From Lingula anatina (taxonomy: Eukaryota; Animalia; Brachiopoda): a DNA stretch of 64,000 nt. Every line of letters starts with the position of its first letter. Position 1 is the stretch's first letter. Positions 1-64,000 of this stretch are shown in pieces. The stretch lies in assembly GCA_051362555.1 (NCBI GenBank), contig CM120640.1, positions 63,528,788-63,592,787 on the forward strand. The letters run 5' to 3'. A model generated the notes under the pieces. It was not told the origin of the DNA and searched no databases. It saw only the letters and a list, made by a program, of their open reading frames with translations. The position numbers were made by a program, and so were the translations under genes.

Positions 1-125
1 AGTTATGCCTTTTTTGTACAAGTGTTTTTTCCTCAAATTTAATTCTCCATCATATTAATAGTCTCATTTTTGAACTAATTAGATATGTAAAGGTGTTCTT
101 TTGACATTTTCTGCAACTTATCAAT

Positions 126-999
126 ATGTACAATAAAATCGGGACGTTATCAGCTAAGCACCTAGGACTTCCTTTTCATGGGCACATTTGAGACGACGAA
201 AGCTAAGGCATGTAGTTACTTAATTTTAAGTGACCTTGCATTCTTTGCACTGCTGACCCCGAGTGCATGCTGACAAAAGAAATTGTTTGACATTGTACGT
301 CTTTAAACTGTTGGATTCAATCTTGAGAAAAAATCTCCAAAATTAACATCTGTGAGTTAATAATAATAATAATAATACACAAATATGCGGGATCAGTGCC
401 AAAAGGCTTGTTTCGGCGATAATTGCACCTGAGATCTAGCACTAAGAATGTCCACCCACGTCTTGCTCATGCGTATCATTATTTCAATTTTTCGCTATAC
501 GCTCCAGCAATAATGTTGTAGAATATGTCGGAAAGGTGCTGTCATAGACGGTTAATGTAATTGTTTATTATAAATTATAGGCCTAAATTTTTCATATTAT
601 AATAATATTTCTTAATCTGGGTGAAAGCTGAATAATAATTATAATATAATATAATATTCAAAATGAATAATAACAATAATAATAACCACTCCCCCCCCCC
701 CCTTTACCGCAAATATTGAATAGTTATATGTTTGATAATCCTTTTTAGATAAATTTTGAGTTGCAAACACACGTTCTTTGGCTTGTCAAAGTGTCCACAA
801 AATATGGCCCCTGTGCCGAGCTATTGAACGCCTCAATTTCACTGTGCATCGGAAGGCTCATTAAATGTACACTAGGACATTCGAAACCGGTTTCATTTGC
901 CCTAGTATAGATGTACAATAAAATCGGGACGTTATCAGCTAAGCACCTAGGACTTCCTTTTCATGGGCACATTTAAGACGACGAAAGCCAGGGCATGTA
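126..999 (+). repeat. 89-bp direct repeat pair (126-214 and 911-999)
   Basis: ATGTACAATAAAATCGGGACGTTATCAGCTAAGCACCTAGG...GGCATGTA occurs twice with few mismatches. Confidence 0.9.
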
Positions 1000-2021
1000 C
1001 GTGCTCATGTTACATTTGAATTACCACTGGACTTTACATACTGAAAAAGAACAAATTTCAAGATTAACCCCTCTGATTAACGTATTTATGGCTTGGGAGT
1101 TCAACACCCTTGAGCGTGAGCTCAGTGGAAAATTGGATAAAAAAAAACGAGAAACGAGATGAGAAACGAGTGAGGACAGAGTGATAAACATGCCGTCAAA
1201 CTGGCTAGTCGTAATAAATGATCTACATGTCTAAAGCCTTTAATCGTTATTTGTGTGTCGTTAAGAACACTTCGAATATGTGTTTCAGTTTGGTTAAAAA
1301 TAACGGGAGAATAAGCCGATCTAATGAAATCAGCTTCAGGAGAAAAATAGCCTAGAAGTATAGTGTTCATGATAAAAATGCTGTGAAAAATAATCAGATA
1401 CATCCAGCTGGTCGGGTGGTCATTTTAAACCGCAAATATGAAATTAATCAAATTCAACTTGATGCCACTAAAAACTTATTTCTCTGTTTATGTAGACTAG
1501 ATTACGCTAACTGAAGAAAGGCCTTGATTAGTGTGTACTAAAAAGTGTCTTACAAAGTATATTATGGCAAACTAATTTAAATCAGATGTTTTTATATTGA
1601 CGTGTATAAATATTATACACAAATTAGGCAAAGTTACTGACAATAAAGAGAAATTTCATAGACTAAGAGGAGTATAATAAGATAAATTAGTGTAACACAG
1701 AATGAACTTTTATGTTAAAAAAGTGAAAACACGTGTGCAGGGTGAAATATTCACGACAGGGCCCTGAAGGTAGACTTTAACTTGAATAAAAGAAGTTAGC
1801 ACAGTCATACACTGTTCTGTGTGATATCTGTCCTTACATGATTCCTGAAGGTAGGCGTCCCCGTGTTTTTTATCCAAAATTTGTGAAGCATGGAACCTTA
1901 ATATGCTCAAAATAACCTGTTTTTACTTTTTATTGCACCTGAGATCTAGCACTAAGAATGTCCTCCCACGTCTTGCTCATGCGTATCATTATTTCAATTT
2001 TTCGCTATACGCTCCAGCAAT
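422..2021 (+). repeat. 90-bp direct repeat pair (422-511 and 1932-2021)
   Basis: ATTGCACCTGAGATCTAGCACTAAG...GCTCCAGCAAT occurs twice, nearly identical; the second copy is followed by a (CT)n tract at about 2027-2060. Confidence 0.9.
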
Positions 2022-2063
<42 letters not shown>

Positions 2064-2489
2064 GTGGAATCTTAATTAATCCGTATTTTTGCAAGGATCG
2101 TGAGGGTTGAGTCGTACTTAGTTTCACATAATGAGGTATGCACTTGCACAATACAAAACTCTTCTTCCATGTACCTGTATTTAGCATTAACATTGAATTG
2201 TGTATTTAATTTCATAAGACGCAATCATAAATTCCCTGCATTACGGTATATAGTGGGACTAATCATTTATGGGGACATAATTAAATAAGCGCTAACTACC
2301 TGATTACGATGGCACAATGATATAATTATTTTATGTCATAACACGGACATTTAAGAAAATGCACTCTCATTTTCGTGTCGTGCATCATTCCTGATCAGCT
2401 GAGTGATCCTGAAAACATTGAAATATTTATCTCATGGTCTGCGAGCGTAATAGAGAAGCATTAAGTGTGACTGACTCCATTGTTTTTAA

Positions 2490-2500
2490 CCAATATAAAT
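2490..2500 (+). promoter_or_regulatory. Putative TATA box of Arg-rich peptide gene 1
   Basis: CCAATATAAA about 95 nt upstream of ATG 2588; the same motif sits at the equivalent position in the paralog (about 13412). Confidence 0.6.
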
Positions 2501-2587
2501 TGGTGTATTTGGGCAGGAACAAGTGTATTCCGATTCTACAACAGACGCGGCAAGCTACGATATCCAGAGATACTCGTGATCTTCAAC

Positions 2588-4043
2588 ATGGCAAAGGTTA
2601 AGATGTTTGCGGCTTTGCTTGTGGTTATGATACTGGTGCAGATGTTTGCTGATTCTGACGGTATGTTACTTACGGTTGCTCGCTCTTTTCGTGGCACAGT
2701 GTAGTGATCCGCCTCGGCTATTTTTCTGATAATTTTACTATCTCTATCTCTCTCTCTCTCTTAAAACAAATGAAGAAAAACCAGCTTTCCTACAAATCAA
2801 TTTGGGTTAAATACATTTGTTTATGTTGTACGAATTCGGAATATTCAAAATATTAAAACCTTTATTAATTTATTCTTACTTCTAGCTTGGCGTAGACGTA
2901 GAAGGCGCAGGCGTAGTGGAAAGAAAATTGAGGACGCTGTGGACGTTGACGCTGCAAACATTGACACGGTATGTTAATCTACTAGTATCAACGTATTCAC
3001 CAAAATATGGAAACGTTTTGTTCTAACACTACTTCCTCTTTATCAAATACCTTTTCTTTCATTGTCAGTGCCATCTTCCAATGACGGTGCTCAGTTTCAT
3101 ATGTTTTTATAAAACATTTATGAAAGGTATTGGCCAATCGGGCTAACCAACGTTTTTTGAGTCTTTTACTTCATTATCAGCTGTCTGACAAAGAGCGCCA
3201 CATGATATGATAAATTTGATTACAGACGACCATGGTGCTTCCCTTTTTTCTTTCTTTCTTTTTTTTTTTTTAGAAAGCTGGCAATGAGTTAATTTTTACT
3301 TCTCTATCAGCGCACAGTATCTAAAAAGATACGAATAAAAAAGAAATATTTATGAATTATATCAGTGACGGATATGTAGACGTTTAGTAAAGACACCTCA
3401 CTACAGTGATAACTCAGCAACCACGATTCTCCTCGGTAGATTGAATTTATTAAAAATCAGACAAATAATTGCAGAAGTATGCGATTTGTTTGAAAGACAA
3501 AGCTGTATGACAGTAATATCTCGAAGACTTTTGAGAATTGGGATGTGTTTCGTGATCAATTTTGACTTAAGTGTCGCTGAGCATCATCAGACTTCACAGC
3601 GATAAATAGATCTTCTGTGAACAATCGTCTTATTTATTCTTTTAATTATATACACTGCAGATGGAAATGCACAATTAAGCTACGATTTTAAATGTGTAAA
3701 TGTAATCAAATTCAAATATCAAAAATTTTTTGAAGGGACATGTACCAGTACTAGATATTTCGTAATTTTCTAACTTGCAGTAAATCCTTCAAAGATTTTC
3801 TTTTGGAGATAAAACATTGAGGTATTTTGCGATGATTCAGAGGTCTTAAAATCAGAGTAACTTTCGATAAAAATCGGGACAATTTTTGAAATCGCTGAAA
3901 GAATTTTTAGCTACAATAATACTTATTGTTTTCGTTTTCAGAACCAGCTGTCCGACCACGAGCGTGACATGATCATCGATCTGCTCAAGGACGACATGAA
4001 CGATCCCGGTGACAAACCGGACGGATACCAAGAAGATGAATAA
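2588..4043 (+). CDS. Secreted Arg-rich peptide precursor 1 (85 aa): signal peptide, WRRRRRRRRS-GKK, acidic pro-region
   Basis: Exons 2588-2660, 2886-2968, 3942-4043 with GT/AG sites and matching phases (1, 0). Translation MAKVKMFAALLVVMILVQMFADSDA-WRRRRRRRRS-GKK-IEDAVDVDAANIDTNQLSDHERDMIIDLLKDDMNDPGDKPDGYQEDE*. A paralog has the same exon structure. Confidence 0.88.
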
Positions 4044-4615
4044 GGGCCATCCAAGAAATTATAACTTCTTGCACGGAGGCAGTTTTCGGCACCCGGAAAT
4101 CATCAGGTGTACTCAAACACGATTAAATTCTTTAGATTGACTTTTCTAACTTAAAAAAGGTCTGTCGGATAACTTCGACTGTCTGGCTTGTATTTTTCTT
4201 CACGCAAGAATATAAATTCATTAAAGATGCATTTCTTCTCATAGAATGTAGAATCTTCTTATAGAATTTAACATGATTCACATGTAAAGTTGAATTCATG
4301 GACAATTCCATACTAGAAGATTGTTTTGAAGAAGGAAAACAAAAATAGATCAAAATGAACTAAAATAGAGCTGAAAGCAGTGATTAGTTGAGAAGACAAA
4401 ACCAACAATAATATCTCTGAGAGAGACTGCTAACAATCCACGATGGCTTTCGTGGTCTATGTCGAATTACTGTAGGTGTCATAGAGCATAAATTCTGTAA
4501 CTAATAAATAGTTATTGCGTGAGCAATCATCTGATCCGCCATTATTTTTATTTGTTTTATATCGTTCTATAAGTACATAAATGAGATATTGGCGTCAAAG
4601 ATATTTTCTCCCTAA

Positions 4616-4838
4616 TACCCCCTTTACACTGGACGGCGTTCTTTCTGCGTCCTTTCTGCGACCATGAAATTTGGCATCTCTGTGGTCTAAATAAGGAGAC
4701 ACGAGCATTGATTTTGTATCAGAATGAATGCTCAATGATCGGCCAGTTGTTGGCACGTAACGTATTATAATTTTTTAACTCTCAAATGGGCCCGTACTGC
4801 TGGACGCAGAAAGGACGCCGTCCAGTGTAAAGGGGCCC
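4616..4838. mobile_element. MITE, PIF/Harbinger (Tourist)-like
   Basis: About 35-bp TIRs (CCCCTTTACACTGGACGGCGTTCTTTCTGCGTCC / GGACGCAGAAAGGACGCCGTCCAGTGTAAAGGGG) with TAA on both flanks. Confidence 0.8.
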
Positions 4839-6014
4839 TAACAACCCAAGTGATTTTCATGTATGTTGTGTGTGACATAATACACTGTCACTCGAGCGAT
4901 AAATGCCCATGCATACAGAAAGAGACTACTCGCATTCCATCGAAAAGCAACCCTTAAACCGAATAAAGGGTATATCGACATTTCTAGTTTGTGTACATGT
5001 ATGTTATTATACAGCATGAGACCATTTTCCTCAAAGCACCTTTCTCATATATTTTTAAAAACTCTCATGATCAGTTGCTCAGATTTGAAAGTAATCCAGA
5101 CCGATGTAAAATAAGATTAAAATGCAGGGACTAAAAGCCAAAAAATCAAGGAAACAATTATATGTAAGGCGTTTTTGTGTACATAGCAGAAACAAAAAAA
5201 ACTGCATTCATTTTGTCTTCATTTCGTAAGTTTGATTCTTATTACACAAATATGACCCAAGCTGAGGAAGTAGTGCCTCTGCTTAACTCTGCTGTTCCGT
5301 ACGATTGCGTTTATGTGTGAGATAATACACTGTCACCCGAGCGATATGTAATAGATAGACCCCGAGTCAGCGAGGGTTATGTGGCATGCACGAGTGCGAA
5401 GCACGTGTGGATGTCACATAACCCTCGCTGACGAGGGATCTATCTTATTTAGACCACGGGTCCATTAGCGGGTTATAACGCATTCATGCGAGACGTGCGG
5501 TTATGCGAGTTACACCACGTCTGAATCTTTTGTTCTTCACTTCCACCGTGGTCTAAATGCCATAACACCTCGAGCGTCAGCGAGAGGGTGACAGTGTATT
5601 ATTTGACATACATACCGAGAAAAAATACAGTCATTTCATTCTAAAACACCCCTAAAACCGAACAAAGTGACCCTATATCACGCTCTAGAGATGTTATACG
5701 AAATAAACTCGTCCACGTGCGCTGGTCACCTCCCGCCAAATTCTTACGTAATGTCTGACCAATTTGGTCATTTTTGCTAAATACTTGTCATGGACGTCCA
5801 ACTGGCTTGAAAAGTATTTAACCGTCGACACTGACCATGCGCGTCTCAGCTGAGCCACACCTAGCTGGGACTGTTGCGGAAAAAAAGGTCCCACGGCAAA
5901 ACCTCTACTTTTTAGTGAGTTTTCTGATAAACAAGGAGCGTCGGACCGGACTATAGTCAAACTAATTTTTCACAAGTGCAAAGGAGAAAGAAATTTACTT
6001 TTTGGTGATATTTA

Positions 6015-6300
6015 TGACAACAAGGCAGTTTCGGAATATAGTCAAAGTTAGACGGATGTTTATTACAAGTTCATGGGAGTAATAATTCTAGTTTTTATTG
6101 TTATTTCTGACGACGAGACGGTTACGGAATATAGTCAAAATCAAGCGGATGTTTATTTCAAGTCCACAGGAGTAATAATTCTATGTTTTCTTTTACTACG
6201 AGGCGGTTTCGGAATATACATATGGTTTTCATGGCATTTATGTGCTACATGTAATTACAAGTTCAGAGGGGGAATAGATTTGATTTTTACCGATATATCT
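6015..6300 (+). repeat. Degenerate tandem repeat, about 90-95 bp unit, 2-3 copies
   Basis: CGGAATATAGTCAAA...GGATGTTTATT.CAAGT.CA.GGAGTAATAATTCTA repeated at about 6032 and 6125; a partial third copy at about 6210. Confidence 0.7.
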
Positions 6301-8741
6301 GATAAAGAGGAAGAATGAACAGCTTAGAAGCAAAAGGTAAATAACACAACCCTCGTTAAAAAGTTGTAGACTTACAAATAATTTGTATGCACGTGTGGCT
6401 TAAATGTTAACTTATTCCCGTTTTCAAACCATAACCATATGATATGACTTAGTGTTATAAAATTATAGATAAAAATTGCTAAACGTGAAATGTTTATGCT
6501 AATTTTTCAAGAGTGTGAGAGATTTTAAATTGGTTTACTGGTAGGTATATTACGCAAGCAACGTCACTTTTCTCTTGATGCCAAGAAGGTCACATGATCA
6601 CTCTGTCTTTGGCTTTCAGGATTTAAGAGACCTCGACTGATTTAACCAAGATGTAGTCGTGAAATTCTAGACTACATCGAGGTTAAATCCGAGTTTTCCG
6701 AGAGACGCTACGTAGAAATGTCGAGTGAAGCGAGATATTTTTGAGTAGCGGCTCGAAGTTGCCCTCGATCTTCACTGAAGCTTGGCTAAATGGACAGGCT
6801 TCACGGCTGTTTCACAATCAGATGTACACTTTATGGTCCATTTTCGACCAAATATGAACTTCACCAAACAGAGGTTTGAATATCAGTAGGGCATTAGTAT
6901 AGATCTTGGGCATAATCCCTTCAAATGTTTTTGCACCGTTTCTCTTTGTTTTTGTTTGACACTAAAATGACTGGATGGTCTCACACTGGGGACGGACGCT
7001 ACATTTTTACAAGTCAATTACATTCACGTGATGAATAAAACATAATAATTGGAAAATAATTATTTTAATAAGCATAATTTTATACACATGAATTGTACTT
7101 GCAATGAAAACCTCAAAATTTCAATCAACTGTGAGCTATTTTTTTCCAAAATGTACGGTTGCATGATGCATGGCCTCATTTCTTTTGCAAATAAAAATAA
7201 AATGTTGTGTGATTAAGATCAAATCAGGGGATTCCATCAATGATTTGAAATCTCTTATTTTGATATGACAAAGCCTTGACCATAAGAATGACACATAATA
7301 AAATACCTAAAACATGTTAAGAGTGCCAAAATTTCATGACTTGGTACGTAATACACTGAGGGACGGACGCTACACCAAAACATGTCATTTTTATATCCCC
7401 ATTCCAAAACATTAACTGTATTAAAATGAATACAAACAGTTCAACAACACATTTACAAATCAATAACAGGAGTGTATCCAGATATATTTTCTGACAGTAT
7501 TACAAATTCTCTGACATACTTTGAATAAGGGTCTCCCCCATCTCCAACTTTCTGCTTGTTTCCTTGCTTGCTATAATTCCTTTCTGTTCTAATATGCTGT
7601 TTACTCTAGGAGATCTTATTAGCCTTTATACAATTTTAGCTTTTCTTCTCGGTGACCTCGGAAGGGCATTCTTTGCTTGTTTCAAGGTGGAGGAAGATGA
7701 AAACGGGCTTGAGTCTTTACCTTGTGGTGTTTTATCTTGTAACTGAACCCTTAGTCTCCATGCTTTACCCCTCAAGACCTCTTTCTTTTTAGCTTCTTCA
7801 CTGAGTTTCATCTTTCTGTTTCTTTCTCTTTGGGCTGTTTCTTTCTCTTCTCTCTCTTGCTTTAGCTGCTTCTGATAAAGCACTGATCTTTGTTTGTTCT
7901 CAGATTTTCTCTCTATATTTTCTCATTCTATCAGTTTCCTTTCCTCTTTCAGCTTTTGCTTATATTGGGTGATTCATTAAGTAAAGTCTCTTCTTTTCTC
8001 TTTCTTTTTCCTTTCTAAGTCTGTCCTTCTCTCTGGCAGTTTTCAAACGTTCGGGATCTTTCTTGAGTTCTTCTCGTTGTTTTCTTTTTTTTTCAAAGCA
8101 CTTTCACTTATGCTAGGGGTGGGCAAATGACAAAATTTTTTTAAAACAGGTGGATTCTATGGCCATTTTTGCTGCTGAACACAAATCTGACAATATTTTT
8201 TACCAAAGCTAAAGATTTATATTGGTATCTGCTATTTGTTTGTGAAAAAAGGCAGGAAATGGCTTTTTGGTCATATTTTCACAGTAAATACATAAAAAAT
8301 ATGTGTAATATGTCTTTCTATATGTTTTGAGGGTTGCTGAGTTCAAATATGAGCATATTCAAGACATTGGCAATATTGCTAGGGTGACATCTGTAAAAAT
8401 ATGTTATTTAAAACAAACATATACATAAAATACACACTTCGAGCCTAAGATAAATATAAATATATAATGGCCATTATGTACATAAGGAATTCATGGATTA
8501 CAGTTTGGTATAAAAACAATGCTGAAAATACCTTCATGGATGTGTACCAACAAATTTTATGCTGTATAATTTTCCTTTTCTTCAGAACAGGTAAAACTTT
8601 GTCAGGTGACATCAACCTCTTACAACCTCTAAGCTCTTGACCTTGGAATAGTACTTAGTTTCAGTTGCGTAGTTTAAGAGTATCTCACCACCACCATGAA
8701 AGCATCAACAAGAAATACACTGAGACCAGAAGGCACTGTAA

Positions 8742-9436
8742 AGCCCCCTGTCACAATTATTTGGAATCTGAAGTAATCAAGCAGAATGAGCCATAATGAA
8801 GAATTTTCAAAATTGCGCCACATTCGTTGGGTAATATCAAATTGACCTTAATTCCAGTAAGAATACCTCAGAATGCGCTTCGAACCCACCTGGATTGATT
8901 CGTGCACATTTTGGTTGTATTGTATTAGCTCTCAAATGCAGCTGAAATGTAGTTGGAACACATTAGGAATATCGTTGATGCTGTCTAAATATAGTGAGAA
9001 TATTAAGAATGCACTTCAAATGCCATATAAGTGTGGTTTCATTGCTGGCTGAATTCTGGCCTGCAATCAAGATGCATTCGAGTTGCATTCCTGCTCATTG
9101 GAGGCACAATGTGGAACATTCTGACAAGATTTGAAGCTCCTTGTCCATTTCGGTTCTCCCTTGAATGTGATCAAAATGTTTCGAATGCTGTTAGAATTTC
9201 GTAAGAATCTTAAGAATGCGCTCATAGTGCAGTTAGAATACACTTGAATGCCATTCGATATTTTTCCACTTGGAAAGTTTTGAGAATGAGCAAAACATTT
9301 TAACGGGACGCAAAAATGGACCCAAACATTTAGAATGGGCTCAAAATTTTTAGATACTTCAAACATCCAGGAATAAACAAGAAATTTTCATTCCAACTAC
9401 ATTCTAGCAAATTCTGCCTCTAGTATGACTAGGTTA
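8742..9436. mobile_element. Nested Harbinger-like MITE rich in GAAT/ATTC motifs
   Basis: Degenerate ends AGCCCCCTGTCACA / TATGACTAGGTTA with TAA flanks; many internal GAATG/CATTC motifs. Confidence 0.45.
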
Positions 9437-9452
9437 TAAATGAAGACAATAA

Positions 9453-11136
9453 GGATATTGTCACCGTTCACCCAAAACTCCTTATTTACTGCCTTACATA
9501 CATTCTTTTCAGTGATAAATAAATTTTCAGTGTTCAGTGATTACATTAGTTAACATTTACACATGTCATCTTACGGGTACGCATAATTGCAGTTTGGGGG
9601 TAAAAACTGAAAAATTGGTTTGTCAAATTTCTGTTTTACCTGAACACCCGTGATCACTATTTCAAAGCCAATTTAATGACACCAATTAGTACCCTAAAAC
9701 CCTGCCAGTGATTTTTTTTAAGCCTTAGTTCAGATTTGATCGTTGATAAAACAAAATTATACCTTTGTTTTTAGAAGACCTGTCATTACGGACTCATAAC
9801 TCCATAACAAAAGCATTTAAAGCAAAACGTTGGCATGGGATTGTAGCTCATGCCCTTGTGGTCCATTGGCCAATTTTCGTGATAAAATCTTGTTCAGGGA
9901 TGAAGTTAAGCCCCATATGGATTGCTAACCTATCTAAAAAAGCTTATCTTATCTAAATAGATGATTAAAGCTTTGAGTTGCTTATGCTTAGGCCACACTT
10001 TTTTATTTTTATGGATGACATCCTCTGGGTACCCCAAAATCGGTGCGAGAGGGCGAAAAAAAAAAAAACGGTCCAAAAAAAAAATACTGCTTAAGTAAAG
10101 GAATGCTGTCAGTACACAGCTGGAAACACAAATTTTACCACAGAAACACTTATCAAACTAACAATATGTCTTTATCCATGCTCTCAAAATATTAAAGCAT
10201 TGTGAATACTTCGTAGAAATGTAAAAAAAAGTCATGGATAGATATACTTTTTATTACAAAATCTATTAAGGTTATTTCATGCATTTTGTTGGTATAGCAA
10301 TCAATAAAACAAATATCAAACAAACAGTGTGTCTTTATTCGTATTCTCAGAATATTAAAGCATTTTGAACACTTCACAGAAATGTTAAAAAAAATGATGC
10401 AAAGATATGCTTAATACTACCAAATCTATTAAAGGTCATTTCAGACGATGCCATTTTGTCTACTTCGACTCACACGGCCAAACTGTCAGGTGGCCTGTCC
10501 GACCTTCAGCCCACCAAATACCTAGACGCCCTTGTCGACCCTTTTTTCGCTACAGAAAACCTGGTAGCCTATGTGCTGCTTTGTACAGAATGTCACTGAA
10601 ATTTTTCGGGCGATAATCGCTGGCGGCCGCCAGCCTTTCGCACAATTGTAAAAAGGTGATATCTCCATGTCCAATATCAATGGCATACCAATCCAAAACG
10701 ACGGCACCCGTTCTCTTTATGACTTTAATTGTCGTGTAATTTGAAAGTTATCCTAGAGATGAATTTGACGGCAAAGCGGCCACATTTCCACGTGGCGATA
10801 ATACGCATGCGCAGAAAGCTCATTTCCTGGCAAATTCAATAACGACGTTTGCACCAACCGACTTTGTTGGGGGGCTGGGGGGGGGGATTTTTTTTTTTTT
10901 TTTTCCGGAGAACGGGTGAAAATCGGTGCGCGCGCAGGATGTCATCCATAAAATTAAAAAAGTGTGGCCTTATACATTGCAACGAAAAAATATAAACGCC
11001 AATATTTCATATTTTCAAGAGTTATTTCATTGTTTCAAAGCAGAACAAAGACAGATACATTATAATTATTGAATAATTAGATGCAGGAAAAAACTCATTT
11101 TTGGTATCTGGATGGTAATAAAGAGTAACAATATCC
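9453..11136. mobile_element. Nested Kolobok-like non-autonomous element
   Basis: Ends GGATATTGTCAC / GTAACAATATCC flanked by ATAA and TTAA; a diverged inverted copy of 9520-9945 lies at about 17850-18280. Confidence 0.55.
9991..10969. mobile_element. Innermost nested MITE (Zator- or PIF/Harbinger-like)
   Basis: TIRs GGCCACACTTTTTTATTTTTATGGATGACATCCT / AGGATGTCATCCATAAAATTAAAAAAGTGTGGCC; TTA on both flanks. Confidence 0.85.
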
Positions 11137-13509
11137 TTAATGCTCTGCTACTGAGTGTTCTACTGTAAATATTTCCGTATGTAACTAACATTATGCCTAT
11201 TCTATATGTCAAAACTTTTCAGTTTCATGTGATCCTTGAACAATATTGACCATATTTGTTGTATTATTGTTTTTCCTAATTTAAAAGCCACAGTTGCATA
11301 TAAACATTTGTATTTATGTACACAGAAATGGTGATTGTGGGGTGATTTTTACCTCAAAATGACCAAAAATTCCTCTTTTTAACCCAAAATGAAGTGACCC
11401 AACCGAAATGATGTATCTATTTGCGCTCATTGATCATGAAATCACATGGTTAGACATATAACAAGCCATCTTTGAACTGATATTTAAAGATTTACATGAG
11501 AAATATCTAATTTGAGGGAGCGTTTGGTGGCCATTTTGAAAAATCACTTGATACCAATATCAGATGTAACTTAAAATGAAAATACTTATTAGATTTGTAT
11601 TCAGCAGCCAAAATGGCCATAGAATCCACTTGTCTGAAATTAAATTTCCCAAAAAAGCTTTCATTTGCCCACCCCTACTTATGCCTTCCATTTCCATGGC
11701 ATTTCTTTTTCTACTTTGACTAAGTTTACCCATCCCCACCAACAATAAAAACATAAATGTTGCTCCATCATTGTTCCAAGCTCAAATGCACAAATTACAA
11801 CCTATTACCTTGGATGAAATATACTGTGGCTTTTTAGTCCAAACTATAACCAAGTGATGTCACTTCGTCTCATACATGTAGCAATTTAAAAGTACACAAG
11901 TGTTGTTTCACAGCAGCAAAAACAACAACATTGTTTCATATTATAACATTGTTTTAAATGTATCCATTTATTCATTACAAGTAATGCACCAAAGCGTCAG
12001 TGACAACCTTGGCCTACATTAGATAGATTATAATGAGTATTTACAAAATATACTTAATTAAAATGCATTTCAGCATGTGTATCCTTAATAAAGCGAAAAA
12101 TACAAATTGGGGACGGGCGCTACAGGTGGGGACGGACGCTACATTTGACCACTAATCAAATGGTATATCCACAGTGTGTCTTACTACTGGCCTTTTAGGT
12201 ATATTATTTTATCATGGGTAGTGAAATGCATAAGTGCCTGAGTGTGGCTTTAAAAAAAGATAAACTGCTATCCTTTTGCTACAGGGGGGACGGACGCTAC
12301 AAAATTTTGTGTTAAGATGTGATTTCAATTTTGGATTGTTGGAATTTTCAACTAAACATGGATTTGGACACAGTAATTTTTTTTAATGTATTGAAATACC
12401 TTTAAAAACACATTTCACTGAAGAAAAGTTATTGTCAAGCACAATATTTCCTTTCAGGGGCTCCTTGAAATCAACTATGTTAAAAACAGAAAAATCCGTA
12501 ACAGAGCTCCCTTTTAACATTCAATGGCTTTTGTCTCATATGTTACACTATATTATGCCCAACTGATTTTCAGACAACATTATACCTCACAACTGATATC
12601 TTTAGTCAAACTAAATGCAATGAATTACAATACCAAATTACATATCCACTACCTGAAATTATTACACAACTCCAGTGACCCTTCGTAACAACTAAAAACA
12701 GCTGTATTTAGGGGATTCAAATAAGTATATTTTTGCCAATCTATGTCCGATTTTCAAAAAAAAATTTTTAATTGCTCCGACTAAGCGCCATCTTCGAGAT
12801 TGGACTAAGGGTGGGCACTAGATTGGTTTTGATAATACTTAGAGGCAATGTAACATGCTCAATTTTGAAAGTGTACGTCTGATTGTGAAATAGCCGTTCA
12901 GTGATCAGCATATCGCCACGGTCATATAACATCCCTAGGTATGTATGTCGAATATTCCATAGTGTCCTCTGCCTTCATGCAATCAGCCCTTCGGGCGTAT
13001 GGCTAAAGAAAGTAATCGAAATTCTAACCATTTGGTAAAACCAAAGTAAATCCCAAGTATAAAAGGTCTGTGAAAATTAGTCATAAGTCAGCAAGCATCT
13101 TTCATGTGTCATCAAAACGAAAAATTCAAATAACATCTCACAGAAAAGCATGTGAAAGCATCTTTTCATAATCCTACTGTATTTCAGCCGTAGGAAAGAT
13201 ATTGGTCTATGGAATCTTAAAAGGGCCAAAGCAAAAATGTGACCTTTCTGCGTGTTTAATGCATTTTGCACATTGCGATCGTTTCGCCAAGAGGAAGAGG
13301 AGTATTCATTTTCATAGCATCAGGGGCGGGTGGATAGGATGGGAATAAACGTGAAGCCTAACACCCAAAACCCTTTCTGCACATGCGTAAACCATTGACT
13401 TCACTACTTGGCCAATATAAAGCGGCGTATTTGAGAAGGAACAAGTTTATTCCGATACTACAACAGACACGACAAGGCGTGATATTTAGAGATACCCGTG
13501 GTCTTCAAC

Positions 13510-16500
13510 ATGGCAAAGGTTAAGATGTTTGCGGCTTTGCTTGTGGTTATGATACTGGTGCAGATGTTTGCTGATTCTGACGGTATGTTACTTACGGTTG
13601 CTCGCTCTTTTCGTGGCACAATGTAATGATCCGCCTCGGCTATTTTTCTGATTATTTTACTCTCTCTCTCATCGTGTGCTCGTAACATTTTTCCGACGAT
13701 TAGTTTAAGTTAGTTTTACGTTTATCAAAGCTGTGCAGATGCGGTGTATTAAATCACTTTGACTTAAGCTTATTGTTTTATTTGTTCTTATTTCTAGCTT
13801 GGCGTAGACGCAGACAGATTCAGAGCAAGAGAGTCGCTGACGCTGATAACACTGACAGGGTATGATAATTCATTTAATCTTTTATGAAAACCTCTTGTTC
13901 TATCACTTAATTCCATCCTTACTACGCATATTCTTTTTTGTAATGAAAAATCGGTGACAAACCGAGTGAGATGACGAAGATTGATAAACAGCACTATATG
14001 CTTACGGATATACATGTACTCTTTTGACAACCGAAATTAGTGTGAACTCGGCAATCATGCTTCTGCGCAATAGGTTATTTTTTTCAAATTACCAGACAAA
14101 TAATTGCAGAACTGTGCGATTTTTGTGAAGACAAAAGTGTCTTCCAATAATTATTCAGCGTCACAATGGTTTTATTTGACTTGTGTATAGAACATCTTTG
14201 CAAAAATAAAAGAAGTGGTAAAGATGTGTTTTTATGTCAGGGAGATCTGATATTGTGCTGTGGCTTTGAAATATTTCGATTCCCTGAGGCCACGGCCACT
14301 GTGGTAGAGAAAATAAAGTTATTGACCGACCTTTATTGGGTGGATAGTAGTAGATTTGCTGATGTCTATCTGACTTCTTTACACAAAATCTATCGGAACC
14401 CGTGTGATAAAACCACGGACGTGTTGTTCTTTATACCAATGGAGACTTTCATAATTTTGCATTATGCGATATACCTAGAATTTATCTCCTCAATTCTTAA
14501 GTCGTAAGCCAGTCAATCGCCAGTCCAAGAATGCTATAATCCTTGACATATTTCGTCTGGATGATAGTATCGTCAACAAATGTGAAACCAAAGATATAGA
14601 AACCACTTCAGAGCAGGACATACCGAGTCTCGCTGATGTGATTACAGTTTACTCTAATACTTGCAATGGATCTACCTATGATGTCGTTATCAAACAACTA
14701 AGAAAACACTAAATTACAAAAGGAAGTTCACTGGCTGAAGTCGCAACTCCCGACCTATTGTCACAGCCATCGCTGTAGCCAGTGGTACCGCGCTCCAGAG
14801 CGCAATGTCATCAATGAAACTGCTGTGATGGATGACGCCATAGTAATAATAACGAACAAGATAATGACAATTCTGAAACTTAAAATATTTTAGTAAATAT
14901 TAAGACTTCATTGCCGGGGTGATGCACACCGGCCCTACGGTCAATTTAGAACTAAATAAGGGAGCCACTACGAAGACTCAAATCAAACCGGTCGTCACGG
15001 CCGTGGACATAACGAAATTTTTCGTAATTTTGTCCATGTCACGGCAAACAGCGGTCACTCTGCCAACGTTATTAAACCTGGGCCCCGTAACTCGAAAGCA
15101 TCGCGATATCACATAGAGGCTACAATGTATTATTTGGGGCGAGTATGGTCGAGTTATGGAATCGAGACGCTTGCGCTCGGTCGCAATGCGCGATGGTTTC
15201 GAGTTACGGGGCCCAGTTGTTAGCGCCCAGGTCTCAAACCCAATAAATTTATTGACAACTTATCCCATAATAATGATAACAATGATATCATCGCACATGT
15301 GGTCAGTATGGGAATTAACAGCGTTGAGAAATGCAAGATCCTCTCAGAAAAATAAGGGAAGAAGTTATTTGTGGTCACCGTACCATCTGTTTTATAAAAT
15401 AATGAATATCATGCCAGACTCATATTGGTCGTACACTGTATATAAAAAAAATTATGATTCTCTAAAAGCTACTGTTAAATGGAATGGATTATCAAGTGAA
15501 ACCTTCAGCATTTCCAGTGGAACTAGACAGGGGAGTATATTGTCGCCTGTTCCTTTCAACGTTTTTATGGATGGCTTGTTACACATCTTTCACATGCTAA
15601 CGTGGGAGTCAAATTCGGAGATGTTACGTATAACAGCCTAGCATACGCGGACGATGTCACAGTCTTCGCAACAATTGCGCCTGGACTTCAAGTTTTGGTT
15701 GATATTTGTTTTGATTATGCAAGGACGTAGAAAATGCCATTTGGTAAAGAAAAATAAAAATGTATAATTGCTGGAAAGTCACTGCTAAGCCAAACACACG
15801 AAGTCCGCCTGGGGCAGAATTTTATGAAGAACGACGACTCGCTGGACAAACTTTGTGTTACATTCAATAGAAATAATACAGCGGATGACTACATAGCCTA
15901 CAGGCGTAACAAAAGCATTCCGTATGTCTTATGGCGTGTGTTATCCGGGCTTAGATATCAAACCATACCTTCTATGTGGCGAACAATAGTATCACCGGCC
16001 AATATCACTTACGAAGTTCATTCGGTTTGCACGCCTCAGAAACACCTGCAAACGAATTTGTTACTAGATTTATGGGTGTTTCCTCCAGATTTTGTGCATC
16101 AGAGCTTTTAAAAGAAATTCCAAATACTAATGCTGCTGCTTTTAAATCAGGCAAATTTCTATTCTATAAGACCATGACCATTGACTCACCGTGCCGTAAG
16201 ATTAATTTTATCGTATCAACTATCTCATTTAATACTCAATCACTCATTGATGAGAGGGACCCTGCTTTAATGATATCTTTTGGTATAAGCCCAATTTTAT
16301 GTACAGTATGATAAACATGAAATCTGCTAGCAAAGGGTCACGGGACCATCAGGACTAGTTTACACGTTGAGCTTTCTATATAGTTAATAGTTCCAGATAA
16401 CAGGAAAGACAATCTAAGGCTGTATTCCCAGAGCTTTTAGATCGATCTATCCCCGCGGGGAGTCTCACTAGAATACTGTCAGATAATCCGGCTTAAATGT

Positions 16501-16990
16501 CCGTCCCGCCTACTACAAGCTGTAAGGGGGTAATTAACTTTCGTGTCCGCTCGGCTGACAGCTATTTAGCGTGAACCCCCAGGGAGTTAGGTCGATCTAA
16601 AGTAGATCGATCTAATCTCTGGAAATGGGGTCTAAGGAATACATGCTTGTGGGACTATTTTTAAAATCTTTTTAATTGGCCTCTATTTACACTGTGTTAT
16701 TTTTATGTATTTCGTTTTATTCCATCTCATTCTAACTTATTTTATTTTATTTGTTTATTTTTCATTTTTTTAAAGGTGGTTATATAAATAAATAAATAAA
16801 TAAAACGGATTCAGAGTTGTTTGTACTATTGGTAACACCCAATGTCATTCTTGGAATCGTCACTAGAGCTTTTGACTAAAATATACATATATTTTTTCAG
16901 AACCAGCTGTCTCACAAAGAACGCGAAATGGTTATCGATCTGCTCAAAGACAAGATAGCAATGAACGACGATGATGGTGAAGAAGATTAA
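13510..16990 (+). CDS. Secreted Arg-rich peptide precursor 2 (74 aa): signal peptide, WRRRRQIQS-KR, acidic pro-region
   Basis: Exons 13510-13582, 13798-13859, 16901-16990 with GT/AG sites and phases 1, 0. Translation MAKVKMFAALLVVMILVQMFADSDA-WRRRRQIQS-KR-VADADNTDRNQLSHKEREMVIDLLKDKIAMNDDDGEED*. 5' and 3' UTRs are homologous to gene 1. Confidence 0.85.
15078..15216. mobile_element. Small MITE (Harbinger-like)
   Basis: TIRs CTGGGCCCCGTAACTCGAAAGCATCGCG / CGCGATGGTTTCGAGTTACGGGGCCCAG. Confidence 0.8.
15400..16805 (+). mobile_element. Degenerate non-LTR retrotransposon (LINE) RT fragment in intron 2 of peptide gene 2
   Basis: VKWNGLSSETFSISSGTRQGSILSPVPFNVFMDGLL, then AYADDV (GCATACGCGGACGATGTC at 15641) in a shifted frame; stops and frameshifts; (AAAT)n tail at about 16786-16804. 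Confidence 0.85.
16418..16632. mobile_element. MITE family A, copy 1 (Harbinger-like, GATCGATC subterminal repeats)
   Basis: TAA-GGCTGTATTCCCAGAG...TAGATCGATCTA ... TAGATCGATCTAATCTCTGGAAATGGGGTC-TAA; homologous to 56494-56708. Confidence 0.8.
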
Positions 16991-17634
16991 TAAAGGCCAT
17001 CAGACATTCACGCAGACAGATTTTGACACCCGGAAGACATCACATGTGTACTAAACAACCATGGTTTTGTCCTGTGGATTGACTTTTCAAGCTCCTCAAT
17101 TGGTCCAGTAGAATAACTTCAACGGTTTAACTTGTAATTTTTATATAAAATTGAATTCATTTACAAATAACAATACCACGGTCGGACAGTGTCTTGAAAA
17201 AAGGAAACAAAATAGACCAAAATATACTGAATTACAGTAGAAATATAGCTAGTAATTTGTTGAGAAGATATAACTTACTATGCTATCTGTAAAGAAATAT
17301 TACCGTAATGATTGCTTTCGTATGTCTATTTTAACTTAGCTATATACTTTTAGATTTTAAAGGAATGACGAACGTTATATTTTATCCATAATTTTTCTCT
17401 TCAATATTTATTTTAAAAGTACCTAATCCCGTTTTTAATACAGTACCTTACATTTTATATATACATTCAATGGGTGTCTTATATATTGCAAAGAAGCACA
17501 ATAAACCCCAATAACAATAAATACTAGTTACTGCGTTGGAAATCAACATCCTTTTTCTTCGTTATAAACCATTATACATGAGCAAAAATATGATTCGTTT
17601 TCAAAGATCTTTTATTTTTTAATTTACAACCTAA

Positions 17635-17830
17635 GCCCCCTGTACACTAGACGGTGTTCTTTTAGCGTCCCTCGATCAAAAATGTGGCCAGGAAGATCAA
17701 TGGTCGCCAAAGCATGGTAGTCTCAGTGTAAATGCTTCTGCGTCCATGCTGCGTCCTTTGAACGACCGAATGTAGATTTTACCTGTAAAAATGACAGCGA
17801 CCTGTGCGTCCACTGAGCGACCTGGCTGCC
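17635..17830. mobile_element. Left part of a MITE related to 4616-4838
   Basis: TAA-GCCCCCTGTACACTAGACGGTGTTCTTTTAGCGTCC with internal TGCGTCC repeats; right TIR not found. Confidence 0.55.
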
Positions 17831-17849
17831 CCCGTCAATTTAACACCTT

Positions 17850-18280
17850 TCTATTTTGAGTTGAGATAGCAATCAGTATGGGGCGTAACTTCATCCCCGA
17901 ACAGAGCTTTTTCACAAAAATTGGTAGAGTTGACCACGAGTGTATAGGCTACAATCCCATGCCGTCATTTGGTTTAAATGTTTTTGTTATGGAGTTATGA
18001 CCCCCTAATTACAGATTTTCATTAAACGAGGGCATTATTTTGCTTTATCAACGATAAAATCTGAACAAAGATTTCAAGAAAAATCGCTGGCAGGGTTTTA
18101 GAGTACTAAATGGTGGCATTAAACTGGCGTCAAAACGGTGTGCGTGGGTGCTCAGGTAAAAGAGAAATTTAAAAACCGATTTTTCAGTTTTACCCAAAAT
18201 CGCAATCATGACGTCACCCGTAAGAAGACATACGTGTTAATTATGTTAATTAATTTAGTAACTGAACACTAAAAAATTTA
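17850..18280 (-). repeat. Diverged inverted copy of 9520-9945
   Basis: Reverse-complement matches such as GTTATGGAGTTATGA, TTATCAACGAT and CTGGCAGGGTTTTAG along about 430 bp. Confidence 0.8.
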
Positions 18281-18339
18281 AAAGTGCATTCATGTGAAGT
18301 ATACATGGAGCCCCGTTGGTACATGCCCCTTGGGACGAT

Positions 18340-19364
18340 CTATATGCGTTCTTCTCCTCTTACGATGCGCTCGTACAGCTCAGCATCAAGAGGAACAAAC
18401 GCACGTTTCGTCTCATCCAGGAAGTAGAGTTTGTCGTCTTTAACTTCGCTAGGTTTAAACCCTTGTGCTTTGAGTTGTTCTTTCCTCTGTTTGTACGTGC
18501 CTGTCAGATCTAATGTGTGCTGGACACGCAGGAAAAGTGGCCTGGCATAAGCTGGGAGACTGTCGGAAAGACGATTGTAGATATTTTCAAACAGTTGCCA
18601 TGTTAATTTCTTTTCTTTCTGCAACGTGACAGCAGCCATACCAACTCTACCCTCTTTACCGAATTACGACAAAAGCATGAGAATTAGAGCCAAGGGGAGA
18701 CGATTTTGTCTTAGAAAACAGTTTGGGTGTTGAGAGGCCCGTTGTCTTTTGTGAGTGAAAAGTGAAGGCTAAAGGCGTTTTCATATCTGTGAGGTTAATA
18801 GTGGCTTCCCAACCCTTACCTGGCACTTTGACCCCATACACGCTGGCGTCCTCCACGCCTTCTACCTCTGCTAGAACGTTAGCGACCTCTAGTGTGGAAA
18901 CGTTCTCTCCTTTCCATCTACAACACCAAACGTATCGTCTCAACCATTGTGTAGTAGATAAAGATATAATAGTATAATGTCTTTTTTTACTTACTGCATA
19001 TGAATTACACTTGTTTCGTGAATGAAAAAAAAATGAGAAAAAAGGAAGAAATCAACCATTTTCGACCCATATAATTATGTGTTGCTCAGCTCAAGGAGTT
19101 GTTTGAGACAAACTCTTTGCACAGATGTATACCTTCAAATTACTGAATCCTATATGATGCTTTACCTAAATGTATCCCCAACTCTGTCACTGAAGTAAAG
19201 AAAATAGTTACTGTCGGTGTACAGTAAGTCTCCGGAGTTGAAATATGCATCACCTTGTTGGAAAACGTTGCGTAATATTTTCTTTTCTGTCAACCCTTTG
19301 TTCCCTTTATAACCCTCAAAGGTAAAATTTCCTTTTATGGCTGCTATCAACAGACCGGGTTCTC
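18340..19364 (-). pseudogene. SLC27A: SLC27/FATP very-long-chain acyl-CoA synthetase, 3' three exons only
   Basis: Exons 19364-19166, 18917-18820, about 18659-18340 encode [11 protein letters not shown]...[19 protein letters not shown] (FATP signature), YGVKVPG.EGRVGMAA and LPAYARPLFLR. No 5' exons recognised; the last acceptor reads CG instead of AG. Confidence 0.75.
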
Positions 19365-19818
19365 CTAGGAAGGGAAGAACAAGTCATGATAAATAACTAG
19401 AAATAAAATCAGCAGCATTCAGCAATGACGAACGCCTACATATAAACACTCACCACCGAGTATACAAAACTGTGCTAAAATTTGGAATTGCTTGCTGAAG
19501 GTTGCTTTTTTATACAATCGATGTGAATGCATAGAGACATTATAGTGGTTACTTAATATTCAATTAAAAATTCTTATTACAGGAAAGTACTGTGTGCCAC
19601 ACCTCTACCGACAAGAAACGTTAATGTCAGTAGAAAATGATCAAGGCAAATAATGTTGATAAATGATAATAATAAAAATGATAGTGATAAAAGGTCTACA
19701 TTGTACCTATCTCGACAGGGATACAACGTTCATTTCTTACAGGTTCGTCGTCCTCGTGATCATACTTAACCAAGAAGCTCGGGAACACTAGTTGCTGAAA
19801 GCATGTTGATACGTGTTT

Positions 19819-19820
<2 letters not shown>

Positions 19821-19871
<51 letters not shown>
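19821..19871. repeat. (TA)n microsatellite
   Basis: About 25 TA units. Confidence 0.95.
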
Positions 19872-19874
<3 letters not shown>

Positions 19875-19930
19875 CTATGTCAGCTCAATCATTTATCCAC
19901 ATTGTGATCAAAGTCGTGTTTGTGTTGTAG

Positions 19931-20525
19931 GGAATGACCTCGTATACCTTATGACAAATGACCGACGTTATAAGCTTCATGTGGACATGGAAGATGTGAC
20001 GGGAAACAAAACCTATGCTCTCTATAACTTCTTTGCCATTGAATCGGAAAAGAGTAACTGCAAACTGAAACTGGGCGTATACACAGGCAATGCAGGTAAG
20101 CCTCGTGTACATGAAGTCACAAACTTATTCCTAAAAGTATGCACCTTTTAAGAAATAGATATAACCAGCTGTCTAAATAAGTTTTAAAAAATCAAAATGA
20201 AAAGTAAGGCCCAAGCACAATGCGCAGAATTAGTTCTTCATTGTTATTTTTCAGGTGACTCTCTTTCTAAATCATAATGGGTATCCGTTCACCACAAAAG
20301 ACAAGGATAATGACAAAGTATTGAAAATTGTGCAAAATATTACAAAGGTGCCTAGTGGTATGTAGTCTGTCCAGTCTAAATGGTTTGTACCACCTTGGTC
20401 CACATACATTATACGCTGATGGTATTAACTGGCACTCATTTAAAGGTTACTACCATTCTTTAAAAAGAACCGCAATGAAGATTCGACCTATCGGGTTTAA
20501 TACCGAATCTGTTGTCATTGGATAG
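19931..20525 (+). pseudogene. Fibrinogen-related domain (ficolin/FReD-like) pseudogene, last two exons
   Basis: Exon 19931-20095 GNDLVYLMT...YKLHVDMED..GNKTYALYNFFAIESE...LKLGVYTGNAG. Exon from 20255 GDSL../HNGYPFTTKDKDND../CAKYYKGA*WY../SLNGLY...DGINW..FKGYYHSLKRTAMKIRP, with frameshifts and an in-frame TAG. Confidence 0.85.
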
Positions 20526-22164
20526 ATGCAAAATAAATATAAAGCTCTTTCAACCCCTTATCTGGTGAGCGCACCGGCAATTGAAATACAATTCAGTTTT
20601 TCAACAAGTTAACATTGTATGCATACAAACATCACTTCGGATTATGGTTTTACGTGCACATTATATTTTAGTCCTTTCTATTATCCATTTTATGTCGTTT
20701 TATTGAATCTTATTTATAAAAAAAGGTGGTACAACGGTACTTTATTTGTAAATTCGTCTCCACAATAAATACAAAGTGTGTCTAAAAAAAATAAGTCACC
20801 CCAATTTTTTTTTATAAACTGTTATCAGTGAAAATGTGAAACTAATTTAACTAACTTTAGGATTTAGGTCGTCTTCTGGGTTTTCCGGAAGACGGTCAGA
20901 TTTTCAAGTTTACATTGATGGGTATCTAATTTTTTTTTTTCTGTCGGCAGTCGGTCAAAAATGGAGAATGGATCAATAAAGATAATTTGGAAGCCTGTCA
21001 GAAAATATCTCTGGATCCGCCCCTGCTTAATGAAACTATCCTTCTCTGCAGGGACTTTGGCTGAATGCAAACAGATGAACACACCTGCTCTTGTTTCCAA
21101 CATCCTAGATAAATCATGAGCTTTTTTTAAATTCTACTCAATGTCAGACATGTTCATCTGATTGCACTCAGCGAGAGTCCATGCAGAGTGGGATTGATGT
21201 ACGTAGAACGATGGTTTCATTGGGAATAAGCCTTAAGATTACACTCCTATTCATGCAGACAAAAGACGCCAAAGAGTTCTAAAGGCAATGTAGGTAATCA
21301 GACCTATAAACAGCGTACAAGTACCTAATATTTAAATGATCGTACGCTTTAACACGCATGGCAAGTTAAGTTTGATGCTAATACAGGTAATGAATGTTTT
21401 TCAATTTGTGAATTATTTTATTTCCAAATTAGATAATAATAATTTTTTAGTTTAAACACAGTCATAAAATGCTTTATTGTTTATGTAAAGATAACTGTGT
21501 AACTCGACTCACAGGACAAACGAAAAATCTCTTTTAAAAATCCAACATTAGTCATGATGAAATAATTTAACAAACCTGACAAAGTTTAATTGCAGTGTCA
21601 AAATTCTGCTTATAGAATAGCTTAAAATGTCATAAAAATTTAATCTTAAAGTCCTTTTTACTCCATTTCCATTTATTTCATTTACAATCACACAGGTATG
21701 TACAAATACAAGAATGCATCTGAATATAAAAAGAATCTAATTTTCAATCAGAAAACATCACTTAAGAGAGATTTTGCTGAAGAATCAGGAATGTTTCAAG
21801 CTCAATATCACATCTGAATGCAAAATGTTACGTATAGATAACAACTTCATGAAAAAAGTTTGATAAAAAACATCCCACTATTAAAATATACATTCTATTT
21901 TCACCAATTTGACATTTCTATTAAGAATGTTCGGTCAATTAACAACAGCGTTACTCCTTCTGAGCTGAATTATATCATAATTCTTGCATGATTTCTATCA
22001 GACAGACAAGATCATCCTGGTATCCAGTCCCTAGACAAAAGATTGGTAAATAGCATTTACAAAAGTACTATGTAAAAAGGCAAGCTGGTACACCTGACAT
22101 GCAGGGCGACCTCAGACTATTGACACTGTATGGCACTGCTTTGGCATGAGTTTTAAATTTGCAG

Positions 22165-25100
22165 TTAAACAATAGTAAACATGGCCTCTAAGACATTGGA
22201 TGGAGCATGTGTGAACTGGTTAGGTTGCTGACCCCCTGCATACACCTTAATTCGACCTGGAAGACAGAAATTTTTCTTGTTAAACACTGAAAATTGAAAA
22301 TGTTTGAAAATAAATAATCAAACTCCCTATCCCTATTCTACCACTTCCCCAGGGGTCAGTCTATCATTAAAATACATCTGTGAAAAAGAGTCAGTATGAA
22401 GATGTAAGTTACATGAGAACATCATTAGCTACTATTGTGTACCATCCATTACTGTTATTATGTAAAAATGTTTTTTTTTTCATCAATAGAATAATCTGAG
22501 ATAATTCCAAGTGAAGCAAGTCCCTTGGCTACCTATACCTTTATACAATGCTATCAAATTATGTGTTGAAAAGAAAAGTTAAATTATGACAATGAAGAAA
22601 AACTCCATCATATTCCTATGGATAATGTCTGCTACCATTGATCTGACATGAATAGACCACTCGGGGAAAATCTGTGCGCAAATATTCATTACCTGGTTCA
22701 ACTACGCAAATATTCATTACCTGGTTCAACTACAAATCCCTTATTGTCCTCCCACACTGCCATTTGTTCTGCTGTGATGACAAACTTGTGTGTGACTGTC
22801 TGGCCCTTTTGTATATTGACTCTAGCAAAGCCAGCTAACTGATATCTGGGGACAACGACCTTGGCATCCATCCACATTATGTATATTTGAATAACCTGGA
22901 ATTTCCATCAATATTGCTTTTAACCAAAAGTGAAGTCATTTCTTTGACAAACATATTCATTCCAATTTCTCAGTTTCCTTTTACCTGGGATCTACCTGAC
23001 AGAAAAATAACCAGGACCCACCTGGTGGGTCCCAGTTTTTACCTATCTTACCTTTTTTCTATACAGAAATATGTAACTGCAAGAAGGTATTTCCAATATA
23101 TTTCTGGTATTCTTGGCAATTGTCATTATCATCAGAATTGGTTTAAGTAATTTTACCTAAATGCTCATTACATATGAAGATTAAGGCTGTCACTGCACAC
23201 AATAGTCACTTCCTTTAAATTCATAAGCCTGAAATATGCACAAGGTTGACAATAACAAAAGTTCCATTTCAATTTAAATAAATATACATAGACATGTCTT
23301 TCAAATTGTCCTTGGTATTTTCCAACATCAAGAACATATGAACATCATTTACCTCATCTCCTGGTAAACTTCCAATATTTGTCACATTGACAGCAATAGT
23401 GGCATTATTTCCAGCTCTCACAGTCACTGGCACAATCAGGTCTGAGTACATGAACTCTGTATAAGAGAGACCATAGCCATAAGGGAAGAGAGGGTCACCT
23501 GGCCCAATCCAGTACCTGTATGTGCGCCCTATCATTGTATAATTTGTTATCGGTGGTACCTGAATATTAAAAACATTCTTAAATCACAAGTAAACTACTG
23601 AGCATTATTTTTTATAGTTTCATAGAATCATTAGAGGAAAGTGTTAGAAATATCTGGTCAAAAATTCAGTATCTACTCTATTAACCCTATAAAATATTAA
23701 TAACATTACACTCTTTTAATATACTAGCCAACATTAACAATTTACACACCCTACTGTATAACCCTTTAGAAATATTTCTCAATCACCTGTGCATCGTTAG
23801 CCGGCCACGTAGCAGGCAGCCTGGCTGCAGGATTACCATGAGCCCCTTGGTTCCACAACACCTGTATAATGGCATCACCTGCTGCCTGTGCTGGGTAGAA
23901 GCAAGCCAAAATGGCTGACACCTTGGAGCTCTCCTTTGCCCATTGCACATTCACAGGACCAGCATTGAAGAGCAACAGGATCACTGGCTTTCCACTAGCT
24001 GGGAAGATGAATATTTATCTCCTGTTTATCAACCAATGCCAAACTCAATATCAGGATACAGATATATCTATTCAAATCATAATTGTAATTCTTACATATG
24101 CTGACACATTAGCAAATCCATGTTGCCAGGATGGGTTGGATAGGGGCATTGGGGGGGGGGGGGGAACAATGACACATTTGCTGAAAGAAATGAGGTAAAT
24201 GTAAAATAGCAGATAAGGGCAATTCTACTACAATATATAGAGTACAAGAATGGAAAATCATTTGTTTTTGTCTAGTTTTGCTTGTTATACTGTTTTTAAG
24301 AGGGAGAAGGGTTACCTGAGAAGCTATTGCCCCCCCCCCCACATCTGCCATTTCTGAAGTCTTAAAAAAACACTGTATCCTAAAAATTAAGTGCTGTAAG
24401 TGAAATAAAAAACAGATCAGTTTTGATATACAAATATTTAAATTTCTATACATCATATTGTGCAAAGCAATTATCATTTAGAGTTTGAAGTTATAGCTGT
24501 GGTCACCTACCAATTCTGGTTGATTTTCACAGCAGTTAAGAGGATATTTATTTAATAATTTTACATTATTAGTAATTTTACATTATTATTATTAGTAACA
24601 TTATTTAAAAAATACCTGCAGAAGCAGCATCCATGATGAGCCTTGATTGGTTGCCTGGCAGCTCGAGACTACTGCGATCCTTGCCCTCTGCTTCTAAATT
24701 CCAACCTAAAATTTTCCAGGTAAATATGGCATACCAAATTCATTAAAACCTGGCCAAATGTATTAAATAAATATATGCAATAAAACCTTTCTTATGCTAT
24801 AACTTACTGTTAGATATTTTCATATTCCTAATTTCAATCATTTGATAGAAAAGTGATGAAGTTAACTTGTAAACATTATAAAACTAATAAAAAATATACA
24901 TCAAACTAATAAAAAAATAGTTACAAGTTTAAATGGGACTTTGCATGAACCATACAGAAATGAAACCATATTCAGGTCTAAAACAGTAAAAGCATCAAAG
25001 GAACCATACCTATTCCTGCACAAATCACCACTGCATCCACGTTTTGTGCTGCAGCATTGATGACTGCTGTTGGGTTGTAATTTGTGCATGGGTTGAGGTC

Positions 25101-28100
25101 ATCACATCCTTGGGCAAAGAATACCTGCAAAAGATAATGGAAAACTAATTTCATATGAAAAAAATAGAGCTGATTACAAATGCAAAATAAAATCTTGCAA
25201 TCAAATTCCTCAACTAAGGCAAAAACTATAGTGCATTTTTTATCTTAAAAAATTGCAATCATCAACCAGACAAATTACAAAACAAACAGGTGAACCAATA
25301 CTTAAAGGCGCTCACCTTTTGGGCCATGGTGGTCAGACCTTGTAGTGGGGACCTGAAGTATCGAGTGTCCACTGGGGCAGAGTAGTCTCCATAGATCTGA
25401 TATGAGGCATTGGCCATTGGGCCTATAATCTGACAAGAAAAGTACTCAAACTTTGTAGTGTAATGCTTATCCACAATGTAATCCATAAATCAATTAATAA
25501 ATTATAACACATTTTATATTGCCATATCAAGGAATTATATAACTAAAATACTGAGCTTTACATATCACTACAGAGTTCTACATATCACAATTACTGTCTG
25601 TGTATAAACAGTCCGGCACCTAAAAATTCTCAGCAAATGTGCATCTTGTTGTTTAACAAATACTTACTGCTACAGACTTTAGTACAGTTTGTAGGGGTAA
25701 TACACGTCCAGCATTCTTCAACAAAACAAAGGACTTGGCAGCTGCCTCCACAGCCAGATCTCTGTGTTCTCTGGACTCAACATAACTTAAGTCATATTTG
25801 CTGTATGGGACCATCTGAGGTGGGTCAAATTCCCCAAGTCTCATCCTTGTATAAAACAGAGGTTTGACCATTTGTGTCACTGTATCTTTTGTGAGCTTTC
25901 CTGCCTCTATGGCTTTCCCCATAGACATATACACAGCTGTGGCATTGAGATTTGGTGAAAGTTCTAAATTGGTTCCAGCATTGACACATGCTGCTACAGT
26001 GTCCACAGGGTTTTTAAGATACTTATGATATGATATTATGTTTTCAATTGCACCTTCATCACTGACAACATATCCTGTGAAATTCCATTCTTTCCTCAAT
26101 ATATCTGTAAGCAGTTTTTTGTTGGCACAAGTAGGAATCCCATTTAGTCTGTCAAATGAAAATGCAATTTAGTAAACAATTAGTTAGAAACATAATCCAT
26201 TTTATTTGTAGGTATATAATTATGTAATTCATTGTAGAGATTCTCCAAGAGAGAGAGAGGATTGCACCCTGTAGTGGTTCTAAAACAGAATAAGTTTTCA
26301 TCTTTAATTTCTTATTATCTTGCATTACTGTTACTCCTGCTATAAGGCTTATCTACATTAAAACCATGACAGATTAATCATATGTATTTAAAAACACTTT
26401 ATCAAATGTGGATATGAGTATAAGAACCTTAACCTGTTGTAGCTGCACATGACACTGTAAGAGCCTGCACCAACACAAGCCTTGAATGCAGGGAGGAAGG
26501 TTGTCCTGAAATCTCTCTCTGAAACCTATTCAAAAAAAAAAAAAAAAAAAAAGGAAAATAATATAGCAGTAATTAAGAAAAAAATGCCATGTTCAGGGCC
26601 ATTCAATCATACTACCCCCTTGATTTAACATCTCTTATCTTTCATAAAACTTTTTTTTGTCAATTGCATTCCATCAAATAAAGTTCAAGTAATGTGCATT
26701 GTTTATTTTCTTTCAACTTTTCATAATAAAAGCTGTTTTCTGAAAGAATGATTTAATTTTCCCTCTGTCTATTCTAATGCAAACTCTTGGCAAAACTCTT
26801 GATAAATTTGCTGCCTTGGTTCAAATCAAGAACAGATGCCCAAAAATATTAACTAGTAGAGAATTATGTGGTTCTTTAAGTCTTATTATCTATTAATTTT
26901 TTTTCAAAAACATAACCTAAAGGTCATTAATCAGAGAATGTTATTACTTTAAATATATCCTTTACCTTTGCATCAAACCCAAAGCGTGACACAGGTATAT
27001 TCTCTGGTCCACCATGGACGTCGAAATGTTTGCAGCAGGCATTAGCCAGAACATAGCGTGGGTCTTGTCCTTGTAAGCCATGGACAAAGTTTTGAGAATA
27101 CACACCAGAGAAATAGGGATCCTCTCCATAAGTTTCCTACAGTTTAATCAAAACAAAAGGTGTACATTAGCAAGCACTCCCAGCCACTCTATCCAACGTC
27201 AATATTAACACACATAAGGAAGTAATAGAGTAATTGCTAGTTAAACCCTGTTTCAACTCACAATTTTGATATCCAAAGGCTTATCTCATGTGATAATCAT
27301 CCCATTTTATGTTGGGCAATGGTTACTGGATTCATGATGCAGATATGATGACTAACCCATTAATGTCATACTTTTTTTAATATCAAAATTGTGAGTTGAA
27401 ACGGGGTTAAAATAACAATTTTTTATCACCTTAAGCACAGATGGACTTTTAAAGCATTTGACAAAATAAAAATGTTGCCATGACCCTAACTACATTACCA
27501 AATTTACTGTGAACTGAGAGGTAATCCTACTTATCACTGCTTTGAAGCCCACATTCTATTATTTGTAATATTCTCTTTCTTTTTACACAAGAGAAGACTA
27601 CACCAAAACTGGGAAATACTTTGAAAATGGATAATCTGTAACTGTCAGTAATAAACTAATTACTGGTTATTATTGAACCCTTTTTTTTCTAACCTGATTT
27701 CTTCCCCAATATGGATGCCTCATAATGTTTATCACAGGAGCAAAACAACTGATGCCAGTGTGGTCTCCGTAGTTCCCCTTCTTGATGTTATCATTGTACT
27801 TGGCTCTTGCCTCTGTGGCTGAAGCTCTGGCAACTCGAAATATCAGGTCTGTGCTGCAAATATATTTAAAACAGAAACTGTACTGACATTTTTGGTTTGG
27901 TATAGCTTTTTTTTTGTTATTGATTGTTTGAACTGAACAGTGTACCCTGTATCATATGGTACATCAGTAAACTGTGTGAAAATCCACATACACTATGAAA
28001 TCTACTGTAGTTAAAATATCCACTAAAATCTTCTCTAATAATTTAGGATTTTTAAAAAGATTTGTTGGTTGTTCCCTCATATGTAAAACAAGGAATCAAC

Positions 28101-28168
28101 ATACATCCATGGAGTTTACACAATGGTAAGATACTAGCTAGTACTGCTGGGGTCAACCCCCCCCCCCC

Positions 28169-28204
<36 letters not shown>

Positions 28205-28745
28205 AAAGAAAATTAATTTTAAAAACTTTAAAAAACATAAAACAAAGCAAAATCCTCCATCTGCTTGTTTCTTTTTTATTTCTACTAAATATGTTGTTGA
28301 TACACACATTCATTTATACATTTTTAAACACAGGTGTGTTTGGGGGTGGTTCTTTGTTTACTTTACGTTCACTATGTTGAAATTAATTACCAAAATCTAC
28401 GCTGCGCAATAAAATTCTCATAGCCTACCTAAATGCTGCAGCCAGTCCCAGAGCTTGGGGAAAAGTAGTAGCTGTGCCTCCATAACCTACCCCACGCAGG
28501 CACTCATTGTTCCATTGATGGGGGGCGATCCCCAGCCGAGGTATCGCCGGCGCAGGTCCTCCCGGTCCTGCGCCTCCTTTAGCCATTTGAAGAATAATCT
28601 CTTCCAATGTTAATCTGTCTACAAGATCGTTCACCCTATCTGCCCATGGCAGAGACGTGTTTCTAAATGGATAGTCGAACGTAAAAGATGCATAAAAATG
28701 AAATGTCACCAGGACAGCAACGAGCACCCTCCTTGCAACCGCCAT
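22165..28745 (-). CDS. Glycoside hydrolase family 3 beta-D-xylosidase-like protein (secreted or lysosomal), about 12 exons
   Basis: Signal peptide; YPFRNTSLPWADRVNDLVDRLTLEE, ATTFPQALGLAAAF, RHPYWGRNQETYGEDP, CKHF, VMCSYNR, GYVVSDEGA (nucleophile Asp), NPAARLPATW, GRTYRY..PLFPYGYGLSYT and an Fn3-like C-terminus; stop at 22165-22167. Confidence 0.93.
22678..22733. repeat. Exact 28-bp tandem duplication spanning a GH3 splice donor
   Basis: GCAAATATTCATTACCTGGTTCAACTAC twice in tandem. Confidence 0.95.
27245..27406. mobile_element. Intronic MITE with TTAA flanks (piggyBac-like ends)
   Basis: CCCTGTTTCAACTCACAATTTTGATAT / ATATCAAAATTGTGAGTTGAAACGGGG. Confidence 0.7.
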
Positions 28746-29051
28746 TTTCCAATCATGTGACTGGAGAATTTGACCTAATTTAGGTTTTCACCTGATCGGT
28801 TTTATTGGACTTACGATTGAACAACACGAGTAATAAAAACAGGAGTATTCGAAATATAGCCAGTAGTAACGTATCGCACGCACAATGAACAAAAATAATC
28901 TAATCTAAAACATTTAGGTCAAGGGGGATTCCAGTTAGTGACGTCACAACTGAGGGGATTCTCTAACCCAAATGTAAACAATGCACACGTGGAGAATTCT
29001 CACGGTACAGAATCAACAGATGATAAACCGGCATGTATCACCAAATTGACG
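28746..29051. promoter_or_regulatory. Bidirectional promoter between the GH3 and JmjC-KDEL genes
   Basis: Divergent ATGs about 306 bp apart; TGACGTCA (28939-28946), CACGTG (about 28985), ATTGG/CCAAT motifs, GGGGGATTCC (28923-28932). Confidence 0.65.
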
Positions 29052-32000
29052 ATGTTGAATATGGGGACACGTGCTAAGATATACGTGGCACTTGTTTTCT
29101 TTCGTTTCAGTTTTTGCTTTTGGGGTGTCAGTTGCGAAATAAGTGACAATAACTACAACGAACCAATAACCAAAGAAGTAAATGGCATCAAAAGCGAAGT
29201 ACACGGAAAAGAAGCGCAAAGTACTGTAAAACCATTCGGATCAGGTAAAAGGCAACGAGAGATTGAAACTCTAAAGGGGTTTCCAAAGCCCTCTGAATTT
29301 ATCAACGAATTTGTTACACCAAGTTCTCCTACCGTTTTCAAAGAAGCTGCCAAAAAATTTCCAGCTCATAAAAGATGGCAACGCGATAGCTATTTTCTTC
29401 AAAAGCCACAGTCTGCCACATTTTGGCTCGAGATGGACATGGAATCAGGTCTGAAAGATTTGACTACCTTTAAGAAGTTCCTGCAAACTTACCGGCAAAA
29501 TGAGTTGAAATTAATTGATGTCCTCCCTTCATATCTCCAGTAAGTGAATCAAAATACCTATATCAATTGTTGTTATGATTATTTTAGCAAAAATTTTCAT
29601 TGGCTTTGTAGTTGGATCATTATGAAAATTATCAAACACAAGCCAAAAAACTTTCATACCGTCAGCTTACAGCCAACCTGGATGTAGGCCTTCATCAGAC
29701 TGATGTGAGCAGATGTTGACACTCACTGACTGCAAGGTCTGCTCACATCAATCTGATGAAGGCCTACATGTACTGTACATCCAACGGTATGAAAGTTTTT
29801 TGGCTTGTGTTTGCTATTTGTTACTTTTCATTTATGATATTATTATTTTGTATACTATACATATGACCAATTGTAGAATTTTTATAAAAAATACAATTTA
29901 GAGATAGATAAAAGGGTATTAGTTAGCAAATTCTTTCTCATTTATTTCACATATTTTGAGGTTTACTCATTAGTGTATTTTCTTGAACATTTACTAGTAA
30001 AGATGTCCTCCTCCCTTCCTGTCTTCTTTGTGGGCCAATTTTAAAGCAGTTATCTAAGCATGTGAGTACAAAATAAGTAACAGAGGGACATGCTTTGTGG
30101 ATAATGTGTGAAACTTGTTAAGGTATTGTTAATTACGCATTGAATTAACTTTAAAAAGGCTACCTGATACAATTATTTTACCATACAAGTACACACAAAT
30201 TACAACTTGGGATGCAATTTTGTGATTGTAATTAGATATTACTGGCTTTTGAGCACAAATCCCTTGGGATTTGAGGATATTTTGCAATATGTCTTGTTAG
30301 ACAGTGTCTTGTTTAAGACTTCACTTTTACTTGAATAAAAGGCTTTTATAATGACAAATGATGAGGACAGAAGTCCAGTATTGTTGAGACAAGAGGAAGA
30401 CACCATTACCTGCCTCATCTCTGGGGACAGAAGTGAGTTCACACTGGTTAGTTCACCCAGGTTCAAAGATAAGGTTTGTTTCATTACTGTACACTTACAA
30501 TTATAACAATTTTCCAGTTATTTGCAAGAGTCACTGGATTTTAAATTTTCATAATAAATGAATAATGCTGTTCACATGTATAATTTTCACATGCGCAAAG
30601 GCATTTCCAGGACATTGCTGAGGGGGGTGGGGGTGCATGTGGATAATATTGCAGACACAGAAAAATTTGCCATAAAACAATGTAGGGGATGTGAAAATTA
30701 AGGGGAGAAGGGGTCAAATCAGACTGTGCCTCCCTGGACCTGCCATTGCACATCCTAACCAAGTTAAATTGTACACTTGAAATAATAACAATCTTGGTAA
30801 ATGAATAGTTCAGATTTATAACAATCAGTATAGACAGGCTATCTGGATGGAAAATGGCAAAATATCAATTGTTTGAAAAGATGGAATGTACACTGAGTAC
30901 ATTTTAAATTATGATCACACAACTAAATAGACAATTTCAGTGTAGAATATGTTTTTAGTTTCCTGCAGACTTGAGGAAGTTGGATGTCGAACAAGTCGAT
31001 CTGACCCAGTACCCAGGTTTAGCTGATGTTGAATATCATAAGGCAAATCTGACCGCAGGGGACTGTGTTTATATACCAGCTAAATGGTAATATAATCTGT
31101 TTATAATTAACAATCAATGCTCATGCTTGAGGCATCATTTCAGAAAAATTCAAGCTCTTCCAACCACACAAAGGTTTTCATGATCAAAACATTATCTACC
31201 ACTGACATCTTTATTTCTCAACTTTAACTGTGCCAAAACTTAAAAATTAGTTTATATTTAGACTGAGTGTACCAGTAGAGTGCTAAAAAATAGAAAGGGA
31301 ACATTTTGCTCCCACAGGAGGGCCAACACACATGGGCAGACACAGTCAACTTTAGTAATTACTCCTTCAAGTATAGATTGTTACACAGGGGCCATTCAGA
31401 ATGAGAAGAACCAAGTGCTGGCTGGTCCACAGCCTAAATTTGGCGTACCTACATGGAAGGAAGACTGCTTAATCCTGTAATGGTCTCTCCGCCTCTTTCA
31501 CGCCTCCCCACGCGTCGTCCCTCAACTGGTTGAATTGAGCGTGGATTTAATTACTGTGCTTCTGTAGAGAGGATGCGTGGGGAGGCATGAAAGAGATGGA
31601 GAGACCATTACAGGATTAAGCGGTCTTACTTTCATGTAGGTCCACCATATTTAGGCTGTGGACCAGCTACCACTTTCTCTCTTCTCATTCTGAATGACCC
31701 CATTAGGAGACCGTAAATGGGGTGGTTTTAACTAGACATACATACACCTACATATCTCCTTCAAGGTACTACCAAGTGAACAGTTTCAGCAGAACAACTG
31801 AGGTAGAGGTAACTTGGAGACGTCAGCAAAAGTCCACTCTGATGACAGAGAAGTCATGCAAATCCACCATTTCTGGTCCGCCCACACTGGACAAGTTCCA
31901 TTTTAATAATCTCTCTAGGCATGAGAACCACATGAAGCACAGAATTTTGTAAGCCCCACCCACAGCCTTTTTGTAACTAGCAGCAGTATAACATTATTTC

Positions 32001-34929
32001 TCTGAAGACTTTTAAAGATATATGTATTTGATACTGTAAGGGCCAGTTTAATTTTTAATATTTGTAAACATAAATAGCTTTCTATATGAAAGCTTATGTA
32101 AAACTGCTCATTTAGATAAATTTGGTATGTTGTAGGCACAATTTCATTGGTTTCCTGATACATGATGTAAGACTGACACTGAAGGAATTCATTGAAAAGA
32201 TGAAGAAAGTAAGAATGAATACACCCCTCTTGATAATATGAATATTTTAACGTATTGTATCTTTCTTTAGATAATTGTACATGCAGTTGTGAGCAAATTA
32301 AATGCTCAAATCAACATACATTTTAAAAGAAAAATATGTTCAACATAATAGAAAACATTTTCAATTCTTTTAGGACAAAATGCTAAAAAATATGACAGAG
32401 TGGAATGATGAATATGAAGATATAGCTAATGAGGTAGGGGAATTCTAAATATTTGAAGGAGATAATAACCTTTTTACTTTGAATTACACACCTCATGAAC
32501 TACAAGTATTTTCATTCACTTGCAAATAAATGATATATGCAGGTCCAAGTGTGTGGAATAAAAATAGCAATAATTTAATATATTCAGGAGGTATTTCTGA
32601 CATCAGTTTTAAACATATCAAACTTATTTGTGTAATTTTTGTTTAACAATAATGGACTCTATACCAACAGGTTTTTGATGTATTGAACTTGAATACAGAT
32701 GAAGTATTTTCTTTAGCAGACATAGATGCACTCACACCTTTGGTAAGTTTAGTTTTATATATCAAACCATGTAAAACTGTAAACGTATGTAATCTCCTGA
32801 TCAAACTACAGTTTAAAGTTAAAATTTGTATGTTCTTTAAATCTTAAATGCACTGTACTCAGGCCCGTAGCCAGCTATTTGAAAGGGGGGGTTCTTTTTC
32901 TGAAAAAGTGGACCTTTTACCATATAATCCCCATGTACCTAGGTCAAATTTTACCCAGAGTGGACCTTTTTCTAGCAAAAAGGGGGGTTCTTTCGAACCC
33001 CCCGAACCCCCCCTGGCTACGGACCTGGTACTGTTGTAGAAAAAATGAGAACTTTTTGAGGTATTGCATTGTACTCCTAAACAAAAATTGCATAAGTGCA
33101 CCTTTTATTAAAAATTGATACATGAATATTTTCTGTTTCAGGTGTATATAAAGCAAAATTTTCACCAAATTTATAGTTTAGGCCAAATAATCTGTAAATG
33201 AACAAATTTCCATTCCAAGGTAATTGACCAAAACATGTTCATTATTGAAATCTTTATTAAAAACTGAATTCATGTGATACCGTACACTATATAACATGTG
33301 ATCTCCACAAGAACATTGGTGAGCTACTATACAGTGTATTTACAGAGTCTTGAGCAAATGACAGGACTTCTTGAAGATCGAATGGCAGACTTTGAGGAGA
33401 TAATGCAAGACCAAAATGTAGCCAGCTCAGCCAAATCAATTGGGGTATTTTTTTTATTTAACGATATGTGCCAACCACTTTTAATTAATAAGTTGTGATC
33501 ATGTCATTACATGAAGGCAAATATCTTAGACAATTAAAATATACTTTCATAAATTGATAAGGAACTAAGACCAAGGTATAATTTGCCAAAGGCCGACAAC
33601 ATTGTTTAAAGTCAAACTGACACAAAAACAAATATAAAACATGAAATTCAGAATTTTTTCAGAATTGTTTTTAAAATCTGCATTTATTATTATTATTATA
33701 TGAAGAATCTCACTCTAATGTTCTTGCATGTAACTAGTTTGATATAAATGGAGGTTTTATAATGTGTGTTCCACAGGGTAAGTTATTTGACCAAGGAGCT
33801 TTGGCTAAACAAGAAGCACTTTTGAAGAAAATGATAAGAGAAGCAACATCCAAGATACAAGAATTCAAGAAGACAGCTCAAGCTATAGAAAAATCTATAC
33901 ATCAGTGTAAGTAACACATGGGGCATGACGATTTAAGAAAATTTGTAACAGCATCACTGAATACTAGTAAACAAAGTAGAACACCGAATTGGACAAGATA
34001 CAGAAAAAACATTCAAAAGTTAGTGCGTCAGTTTTATGTGCAGGTATCTAAAAACAATACTTATATTATTTGTGTACAGAATATGTTTTGTCAAGAAAGC
34101 AAAAATGCAAAACATAATCAAGAAAATCATTCTTTACATCATTCAAAATTTATATTTCCAGTTTAATATAAAAATTCTAATTTAACTGGAAAATGTATAA
34201 CCCTCCTGTAATTCTACGCCCTTCAACTTTTGAATTTTTTACATCATTTACTATTAAATAAAAATCATTTTATCACAATATTTTTTTTATAAAAAATAAC
34301 AGCAGAAGAAGAGATTAGACAAAAGGAAAAAGAGGCATCTGCAGCAGAACATAAAGATAGAAGTACTAACAAATCCAACAAATTTGGGGAAAAGGCAACA
34401 AAACCAGATCATAAGAAGAAAGATCATGAAGTTGCATATCAAACAATGGATGACAGTATTAAAGAAGGTGACTGACATATAATAATCTATACATGATTTG
34501 TTAGAAATATCAAATCTAAGACAGTAAAAAGTTTACTTTAAACAAAATTTTCCAGGTCATTTATTAAGCACAGTGAATACTGCAAACATGCATTTACTTA
34601 GCTACTAGAATATAATTTTTGCTGTTATAAGATATTATAATTTTGACATGAAGTTAATCTTAAACATGGTGCAGCAGAAGATAATTTGATTCTTTCCCTG
34701 ATTATAACACATTGCATTTCAAATACTCACACCAACTTTAGCCATTGAAGATGAAGAAGAAATTATTGCTGAACCTGACACAATAGAACCCACCACTAAA
34801 GCAGCCGAGACACCTGCAGAGAGTGGATCTTTAAACCAAAACCAGTCCAGTATGATCTCAGAGCAGAAAAATGTAAAAAAGAAGGACATTCATTCTGGTT
34901 CAGACAGGAATGTAAAAGATGAACTGTAG
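29052..34929 (+). CDS. ER-resident JmjC/cupin-like protein lacking Fe ligands, with EF-hand-like and coiled-coil regions and C-terminal KDEL; 12 exons
   Basis: Exons approx. 29052-29539, 29998-30061, 30342-30473, 30959-31086, 31766-31948, 32135-32207, 32374-32433, 32671-32742, 33346-33444, 33777-33906, 34303-34468, 34742-34929, phase-compatible. Signal peptide; KPFGS...GFPKPSEFINEFVTPSSPTVFKEAAK; DVEQVDLTQYPGLADVEYHKANLTAGDCVYIPAKWYYQV; ends NVKDEL*. Confidence 0.82.
29634..29812. repeat. Intronic palindrome containing CTGATGA motifs
   Basis: Outer arms AAACACAAGCCAAAAAACTTTCATACCGT / ACGGTATGAAAGTTTTTTGGCTTGTGTTT; inner arms ATGTAGGCCTTCATCAGACTGATGTGAGCAGA / TCTGCTCACATCAATCTGATGAAGGCCTACAT. 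Confidence 0.85.
31388..31701. mobile_element. Fold-back MITE with about 135-bp inverted arms
   Basis: GGGGCCATTCAGAATGAGAAGA...CTTAATCCTGTAATGGTCTCTCC / GGAGAGACCATTACAGGATTAAG...TCTTCTCATTCTGAATGACCCC. Confidence 0.85.
32860..33027. mobile_element. Short MITE (hAT-like CAG termini)
   Basis: CAGGCCCGTAGCCAG / CTGGCTACGGACCTG; GTACT on both flanks. Confidence 0.75.
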
Positions 34930-35369
34930 CCATTTTGCATCCAGTAACAAGTACATCTTGATGCTAGATTACAATTTACTTCATTTTGTGGTATTATTTA
35001 GAAAAACTAAATTTATGATACTACATCTGATTTGTGGCAATTTTTAATGGATTTTTAATGGAATAAAATATTTATTCTTTAGGTTATTCCCTGATACCAT
35101 GTTTGACTATGAATTTCTGTTTGTAGTTATATTTAAAAACATAAAGCAAATATAACAAGACAAGTATTAACTTACAGTTTTACAGTTTTAATGATTTTTA
35201 AAACCACTTAAGTTGCATAGAGAATTTTAATAAAAATAATGAAAACAACAACCTTAAAATATCACTTACTTAAAAACCATAAGCCATATTGGGCATTATA
35301 AATGAAAATTGGTGTTTGTTACTTGAAGACATGAAATGATGACTTAGGGAGTGTTCCCATAAACCCATT

Positions 35370-35603
35370 GTACTAGCTGGATCGATCTAACTCTGCAGGG
35401 ATTCTTGCTAAACTGCATTTAAGGGTAAGTGACTTAAATGCCTATCATGCCTACTCCAGCTGCTTTAAGTTAGTCAATTATCCCTAGTTACGGGGGGGGG
35501 GGGGGGGGGGGGATGCCAGACAATTAGGCTGATTACACTAAAAGCACTTTAGCAAGAAGCCCCACAGAGTTAGATCAATCCAGCTAGTACTGGGAATGCA
35601 GTC
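35370..35603. mobile_element. MITE related to family A
   Basis: GTACTAGCTGGATCGATCTAACTCTG / CAGAGTTAGATCAATCCAGCTAGTAC-TGGGAATGCAGTC-TTA. Confidence 0.7.
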
Positions 35604-35775
35604 TTAATTGATGGCATAATTTTAATTAATAATAATTAAAATGACTTAAACTGTAATTTAATGGTCAGATTGTACATGTATAGATAGTTACAATAATTGT
35701 TTACAAGGTCTGCAAACAGTTATCACAAAATACATATTCTTTTTAATTTAGAAATTGACTGTGATAACAACACAC

Positions 35776-38700
35776 TTAATATGTAGCAGCAAACCTCATA
35801 TTCAAGTAGTCCAGGGATGAGACAGGTTCGTACTTATTTGACCCATCTAGACAAGTTATGAGGAAGTTATCGTCTGGCTGGACAAAAAAAGCTATGGACT
35901 GCCGTACCTGGCGCATGAGCAGCTCTTTTTCTGGAATGAGCACCCTGTGTTTCTGAAAGATATTTACGGAGTAATGAATCATAGTATGTGATACATACAA
36001 TTAATAATTCGAGTTTTTTTACAGGCACAAACTGGTATATTCTCTTTGCATAAGTAAAACTAACATTAGCTCCACTCCCCTTAAAGTTGAAATAACTAAA
36101 TAATAATAATAATAAATGAATAAATAAATAAGCTGGAAAACAGAAGTATGTATGTCTTTGTTACCGTTGATTTGATCTGATCAGCAGTCCATCTTTGCAT
36201 GAGGTCTCCGACATTAACCAATACCGTGCCTGGGATAGGGGGGGCTGGCACATACATCCCATCTACTCTTTGCACCTGAAATAATATATCATGAGTATGC
36301 AATGACAAGTGTCTCATTTCAGTATGATGTATTAAAAATTAAAACAAGAATGTTTAGCAAAATTATATTTCAAAACATATTTAAATGTCATAAATAAATC
36401 TAATAATAACTAATAAATCTTACAGAACGAGTGTCCTGTACTGTGCACGTGTATTGTGCATGTACACAAGTGAAACATAGTCAATATGAGCTTATTTTTT
36501 AATGAGCAAAGCTAATACAACAGATATTTCTTCTTACCTCTAACCCTCCTATATCATCTTGAAACAAGATTGTAATGGAGCCATAATCAGAATGCTCTCC
36601 ACACCTCACCTGACCTGGCTTGATAGCTGAAAGGTAAGATCCCAACATAATATTTGTCATAAAATTTAATGTTGATCTTGTTATATGTCTGCATGGATTA
36701 TTTAAAAGAAAATTTAATAAACATGCATCTTGTGTATTACATACAGAGGACCATTCATATAAGATCTGGCATTAATACATACACCCTTCAGGGTCCAATG
36801 CAGGGTAGTATAAACTTCTTAACCCTGTAGCATTCCCAGGCTTGCCAATCAATTTGTGGGAATTGGTGAAGATGTTGTCAATCTTAAAAGAGAAAAGTGG
36901 AGAGTAAAAATTATTTTCTAGACAAATTCATAAATACAACTATTTATAAGCAAAGTTGAATTTTATTTTTCCTTTTTTACTTCCAGAACAGCTCTTTGAG
37001 TGGATATCTTTAAACTGCACCATCTGAAATAATTTTTGTACAGACAAAGGGCTGATTACGGAGATAAAAATGTGTTGGATGTCTTAGGGCATCAAATGAC
37101 ATGACTCTTTTCATTAATTAAGCATAGCAGACTCCAGTTGGAACAAAATTTGATTCATGTTATAATGTTTTAACCTTAACCTTCACATTGACATTTCCTG
37201 GCATTCCTTCATCCAGTGCCTCCAACACTCTAAAAGTTAACTGTTGTGCCTCATCAAATAAATCAGCAAGCACTGGATTAAATGTTGTAACTTCTTTAGG
37301 CAAACAATTCTGTAAAAAAAGTTCAAGACATAACTTTTTCCATTATGTATTAGGATTTATCATTCCAAATTACTTGTGTCCTCATACATTTGTACTCTCT
37401 AAAGCTAATATGGGCAAACATATGCTTTTAAATTATATTAAATCATAAATTTATACAAGGATTTTAAGCACTCGAAAGCATGTTATGTTATTAAAACTTA
37501 GTCTGTAACTACAGGCTAGTGTAACAGTTTATTTCTAACATGATTGTAAGAATTCTTCAAGTTCAAGAGTCTTTTGCTTTCAGATGTGCTTCAAACAAGT
37601 GGTTGCTTGAATGTACATGTACCTTTACATTTTCTTTTTTACTAAAGTTGAACGCTTCTTTCAAATCAGCAGGCCTCTCAGGATTGAGGCTAAAGCATTT
37701 AAAAGACATTTTGAAACATGTAGACAAATTAAGGGAACAATTTTATTCAACATGAAATGAAATAGAGAGATACCTTCATTCTTAACAAGCACATCTTCAA
37801 TTTACTCTGACAAATAGAAATAATTTAATGGTCTAACAGCTTGAAATTAATTTGCTTTGTACAGGGCTTATACAGGAACATTAAAAACAAATTCAAGGAC
37901 TTTCAAAGACTTTTGAAGCTGTAATTAAAGTATTTTCAAGGACACTGAATGCAATTGAGGGCAATGCACTGTCCTTTATAAGTGTACGTGCCAAATATAA
38001 ACGACATGTAATATTTCATAGAAACTTTGCATTTTAACACATAATTGTTAAAACATGAAAAAAATAAAATCAAATGATGTCCAAGGCTAATTGCAATTTC
38101 AAGTATTTCTCAAGGCTGAATTCCAACTGATTGAAGGTGCAAGGTTACTAGAAAATTCAAGCACTTTTCAATGCTGAACCCTGTTTATATAAGATGATAA
38201 CTTAAATAAATTATCAAACATATGCAGATACCTTCACTGAAAGTATGACAGCATGGATTTTATAGGACAGATACAACTAAGCTCTGTTATCAATTATATA
38301 AACATCACTTTTTTCTTAAGCATTTCACACCTGTTGACATAGTTTATACAGGCCAGTTATATAGCCAAGACATTTAAATGATTTTTTTCTAAACCTGTAC
38401 CAGTGTCAATAGTGATGAACCAGTACAGCGTACTTGTAAGGTGCATTAATCAAATGTTGTCACAATCCCCATACCTTTCCCGCTCAACAGCAACCCAACC
38501 TTCATTTGAGTCTGTAGGCCTTGCATATTTTTGCTTCACAATCACAGGTAGCTGAAAAAACTCCCTTGACACATTGAAAGCTGCTTCTATCTTCAGAACA
38601 AAAAGAAATCTACTTGTAAATATAAGCAATCAGATAACAAATGTTTTATAACTATCCATAGAGATACCAAGATAACATTACCACCAGAAGTCTGTAAGAG

Positions 38701-39744
38701 AATACCAAAGTTTAACATGACAGTAGGAAAGCTAGCCTTAATGCTTTGACAGATATACTACTGTTATTGAATCAGCTTATGCACTGCTTTGCATTTTTCC
38801 ACACTGTGATTTATATTGTCTATGTATCTACAGGTTTAACCTAAACCCCCATATGAAGTTTTACTTTGGCTGTGCATCATGAAAAATGTAATATTAGTGC
38901 TAAGTAGAAAAGAAATGTGACAAGAGTGTTCAGTGCTTCTAAAAGAAAAGATTAAGGGAGATTTGTACATTACCCCTGGTAGGATTTTCCATATCCACTT
39001 AGATAATGGTCTCGATTTCATGTTATTGATTAGAAACAGATCTCCCTTAATCAGAACAGCTAGCAATTAATAAGTTTTTAATGCCATTTACTCACAACAA
39101 TATTAAGTACTTCAGTTTGGAGAAGGAAATTTTCTGGAAAGGTTTATACCTCTGATTTTATCAGTACAGAGGGGAAAATATGCCTTTGTTTACTGAAACA
39201 TTGTAAATGCATGTACCCTTTAGACATTTTCTTTCAGGGTCCTCTAGAAAATTGGTCCAAAATCAAACAGGGTCTTACTGGTATATTATACGACGCCTAA
39301 ACAAATTTCGGCACCAGATTGGGGTCTCGCACAGTACTTATATTGATAAGTGTACATAAATGTACACGTGGACCGACAAGAAGGGAACTGATACCAGGCA
39401 GATACACATCCTCTGAATGCAGTTTTGGTCAACTGCTTCACCACAGAGGTTGGGTACGTTGTAGCTTGGACATAATAACGTTATTATGTCCAAGGTTGTA
39501 GTTAGAATGAGAATCAAAGACTCTGTCTAGGTATAACCGTGCATCTTGTACTTTTGCAAGGTAAATATAACTGAAATTGAAATTCGAAAAAACTTGCCTT
39601 TGGCGCCGCAATACCATGGTTCTTCAGGTAAACAAACCCTGCTGATTTAAATGCACTGTATATCTCAGCCCCTATGGTTCCCAAGGATTTCATTACTCCA
39701 TCATGTCCAAAAAAATCAACAATCGGCACCTTCTCCGTTTCCAT
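35776..39744 (-). CDS. 2-oxoglutarate/Fe(II)-dependent dioxygenase (isopenicillin N synthase-like, DIOX_N plus 2OG-FeII_Oxy), about 8 exons
   Basis: VPIVDF...AFKSAGFVYLKNHGI; FFQLP..VKQKYAR...EGWVAVERERLNPERPADLKEAFN; LRSLYYP; CGEHSDYGSITILFQDDIGGLE (HxD); VNVGDLMQRWT; KHRV (distal His); RQSIAFF (RxS). First intron uses a GC donor. Confidence 0.92.
37862..38183. mobile_element. hAT-like non-autonomous element in an intron
   Basis: CAGGGCTTATACAG...TGAACCCTG with subterminal TTCAAGGAC/TTCAAGCAC repeats; TSD not clear. Confidence 0.55.
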
Positions 39745-41268
39745 TGCCGTGCCTTAGGCTCTAGGTCTACGTGCATTACAGAGGAAGTTAAACTCAACGT
39801 TTGCATCTAGGTTAGCTCAGAGGTCAGTCGATTGAGCGATGTGATGACGTCAAAAGATTCTAAGTCAGTCAACGGGCTGTATCACCTTGATTTTACACCA
39901 TTCATTTATATATATATATATATATATATATACGACACGGCTATTTTATTAATCGATTTTGATCATTATATTCATTTTGGGGGACTAGTATATGGTATTT
40001 AGAGTATGTGATTTTAAAACTCATTATGGCTTTAAGTCAAATTACCACTAAATGCGTTATTTGAAGTCATATGGGAGTAAAAGGAAAGCTGTATTTGTTC
40101 GGAGACAAGACTGCGTTTTAGCTTCACGAAAGACCGATTAGTCTAGGTGTTGCATGTGCGGAAAATATTCATTCGTTTGTCTTCATCTCCAAAATATGAA
40201 GTCAAAATTTTATGTTGCTTTTGCAATATTTCTTAGTTTTTTTATTTTAAAAGGGTTTTAGCCATTCTTATTTATTCATCTACTCAAGAATCATAAACTG
40301 ATCTGGTCGCCTCTGTATTTGATGTTTTATAGAATATCTAATTACATGATTAGTTCTATATATCTGACCAGATATTGAGAACGCCATATGATATAGGCCG
40401 TTAATTGCTCGTAACCGTTACCTAAATGTTTTGATAAAAGGCTCTCATGTTTTTAATTTGTATGCTAAGTTTTCAATAAGCAATCTACAGTATTTCCTAA
40501 TTGATCAAATCAAACACTTACAGGATAATTTGTAAATTTTATTAATGTGTGGCCTTAGCTACAAAGTTTTCAGTTCAAAAAACGTAAGTGGATGTGCAAT
40601 TTCTAAATATTTCTACGGGGAGATTTCTACTGTAGCCTATGTGGGGTTTGCTCTCCTTCAGAAACGCAGATATACATGTCATTAATTAAAATGTGAATAA
40701 ATAAACAAATAAAGAAATAGATAAAATGAAAAGACGAGAAGACAAAAATATAGAAACACAAACAAGAACAACTGTTATAACAGCCTGCAACGGATATTCT
40801 AATCTAAGCTACAAATGATATGTACATTTCTTAGTCATAGTCTCATACATATTGGAACGTGTCGTTCAAGCAAGAGTTTATTCTTAATATCATGGTACCA
40901 GAGAATAACTGACTATTCTCAATGTCAAATTCACTGCATACTCTTATGTATATAATTGTCTTTAGATTACATGTTTGAAAACGCAACTAGGTATGAATTC
41001 TTTAGTTTCACGCACGTCCCTTTTCCTGTTGTCAATCAAATCTAAGGAAGTGATCAAATGCGAACGTACTTCAAATCTGTCCAGTTGCGCTGCTTTAAGA
41101 CATCGCAAATATAATATGCTAATGAATAATAATTGTGAATTTATGTATACAAATATTGGAAAAATTACGATAACCTCCACAAAGAGTCCATAAAGGTAAG
41201 CATTTACATGAATATTCCATATTTATCCACACGATTGTTTTCAACGATTATTTTCTTTCTATGATTGT

Positions 41269-43393
41269 TCAAGGCAAAGACCTGAGATCCTTCTTAGGAG
41301 GGGGTCCGACTTTTGGTGGCTGGAGTATCTTGTGTTTAGCCTCAAACTGAATTATTCTAAAAGATGAAAAAATAGAACGACCTTATTTAGCTGTGATGGA
41401 AGTTAATACAGTCTTCAAAATACTTACACGTTAAGTGTTAAATAATTATAAGCCTAAATTTCTAAATGTTTTTTTATCTATTTTTTTCACTGTATGACAA
41501 AAATTTAAAGTTTAATGTAGTTATATATCATTTTGGACTATGACTATCACTGGCGGGCCAAGGTAGATGGCGCATGGATTATATTTATATTGCTCCCCAC
41601 CTTTTTAAAAAAATAGTATTCATTCCATAGCATGCCATAAATCAAAGTACTATAAAAAAAGGGAAAAGGCTCCTTGAGATCCAATCCACATCCTATCCCT
41701 CCCTGCTTGAGCAAGTCTTGAACATGCCAAATACTCTTCCCTCTTAACAAAAGGTGGCCGATTTTTTTCGTTTAAAGTCGAAAAAAAAGAGATAAAGTAA
41801 AAAAAAACTTACAATTTAAGTTGAGGGGATCGCCTGCTCAGCATCATAGCTAAGAATTCGTGATAAGTTATAGTACCAGAGCTGTCAGAATCCACCTCCG
41901 CTATCATGCGTCGAATCTCAAGATTAGTTCGATGTACTCCCAACTTCTGTAGCATTCGCTTCAATTCCAAAGCATCTGAAAAATTGAATCCAAACATTAT
42001 TCTTAACAAAATGTCATAGCTCTCTCAAAGAGAGATAGGTGATATTGATGTGTACGTGTTTGCGCGCGCACGTGTGTGTGTGTATGTGTGTGTGTTTGTG
42101 TGTGTGAGAGAGAGAGAGAAAGAATTACTCACCAATATCACCAGAGCCGTTTTCGTCAAATTCCAAGAAAAGGTCTACAATGAATCAAATAATATGATTT
42201 TAAGTACAATATTCATACTGCATGTTTCCTTCACTCCCATAGAGGGGTACATATGAGCAACATTTCACTAGACCCCGCTAGGGCTAAGCAATTTACTCAC
42301 AGATCTCAGGACAGCGTAAGGTTAAAAGCCTTCTGGTGAAGAGCTAAGCTTGAGTGCATATATTTTCAGCACCTACAAGCACAACATAATAAAACCAGAG
42401 ATGGTGAGAAAACAATATTTTTATTCCCTATTTTTTACAAAATCCAGAATATATTAAATTCTGAATTCACTATGATGCTTATTTCCAATTCATTAAATAT
42501 TTGATTTAATACTATTTTGTTCTCTCAACATCTTGGGTGTAATGCATTCTTGTGCACTTACTCTTGTAAACGTGAAGCTTTTCTTGAAGATGATCGACGT
42601 CCCTGTATCTGTCATCAAGTAGGTACATCTGAATTTTTTAAAGCATTCTAATTACTTTTACACATGTACTAACTTCTGCGCTTTGCAGAGCGTGTGAAAC
42701 AAGACCTGTTACAAAGCTATTAATATTACATTTGCGAAGTCGCCAGAAGCAATCCTAACCATGAAACGGTGAAGCGGCAACACTTTTGATCTTTGTCCAA
42801 AGCCCTTAAGTCAATTTTGTCAGGTATTATGCAAAAGAAAACATATTGTAGACTAGCAACATTTTTCACACAAAAATGTTATTTTGGTATTAGTTAACAT
42901 TAATGACTGTCATTTGACTAAAAGGTTTCATTCTATAGCAATATTTTAAGTAGTCTAAGGATCCTGTCGTGTTATTAAATAGTCATACTTTTAATATATA
43001 AGGCGTACCCTATTCATGCGTTCCAAATGTTTAGACTGAGCTTCTTTCATCAACCCAAAAAACTTGCCGGCTGAAAAAAGAGAAAAGAAAAATAAAGATA
43101 GATTTACCTTACGCCGAAATATTAATAAACTTTTTGATTGTTCAAATACAAAAGAAAGACGCCTTTACAACATCACTAAAACTCCGCCTACATTTTTGAT
43201 CCGGCGGTAGGGACCACAAATATCCACAAGGGTTTTTCTCACCCTCGCTTTCGAAGACTCTCCCAAGAGCGGCGACTCGACCTGTCTTGACAGCGGGAAC
43301 ACTAGGCCTGGATGGGGAGGGTGGCGGACTGTTTCCGCGTTCCGCAGCGGCATCTGAGCTTTGCTCGTCGCTGTTCATTCTTTCAGCACACAT
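41269..43393 (-). CDS. AIF1: Allograft inflammatory factor 1-like (AIF1/Iba1 family EF-hand actin-bundling protein)
   Basis: Exons about 43393/43378-43243, 43070-43009, 42629-42563, 42174-42133, 41975-41813, 41356-41269. AGKFFGLMKEAQSKHLERMNR, LEFDENGSGDIDALELKRMLQKLG..TNLEIRRMIAEVDSDSSGTITYHEFLAMML, GPPPKKDLRSLP*. Confidence 0.9.
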
Positions 43394-44209
43394 ACGGATA
43401 AAGGTATATAAAGAATCTACTCTCCTGCTCGACAACTGCTTTGGCAACTGATATTTGCCTCGTTATTAAAGAGGTATGCTGGATAAGGTGAAATTAGAGT
43501 GTCAAATGTAAGTAATTGTTTTTTGCCTGCTGTTTTTATACGACATCCTTACTTTCGCTTCTGGCAGGAAAGCGGCCATGAACCGGTAAGTTGATTCACG
43601 ACTATTATCCCAATCAACAAGCACTAAGTTACAAGATTGGGCAGTGGTAATTTGAAAAGGCAATTGATCCCGACCTCTAACTTGTTCTTTCCGGGCATGT
43701 TTTCTTTTGTGAGAAAATTCCGTAGAACATTCATTTACTCATGACAAAGTTTCCATTTAGTGCCGTACATGCACTTGAAAAATATGTATTTTGTACATGT
43801 GGGAAGGAATGATATAATTGTGAATTAACATATTTTATTGTATTATATTTTTCCGTTTACGGCCGTAGCATGTGGTTCTCAAGCGCAAACAATACCAAAA
43901 TTATGGAAATGAAGGTCATTGGGGTTATGGCATCAACAGGATACTGTAAATGATTCACAAGTTGGACGCAGTCTTCACAAAAGATCTAGATGCCATAGTT
44001 CTCCAAAAGATAGGTCACACCCCTTGTTCACCTCTCCCAATTTAACTTTATTAAATTTTATCTACGAAGTTATGTAATTGTGTACAGGAAATTCAACCAA
44101 AAAGTACAAATGACGGGGCGAACTACATAATTTTAAAATCTCTCTCTTTCTCTCTCTCTGTCGTTCACACACACACACACACACACACACATGCACCATG
44201 CACCATGTG

Positions 44210-47200
44210 CTACAGCCCACCTGAAGTTCCAAATACTTTTCCTGGGTTTGTCCATGGGCTCTGATAACTCATGTCGATCACTGCTTGACTTGGCTTGACG
44301 TCAGACCGCAGCAGCAGAGCCGCCCAGGGTAGACGAGGAAAGGGCTCATAGTCCAATCGCCTGGAAGCAACGATACTCGGTCTTACCAGACGTGATCTTT
44401 CAATACCTGGTCGTTCCCAACTGCGAATTCTTCCCTTGTTTGTAATCAGTAAGTCAACCTTTTGTTGCGGGCTTTTCTGCCCATTATTATTTTCAGTTCT
44501 CATGAAGGATGGGTCCTCGGTCTGTCTGTCTGTCTTAATGTCTTCGACGCCGTCTCCCCTCCGGTGTCTCATCGATGACGAAGAAATTGGGTGGGATTTT
44601 GTTAGCCAAACGTTTGAACTGTTCTCTGCCTTGTTTTTTTCTCTTTGATTTTCCTCTTCTTCCTCGTGATCATCATCCGATAATCCAAAATCTAGCCGAG
44701 ATTCCCAAATTGTAGGATCCTCTGTATTCGAATTCTGAGGAACTGCGGATTTCTTTAAGATGCTTACGGGTTTGGTTGTCACCGGTGTTATACCCCCAGT
44801 ATTATCGGGAAGCGTTGACATGCGAAGGGAATGTGTAGTAGGCTCGCTCTCTTTATTCAAACTGCCCCGTCTTATGTTGGTGCTAGCTCTTTGACTGGGT
44901 CTCCCAACAGCGACAGTTAGCGACGACGTGTGATTCATTATCACTGTGGTAGTGATTTTCGTAGACGTAGTTGAGGTGCCTATGCCAAGCCGTTTTCCAA
45001 AGTCTAATTTGCGTTCAAAGTTGCTGATAACTGATCGAACAAAGGAAATATGTTGGCTGGAGCTTCGAAACTGTGATTTAATCCAGGTGTCATAGAAACG
45101 TTCCAAAGCTGCTTGTGACTCTCTTCCACTGCTGCTGAAGTTCGTTGCCGTAGGTTGTTCTTGGATCAGATGAGATGAGATAAAGCTACTGCCGTGGTAT
45201 GGGGCAAAGGAAAGCAAATGGTTAGTACGCGAGTTAGACTCGAAGAATTGAGCTATCTGCAACACGGAGCGTGATGCACCTGTTGCTGCCCAGTGATTGT
45301 ACTGACTAACCAATTTCGGTGTTGACAAATTCATTCTCCAGTAATTGGGGTTATCTTTTTCTGCAACATGTGACCCCATCCTATTGGAGACCATGACTAA
45401 GGTGTTTGTGTCTCTGTAATTCGTCGGAATCTCTTTTCTTTGGTGTGGGAATGTTCGTACTAGTTGCTTGACATTTGGAACAGAGAGGCACATTTTGGCT
45501 ACGCTTTGGGTGTCATTATTTAATTTTAGTAAATTATGGATGCTATCTGTACTACCCTCGGGTATTCCTAATTTAGCAGTGCATGATGAATTCGTGGGAA
45601 CTGTATTGGCATTTTGTTTGCTGTCGGGAGTAAGCAGGGTTTGGGTTCCTTGGATGTGTAGAGTGGGGTCGTCAAGTTTTGGCGATGTTTCCTCCTTCAA
45701 CACATCGTCACTTGAAAGGATCTCTACTGATTTCGATAAACTAGCTTCAGATTTAGAGATTTCACTTAGATTCTCCAGGCTCCCTTTGCTTAACCGATTC
45801 TTTACAGAACTGCCTGTCCCCGTGCCTTGCTTCTTCCCTGGGCGTGTATCAATGCTTGCTCTTCGTTGCCGAGGATTTGCTGCCCCCTGCTTTGAATTGG
45901 GATCGATAGAATTTTTTCTTACTTTTGTCTCTCTGTTGCCCTGCGAAGATACCTTTTTCGTGTCAGGGTTGGGTTTAGACGATTTGTCAGTCACCTTTAT
46001 TTTTTCATTGCTCTTTGGTTCATGTTTGTTTTTTATTTCGCTTTTTATCTTTTTGGATTTTGATACCTTTTCCTGGAAACCCTCTGCCTCACCATTGTTG
46101 TCAAAACTGACGGGTGACAAAGGGCGCTGTGAACTTGATGTTTCCTTGATGTTTGGATTGTCATCATCTTTTAAATCAGGCGTCGTCAAAGAACCTGATC
46201 TCTTCTCACAAGTGATCGTTAGGTCTGTATTTTCTTCACCTAAGTCAAGTCTGGCAATTTGTGGATTTTCGCCGTCATCGTTCTTAAGATCTTTATTTTG
46301 CACGTTGTCTTTGCTACCCCTTTTGGAACTTTTCGATTTAAACATATCATTGCCATTTTTATTTGCATTTTCCTGTTTTCCTGTCCTCTCCAAGTTTGCG
46401 TCATTAATACCTTTTTTCGTGGCAGAACTCGTATCATTTTTAACTGTTGAGTTGTGACCAACATCATTATCATCCCTTGACGTTGGGTTATTTTGGTTAT
46501 TCCAAGATGCTGAGAAAGTCCCGTCTCCACCCGATGTCCAAGATTTTTGGCTTTCAGTATTTTCTTTTTGTTCCTCTTGCTCTAAATATGAGGTTTTAGT
46601 TTCTGTTTCAGAAGATAAAATGTTTTTTGTTATGGCATCTGATGATTCTGTTGTCTTTTCAAGTGCTCCATCGTGATAAGAGCTGCCTTCAGAGCAGCAT
46701 GTTTCTGGCTGCGATATATTTTGGTGTGGTTTGTTGTCAACTCCAGCAGCGTTTCCACTAACTAATGTTTTTTCCTTACAATTTTGATTTGACTCGTCGG
46801 ACTCGTTGATGCTGTGCTCATTCTCAGTCATATTCATTGATGATACATCGTTCTTGTTGACCTTTGTTTGTAGTTTACCGCCAACCTGTAACGAATCTCT
46901 ATTTTCTTCTTCAACAACATTCTCTTCCTTTATCACTTTCCCTGACACATATTTGGCAGATGTTTCATTGGAAGTATCTTCTTCATTTGCTTTTTCTCGA
47001 TTCATATCCTCATCAGTTATGTTCATATTACAAGCTAAATTTTCGCCCTGGTCAGACACCTCGTGTATGATTTCATCTTCAGATTTACTATTCAAGCACT
47101 CTTTCGAGCCCAAAACGTCTGCATTTTCTCTAATAGCCATTGTTGCAATATCGGTCTTTTTGTCAGGTACTGTTTCTTTCTTCAGTTTTCCTGAATTGCT

Positions 47201-47992
47201 CATTTCTGGCTCTTTTCTCTCCGCCTTGTTATCCGCATTCTCTGTTAGTGTAGGCGCGGTCTCATTAGTTGTTTCAGATTCATGTTCTGCGTGTTTCTCA
47301 TTGGATTCATCATCTGGCGATAACGTCTTGGTTTTTATCTCAACATCAGAGGCCGCTCTGCTGAGGGATCTACCTGTAGAATGCGGTGGAGTCTTTCGAC
47401 TGGCAGATGCGTCGTTGTCAAGCGCTAAAGAACTACGACGAGAGGACGAACGGCTACCAACAATACTTCCATGCCTTGATGAAGAAGTAGTACTTATCAA
47501 ACTATTTCTTCTGCTTGTTGTTAAACTAGAAGTAGTGTCACGACTCATACGTCGCAAAGCAGGTTTATTTTCGGATAAGCGAGAGGCCGAGTCCTTGCTC
47601 GGGCGACGAGATATCGTTTTGCTGTCGACGGGTTTGAGGGACTGTGGTTGTGCTCCTTTAGTTTCTCCACATTTTGCAGGAGATGTATTTTTTGAAGAAG
47701 TCTTTCTGGTGGCTGCCTTTGTCGCTTTACTGTCAGTTTTTCCAGCTTTACTAGGTTGTGTGTCCGATGAAATTGTACTTTTTCGCCTTGTTGCTGCCGC
47801 AGCATCTACTCCAAGACTGGTTTTTCTAGCGTTTGTTGCGGAGCCTTTCCTCTGTGCACCAGTATCTGACGCTGCTGCGTTAGGGAGTTTTACGGTTTTC
47901 TTGGTTACGTCATTTGAAGCGGGTGATTTTGCGAGGTGCGAACCTTTAGAAGCTCCACCTGGTTTTAATGCCTTACCTTTTGAAGAACTCAT
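44210..47992 (-). CDS. 1260-aa low-complexity S/K/E-rich ORF; probable large alternative first exon of the AIF1-like gene
   Basis: Uninterrupted 3.8-kb ORF with many RRxS motifs. A phase-1 donor (TCAG|GTGGGC) at 44221 is frame-compatible with the AIF1 core acceptor at 43070. Confidence 0.75.
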   Translation of the reverse strand: MSSSKGKALKPGGASKGSHLAKSPASNDVTKKTVKLPNAAASDTGAQRKGSATNARKTSLGVDAAAATRRKSTISSDTQPSKAGKTDSKATKAATRKTSSKNTSPAKCGETKGAQPQSLKPVDSKTISRRPSKDSASRLSENKPALRRMSRDTTSSLTTSRRNSLISTTSSSRHGSIVGSRSSSRRSSLALDNDASASRKTPPHSTGRSLSRAASDVEIKTKTLSPDDESNEKHAEHESETTNETAPTLTENADNKAERKEPEMSNSGKLKKETVPDKKTDIATMAIRENADVLGSKECLNSKSEDEIIHEVSDQGENLACNMNITDEDMNREKANEEDTSNETSAKYVSGKVIKEENVVEEENRDSLQVGGKLQTKVNKNDVSSMNMTENEHSINESDESNQNCKEKTLVSGNAAGVDNKPHQNISQPETCCSEGSSYHDGALEKTTESSDAITKNILSSETETKTSYLEQEEQKENTESQKSWTSGGDGTFSASWNNQNNPTSRDDNDVGHNSTVKNDTSSATKKGINDANLERTGKQENANKNGNDMFKSKSSKRGSKDNVQNKDLKNDDGENPQIARLDLGEENTDLTITCEKRSGSLTTPDLKDDDNPNIKETSSSQRPLSPVSFDNNGEAEGFQEKVSKSKKIKSEIKNKHEPKSNEKIKVTDKSSKPNPDTKKVSSQGNRETKVRKNSIDPNSKQGAANPRQRRASIDTRPGKKQGTGTGSSVKNRLSKGSLENLSEISKSEASLSKSVEILSSDDVLKEETSPKLDDPTLHIQGTQTLLTPDSKQNANTVPTNSSCTAKLGIPEGSTDSIHNLLKLNNDTQSVAKMCLSVPNVKQLVRTFPHQRKEIPTNYRDTNTLVMVSNRMGSHVAEKDNPNYWRMNLSTPKLVSQYNHWAATGASRSVLQIAQFFESNSRTNHLLSFAPYHGSSFISSHLIQEQPTATNFSSSGRESQAALERFYDTWIKSQFRSSSQHISFVRSVISNFERKLDFGKRLGIGTSTTSTKITTTVIMNHTSSLTVAVGRPSQRASTNIRRGSLNKESEPTTHSLRMSTLPDNTGGITPVTTKPVSILKKSAVPQNSNTEDPTIWESRLDFGLSDDDHEEEEENQREKNKAENSSNVWLTKSHPISSSSMRHRRGDGVEDIKTDRQTEDPSFMRTENNNGQKSPQQKVDLLITNKGRIRSWERPGIERSRLVRPSIVASRRLDYEPFPRLPWAALLLRSDVKPSQAVIDMSYQSPWTNPGKVFGTSGGL

Positions 47993-49395
47993 CTTGTAAG
48001 ATGCTATAGCGCCTAATGATAGCTTGCGAATGATAATGCGGCTGAGAGTTTTTTCTTCTTACTTTTGATATTGTTGCTTTTTAGTCAAATTTGTGGATTC
48101 TTCAACGTCGTTATTCTGCTTAAAGTCCCTCCTATTGGCTGTCTAAATGCAGGATTCATTTTTTTTAGGTAGCAATCCTACTGTCCACTTAACAGGGCTA
48201 CTTGCTCCAGTGGTCCCATCGTCCGACGACAGTGAAATGTCATTAAAGAAGTGACCCTTTGTTGTTTTCTGCCTTGATCTTTGAGTGAGAGGTCAGACCT
48301 CTCCCAGGCGTTGAGATATAGGGGCAATTATTCCGTTATAACAGCGCAAAGTTTTTGTCCTCAAGCTCAATTATATTATTCTTTAGCACGGTAATTTCTC
48401 ACCAAATCTCAATGAAATCTGCGAATCATGTTCCCCAAAACGATGTTGCATTAGTATTATTTATTTAGTAACACCAGTAAAAAGATTATTCACAGATTGA
48501 AAATGTTATTAGTTCATTTCTTTACTTACACGTGGGTCAATGGCCTGGTGCGAATTTGCATCCTCAATAAAGAAATTGCAATTTTTTTTTTCAGGTACAG
48601 AACTCACCTTCATACACTGTAACAGCAAAATGGACACAAATTATTAACAGGTTATCAAATCATTAACGTTTCTGTTGTGGTTGACTGCCAAAAGACTCGA
48701 GGGGGCCTTGTCACTTTATCAAATCTGTGAGAAGGTTGGCTTGGGGTGGACGCGAAAGACAAGCGATTAGTTTTGACGCGTCTCCTGTTATGCTGACTAC
48801 ACTATTTCTGTCCGTTTTCAAAATCTGTCATTTATTTAACATCATATGCATGCTCTGGTTATACGTGTAACAACCCCTTATCATTACTGATATTTTGATA
48901 AAAAATTACCTTGGAGTTGCCAACGTCTTTAAACTTCTCTCGATATAAAAACTTATATCAAAATTACACAAGGCATAATTGAAAATTAATTAAGTTGTTG
49001 AGCAACACACGGTAATAATAAAAAAATTCCATTTAAACAGTCCATTGTCCTAATTACTCAGTCTATAAAATATGAAGTTTTTAATAAATAGTCTATGGTT
49101 AATTTGATTTACCAATGACATATTGAAGGAATTCCCATTTGAAATAGCACCACTTCCAATGATATAACAGTTTAAAGGAATGCAACGGTTTAATAAGTTG
49201 TAATATATTTCATAGCTCAATCCTAAATTGTGCGAAGTGAGCCAAAGACATCTTGTATTTCCATATCATCAACCAATTTAAACAGTTATCCATGTTTTCT
49301 GCATCCTCTCCAGTCACTTTAAACTCAAATTAGACTGTGTCTAAGACTTGCAAGTGATTAAAATTTAGCAAATTTGTGTACTTTATTTGTGTACA

Positions 49396-51424
49396 TCACT
49401 GTCTTCCAATAGGTGTCACTACCTCCGGGGAAATGTTGATATCTGGCAAAAGTGTGCAAGACAAGACAATGTCAATTTTATCTTCCAGGTTGAAAAGATC
49501 ATTAGTGAGTAACCTTAAATTGTGCGACACATCCTGCAAAGAAAATAATCAAATTTTAGTATGTAATATACAAAGTTGGGAATGCTGTGTTACAGTTAAT
49601 CAGTCAACAAAATATCAGTTCTAAAACACACAAGTAACACTACATATAATACCTATAGCATTTAATTTTAGTGTTACTTAATTTCATTCCATTTCTTTTC
49701 CCACCTGTATTGCATTCTGAGACTTCACCAACTGTAGTGTGGTATTCTTTAGCTCTTTGCTTCCACCAACATACACTTGATGTACAGTGTCTACAAGACT
49801 TCTCCTCAAACTAACATTTCTTTCTCCTGGAGAAGTAAATAATTGATCTGCTATTTTTCTGTTGAAAAGTTTAGTAAAAAATATTGGAAATATAATCACA
49901 GAGAATGCCAGAGGAGACAATAGAAAGCTACCCTGACTGAAAGAGCAATTCTTATCTCTATTATGTCATTCCAAAATTACCCTAGGCTGTGTCAGTTATT
50001 TGATATCATATCAAGAATAATGTTCAAATTACTAGTACTTACTGAGTTTTTTGTGGAGCAATCTGAAAAAGAAAAAGAAAAAATTAATGAAACTACATTG
50101 CAAACAAGTGCATGCAAGCACATGTGGGTGCATGCACGCACACACACAAACACACACACTATTAGTATTTTGAGTTATCTACACTGACTTTGATACATCC
50201 ATGACCTTACTTTGTTATGCATGGACTTACGTGTCATACTTCAATTCTTCTTTTTCAATAAGCCTGGTTTTAGGAGTTATTGGTCCATGTAAGCTGTCAC
50301 CACTTTTACTTGTATCAACTGTTAAAATAAATTCCGTATAGAGTAGTTAAACAATATCATAAAGAAGCATACTTTGGAAAAGAGGTAAGCAATCTCTTGT
50401 ACTTAACAGTACCAGTATATAGCATACAAATCAAATTAAACTATTTTAAAATATTCCAATATATTTACAAAAAGGGGGGCAATCAATCAAAAATGACTAA
50501 AAATATGATACAGTGAATGTTATTTGCAAAATCATTTTACCAAGTACTGTACTATTAACAGTGTGTAATAAAATGTCATCATGAACTAGATGATAGATGA
50601 AGATTTTAATATGTACTACTACATGTATGATAACATTTGTAACTCATTTTAGATAGCAAAAAATTACCATTCAATGGGACCAAGTCTTGGTGATTTGTAA
50701 ATTCATTATCTGTTTCCTCCTCTTCTGACTCTGATGCCTCTCCAGACACTACAACCCCCCTCTAGAATAAAAAACGATGTTAAACAAGATTTAAAATTAA
50801 GAACGCTGCACAAAATCTATAAACAACCACTCATGTTCAGAGAATCACCAGGCTTTTGCTATGGTTACTTTCGACCTTAGACCTTATAGTCTTTTATGTT
50901 GAAAGGCTTACAGACTTATTCTTGACTGTTATACTATCAAATGTTACATTAGTGTCATCTTATTCTTACCCGCATAATTTTTCAAAGCTTCAAAGAATTG
51001 AATGTGCATAATAAAAGATTGACAAGAAATGCCTGACCATTGTAGAAAATAATCATATCTGAGTGTGTAACTCCCCTGTTAATGAATTATTTAGAGTTCT
51101 TACTACTCTACATGTACATGTACATGTAGCTCAATAAAATATTGCGTGTGTGGACAAACAATAAAATTAACAAACAGCATTTTGACACGCTTTTCACATC
51201 AAATGCAGTTAAATGGGTGGGGCCCTGAAGATACTCTTGGGGTGAAAATGTTTGTTGTACAACCACCTGTACCAGTCTACGACTACAAAGCATGCCAAAT
51301 TCCCAACTTTTAAACTTAATCTAACCACATGTTTTGAACTCATAATATTTTCCACTTCTTCATCTTCGTCTGATTCTGAAGCTTCTCCTTGTACAACAGT
51401 TTGAAATTTTGATTGCTGGTCCAT
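49396..51424 (-). CDS. BLOC1S3: BLOC-1 complex subunit 3
   Basis: TVVQGEASESDED and VVVSGEASESEEE, then YDT|LLHKKL|RERNVSLRRSLVD...SQNAIQ|DVSHNLRLLTNDLFNLEDKIDIV...LLPDI; about 6 exons including a 20-nt micro-exon near 50043-50062. Confidence 0.82.
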
Positions 51425-51532
51425 AGCACTACTTCGTCCGATTTTATACCCCGTTTACTCAGAACCCACATCAAAACATCACGAGGAAGCAGACTAAAAT
51501 TATAGTAAACACTAGTTCTTTTGTAGGTGGCG

Positions 51533-51793
51533 CTACCGAAACGACAGCCTTCTCGATATTTGCGTCCTTATCACGCTTCTCTTGATACATCGCCCCCTAC
51601 AGGAAATTAATTGAGCATTCGACACGAAACGTTTGTATTCTTGGACTTGCACCCTAATAATGTCATCCAGGAAGGCTAAAGTATCGTCATCTGATTCACA
51701 CTCCGAGGAAGAACAAACTCCGCAAGCTTCTAGTTCTTCTGATTCAGAATCTAGTAGTTCAGAAGGAGAGAATGCGAAGGTATTTTGAGCCAT
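51533..51793 (-). CDS. Candidate 86-aa ORF upstream of BLOC1S3 (unrecognised)
   Basis: ATG in GAGATGG context; acidic S/E/D-rich N-half and basic C-half; no family recognised. Confidence 0.35.
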   Translation of the reverse strand: MAQNTFAFSPSELLDSESEELEACGVCSSSECESDDDTLAFLDDIIRVQVQEYKRFVSNAQLISCRGRCIKRSVIRTQISRRLSFR

Positions 51794-52099
51794 CTCTTAT
51801 CATGGTCTGTTTAACCTTAATTTTAAATGCCCCTGATGTTTACTGTGCCTTACGCTATATCAGCACTACCATATCCCAGGCCCACAGATTTTACAAAGTG
51901 AATTTTCCTCTCTCACAGTTAAGAGAAGTCCATCATTTAACTAGAGACATATCTGTTAATATCTATAGAAAAATCAATTTGTGGACCTGGTAGATGGCAC
52001 TCAAATGTACATTAAATGATAAACCTTAAATAAAACACTGAGGCAGCGCGTTAGTATAACACAGAAATGCATGTCTGTCTGAAGTGTAGAATATACACT

Positions 52100-54013
52100 A
52101 TGGTATTTGGTGAAGAAAAGTGACCCCTTGAAGAGTTGATTCGAATTTTAAAATTCATATTTTAATCTTGTTTTTGTTTAATTCTTTGTAGGGGTTTATG
52201 TTTCAGTTTATCATTCTATTTGAAAATATTAACTTGTCTACTTATTTTTCTGATTTTAAGAAGTGAAAGTTTTAAAAATTATATACTCAGTATCATACAT
52301 GGAAAATATTATTGATCAATTCTACCCTTATTGCTGTTCATTAAACCATTTGTAAATAACTTTTAAACTATTAAACCTTAGTCATATAGCAAAATATACA
52401 TTTGCATAGTGTTATATTTTGTATGTCATAACAATTATGTTATGATTTCACAAAATTTTAATGATGTTTACATAAGTAAAGGAACAAAGTGAATTGGAGA
52501 TGATCTATATAATTTTATTTATGATGTTCACTTTATCTTTTAGGAATCTAGTTCAAATTCTGAGTCAGAAAGTGCTGAAAGTTCTTCAGAAGAAGAGCAA
52601 GAGGCTGGGGCAAAAAATAGTCTAGATTCTCCTTCAACAAGGGTCTCATCTGGGAGAAAATCTACCTCACCACATGTAAGAAAAACAAAAGCTCAGGATT
52701 CTAGCCCTGGTTCTTCGCCATCCTCATCTCCTAAAGCTAAGAAAAAGACAAGGCATGACAAAAATGTTGGTAGTCCTGAGCAGGGAAAAAACAAAGAAAA
52801 TGTTGAAAGGAATGAAAGAAAAAGGAAAAAAGAGTCAGTTTCTCCTACACCTAAGAGAAAAAGATATAGCAGGGAAAGACAATTTCACAGTCCTACTGTT
52901 GATAGAATCAAAAAAGAAAAAATAAGTGATGATGAAGAACCAAAGTCAGATTGCAGAGTTCAAGATGAACTCATTCATAAAAGAAGACTCAAGGATTCTC
53001 ATAAAAAAGGTTATAAACATGATAGTCCAAGTATTGACAGATCTCCCGAGAGACACAGACATTACCGTCACAGAGAGCAGGAAAGGGATGGTAGATCCCA
53101 CAGAAGAGATGAAATTAGAGGCCGGGATAGAGACAGAGAAAGACACAGGGACCATAGAAACCCACATGATGATCATAGGGAGAGGCATAGAGGGAGAAAG
53201 GATCATAGAGATCATAGGGATGACAGAGATAATAGTAGGGGTGATGCAAAAAAAGACCGCTATGGGAAATGGGAGAGCAGTCAACATGAGGGATCAAGGC
53301 AGAGAGAAAGAGAACGTGACAACAGCCATATGAGAGAACAGAGAAGGGATAGGGAAAGAAATGATCAGCAAAGAAAGGATAATAGAAATCGGCGTGGAAA
53401 TAACCCTTTCCAAAATAGTGCTGATGATGGAATAGAATATGGAAAACCTGCTGGTGACAAAAAGGTGGAGAACAAGGCAGAACCAGAAGACAAGGCTAAA
53501 CCAGACTTTGGTTTATCAGGAAAGTTAACTGAGGACACAAACACTTTCAGAGGTGTAGTCATCAAGTACAATGAACCAGCGGAGGCTAGAAAGCCAAAAA
53601 AGCGCTGGAGACTGTATGTATTCAAGGGATCTGAAGCATTGCCGGTATTACATGTGCATCGTCAAAGTGCCTACCTCATGGGACGGGACCGTAAGGTGGT
53701 TGATGTGCCGGTTGACCACCCATCTTGCTCCAAGCAGCATGCTGTGTACCAGTACAGGCTTGTTGATTTCCAGCGTCCTGATGGAACAATGGGGAGAAGA
53801 GTAAGGCCTTATATAATAGATCTCGGATCAACAAATGGTACTTATGTGAATAATCAAAGGATTGAGGCACAGAGGTATTATGAGCTAAAGGAGAAAGATG
53901 TGCTGAAGTTTGGTTTTAGCTCCAGAGAATATGTCTTGCTCCACGAGAAGACAGACACATCAGAACTGCATGAGGATGATGAGGGAACAGATGGAGAAAG
54001 TGATGGTAGCTGA
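52100..54013 (+). CDS. SNIP1: Smad nuclear-interacting protein 1 (FHA domain; RES complex, Pml1 homolog)
   Basis: Open frame from acceptor 52544 to TGA 54013: S/R/D/H-rich N-terminus, then KPDFGLSGKLTEDTNTFRGVVIKYNEPAEARKPKKRWRLY...HPSCSKQHAV...PYIIDLGSTNGTYVN. An ATG-only first coding exon at 52100-52102 is tentative. Confidence 0.93.
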
Positions 54014-55692
54014 TTTAATGACTGAGAAAATAAAGCATTGCCTCACTAGCATTTGGATCTGAAAGTTGAATTGAATAATGCAATATGAGATACTTGACTG
54101 CTATGTCAGATAATGTTGCTTTTTGACTTACCCCATGAAATGTCCGAATTAGCTATAATTTGTATCATATTTGTACTGCCACTACATGCAACAGATCAGT
54201 AACATGAAAACAACATTCACTAGCTATTTTGGAACCATTATGAAATATGGAGAGACTTTATGAAAGAGCCAAAGTATTGATGAATCACTGCTATTGTCTT
54301 GTAATTACATTATCAGCATTTTATATGTATTAAAGCCAATTATTTTTGGTGAAAAAACATCTATTTGTATCCTCTATTTTAAGTGAATTGTTTTCATTAA
54401 AAACGTTTTACAGTGGCAGCCATAACTATTTACATTAGTTGCTTTAGATCCTGATCTCTTTTATTGACAGTGATATGTAAATTTCTTCTGACAATAATAT
54501 TGAAAACCACATGAAAAGAAAATGGAGGATTTACATATGTAACATTCAATTTACAATACATGTAGATGACTTGTTTTATGGCCATCGAGACTGATCAGCA
54601 CTCAACAATGACTGAAGAGATATTGATAATGTCAGTGTGTCAACATCTGGAATGTCATTTAGTTTGTCATTATTATAATAATTATTATTATTGATTTGTG
54701 ACCCTCATACTTGAAAAAAAAACTGTCCATGTATAACTTGTACAAACAAAGAAGTGTTTTGTTTCTAAGATTATAAATCTGATTTGTTTTTCATATAGGT
54801 GTATGTAAAGGCAAATCCAGAAAAAAAAGGGGGACTCAAGGGTTCACTCCATCCAAAATCAGTCATTTGCTCTCCTTTTGGGGAAAAATAAAAAACTCCA
54901 CATGCTTGAATTATTATTATTGGGAATAAGAACTGTTGGACCAACATTTTAAACCTCAACCTACTTACCTGGTATCCTGGATTTGCAAGTGGGTTGGTAG
55001 GAGGAGGAAACAGCCATTTATTTAATTGTAGAAGTAGAGATTTTCATGTAGACTACTTTCAAATTTACATGAAAATATAGAGAAGCCCCTGGATAGATGA
55101 AGTCAAACTTATTGAGCTACTGAAAAACTGCATCCACATTTCTCCCTATCAAACTTATAAAAAAATCTTTTGATACATTTTTTTAAAATAAATACAAGTT
55201 GAATATATATATCGCCTTTTCTTTTCCATCAAACTTTGGGGGACAAATAAGACCAAGCAATCTTCTTTTAGTGGTTGATCAAAACCTTTCTTTCCCCAGC
55301 TTTTTCTCTTGTCCATTTTATAATTTTATAAAGACGTAAGCGGCAACAGATTTGCTTATGACGCGATAAAACAACTTTGAAGCTGATGTTTGCTCTGTTC
55401 AAAGACAGGTACTGTGCAATGCTTTAGTGATAACTGTATTCGATTTATGTAAGAATAACATTCTTGGTAGTACTAACGTTTAAAACATCAAGGACTGTCT
55501 ATTAAGTCATAATGAACGGTAAGTGATGCACGTGTGTGTGTGTGTTGGGGGGGGGGGGGGGGGGGGTAACGTTAATGTTTCCGTGAGTGAAAGGCACTAC
55601 AAGTTACTTATTTATTTTTAATAAAATACACTTTTTAGTGGAATTGCATTGTAATGAAACAATTAATGTAGAATCTAAACGATGTAACATTC

Positions 55693-55962
55693 CTTATTTT
55701 AACACTCCGAGTCCGAGACTCGGATCTCTATAAGTATAATAATGTATTTATACTCACACCCAGAACGTATATAGTACTATATACAAGAATAAGTGATGCC
55801 CCCTGTAAATGTACAAGTATGAACATGAACTTATTTTAACACTCCGAGAGTCGGATCTCTATAATAATGTATTTACATGTAAGGCCTCTCACACCCAGAA
55901 CGTATTACTACTACTACAAGAATAAGTGATGCCCCCTGTAAATGTACAAGTTTGAACATGAA
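55693..55962 (+). repeat. About 135-bp tandem duplication upstream of the TMTC4 CDS
   Basis: Units 55693-55829 and 55830-55962 (CTTATTTTAACACTCCGAG...GTACAAGT.TGAACATGAA) with small indels. Confidence 0.9.
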
Positions 55963-56073
55963 TTGTGTACTACATTAACACTAACTATTTGAATACTGTT
56001 TTGTCTTTTCAGGGCTGTTAATATGAGATTTATAACATATAAGTTTAATTATAAAAGTTGAAGGCTACTGATA

Positions 56074-59000
56074 ATGAGGAAAAGAGATGCATCATCAAAG
56101 ACAACAATTAAGACTGAGAGAACTCAAAAACAGATAAGTGGATCACAAAAGCGTTCTTGGGATGACTCTTTACCACTTCCAAAGTTGAACTTCTCCGTAA
56201 CAGCAGCAGCAGTGTTTTTACTAGCTGTGCTTTGTTATGCCAACAGTTATGATGGGGATTTTGTATTTGATGATTCAGAGGCTATTATAAATAATGAAGA
56301 TCTTATGTCATCAGTGCCTCTCACAGATTTATTTTACCATGATTTCTGGGGAAGTAAGCTGGCAGGAAACACCAGCCATAAATCATACAGACCATTGACT
56401 GTCTTAACCTTCAGGTAAAAAAGTTTGAATATTTGGTTACATTTGTGAAGAAAAACTTGGCAAAAATGGTCTCACGCAGAGAATTATCTTTTAGAGTGCA
56501 TTCCCATAGATTTAGATCGATCCATCTGGATCGACCTAACTCCCTGGGGGTTCAACCTAAATTGCTGTCAGCCGAGCGCGCACTGTAGTTAATTACCCCC
56601 TTACAGCTTTTAGTAGGTGGGACAGACATTTAAGCCGGCTAAGCTGACAGTAATCTAGTGAGACTCCCCATAGGGATAGATCGATCTAAAATCTGTGGGA
56701 ATGGGGTCTAAGTCTTTGAATGTTAGCAAGCAGTGCATCAAGTACCCTGTAAAGACAAAGCTGTAGATCTGATGGATAGATATCACAACTGAACACATGA
56801 TGTCATATGAGGTTTTGATTCAGCATATAAGTGATGTTGTTTGAATTTTTACAATTTCAGATTGGTAGGAATTCAAATAAATAAAAAACATTACTACATG
56901 TTATCTAAATGCCTTACCAATCTTTTGTAGGTGGAATGCTTATCTAGCTGGTGGTTTATATCCCAAAGGTTTCCATGTCACCAATATCCTCCTTCATGGT
57001 GTTGTTTCTCTCTTCATCCTGCATACTATTGTCATTTTATTTGGTGGGGTAAGGCTAGATGAAAGAGGCCGCATTATGTTTACTGCACCCAAAGCCTCCT
57101 TTCTGTGTGCAATGTTATTTGCAACTCACCCTATACATACCGAAAATGTAAGTTAAATTGCATTGTTACAGTACAAGCGTGTTCTATAATTCAAAAGTTT
57201 TAGATTGTGAAGTGAAGAATTTTGCATAGAATATTCTTTGATTTCAATTTTTTTTCATTTAAAGATAAAACTCAGTGAAATGAAAAATATTTATTAGACC
57301 AGAACCTGGAATATACTCAGTCTGCAGATATATTAAACAGTCATGTTAGTTGTAAGTTCAGAATCATTATAAAAAAACTGTTAATGTTCCTAATTAAGTT
57401 CTTATTCTTTTTTTTTACTATTTTTTGTACATAAACAGTAGTATCAAATGTAAAATAGACAGCAACATAACATGTGACATTGAAGGCAAACAAATTATTA
57501 TTGTTATTTTTATTTCAGGTTGCAGGAGTGGTTGGTAGGGCAGATCTCTTGTGTGCCTTTTGTTTTTTACTGTCATTTTTGTGCTATGTGAGAGCTTGTC
57601 ACTCAGGTTTGTATGCAGTTTCATTGATTTGAAAGGTTTCAGGTATACCCTTTGTCAAAGCTGCCATGCATATAGTGATGTATGATTGAAAATGGCTTTA
57701 AAACCATCCAGATCAAGAACATTGAAAACTATGAGTTGTAACATTGTAACAAGTTAAAGAAGCAGTTGTGTTTTCACCAATGGTCAGTGATTTGCATATT
57801 TCACTTTTCATGAAACCATCACCTGACTTTTGAGCATTTATTTTTCAGATCCTTTACATTTTGGACATAAACCAGAAATCATATCTGTGAGCCATTTACT
57901 AAGCAGTTTGGTGTTGTGTGGCTTATCTGTTCTTTTTAAAGAACAAGGGATTACTGTGATAGTAAGTGGCTATTGAATTTATTTTATTTTGAGCAAATGT
58001 GACTTTGTTCTGTAAAATGCTGTGATGTTCTCAATTTCGACTCTTTAAGTTAATGATAATATATTTAACTTTGGGAGGGGAATATAGTCACCACTCCAAT
58101 TATAAATGATATTTATGGGAATAAATTGTAGTTAAATGTATCACTGTTTTTTATAGGGTGTCTGCAGTGCATACGATATTCTTGTTATCTGCAGAGCTGA
58201 TCCAAAGGAAACTATTATGTCTGTGGTACAAAATTTCACTCAGTCTAACTGTGCAGCTTCTTCAAAAAATCAACAGGTACATGCATTTTGTTAACATGTT
58301 TTTAAAAATAGTGTTTTGTTATTATGGCAAATATTCAGTTTTATTCGACTATAAATAGAAAACAATTGGATTTCAAATTGTTTTCATGACACCTACAGTA
58401 TATCTGACCATTTAAGAAGATAAAATAAAGCTTATAATCAATAAATGGTGATGTCTTTGAGAATGAATTTAGACATTATTTGAAAGCATACTGTATGCTT
58501 TCAGAAATCCAACCAGTGGATCAAGTCCCTGGTTTATCGTCATCTTTCATTACTAGCAGCAGGAGTGACTATTTTAGCGGCAAGATGGCAAATAATGGGT
58601 TCAGCACCACCAAAATTCCAAGAAGTTGATAATCCACATTCCTTTGTGAATGAAACTATGTTAAGGGTAATACTTTGCAATTTAGCATTATTGATATAAA
58701 ATGTGATTATAAACATCTCTTTTGGTTCTAGCTGATATTTAAGAACTGTGCATAATATGTTTTAACTTGTCTTGAACTAAATTTTCAAGCATTAAGAGCA
58801 CTCTACTGGGAATTAACTGTAACAAAATACAGGTAGGCAGTGTATGATGATTATGAACTTTGCCTCTTGATTTTTGTTTTAACTCGCATTTGCATACTGC
58901 AGCTTTTTTTTCTATAGGTCCTAAATTACAGCTATCTCTACAGCATAAATGTTTGGCTGTTGCTGTGTCCATGGTGGCTATGCTTTGATTGGTCGATGGG

Positions 59001-62000
59001 ATGTGTTCCTGTGATCTCAGTCTACACTGACCTACGTCTACTACCAACACTTGCATTCTTGTCAGGCATGGCCCTTCTCTTTTATTACTGTATTTTCGGA
59101 AATCCATCTAGAATCAAAAGGTTAGAGGGATACCTTCCTAGCTTGTAAATAATTAGAAGTTGTATGTGAACACTGTTTGAATTATGTATATCATCATATA
59201 CTTAAAGGTACTTAGTTTGGTTCATATAACAGTTGTCAAAATGTTTTTGGCTGTGTGTAATAGATTGTTGAATATAGTTCTGATAATAAATCAGAAACTG
59301 ACTTAATTGATTTGTCGTTGGACTATGCCCTTATATTAAAGAATATAGTATTGTGCAGATTAGTCATCCATTCATATTTTAAGTGAGTTTCTAAAACCTC
59401 CTGCTGGACTTGTGTTGTTATACTTGATGATGTTATGTCTCCATTGCCAACTATTCTCAGTCTTGTTACAAAGTCAGTCCTTAACAAGACAGAATAATTC
59501 CTGATCACCTATTTTGTCATTGGATCAGCTAAAATCTCAGCAACAGAGACACAATGTCACCAATTTTAATAATATAAAGTTCAATAATAGAAAATGTATA
59601 ACTTTATTCTTGGTTAAGATATGTTTTAATCATACAAATAGATACTTGTTAATATGAATATAAAACACTTATTTTGTTCATTTTCAGGCTCTATGCTCTG
59701 TCTCTTGCCATTCTCATCATTCCTTTTCTCCCAGCCAGCAACCTGTTCTTCCGAGTAGGTTTTGTAGTGGCAGAGAGGGTACTTTACTTGCCTAGCCTGG
59801 GTTTCTGTATGCTGGTCACCTTGGGTTTAGTGCACATAAGCAGAATACAAGCATTGAGGAAGGTAAGTGTCAATGTAAAATTATATAACTAAATTGCTTA
59901 AGATGATTCACTTTTATTGGTTTCAAGACAACATTTTCTGCCACTACTATATGTGTTATTATGAAGTACTTTTTTCCCTGAGATATCAGTTACTGTTGAA
60001 ATGCAGTGAATGAAGAGTCTTCATAGCTGGATGGATTTTAATGATTTTGAATTCCATACTACAGAAATATGACTTCAGAATCCAAGCACATGCCTAAAGT
60101 TGTTTTCTTATTTTCAGATTGCAAAAATTTTTGTTCCAGTAATACTCATAATTTTCATCATCAAATCTATGCAGGTGGGGCTATTTTATCATTCATGCAT
60201 TTTCTAACAAAATTCAGTTGTGTTGTCAAATTAAGAAAAAAATCAATTTTAATGTCTTCATATATACTTTTCAATTGTGGATGACATTTAGCATTATTTC
60301 TGAATACTTCATAGATTAATAAAGGGAAATAAATGTGACTAAGTGTAATTAGGTTTAATGTCAAATTGATCTCATGTCTAGTCTTAATATTGTAACATTT
60401 TCTATTCAGAGAAGCTTAGAGTGGAGATCAGAAAAGGAACTGTTTTTCTCTGGTGCTAAGGTTTGCCCAGGCAATGCCAAGGTGATGAACATTCTGTTAG
60501 TACTGGAGAGATTCTTTATTGTAGCATTATTTTGTTATGGAGAAATGAACATAATTTTGAAAATGATCCAAAAGAGTGAAAGTGTTCCCTTTCTTCAAAT
60601 TTGATTAACCATTTGATTTAACATAAGCTTGTTAAAGCAGGAGCATTGATAATATTAAACTTTTGTCTTTTCAGGTTCACTATAACATTGCCAAAGTGAG
60701 TGCAGATGGAGGAGATACATCTGGTGCTTTAGAGTCCTACAGGCTTGCTATAAGGTATACATGAAAGCATGAGACGGGTTTTCCATCTTATTAAATCATT
60801 GCAGTCCACTCTCCATTTTCATTTATTCACTAGGAGTAAATCGGGGTCAGATTTTTATGTAAGAGTGTTTTTTCCACAGAAGTATACTGCTGTACAAGTC
60901 ACAACAAAGAAATATAAGTGCTTGTCTTTGTCTAATGTACACAATGTTTCTTTCACTGAACACCTTGTTTTTGTTCTAGGTTAAATCCAATGTATGAGCA
61001 AGCCATGAATAACCTTGCCAATATTCTTAAGGACAGGGGTGAGAGTGAGGCAGCAGAGAAGTTGCTTCTGAAGGCAGTAGAGATTAGGTAAGTCCCTGGA
61101 ATGTAGTTTTATCATGGATATCCTGTTTTTCCTTCAACAATTAGAATCATTATTTTGCAGGCACTCCTTAATGTTGAATTTTTGTTCTAAAGGCATTCTA
61201 ATGCTGGGCTAATGAAGTGTTACATTTTAATGCATTACCAAAAGCCAACCACTGCAAACAGCATAGTTATTACAAAACCCAATTTAACTTCCTTGTTAAC
61301 AGTTTTGTTTTCACTTAAAAACCTAGATTTGATGTAACTGATAAAATATCTTTAAGGAGTATTGATATGTTTGTTAAATGTTTTAATCATAAAATAATAA
61401 TATTGCTAGGCCTGAGTTTGCTGCAGCATGGATGAACTTGGGAATTGTACAGTCTGATCTAAAAAAGGAAAAACTGGCAGAACAAAGCTACTTTAATGCC
61501 CTGACGCATAGAAGAAAATACCCAGATTGCTATTATAATTTAGGAAACTTGGTAAGTAAAGGTAACTGTAAAAAGTAAAATGCAATTTGAATGCAATGCA
61601 AATTTCAGGTTTGATTTTTTTTCTTAATTTAAGTGTTAATGGAGTGTAGTGTAGTGTATGTAGTGTATCCTGAGAGGAAGATATCTCATGTTTGGTGTTT
61701 CTGTTTCAGCAATGTCCAACTTAAGCAGTTGTAATTGATGTAACCTTTAATGCATTTCAGTATTTGGAGACAAAGAAACATGATGAGGCCCTTGCAGCTT
61801 GGAAAAATGCGACTTTGCTCAGACCAACTCATCTGAATTCTTGGAACAACATGATACTTTTGTTGGATAACTTGGGTGAATATTATGCTGTAATCTTGGA
61901 GCACATAATGATATCAACTAATACTTTTCTTCTCATTGGAAACAGATTTTGATTTATCTGCATTTAAGTTTAAGAGACAAAACAACACAAGATATGCATG

Positions 62001-62826
62001 TATCTCATGCATTAGTTCTATAGAGGAAACAAAATGCTCTGTATAAAGGAGTAACAAGGATATTTGGACTTTTAAAAAAGGCTTTAGGACAATATACATT
62101 TGAATGAATTTTCAGGCAGGATTGATGAGGCTGAGAGAGTCACTAAGATTGCAACCAAGTACCTGCCATCAGAGCCCCAGTTGTACTACAACCTAGCCAA
62201 TGCACAGGGTAATGCAGGCAGGCATGAAGATAGTGAAAGAAATTTTCTTAAGGCAATACAGCTGGATGGGAAAAAGGCAGTCTATTATGCAAACCTGGGT
62301 AATGCACATGGTGATATGTGATTGTACGAAGTAATATTTTACCCATTTCCTTTAACTTTAAATCATTCAGATCTTATCCATGAAAAATTAATTTCACTTC
62401 ATTATTTTTTCACATTTGAATTCATTTCTCTGATACATATAATCTGTATAATGCATATGATGATTATACCACGATTTGCACAAAACCCATGTTTACTTAT
62501 GGTGCTTTGATGAAATTCTTTGAGTCAACAGGTTAAGCTATCAATAGTATTTGTGAATTTAGTATGTAAGCATATTTTTTAAAAAGTTACCATCAATTAC
62601 AGGAGAATATAACACTGAAATATATATGACAATGAATAATTCAATTAAAATTCCAATCTTTTTAGGTGTTTTGTACCACAGGTGGAATAAATATGAGCAG
62701 GCTGGGGCAGCATACAGGAAAGCATTAAAATTAGATCCAAATTCACCTCTTGTAAAAGAAAACCTTGAAAAGTTGCTTAGAAAAATGGAAAAAGAACAAC
62801 AGGAACACAAGTCTGCTAGAACCTGA
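56074..62826 (+). CDS. TMTC4: Protein O-mannosyltransferase TMTC4 (transmembrane and TPR repeats), multi-exon
   Basis: [17 protein letters not shown]...[26 protein letters not shown]; [22 protein letters not shown]; KEQGITV; [14 protein letters not shown]; [25 protein letters not shown]; C-terminal TPRs; TGA at 62824-62826. Confidence 0.95.
56494..56708. mobile_element. MITE family A, copy 2
   Basis: Interior is the reverse complement of 16440-16610; ends GAGTGCATTCCCA / TGGGAATGGGGTC with TTA/TAA flanks. Confidence 0.8.
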
Positions 62827-63684
62827 TCCAAGCATTTTACATACGTTCATTACAGCTTAAGAGTTGCATTTTTATCTAAGTCACAAACATTTTAGTACTT
62901 TTTGTGGCTATTTATATTTGATATAAGTTACAATCCATGAGTTATTTTTAAAATATTTTTCAGATTATCATTACTTATCTCAGCTTTAATGCCAATACTA
63001 AGAACTGCAGTTTGCCTATACAAAGAAAAGACAATAAAAACCCTTAAATTATTTTTCTATATTTTAAAAAATGCCTCTGCCACATCATGTAGCAGAGTTT
63101 AATTTGTATTGCCCAGGTAAGCCCAATGACTTACTGTAGATAGGGAGATGATTTTTCAGTTTTACCTCTTGTAATTGTTATTAATACCTTGTGAAATTTA
63201 CTTTATGTTCCTTGCAAATCCATGATTTCAACCTTGATATTTGTGGGCCCAGGGTTGTTAAAATAATAATAATAGTTATTATTTTATTAACGTCTCCCGT
63301 TTAAAAATAAAACCCACCCTACTAAGGGTTAATAATTGACTAAAAGCAAAAACCTGTGAAAATACAATTTAAATTCATAGAGTTCTCTAAAGTACATTAC
63401 TTATCATTTCAACACATTAAAAAAGAATATTTTATATAAAGCCTTTCAATCCCTCTCATATGTATAAAATTTATTTCTTCTACACATCATTGCGTTTGTT
63501 GTTTTTTTTCTGTCTTGAGTCGTATCTGGCCATTTTGCATGACAAATGTGAACTTTTCAGTGTTCTGAAATGCATTAAAATGTTCTTCAAAAAGAACTGC
63601 CAAGTTGAAAGGTCTTCTCTTATGTCTTTATAGAGTTCACAGTTAATAAAAATTGTTTCTCCCTCCCTACCACATGTATTCAAA

Positions 63685-63949
63685 GTACAATTTATGGGTA
63701 CGTACGGATAAAATTTAGTCCCAAATTATTACACGTCCCTATACTCCCGTTACCGATAGATACATAAAGGAAAAACGGAAAAAACGTCTTTTTAGATTTA
63801 AATACCGATAGATCCGATTTTTTTCTTCTGTCCTATATATTTGCGTTCCTATAGATATGACGTCCTCATAAACCCACGTCCTTTAAATCCGCATACCTAT
63901 AGATCCACGTATTTTTAGATCCAAATACCGATAGATCCATTACAGGTAC
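63685..63949. repeat. Probable MITE with repeated (CCG/CCT)ATAGAT motifs
   Basis: Five TACCGATAGAT/CCTATAGAT units; weak GTAC-terminal inverted similarity. Confidence 0.4.
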
Positions 63950-64000
63950 ACTATTGCTCGAAATGGTTGGTATACTACTCAGTACATAAAATGCACTTCT

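What the first reader, a model, noticed from the sequence alone, without database searches (positions are those of the whole stretch)
2588..4043. Spliced gene predicting a secreted, amidated octa-arginine peptide (WRRRRRRRRS-NH2)
Seen: three short exons splice in frame to a signal peptide ending in D-S-D-A, then W-R8-S-G-K-K, then a 47-aa acidic tail. The Arg run uses mixed codons (CGT AGA CGT AGA AGG CGC AGG CGT), so it is not a simple microsatellite. Established: Gly followed by a dibasic site is the prohormone convertase/carboxypeptidase E/PAM amidation signal. Signal-cationic-anionic precursors are typical of invertebrate linear antimicrobial peptides (tunicate clavanins and styelins, mussel myticalins). 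R8/R9, often Trp-tagged, is the standard synthetic cell-penetrating peptide. Inference: a natural, genome-encoded oligo-arginine antimicrobial, toxin, cell-penetrating or polyanion-binding peptide. I do not recognise the family.
Basis: partly seen in the sequence, partly recalled or inferred. Interest (0 to 1): 0.92.

Follow-up and report, generated by a model that had tools for sequence, protein, structure and literature searches.

The report
Brachiopod secreted octa-arginine peptide precursor
The lamp shell Lingula carries a small duplicated gene whose product is predicted to be secreted and likely releases a ten-residue peptide made almost entirely of arginine, probably as an antimicrobial defence peptide, which would be a natural counterpart of the synthetic octa-arginine used to carry cargo into cells.

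Summary
The gene is as described: three GT-AG exons give an 85-aa precursor with a signal peptide, W-R8-S-G-K-K and a 47-aa acidic tail. The window is Lingula anatina. A profile of the acidic exon found only the Lingula protein among 1.84 billion representatives.

The layout matches mussel myticalins and Ciona linear cationic peptides, but their family tests fail, so this is a separate lineage-restricted family. Best reading: a linear cationic host-defence peptide precursor (0.55). The exact amidated decapeptide is less secure (about 0.25-0.3): the Arg run holds five overlapping furin-type sites, KK|I is a poor convertase site, and the glycine is not a family feature. No junction reads were obtained; one RNA read covers exon 1 only. 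The Lingula immune-gene survey could not be read. Interest 0.55.

The parts
2490..2499 (+). CCAAT/TATA-like element about 95 nt upstream of the ATG of gene 1, kept in both paralogues
   Evidence: function inferred
2588..2660 (+). Gene 1 exon 1: signal peptide (24 codons + 1 nt)
   Evidence: hydropathy peak 3.6 at residues 9-17; same in RefSeq model; one RNA read inferred from bin depths to cover 2588-2660
2886..2968 (+). Gene 1 exon 2: end of Ala25, W-R8-S-G-K-K, start of acidic tail
   Evidence: matches RefSeq except S35N
2888..2926 (+). Codons for W-R8-S plus G-K-K (predicted mature peptide and processing signal)
   Evidence: processing inferred
3942..4043 (+). Gene 1 exon 3: acidic tail with predicted amphipathic helix, and stop
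4122..4225 (+). Candidate poly(A) signals ATTAAA at 4122 and 4220
   Evidence: untested
13412..13421 (+). Same CCAAT/TATA-like element upstream of gene 2
13510..13582 (+). Gene 2 (paralogue) exon 1: identical to gene 1 exon 1 at 73 of 73 nt
13798..13859 (+). Gene 2 exon 2: W-R4-Q-I-Q-S-K-R, no Gly, start of acidic tail
   Evidence: AG and GT at the ends
16901..16990 (+). Gene 2 exon 3: acidic helix exon, 17 residues shared with gene 1 exon 3; 74-aa precursor in all

Best explanation
Two tandem Lingula anatina genes encode predicted secreted precursors (signal peptide, short Trp/Arg-rich cationic segment, acidic tail) that likely yield linear cationic host-defence peptides, of which gene 1 would give a ten-residue Trp-octa-arginine peptide. 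Shown: gene structure, duplication, conserved signal, divergent cationic segment, acidic tail. Inferred: signal peptidase cuts after Ala25 (or after Ser23, with the Asp-Ala dipeptide trimmed off); the acidic tail (net -14 against +8 to +10) masks the cationic segment in the secretory pathway and may shield the Arg run from convertases; cleavage at the dibasic site, carboxypeptidase trimming and, for gene 1 only, PAM amidation release the peptide; it binds anionic microbial surfaces through guanidinium groups, with the single Trp as anchor, and more likely enters cells or clusters lipids than forms amphipathic pores.
For: The three-part layout matches that described for myticalins (PMC5577615 passages; PMC12294457 section 3.3) and Ciona LCAMPs (PMC7387483). 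The divergence pattern is that of such families: signal exon 0 of 73 nt different, against 17 of 98 upstream and 78% identity over intron 1, with the cationic segment the part that changed most. The acidic helix looks constrained: over 17 codons pS 0.49, pN 0.12. Both genes put a dibasic pair at the cationic/acidic border (KK, KR). The RefSeq copy keeps R8 and G-K-K. Myticalin C peptides start with Arg stretches and synthetic C6 and C9 are antibacterial; Trp/Arg-rich Ciona peptides KH.C1.640 and KH.C7.94 are active at 6 uM or less on E. coli. Tandem clustering is also described for myticalins. The RefSeq accession is not among the 54 Lingula shell proteins listed.
Against: No activity, peptide or tissue data. 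No junction read; 1 read in 4 partly read RNA runs, on exon 1 only. The product would be 9-10 aa, shorter than myticalins (17-47 aa), and has no amphipathic helix; PMC12371492 finds poly-R works together with an uncharged segment, which is almost absent here, and seawater salt would weaken a purely electrostatic peptide (inference). Five furin-type sites lie in the run. P1' is Ile or Val and KK is a weak site (recalled rules). The codons for S, G, K, K are each one change from an Arg codon (4 of 4; 8 of 9 non-Arg codons over both genes, p about 0.02 at a base rate of 0.49; a pattern noticed first and tested after), so G-K-K may be an eroded Arg run rather than a selected amidation signal. The pooled dN/dS test over 31 alignable codons is not significant (Fisher p 0.09) and the 9 codons at the 3' end of exon 2 show pN above pS. 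No NF-kB-like site was found in about 2 kb upstream of either gene. The RefSeq model has 31 extra N-terminal residues, which would make the signal internal if that start is used.
Confidence: 0.55

Rival explanations
1. The Arg run is a polybasic pro-segment. A furin-type convertase cuts at RRRR|S, carboxypeptidases remove the arginines, and the acidic tail with its conserved helix is the mature product.
For: Only W-R4, a full R-X-R-R site, is shared by both paralogues at the start of the mature region. The acidic helix exon is the best-conserved mature part (pN 0.12 against pS 0.49). L9R can be cleaved by furin (PMC11394684). The amidation Gly is absent from gene 2.
Against: A pro-segment needs four basic residues, not eight. 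A second dibasic pair at the acidic border in both genes would be redundant. Conserved anionic helices are also the rule in Ciona AMP pro-regions, so tail conservation does not favour this reading.
Confidence: 0.2
2. The protein or its Arg peptide is a structural or polyanion-binding secretion (phosphate, glycosaminoglycan, mucus, periostracum or adhesive) rather than an immune effector; Lingula builds an apatite shell.
For: Guanidinium binds phosphate and sulfate (established chemistry). A block polyampholyte (+10 then -14) suits condensed granule storage. Tryptic shell proteomics could not see the Arg segment.
Against: XP_013381668.1 is not among the 54 shell matrix proteins listed in PMC13425148 Data S1, and tail motifs were not found in that supplement, which includes peptide sheets. 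Luo 2015 reports no secreted acidic proteins among Lingula shell proteins. Other secretions were not examined.
Confidence: 0.13
3. The released oligo-arginine acts on the animal's own or a neighbour's cells, as a convertase inhibitor, cell-penetrating signal or deterrent.
For: Octa-L-arginine inhibits furin with Ki 0.061 uM and tetra-arginine about 100-fold less; amidation raised the potency of hexa-D-arginine (PMC11394684). R8 is a standard cell-penetrating motif.
Against: No cargo or target motif in the peptide; these are in vitro properties of synthetic peptides; nothing in the locus points to it.
Confidence: 0.07
4. Gene 1 is a silent or decaying duplicate and makes no product.
For: No read lay on gene 1 exons 2 or 3 in the 4 runs laid (6-30% of each read). 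The one read on exon 1 went on unlike gene 1, which fits another copy (inference).
Against: ORF, splice sites and upstream element are intact in both genes; synonymous changes are over-represented in exon 3; RefSeq models the same junctions. The tool rates the three empty runs as no test, as no control shows the same population in them.
Confidence: 0.05

Closest known systems
Myticalins, especially subfamily C (Mytilus; PMC5577615, PMC12294457)
   Same: Signal / cationic / dibasic site / anionic extension; conserved signal with hypervariable mature part; N-terminal Arg stretches in subfamily C; Gly-dibasic amidation predicted in subfamilies A and B; tandem genes; processing likewise only predicted.
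   Different: Different signal sequence; different intron positions (myticalin signal and mature peptide share one exon, here a phase-1 intron falls at the signal end); mature part 9-10 aa against 17-47; no sequence hit; brachiopod, not mussel.
Ciona linear cationic AMPs: Ci-MAM family and Trp/Arg-rich KH.C1.640, KH.C7.94, KH.L136.4 (PMC7387483)
   Same: Signal, Trp/Arg-rich segment, C-terminal anionic helix. By eye the Lingula helix starts L-S-x-x-E like that of Ci-MAM-D/E in the paper's table; not tested statistically.
   Different: Ciona peptides are selected as amphipathic helices with several hydrophobic residues and Arg runs of 3-5; they are proposed to be cut before acidic residues, not at dibasic sites; no sequence hit.
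Natural AMPs with poly-R motifs such as Tilapia piscidin 4 (PMC12371492)
   Same: Clustered arginines as the membrane-recruiting part.
   Different: The paper gives 3-5 concatenated R as typical, attached to a hydrophobic helix; here eight, with one Trp only.
Synthetic octa-arginine cell-penetrating peptides and polyarginine furin inhibitors
   Same: R8 core; Trp tag and C-terminal amide are common synthetic features (recalled).
   Different: This one is genome-encoded inside a precursor; release and activity are untested.

Membership tests
Myticalins | Signal / cationic / anionic three-part precursor | tested here: met
   core +8 and +4, tails -14 and -8
Myticalins | Conserved myticalin signal consensus ending in C-E-G | tested here: not met
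   compared by eye with the consensus; the Lingula signal ends D-S-D-A
Myticalins | Signal and mature peptide in one exon; one phase-1 coding intron in the anionic extension | tested here: not met
   phase-1 intron at the signal end, phase-0 intron in the tail
Myticalins | Lys-Arg (or Arg-Arg) site before the anionic part | tested here: inconclusive
   KR in gene 2, KK in gene 1
Myticalins | Mature peptide of about 17-47 aa | tested here: not met
   9-10 aa predicted
Myticalins | Sequence similarity in signal or anionic extension | tested here: not met
   only the Lingula protein was found
Ciona Ci-MAM / LCAMP | C-terminal anionic helix | tested here: met
   AlphaFold2 helix at 88-101 of P0121, single sequence, pLDDT about 60, low confidence
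Ciona Ci-MAM / LCAMP | Cationic amphipathic helix as active part | tested here: not met
   W-R8-S has one hydrophobic residue
Ciona Ci-MAM / LCAMP | Family signal-peptide consensus and sequence homology | tested here: not met
   by eye against the two consensus strings; no hit
Linear cationic AMP (functional class) | Antimicrobial activity of the mature peptide | not testable with these tools
   needs synthesis and MIC assays
Linear cationic AMP (functional class) | Expression in barrier or immune tissue, or induction by microbes | tested here: inconclusive
   1 read in 4 runs of unknown tissue; no GGGRNNYYCC site upstream
PAM-amidated peptides | Gly followed by a dibasic site that is actually cleaved | tested here: inconclusive
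   G-K-K in gene 1 and in the RefSeq copy, absent in gene 2; cleavage not testable
Lingula shell matrix proteins | Presence in the shell proteome | tested here: not met
   XP_013381668.1 absent from the 54 entries of Data S1; motif searches empty

The most novel reading that the evidence does not exclude
Lingula secretes an intact, amidated Trp-octa-arginine decapeptide, a natural version of the synthetic R8 cell-penetrating peptide, kept safe from furin-type convertases by its own acidic pro-helix and used as a cell-entering antimicrobial or convertase-blocking effector; the paralogue pair would record a poly-Arg run growing or eroding by 6-nt slippage and point change.
Probability: 0.25. Interest if true: 0.8.

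Novelty: new variant of a known kind. Interest (0 to 1): 0.55.

Why it matters
No linear cationic defence peptide from a brachiopod turned up in the open literature searched, so this would be an early candidate for the phylum. Natural poly-R motifs are usually 3-5 residues on a hydrophobic carrier. A secreted, almost pure R8 peptide would show that evolution uses the same minimal motif as synthetic cell-penetrating peptides, and would pose a testable question: how does an oligo-arginine, itself a furin substrate and inhibitor, get through the secretory pathway? The R8 and R4 paralogues are a ready-made pair for testing run length. The peptides are 9-10 residues, so the tests are cheap.

Tried and rejected
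No whole genome is held, so copy number outside the window is unknown. No RNA holder listed (only runs added by species label); this says nothing on expression. Of 9 listed runs 4 were laid on gene 1: 1 read, no joints; the other 5 runs and gene 2 have no read data. The word search with exon 3 found no candidate among proteins of 33-105 aa; the RefSeq protein, 116 aa, lay outside that range. Pfam: no family above cut-off for five exon pieces or P0121. PDB sequences: 1 hit, E 2.1. ESM Atlas: no feature hit for exon 2 or P0121, structure rows TM 0.50 or less. The AlphaFold2 model is low confidence (pLDDT 64, pTM 0.27) and was not used for a fold search. Earlier scan findings: none. The accessions appear in no paper. 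'wrrrr' with 'signal peptide' gave 8 papers, 7 listed, of which only the Ciona one was relevant. Gerdol et al. 2018, the Lingula immune-gene survey, is not held and may already list this gene. Membership of myticalins and Ci-MAM was rejected on signal sequence, intron positions and lack of homology. A protamine-like nuclear protein was rejected because of the signal peptide and acidic tail. A chance microsatellite ORF was rejected because of the paralogue and the RefSeq model. No SignalP or ProP was available; cleavage sites rest on hydropathy, regular expressions and recalled rules. The cationic segment itself was not searched by profile, so unrelated proteins that begin W-poly-R after a signal peptide were not surveyed.

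Full report
Observation. The coordinates are right. Exons 2588-2660, 2886-2968 and 3942-4043 join in frame to an 85-aa ORF. Both introns are GT-AG; the first is phase 1 and splits the Ala25 codon, the second is phase 0. A hydrophobic core at residues 6-17 is followed by D-S-D-A, W-R8-S-G-K-K and a 47-aa tail of net charge -14. Ser at -3 and Ala at -1 fit the signal-peptidase rule (recalled); a cut after Ser23 also fits and would leave an Asp-Ala dipeptide before the Trp. The Arg run is beyond chance: none of 60 Markov simulations of the window gave a run above 5. The codons are mixed but form a degenerate 6-nt repeat.

Organism and independent model. A SNIP1/FHA gene at 51660-54013 is 100% identical over both exons to a protein named Lingula anatina, so this is a brachiopod. 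A search with the signal exon returned 1 candidate, RefSeq XP_013381668.1 (LOC106152583, uncharacterised, a cluster of one). Its last 85 residues equal the predicted precursor except S35N, so R8 and G-K-K are kept. It is listed on a 653,682-bp contig, the SNIP1 match on a 704,450-bp one, so it is probably another haplotype or a third copy. It carries 31 extra N-terminal residues; 24 match the frame upstream of the ATG here and the first 7 are not in the window within 2 mismatches. The shared CCAAT/TATA-like element about 95 nt upstream of both ATGs favours the short start, but this is not settled.

The paralogue. A second gene lies 10.9 kb downstream on the same strand: exons 13510-13582, 13798-13859, 16901-16990, 74 aa. 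Exon 1 is identical at 73 of 73 nt, while the 98 nt upstream differ at 17 positions and intron 1 is 78% identical. That is either strong constraint or recent gene conversion; the first 88 nt of intron 1 are 94% identical, which fits conversion. The cationic segment is W-R4-Q-I-Q-S-K-R, without Gly. The first 17 codons of exon 3 show pS 0.49 and pN 0.12, but the pooled test over 31 alignable mature codons gives p 0.09, and 9 codons at the end of exon 2 lean the other way. The family constants are therefore the signal, W-R4, a dibasic pair at the acidic border and an acidic helix (AlphaFold2 helix 88-101 of P0121, low confidence). R8 and the amidation Gly are particular to gene 1.

Relatives. 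A profile of the two exon-3 sequences against 1,835,955,588 representatives found 1 protein at E 0.001 or better, the Lingula one. Pfam, PDB sequences and the ESM Atlas gave nothing usable. The profile had two short sequences, so distant relatives can be missed, and no eukaryote genome search was available.

Expression. Four of nine RNA runs with the same species label were laid on 2400-4400, 6-30% of each read. One read, 99%+ alike, lay there. From bin depths it covers 2588-2660, stopping at the first donor, in the orientation expected of a + strand RNA in a usual stranded library, and it goes on unlike gene 1. Since exon 1 is shared, it likely comes from another copy. It is below the tool's reporting threshold, and the three empty runs are no test. 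Splicing and expression of gene 1 remain unshown by reads.

Mechanism. The layout is that of linear cationic AMP precursors. Myticalins have signal, cationic peptide, Lys-Arg site and anionic extension, with conserved ends and a hypervariable middle, often Gly before the site; subfamily C starts with Arg stretches, and synthetic C6 and C9 are antibacterial (PMC5577615, passages; PMC12294457, passages and section 3.3 part 1; their processing too is predicted only). Ciona precursors have signal, cationic region and anionic helix, and Trp/Arg-rich members are active, some in 500 mM NaCl (PMC7387483, passages and part 2 of 5). I infer that the acidic tail masks the cationic segment until release and that the freed peptide binds anionic microbial surfaces (0.55). 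With one hydrophobic residue it cannot be an amphipathic pore former; uptake or lipid clustering is more likely, and PMC12371492 (passages) finds that poly-R works with an uncharged segment, which is a point against strong killing.

Why the amidated decapeptide is uncertain. The run holds five overlapping R-X-R-R sites, the last RRRR|SG, and gene 2 has one. L-nona-arginine is cleaved by furin, while octa-L-arginine also inhibits it at Ki 0.061 uM (PMC11394684, passages). KK is a weaker site than KR, and both dibasic sites have Ile or Val at P1' (recalled rules). The S, G, K, K codons are each one change from an Arg codon, as are 4 of the 5 non-Arg codons at the same place in gene 2 (8 of 9, p about 0.02; tails 15 of 46 and 12 of 36; a pattern noticed first and tested after), so G-K-K may be the eroded end of a longer Arg run. 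That does not stop it from working as an amidation signal. The rival in which the run is a convertase site and the acidic part the product gets 0.2; a structural or phosphate-binding role 0.13. The RefSeq accession is not among the 54 shell proteins in PMC13425148 Data S1 (supplement part 1 of 132; term search of the file; main-text passages), and PMC4595640 reports no secreted acidic shell proteins (passages; supplement PDF searched by term, tables held as pictures would be missed).

Known families and novelty. It works like a myticalin or Ciona LCAMP precursor but belongs to neither: signal sequence, intron positions, mature length and homology tests fail. Searches found no paper on the accessions, none joining brachiopod, antimicrobial peptides and arginine-rich, and no description of such a peptide in the listings (titles and abstract starts only). 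A 2025 review of marine invertebrate AMPs has no mention of brachiopods (PMC12466427, term search); PMC7203481 cites big defensins in rhynchonelliform brachiopods (passages); bioRxiv 10.64898/2026.08.23.746575 does not mention Lingula (term search). Gerdol et al. 2018, the Lingula immune-gene survey, could not be read and could hold this gene.

Verdict. A real, intact, duplicated, apparently Lingula-restricted secreted-peptide gene family; a new variant of a known precursor kind, unusual for eight straight arginines where 3-5 is typical. Interest 0.55; the natural amidated R8 reading has probability about 0.25 and would deserve 0.8.

Noticed in passing
window 13412-16990 +: Tandem paralogue of the peptide gene; no protein record with its signal turned up among 36-118-aa proteins (one search returned only the gene 1 type), so it may be unannotated.
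   Followed up: yes
window 2490-2748 and 13412-13670: Identity between paralogues peaks over exon 1 (100%) and the first 88 nt of intron 1 (94%) and drops on both sides, which suggests a gene-conversion tract.
   Followed up: partly
window 15117-15641 +: Decayed reverse-transcriptase fragment in intron 2 of gene 2 (RVT_1, E 2.6e-4, under the cut-off).
   Followed up: partly
window 4619-4835, 5353-5445, 15078-15216, 8114-11677: Several inverted-repeat elements (MITE-like hairpins; a 3.5-kb element with 27-69-nt inverted ends and an inner pair at 9965/10995) between and inside the peptide genes.
   Followed up: no
window 18340-19051 -: Last exons of a gene that reads like a fatty-acid transport protein (SLC27; recognised by eye, no Pfam hit for the last exon), ending 1.3 kb from gene 2, tail to tail.
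   Followed up: partly
window 19810-20151 +: Isolated fibrinogen C-domain fragment (E 5e-11) on the strand opposite the neighbouring gene.
   Followed up: no
window 23269-28787 - and 28899-29543 +: GH3 glycosidase gene (E 1e-17) head to head with a cupin/JmjC-like gene (E 1e-3, under the cut-off), starts a few hundred bases apart.
   Followed up: no
window 44210-48058 -: A 1282-codon open frame, low complexity, Ser/Lys/Glu-rich, with no Pfam match.
   Followed up: no
window 36499-36771 -; 51660-54013 +; 56062-57156 +: 2OG-Fe(II) oxygenase exon, SNIP1/FHA gene used to identify the organism, and exons resembling TMTC-type proteins (by eye, no Pfam hit).
   Followed up: partly
window 5966-6309: Degenerate 93-99-nt tandem repeat, four copies.
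   Followed up: no
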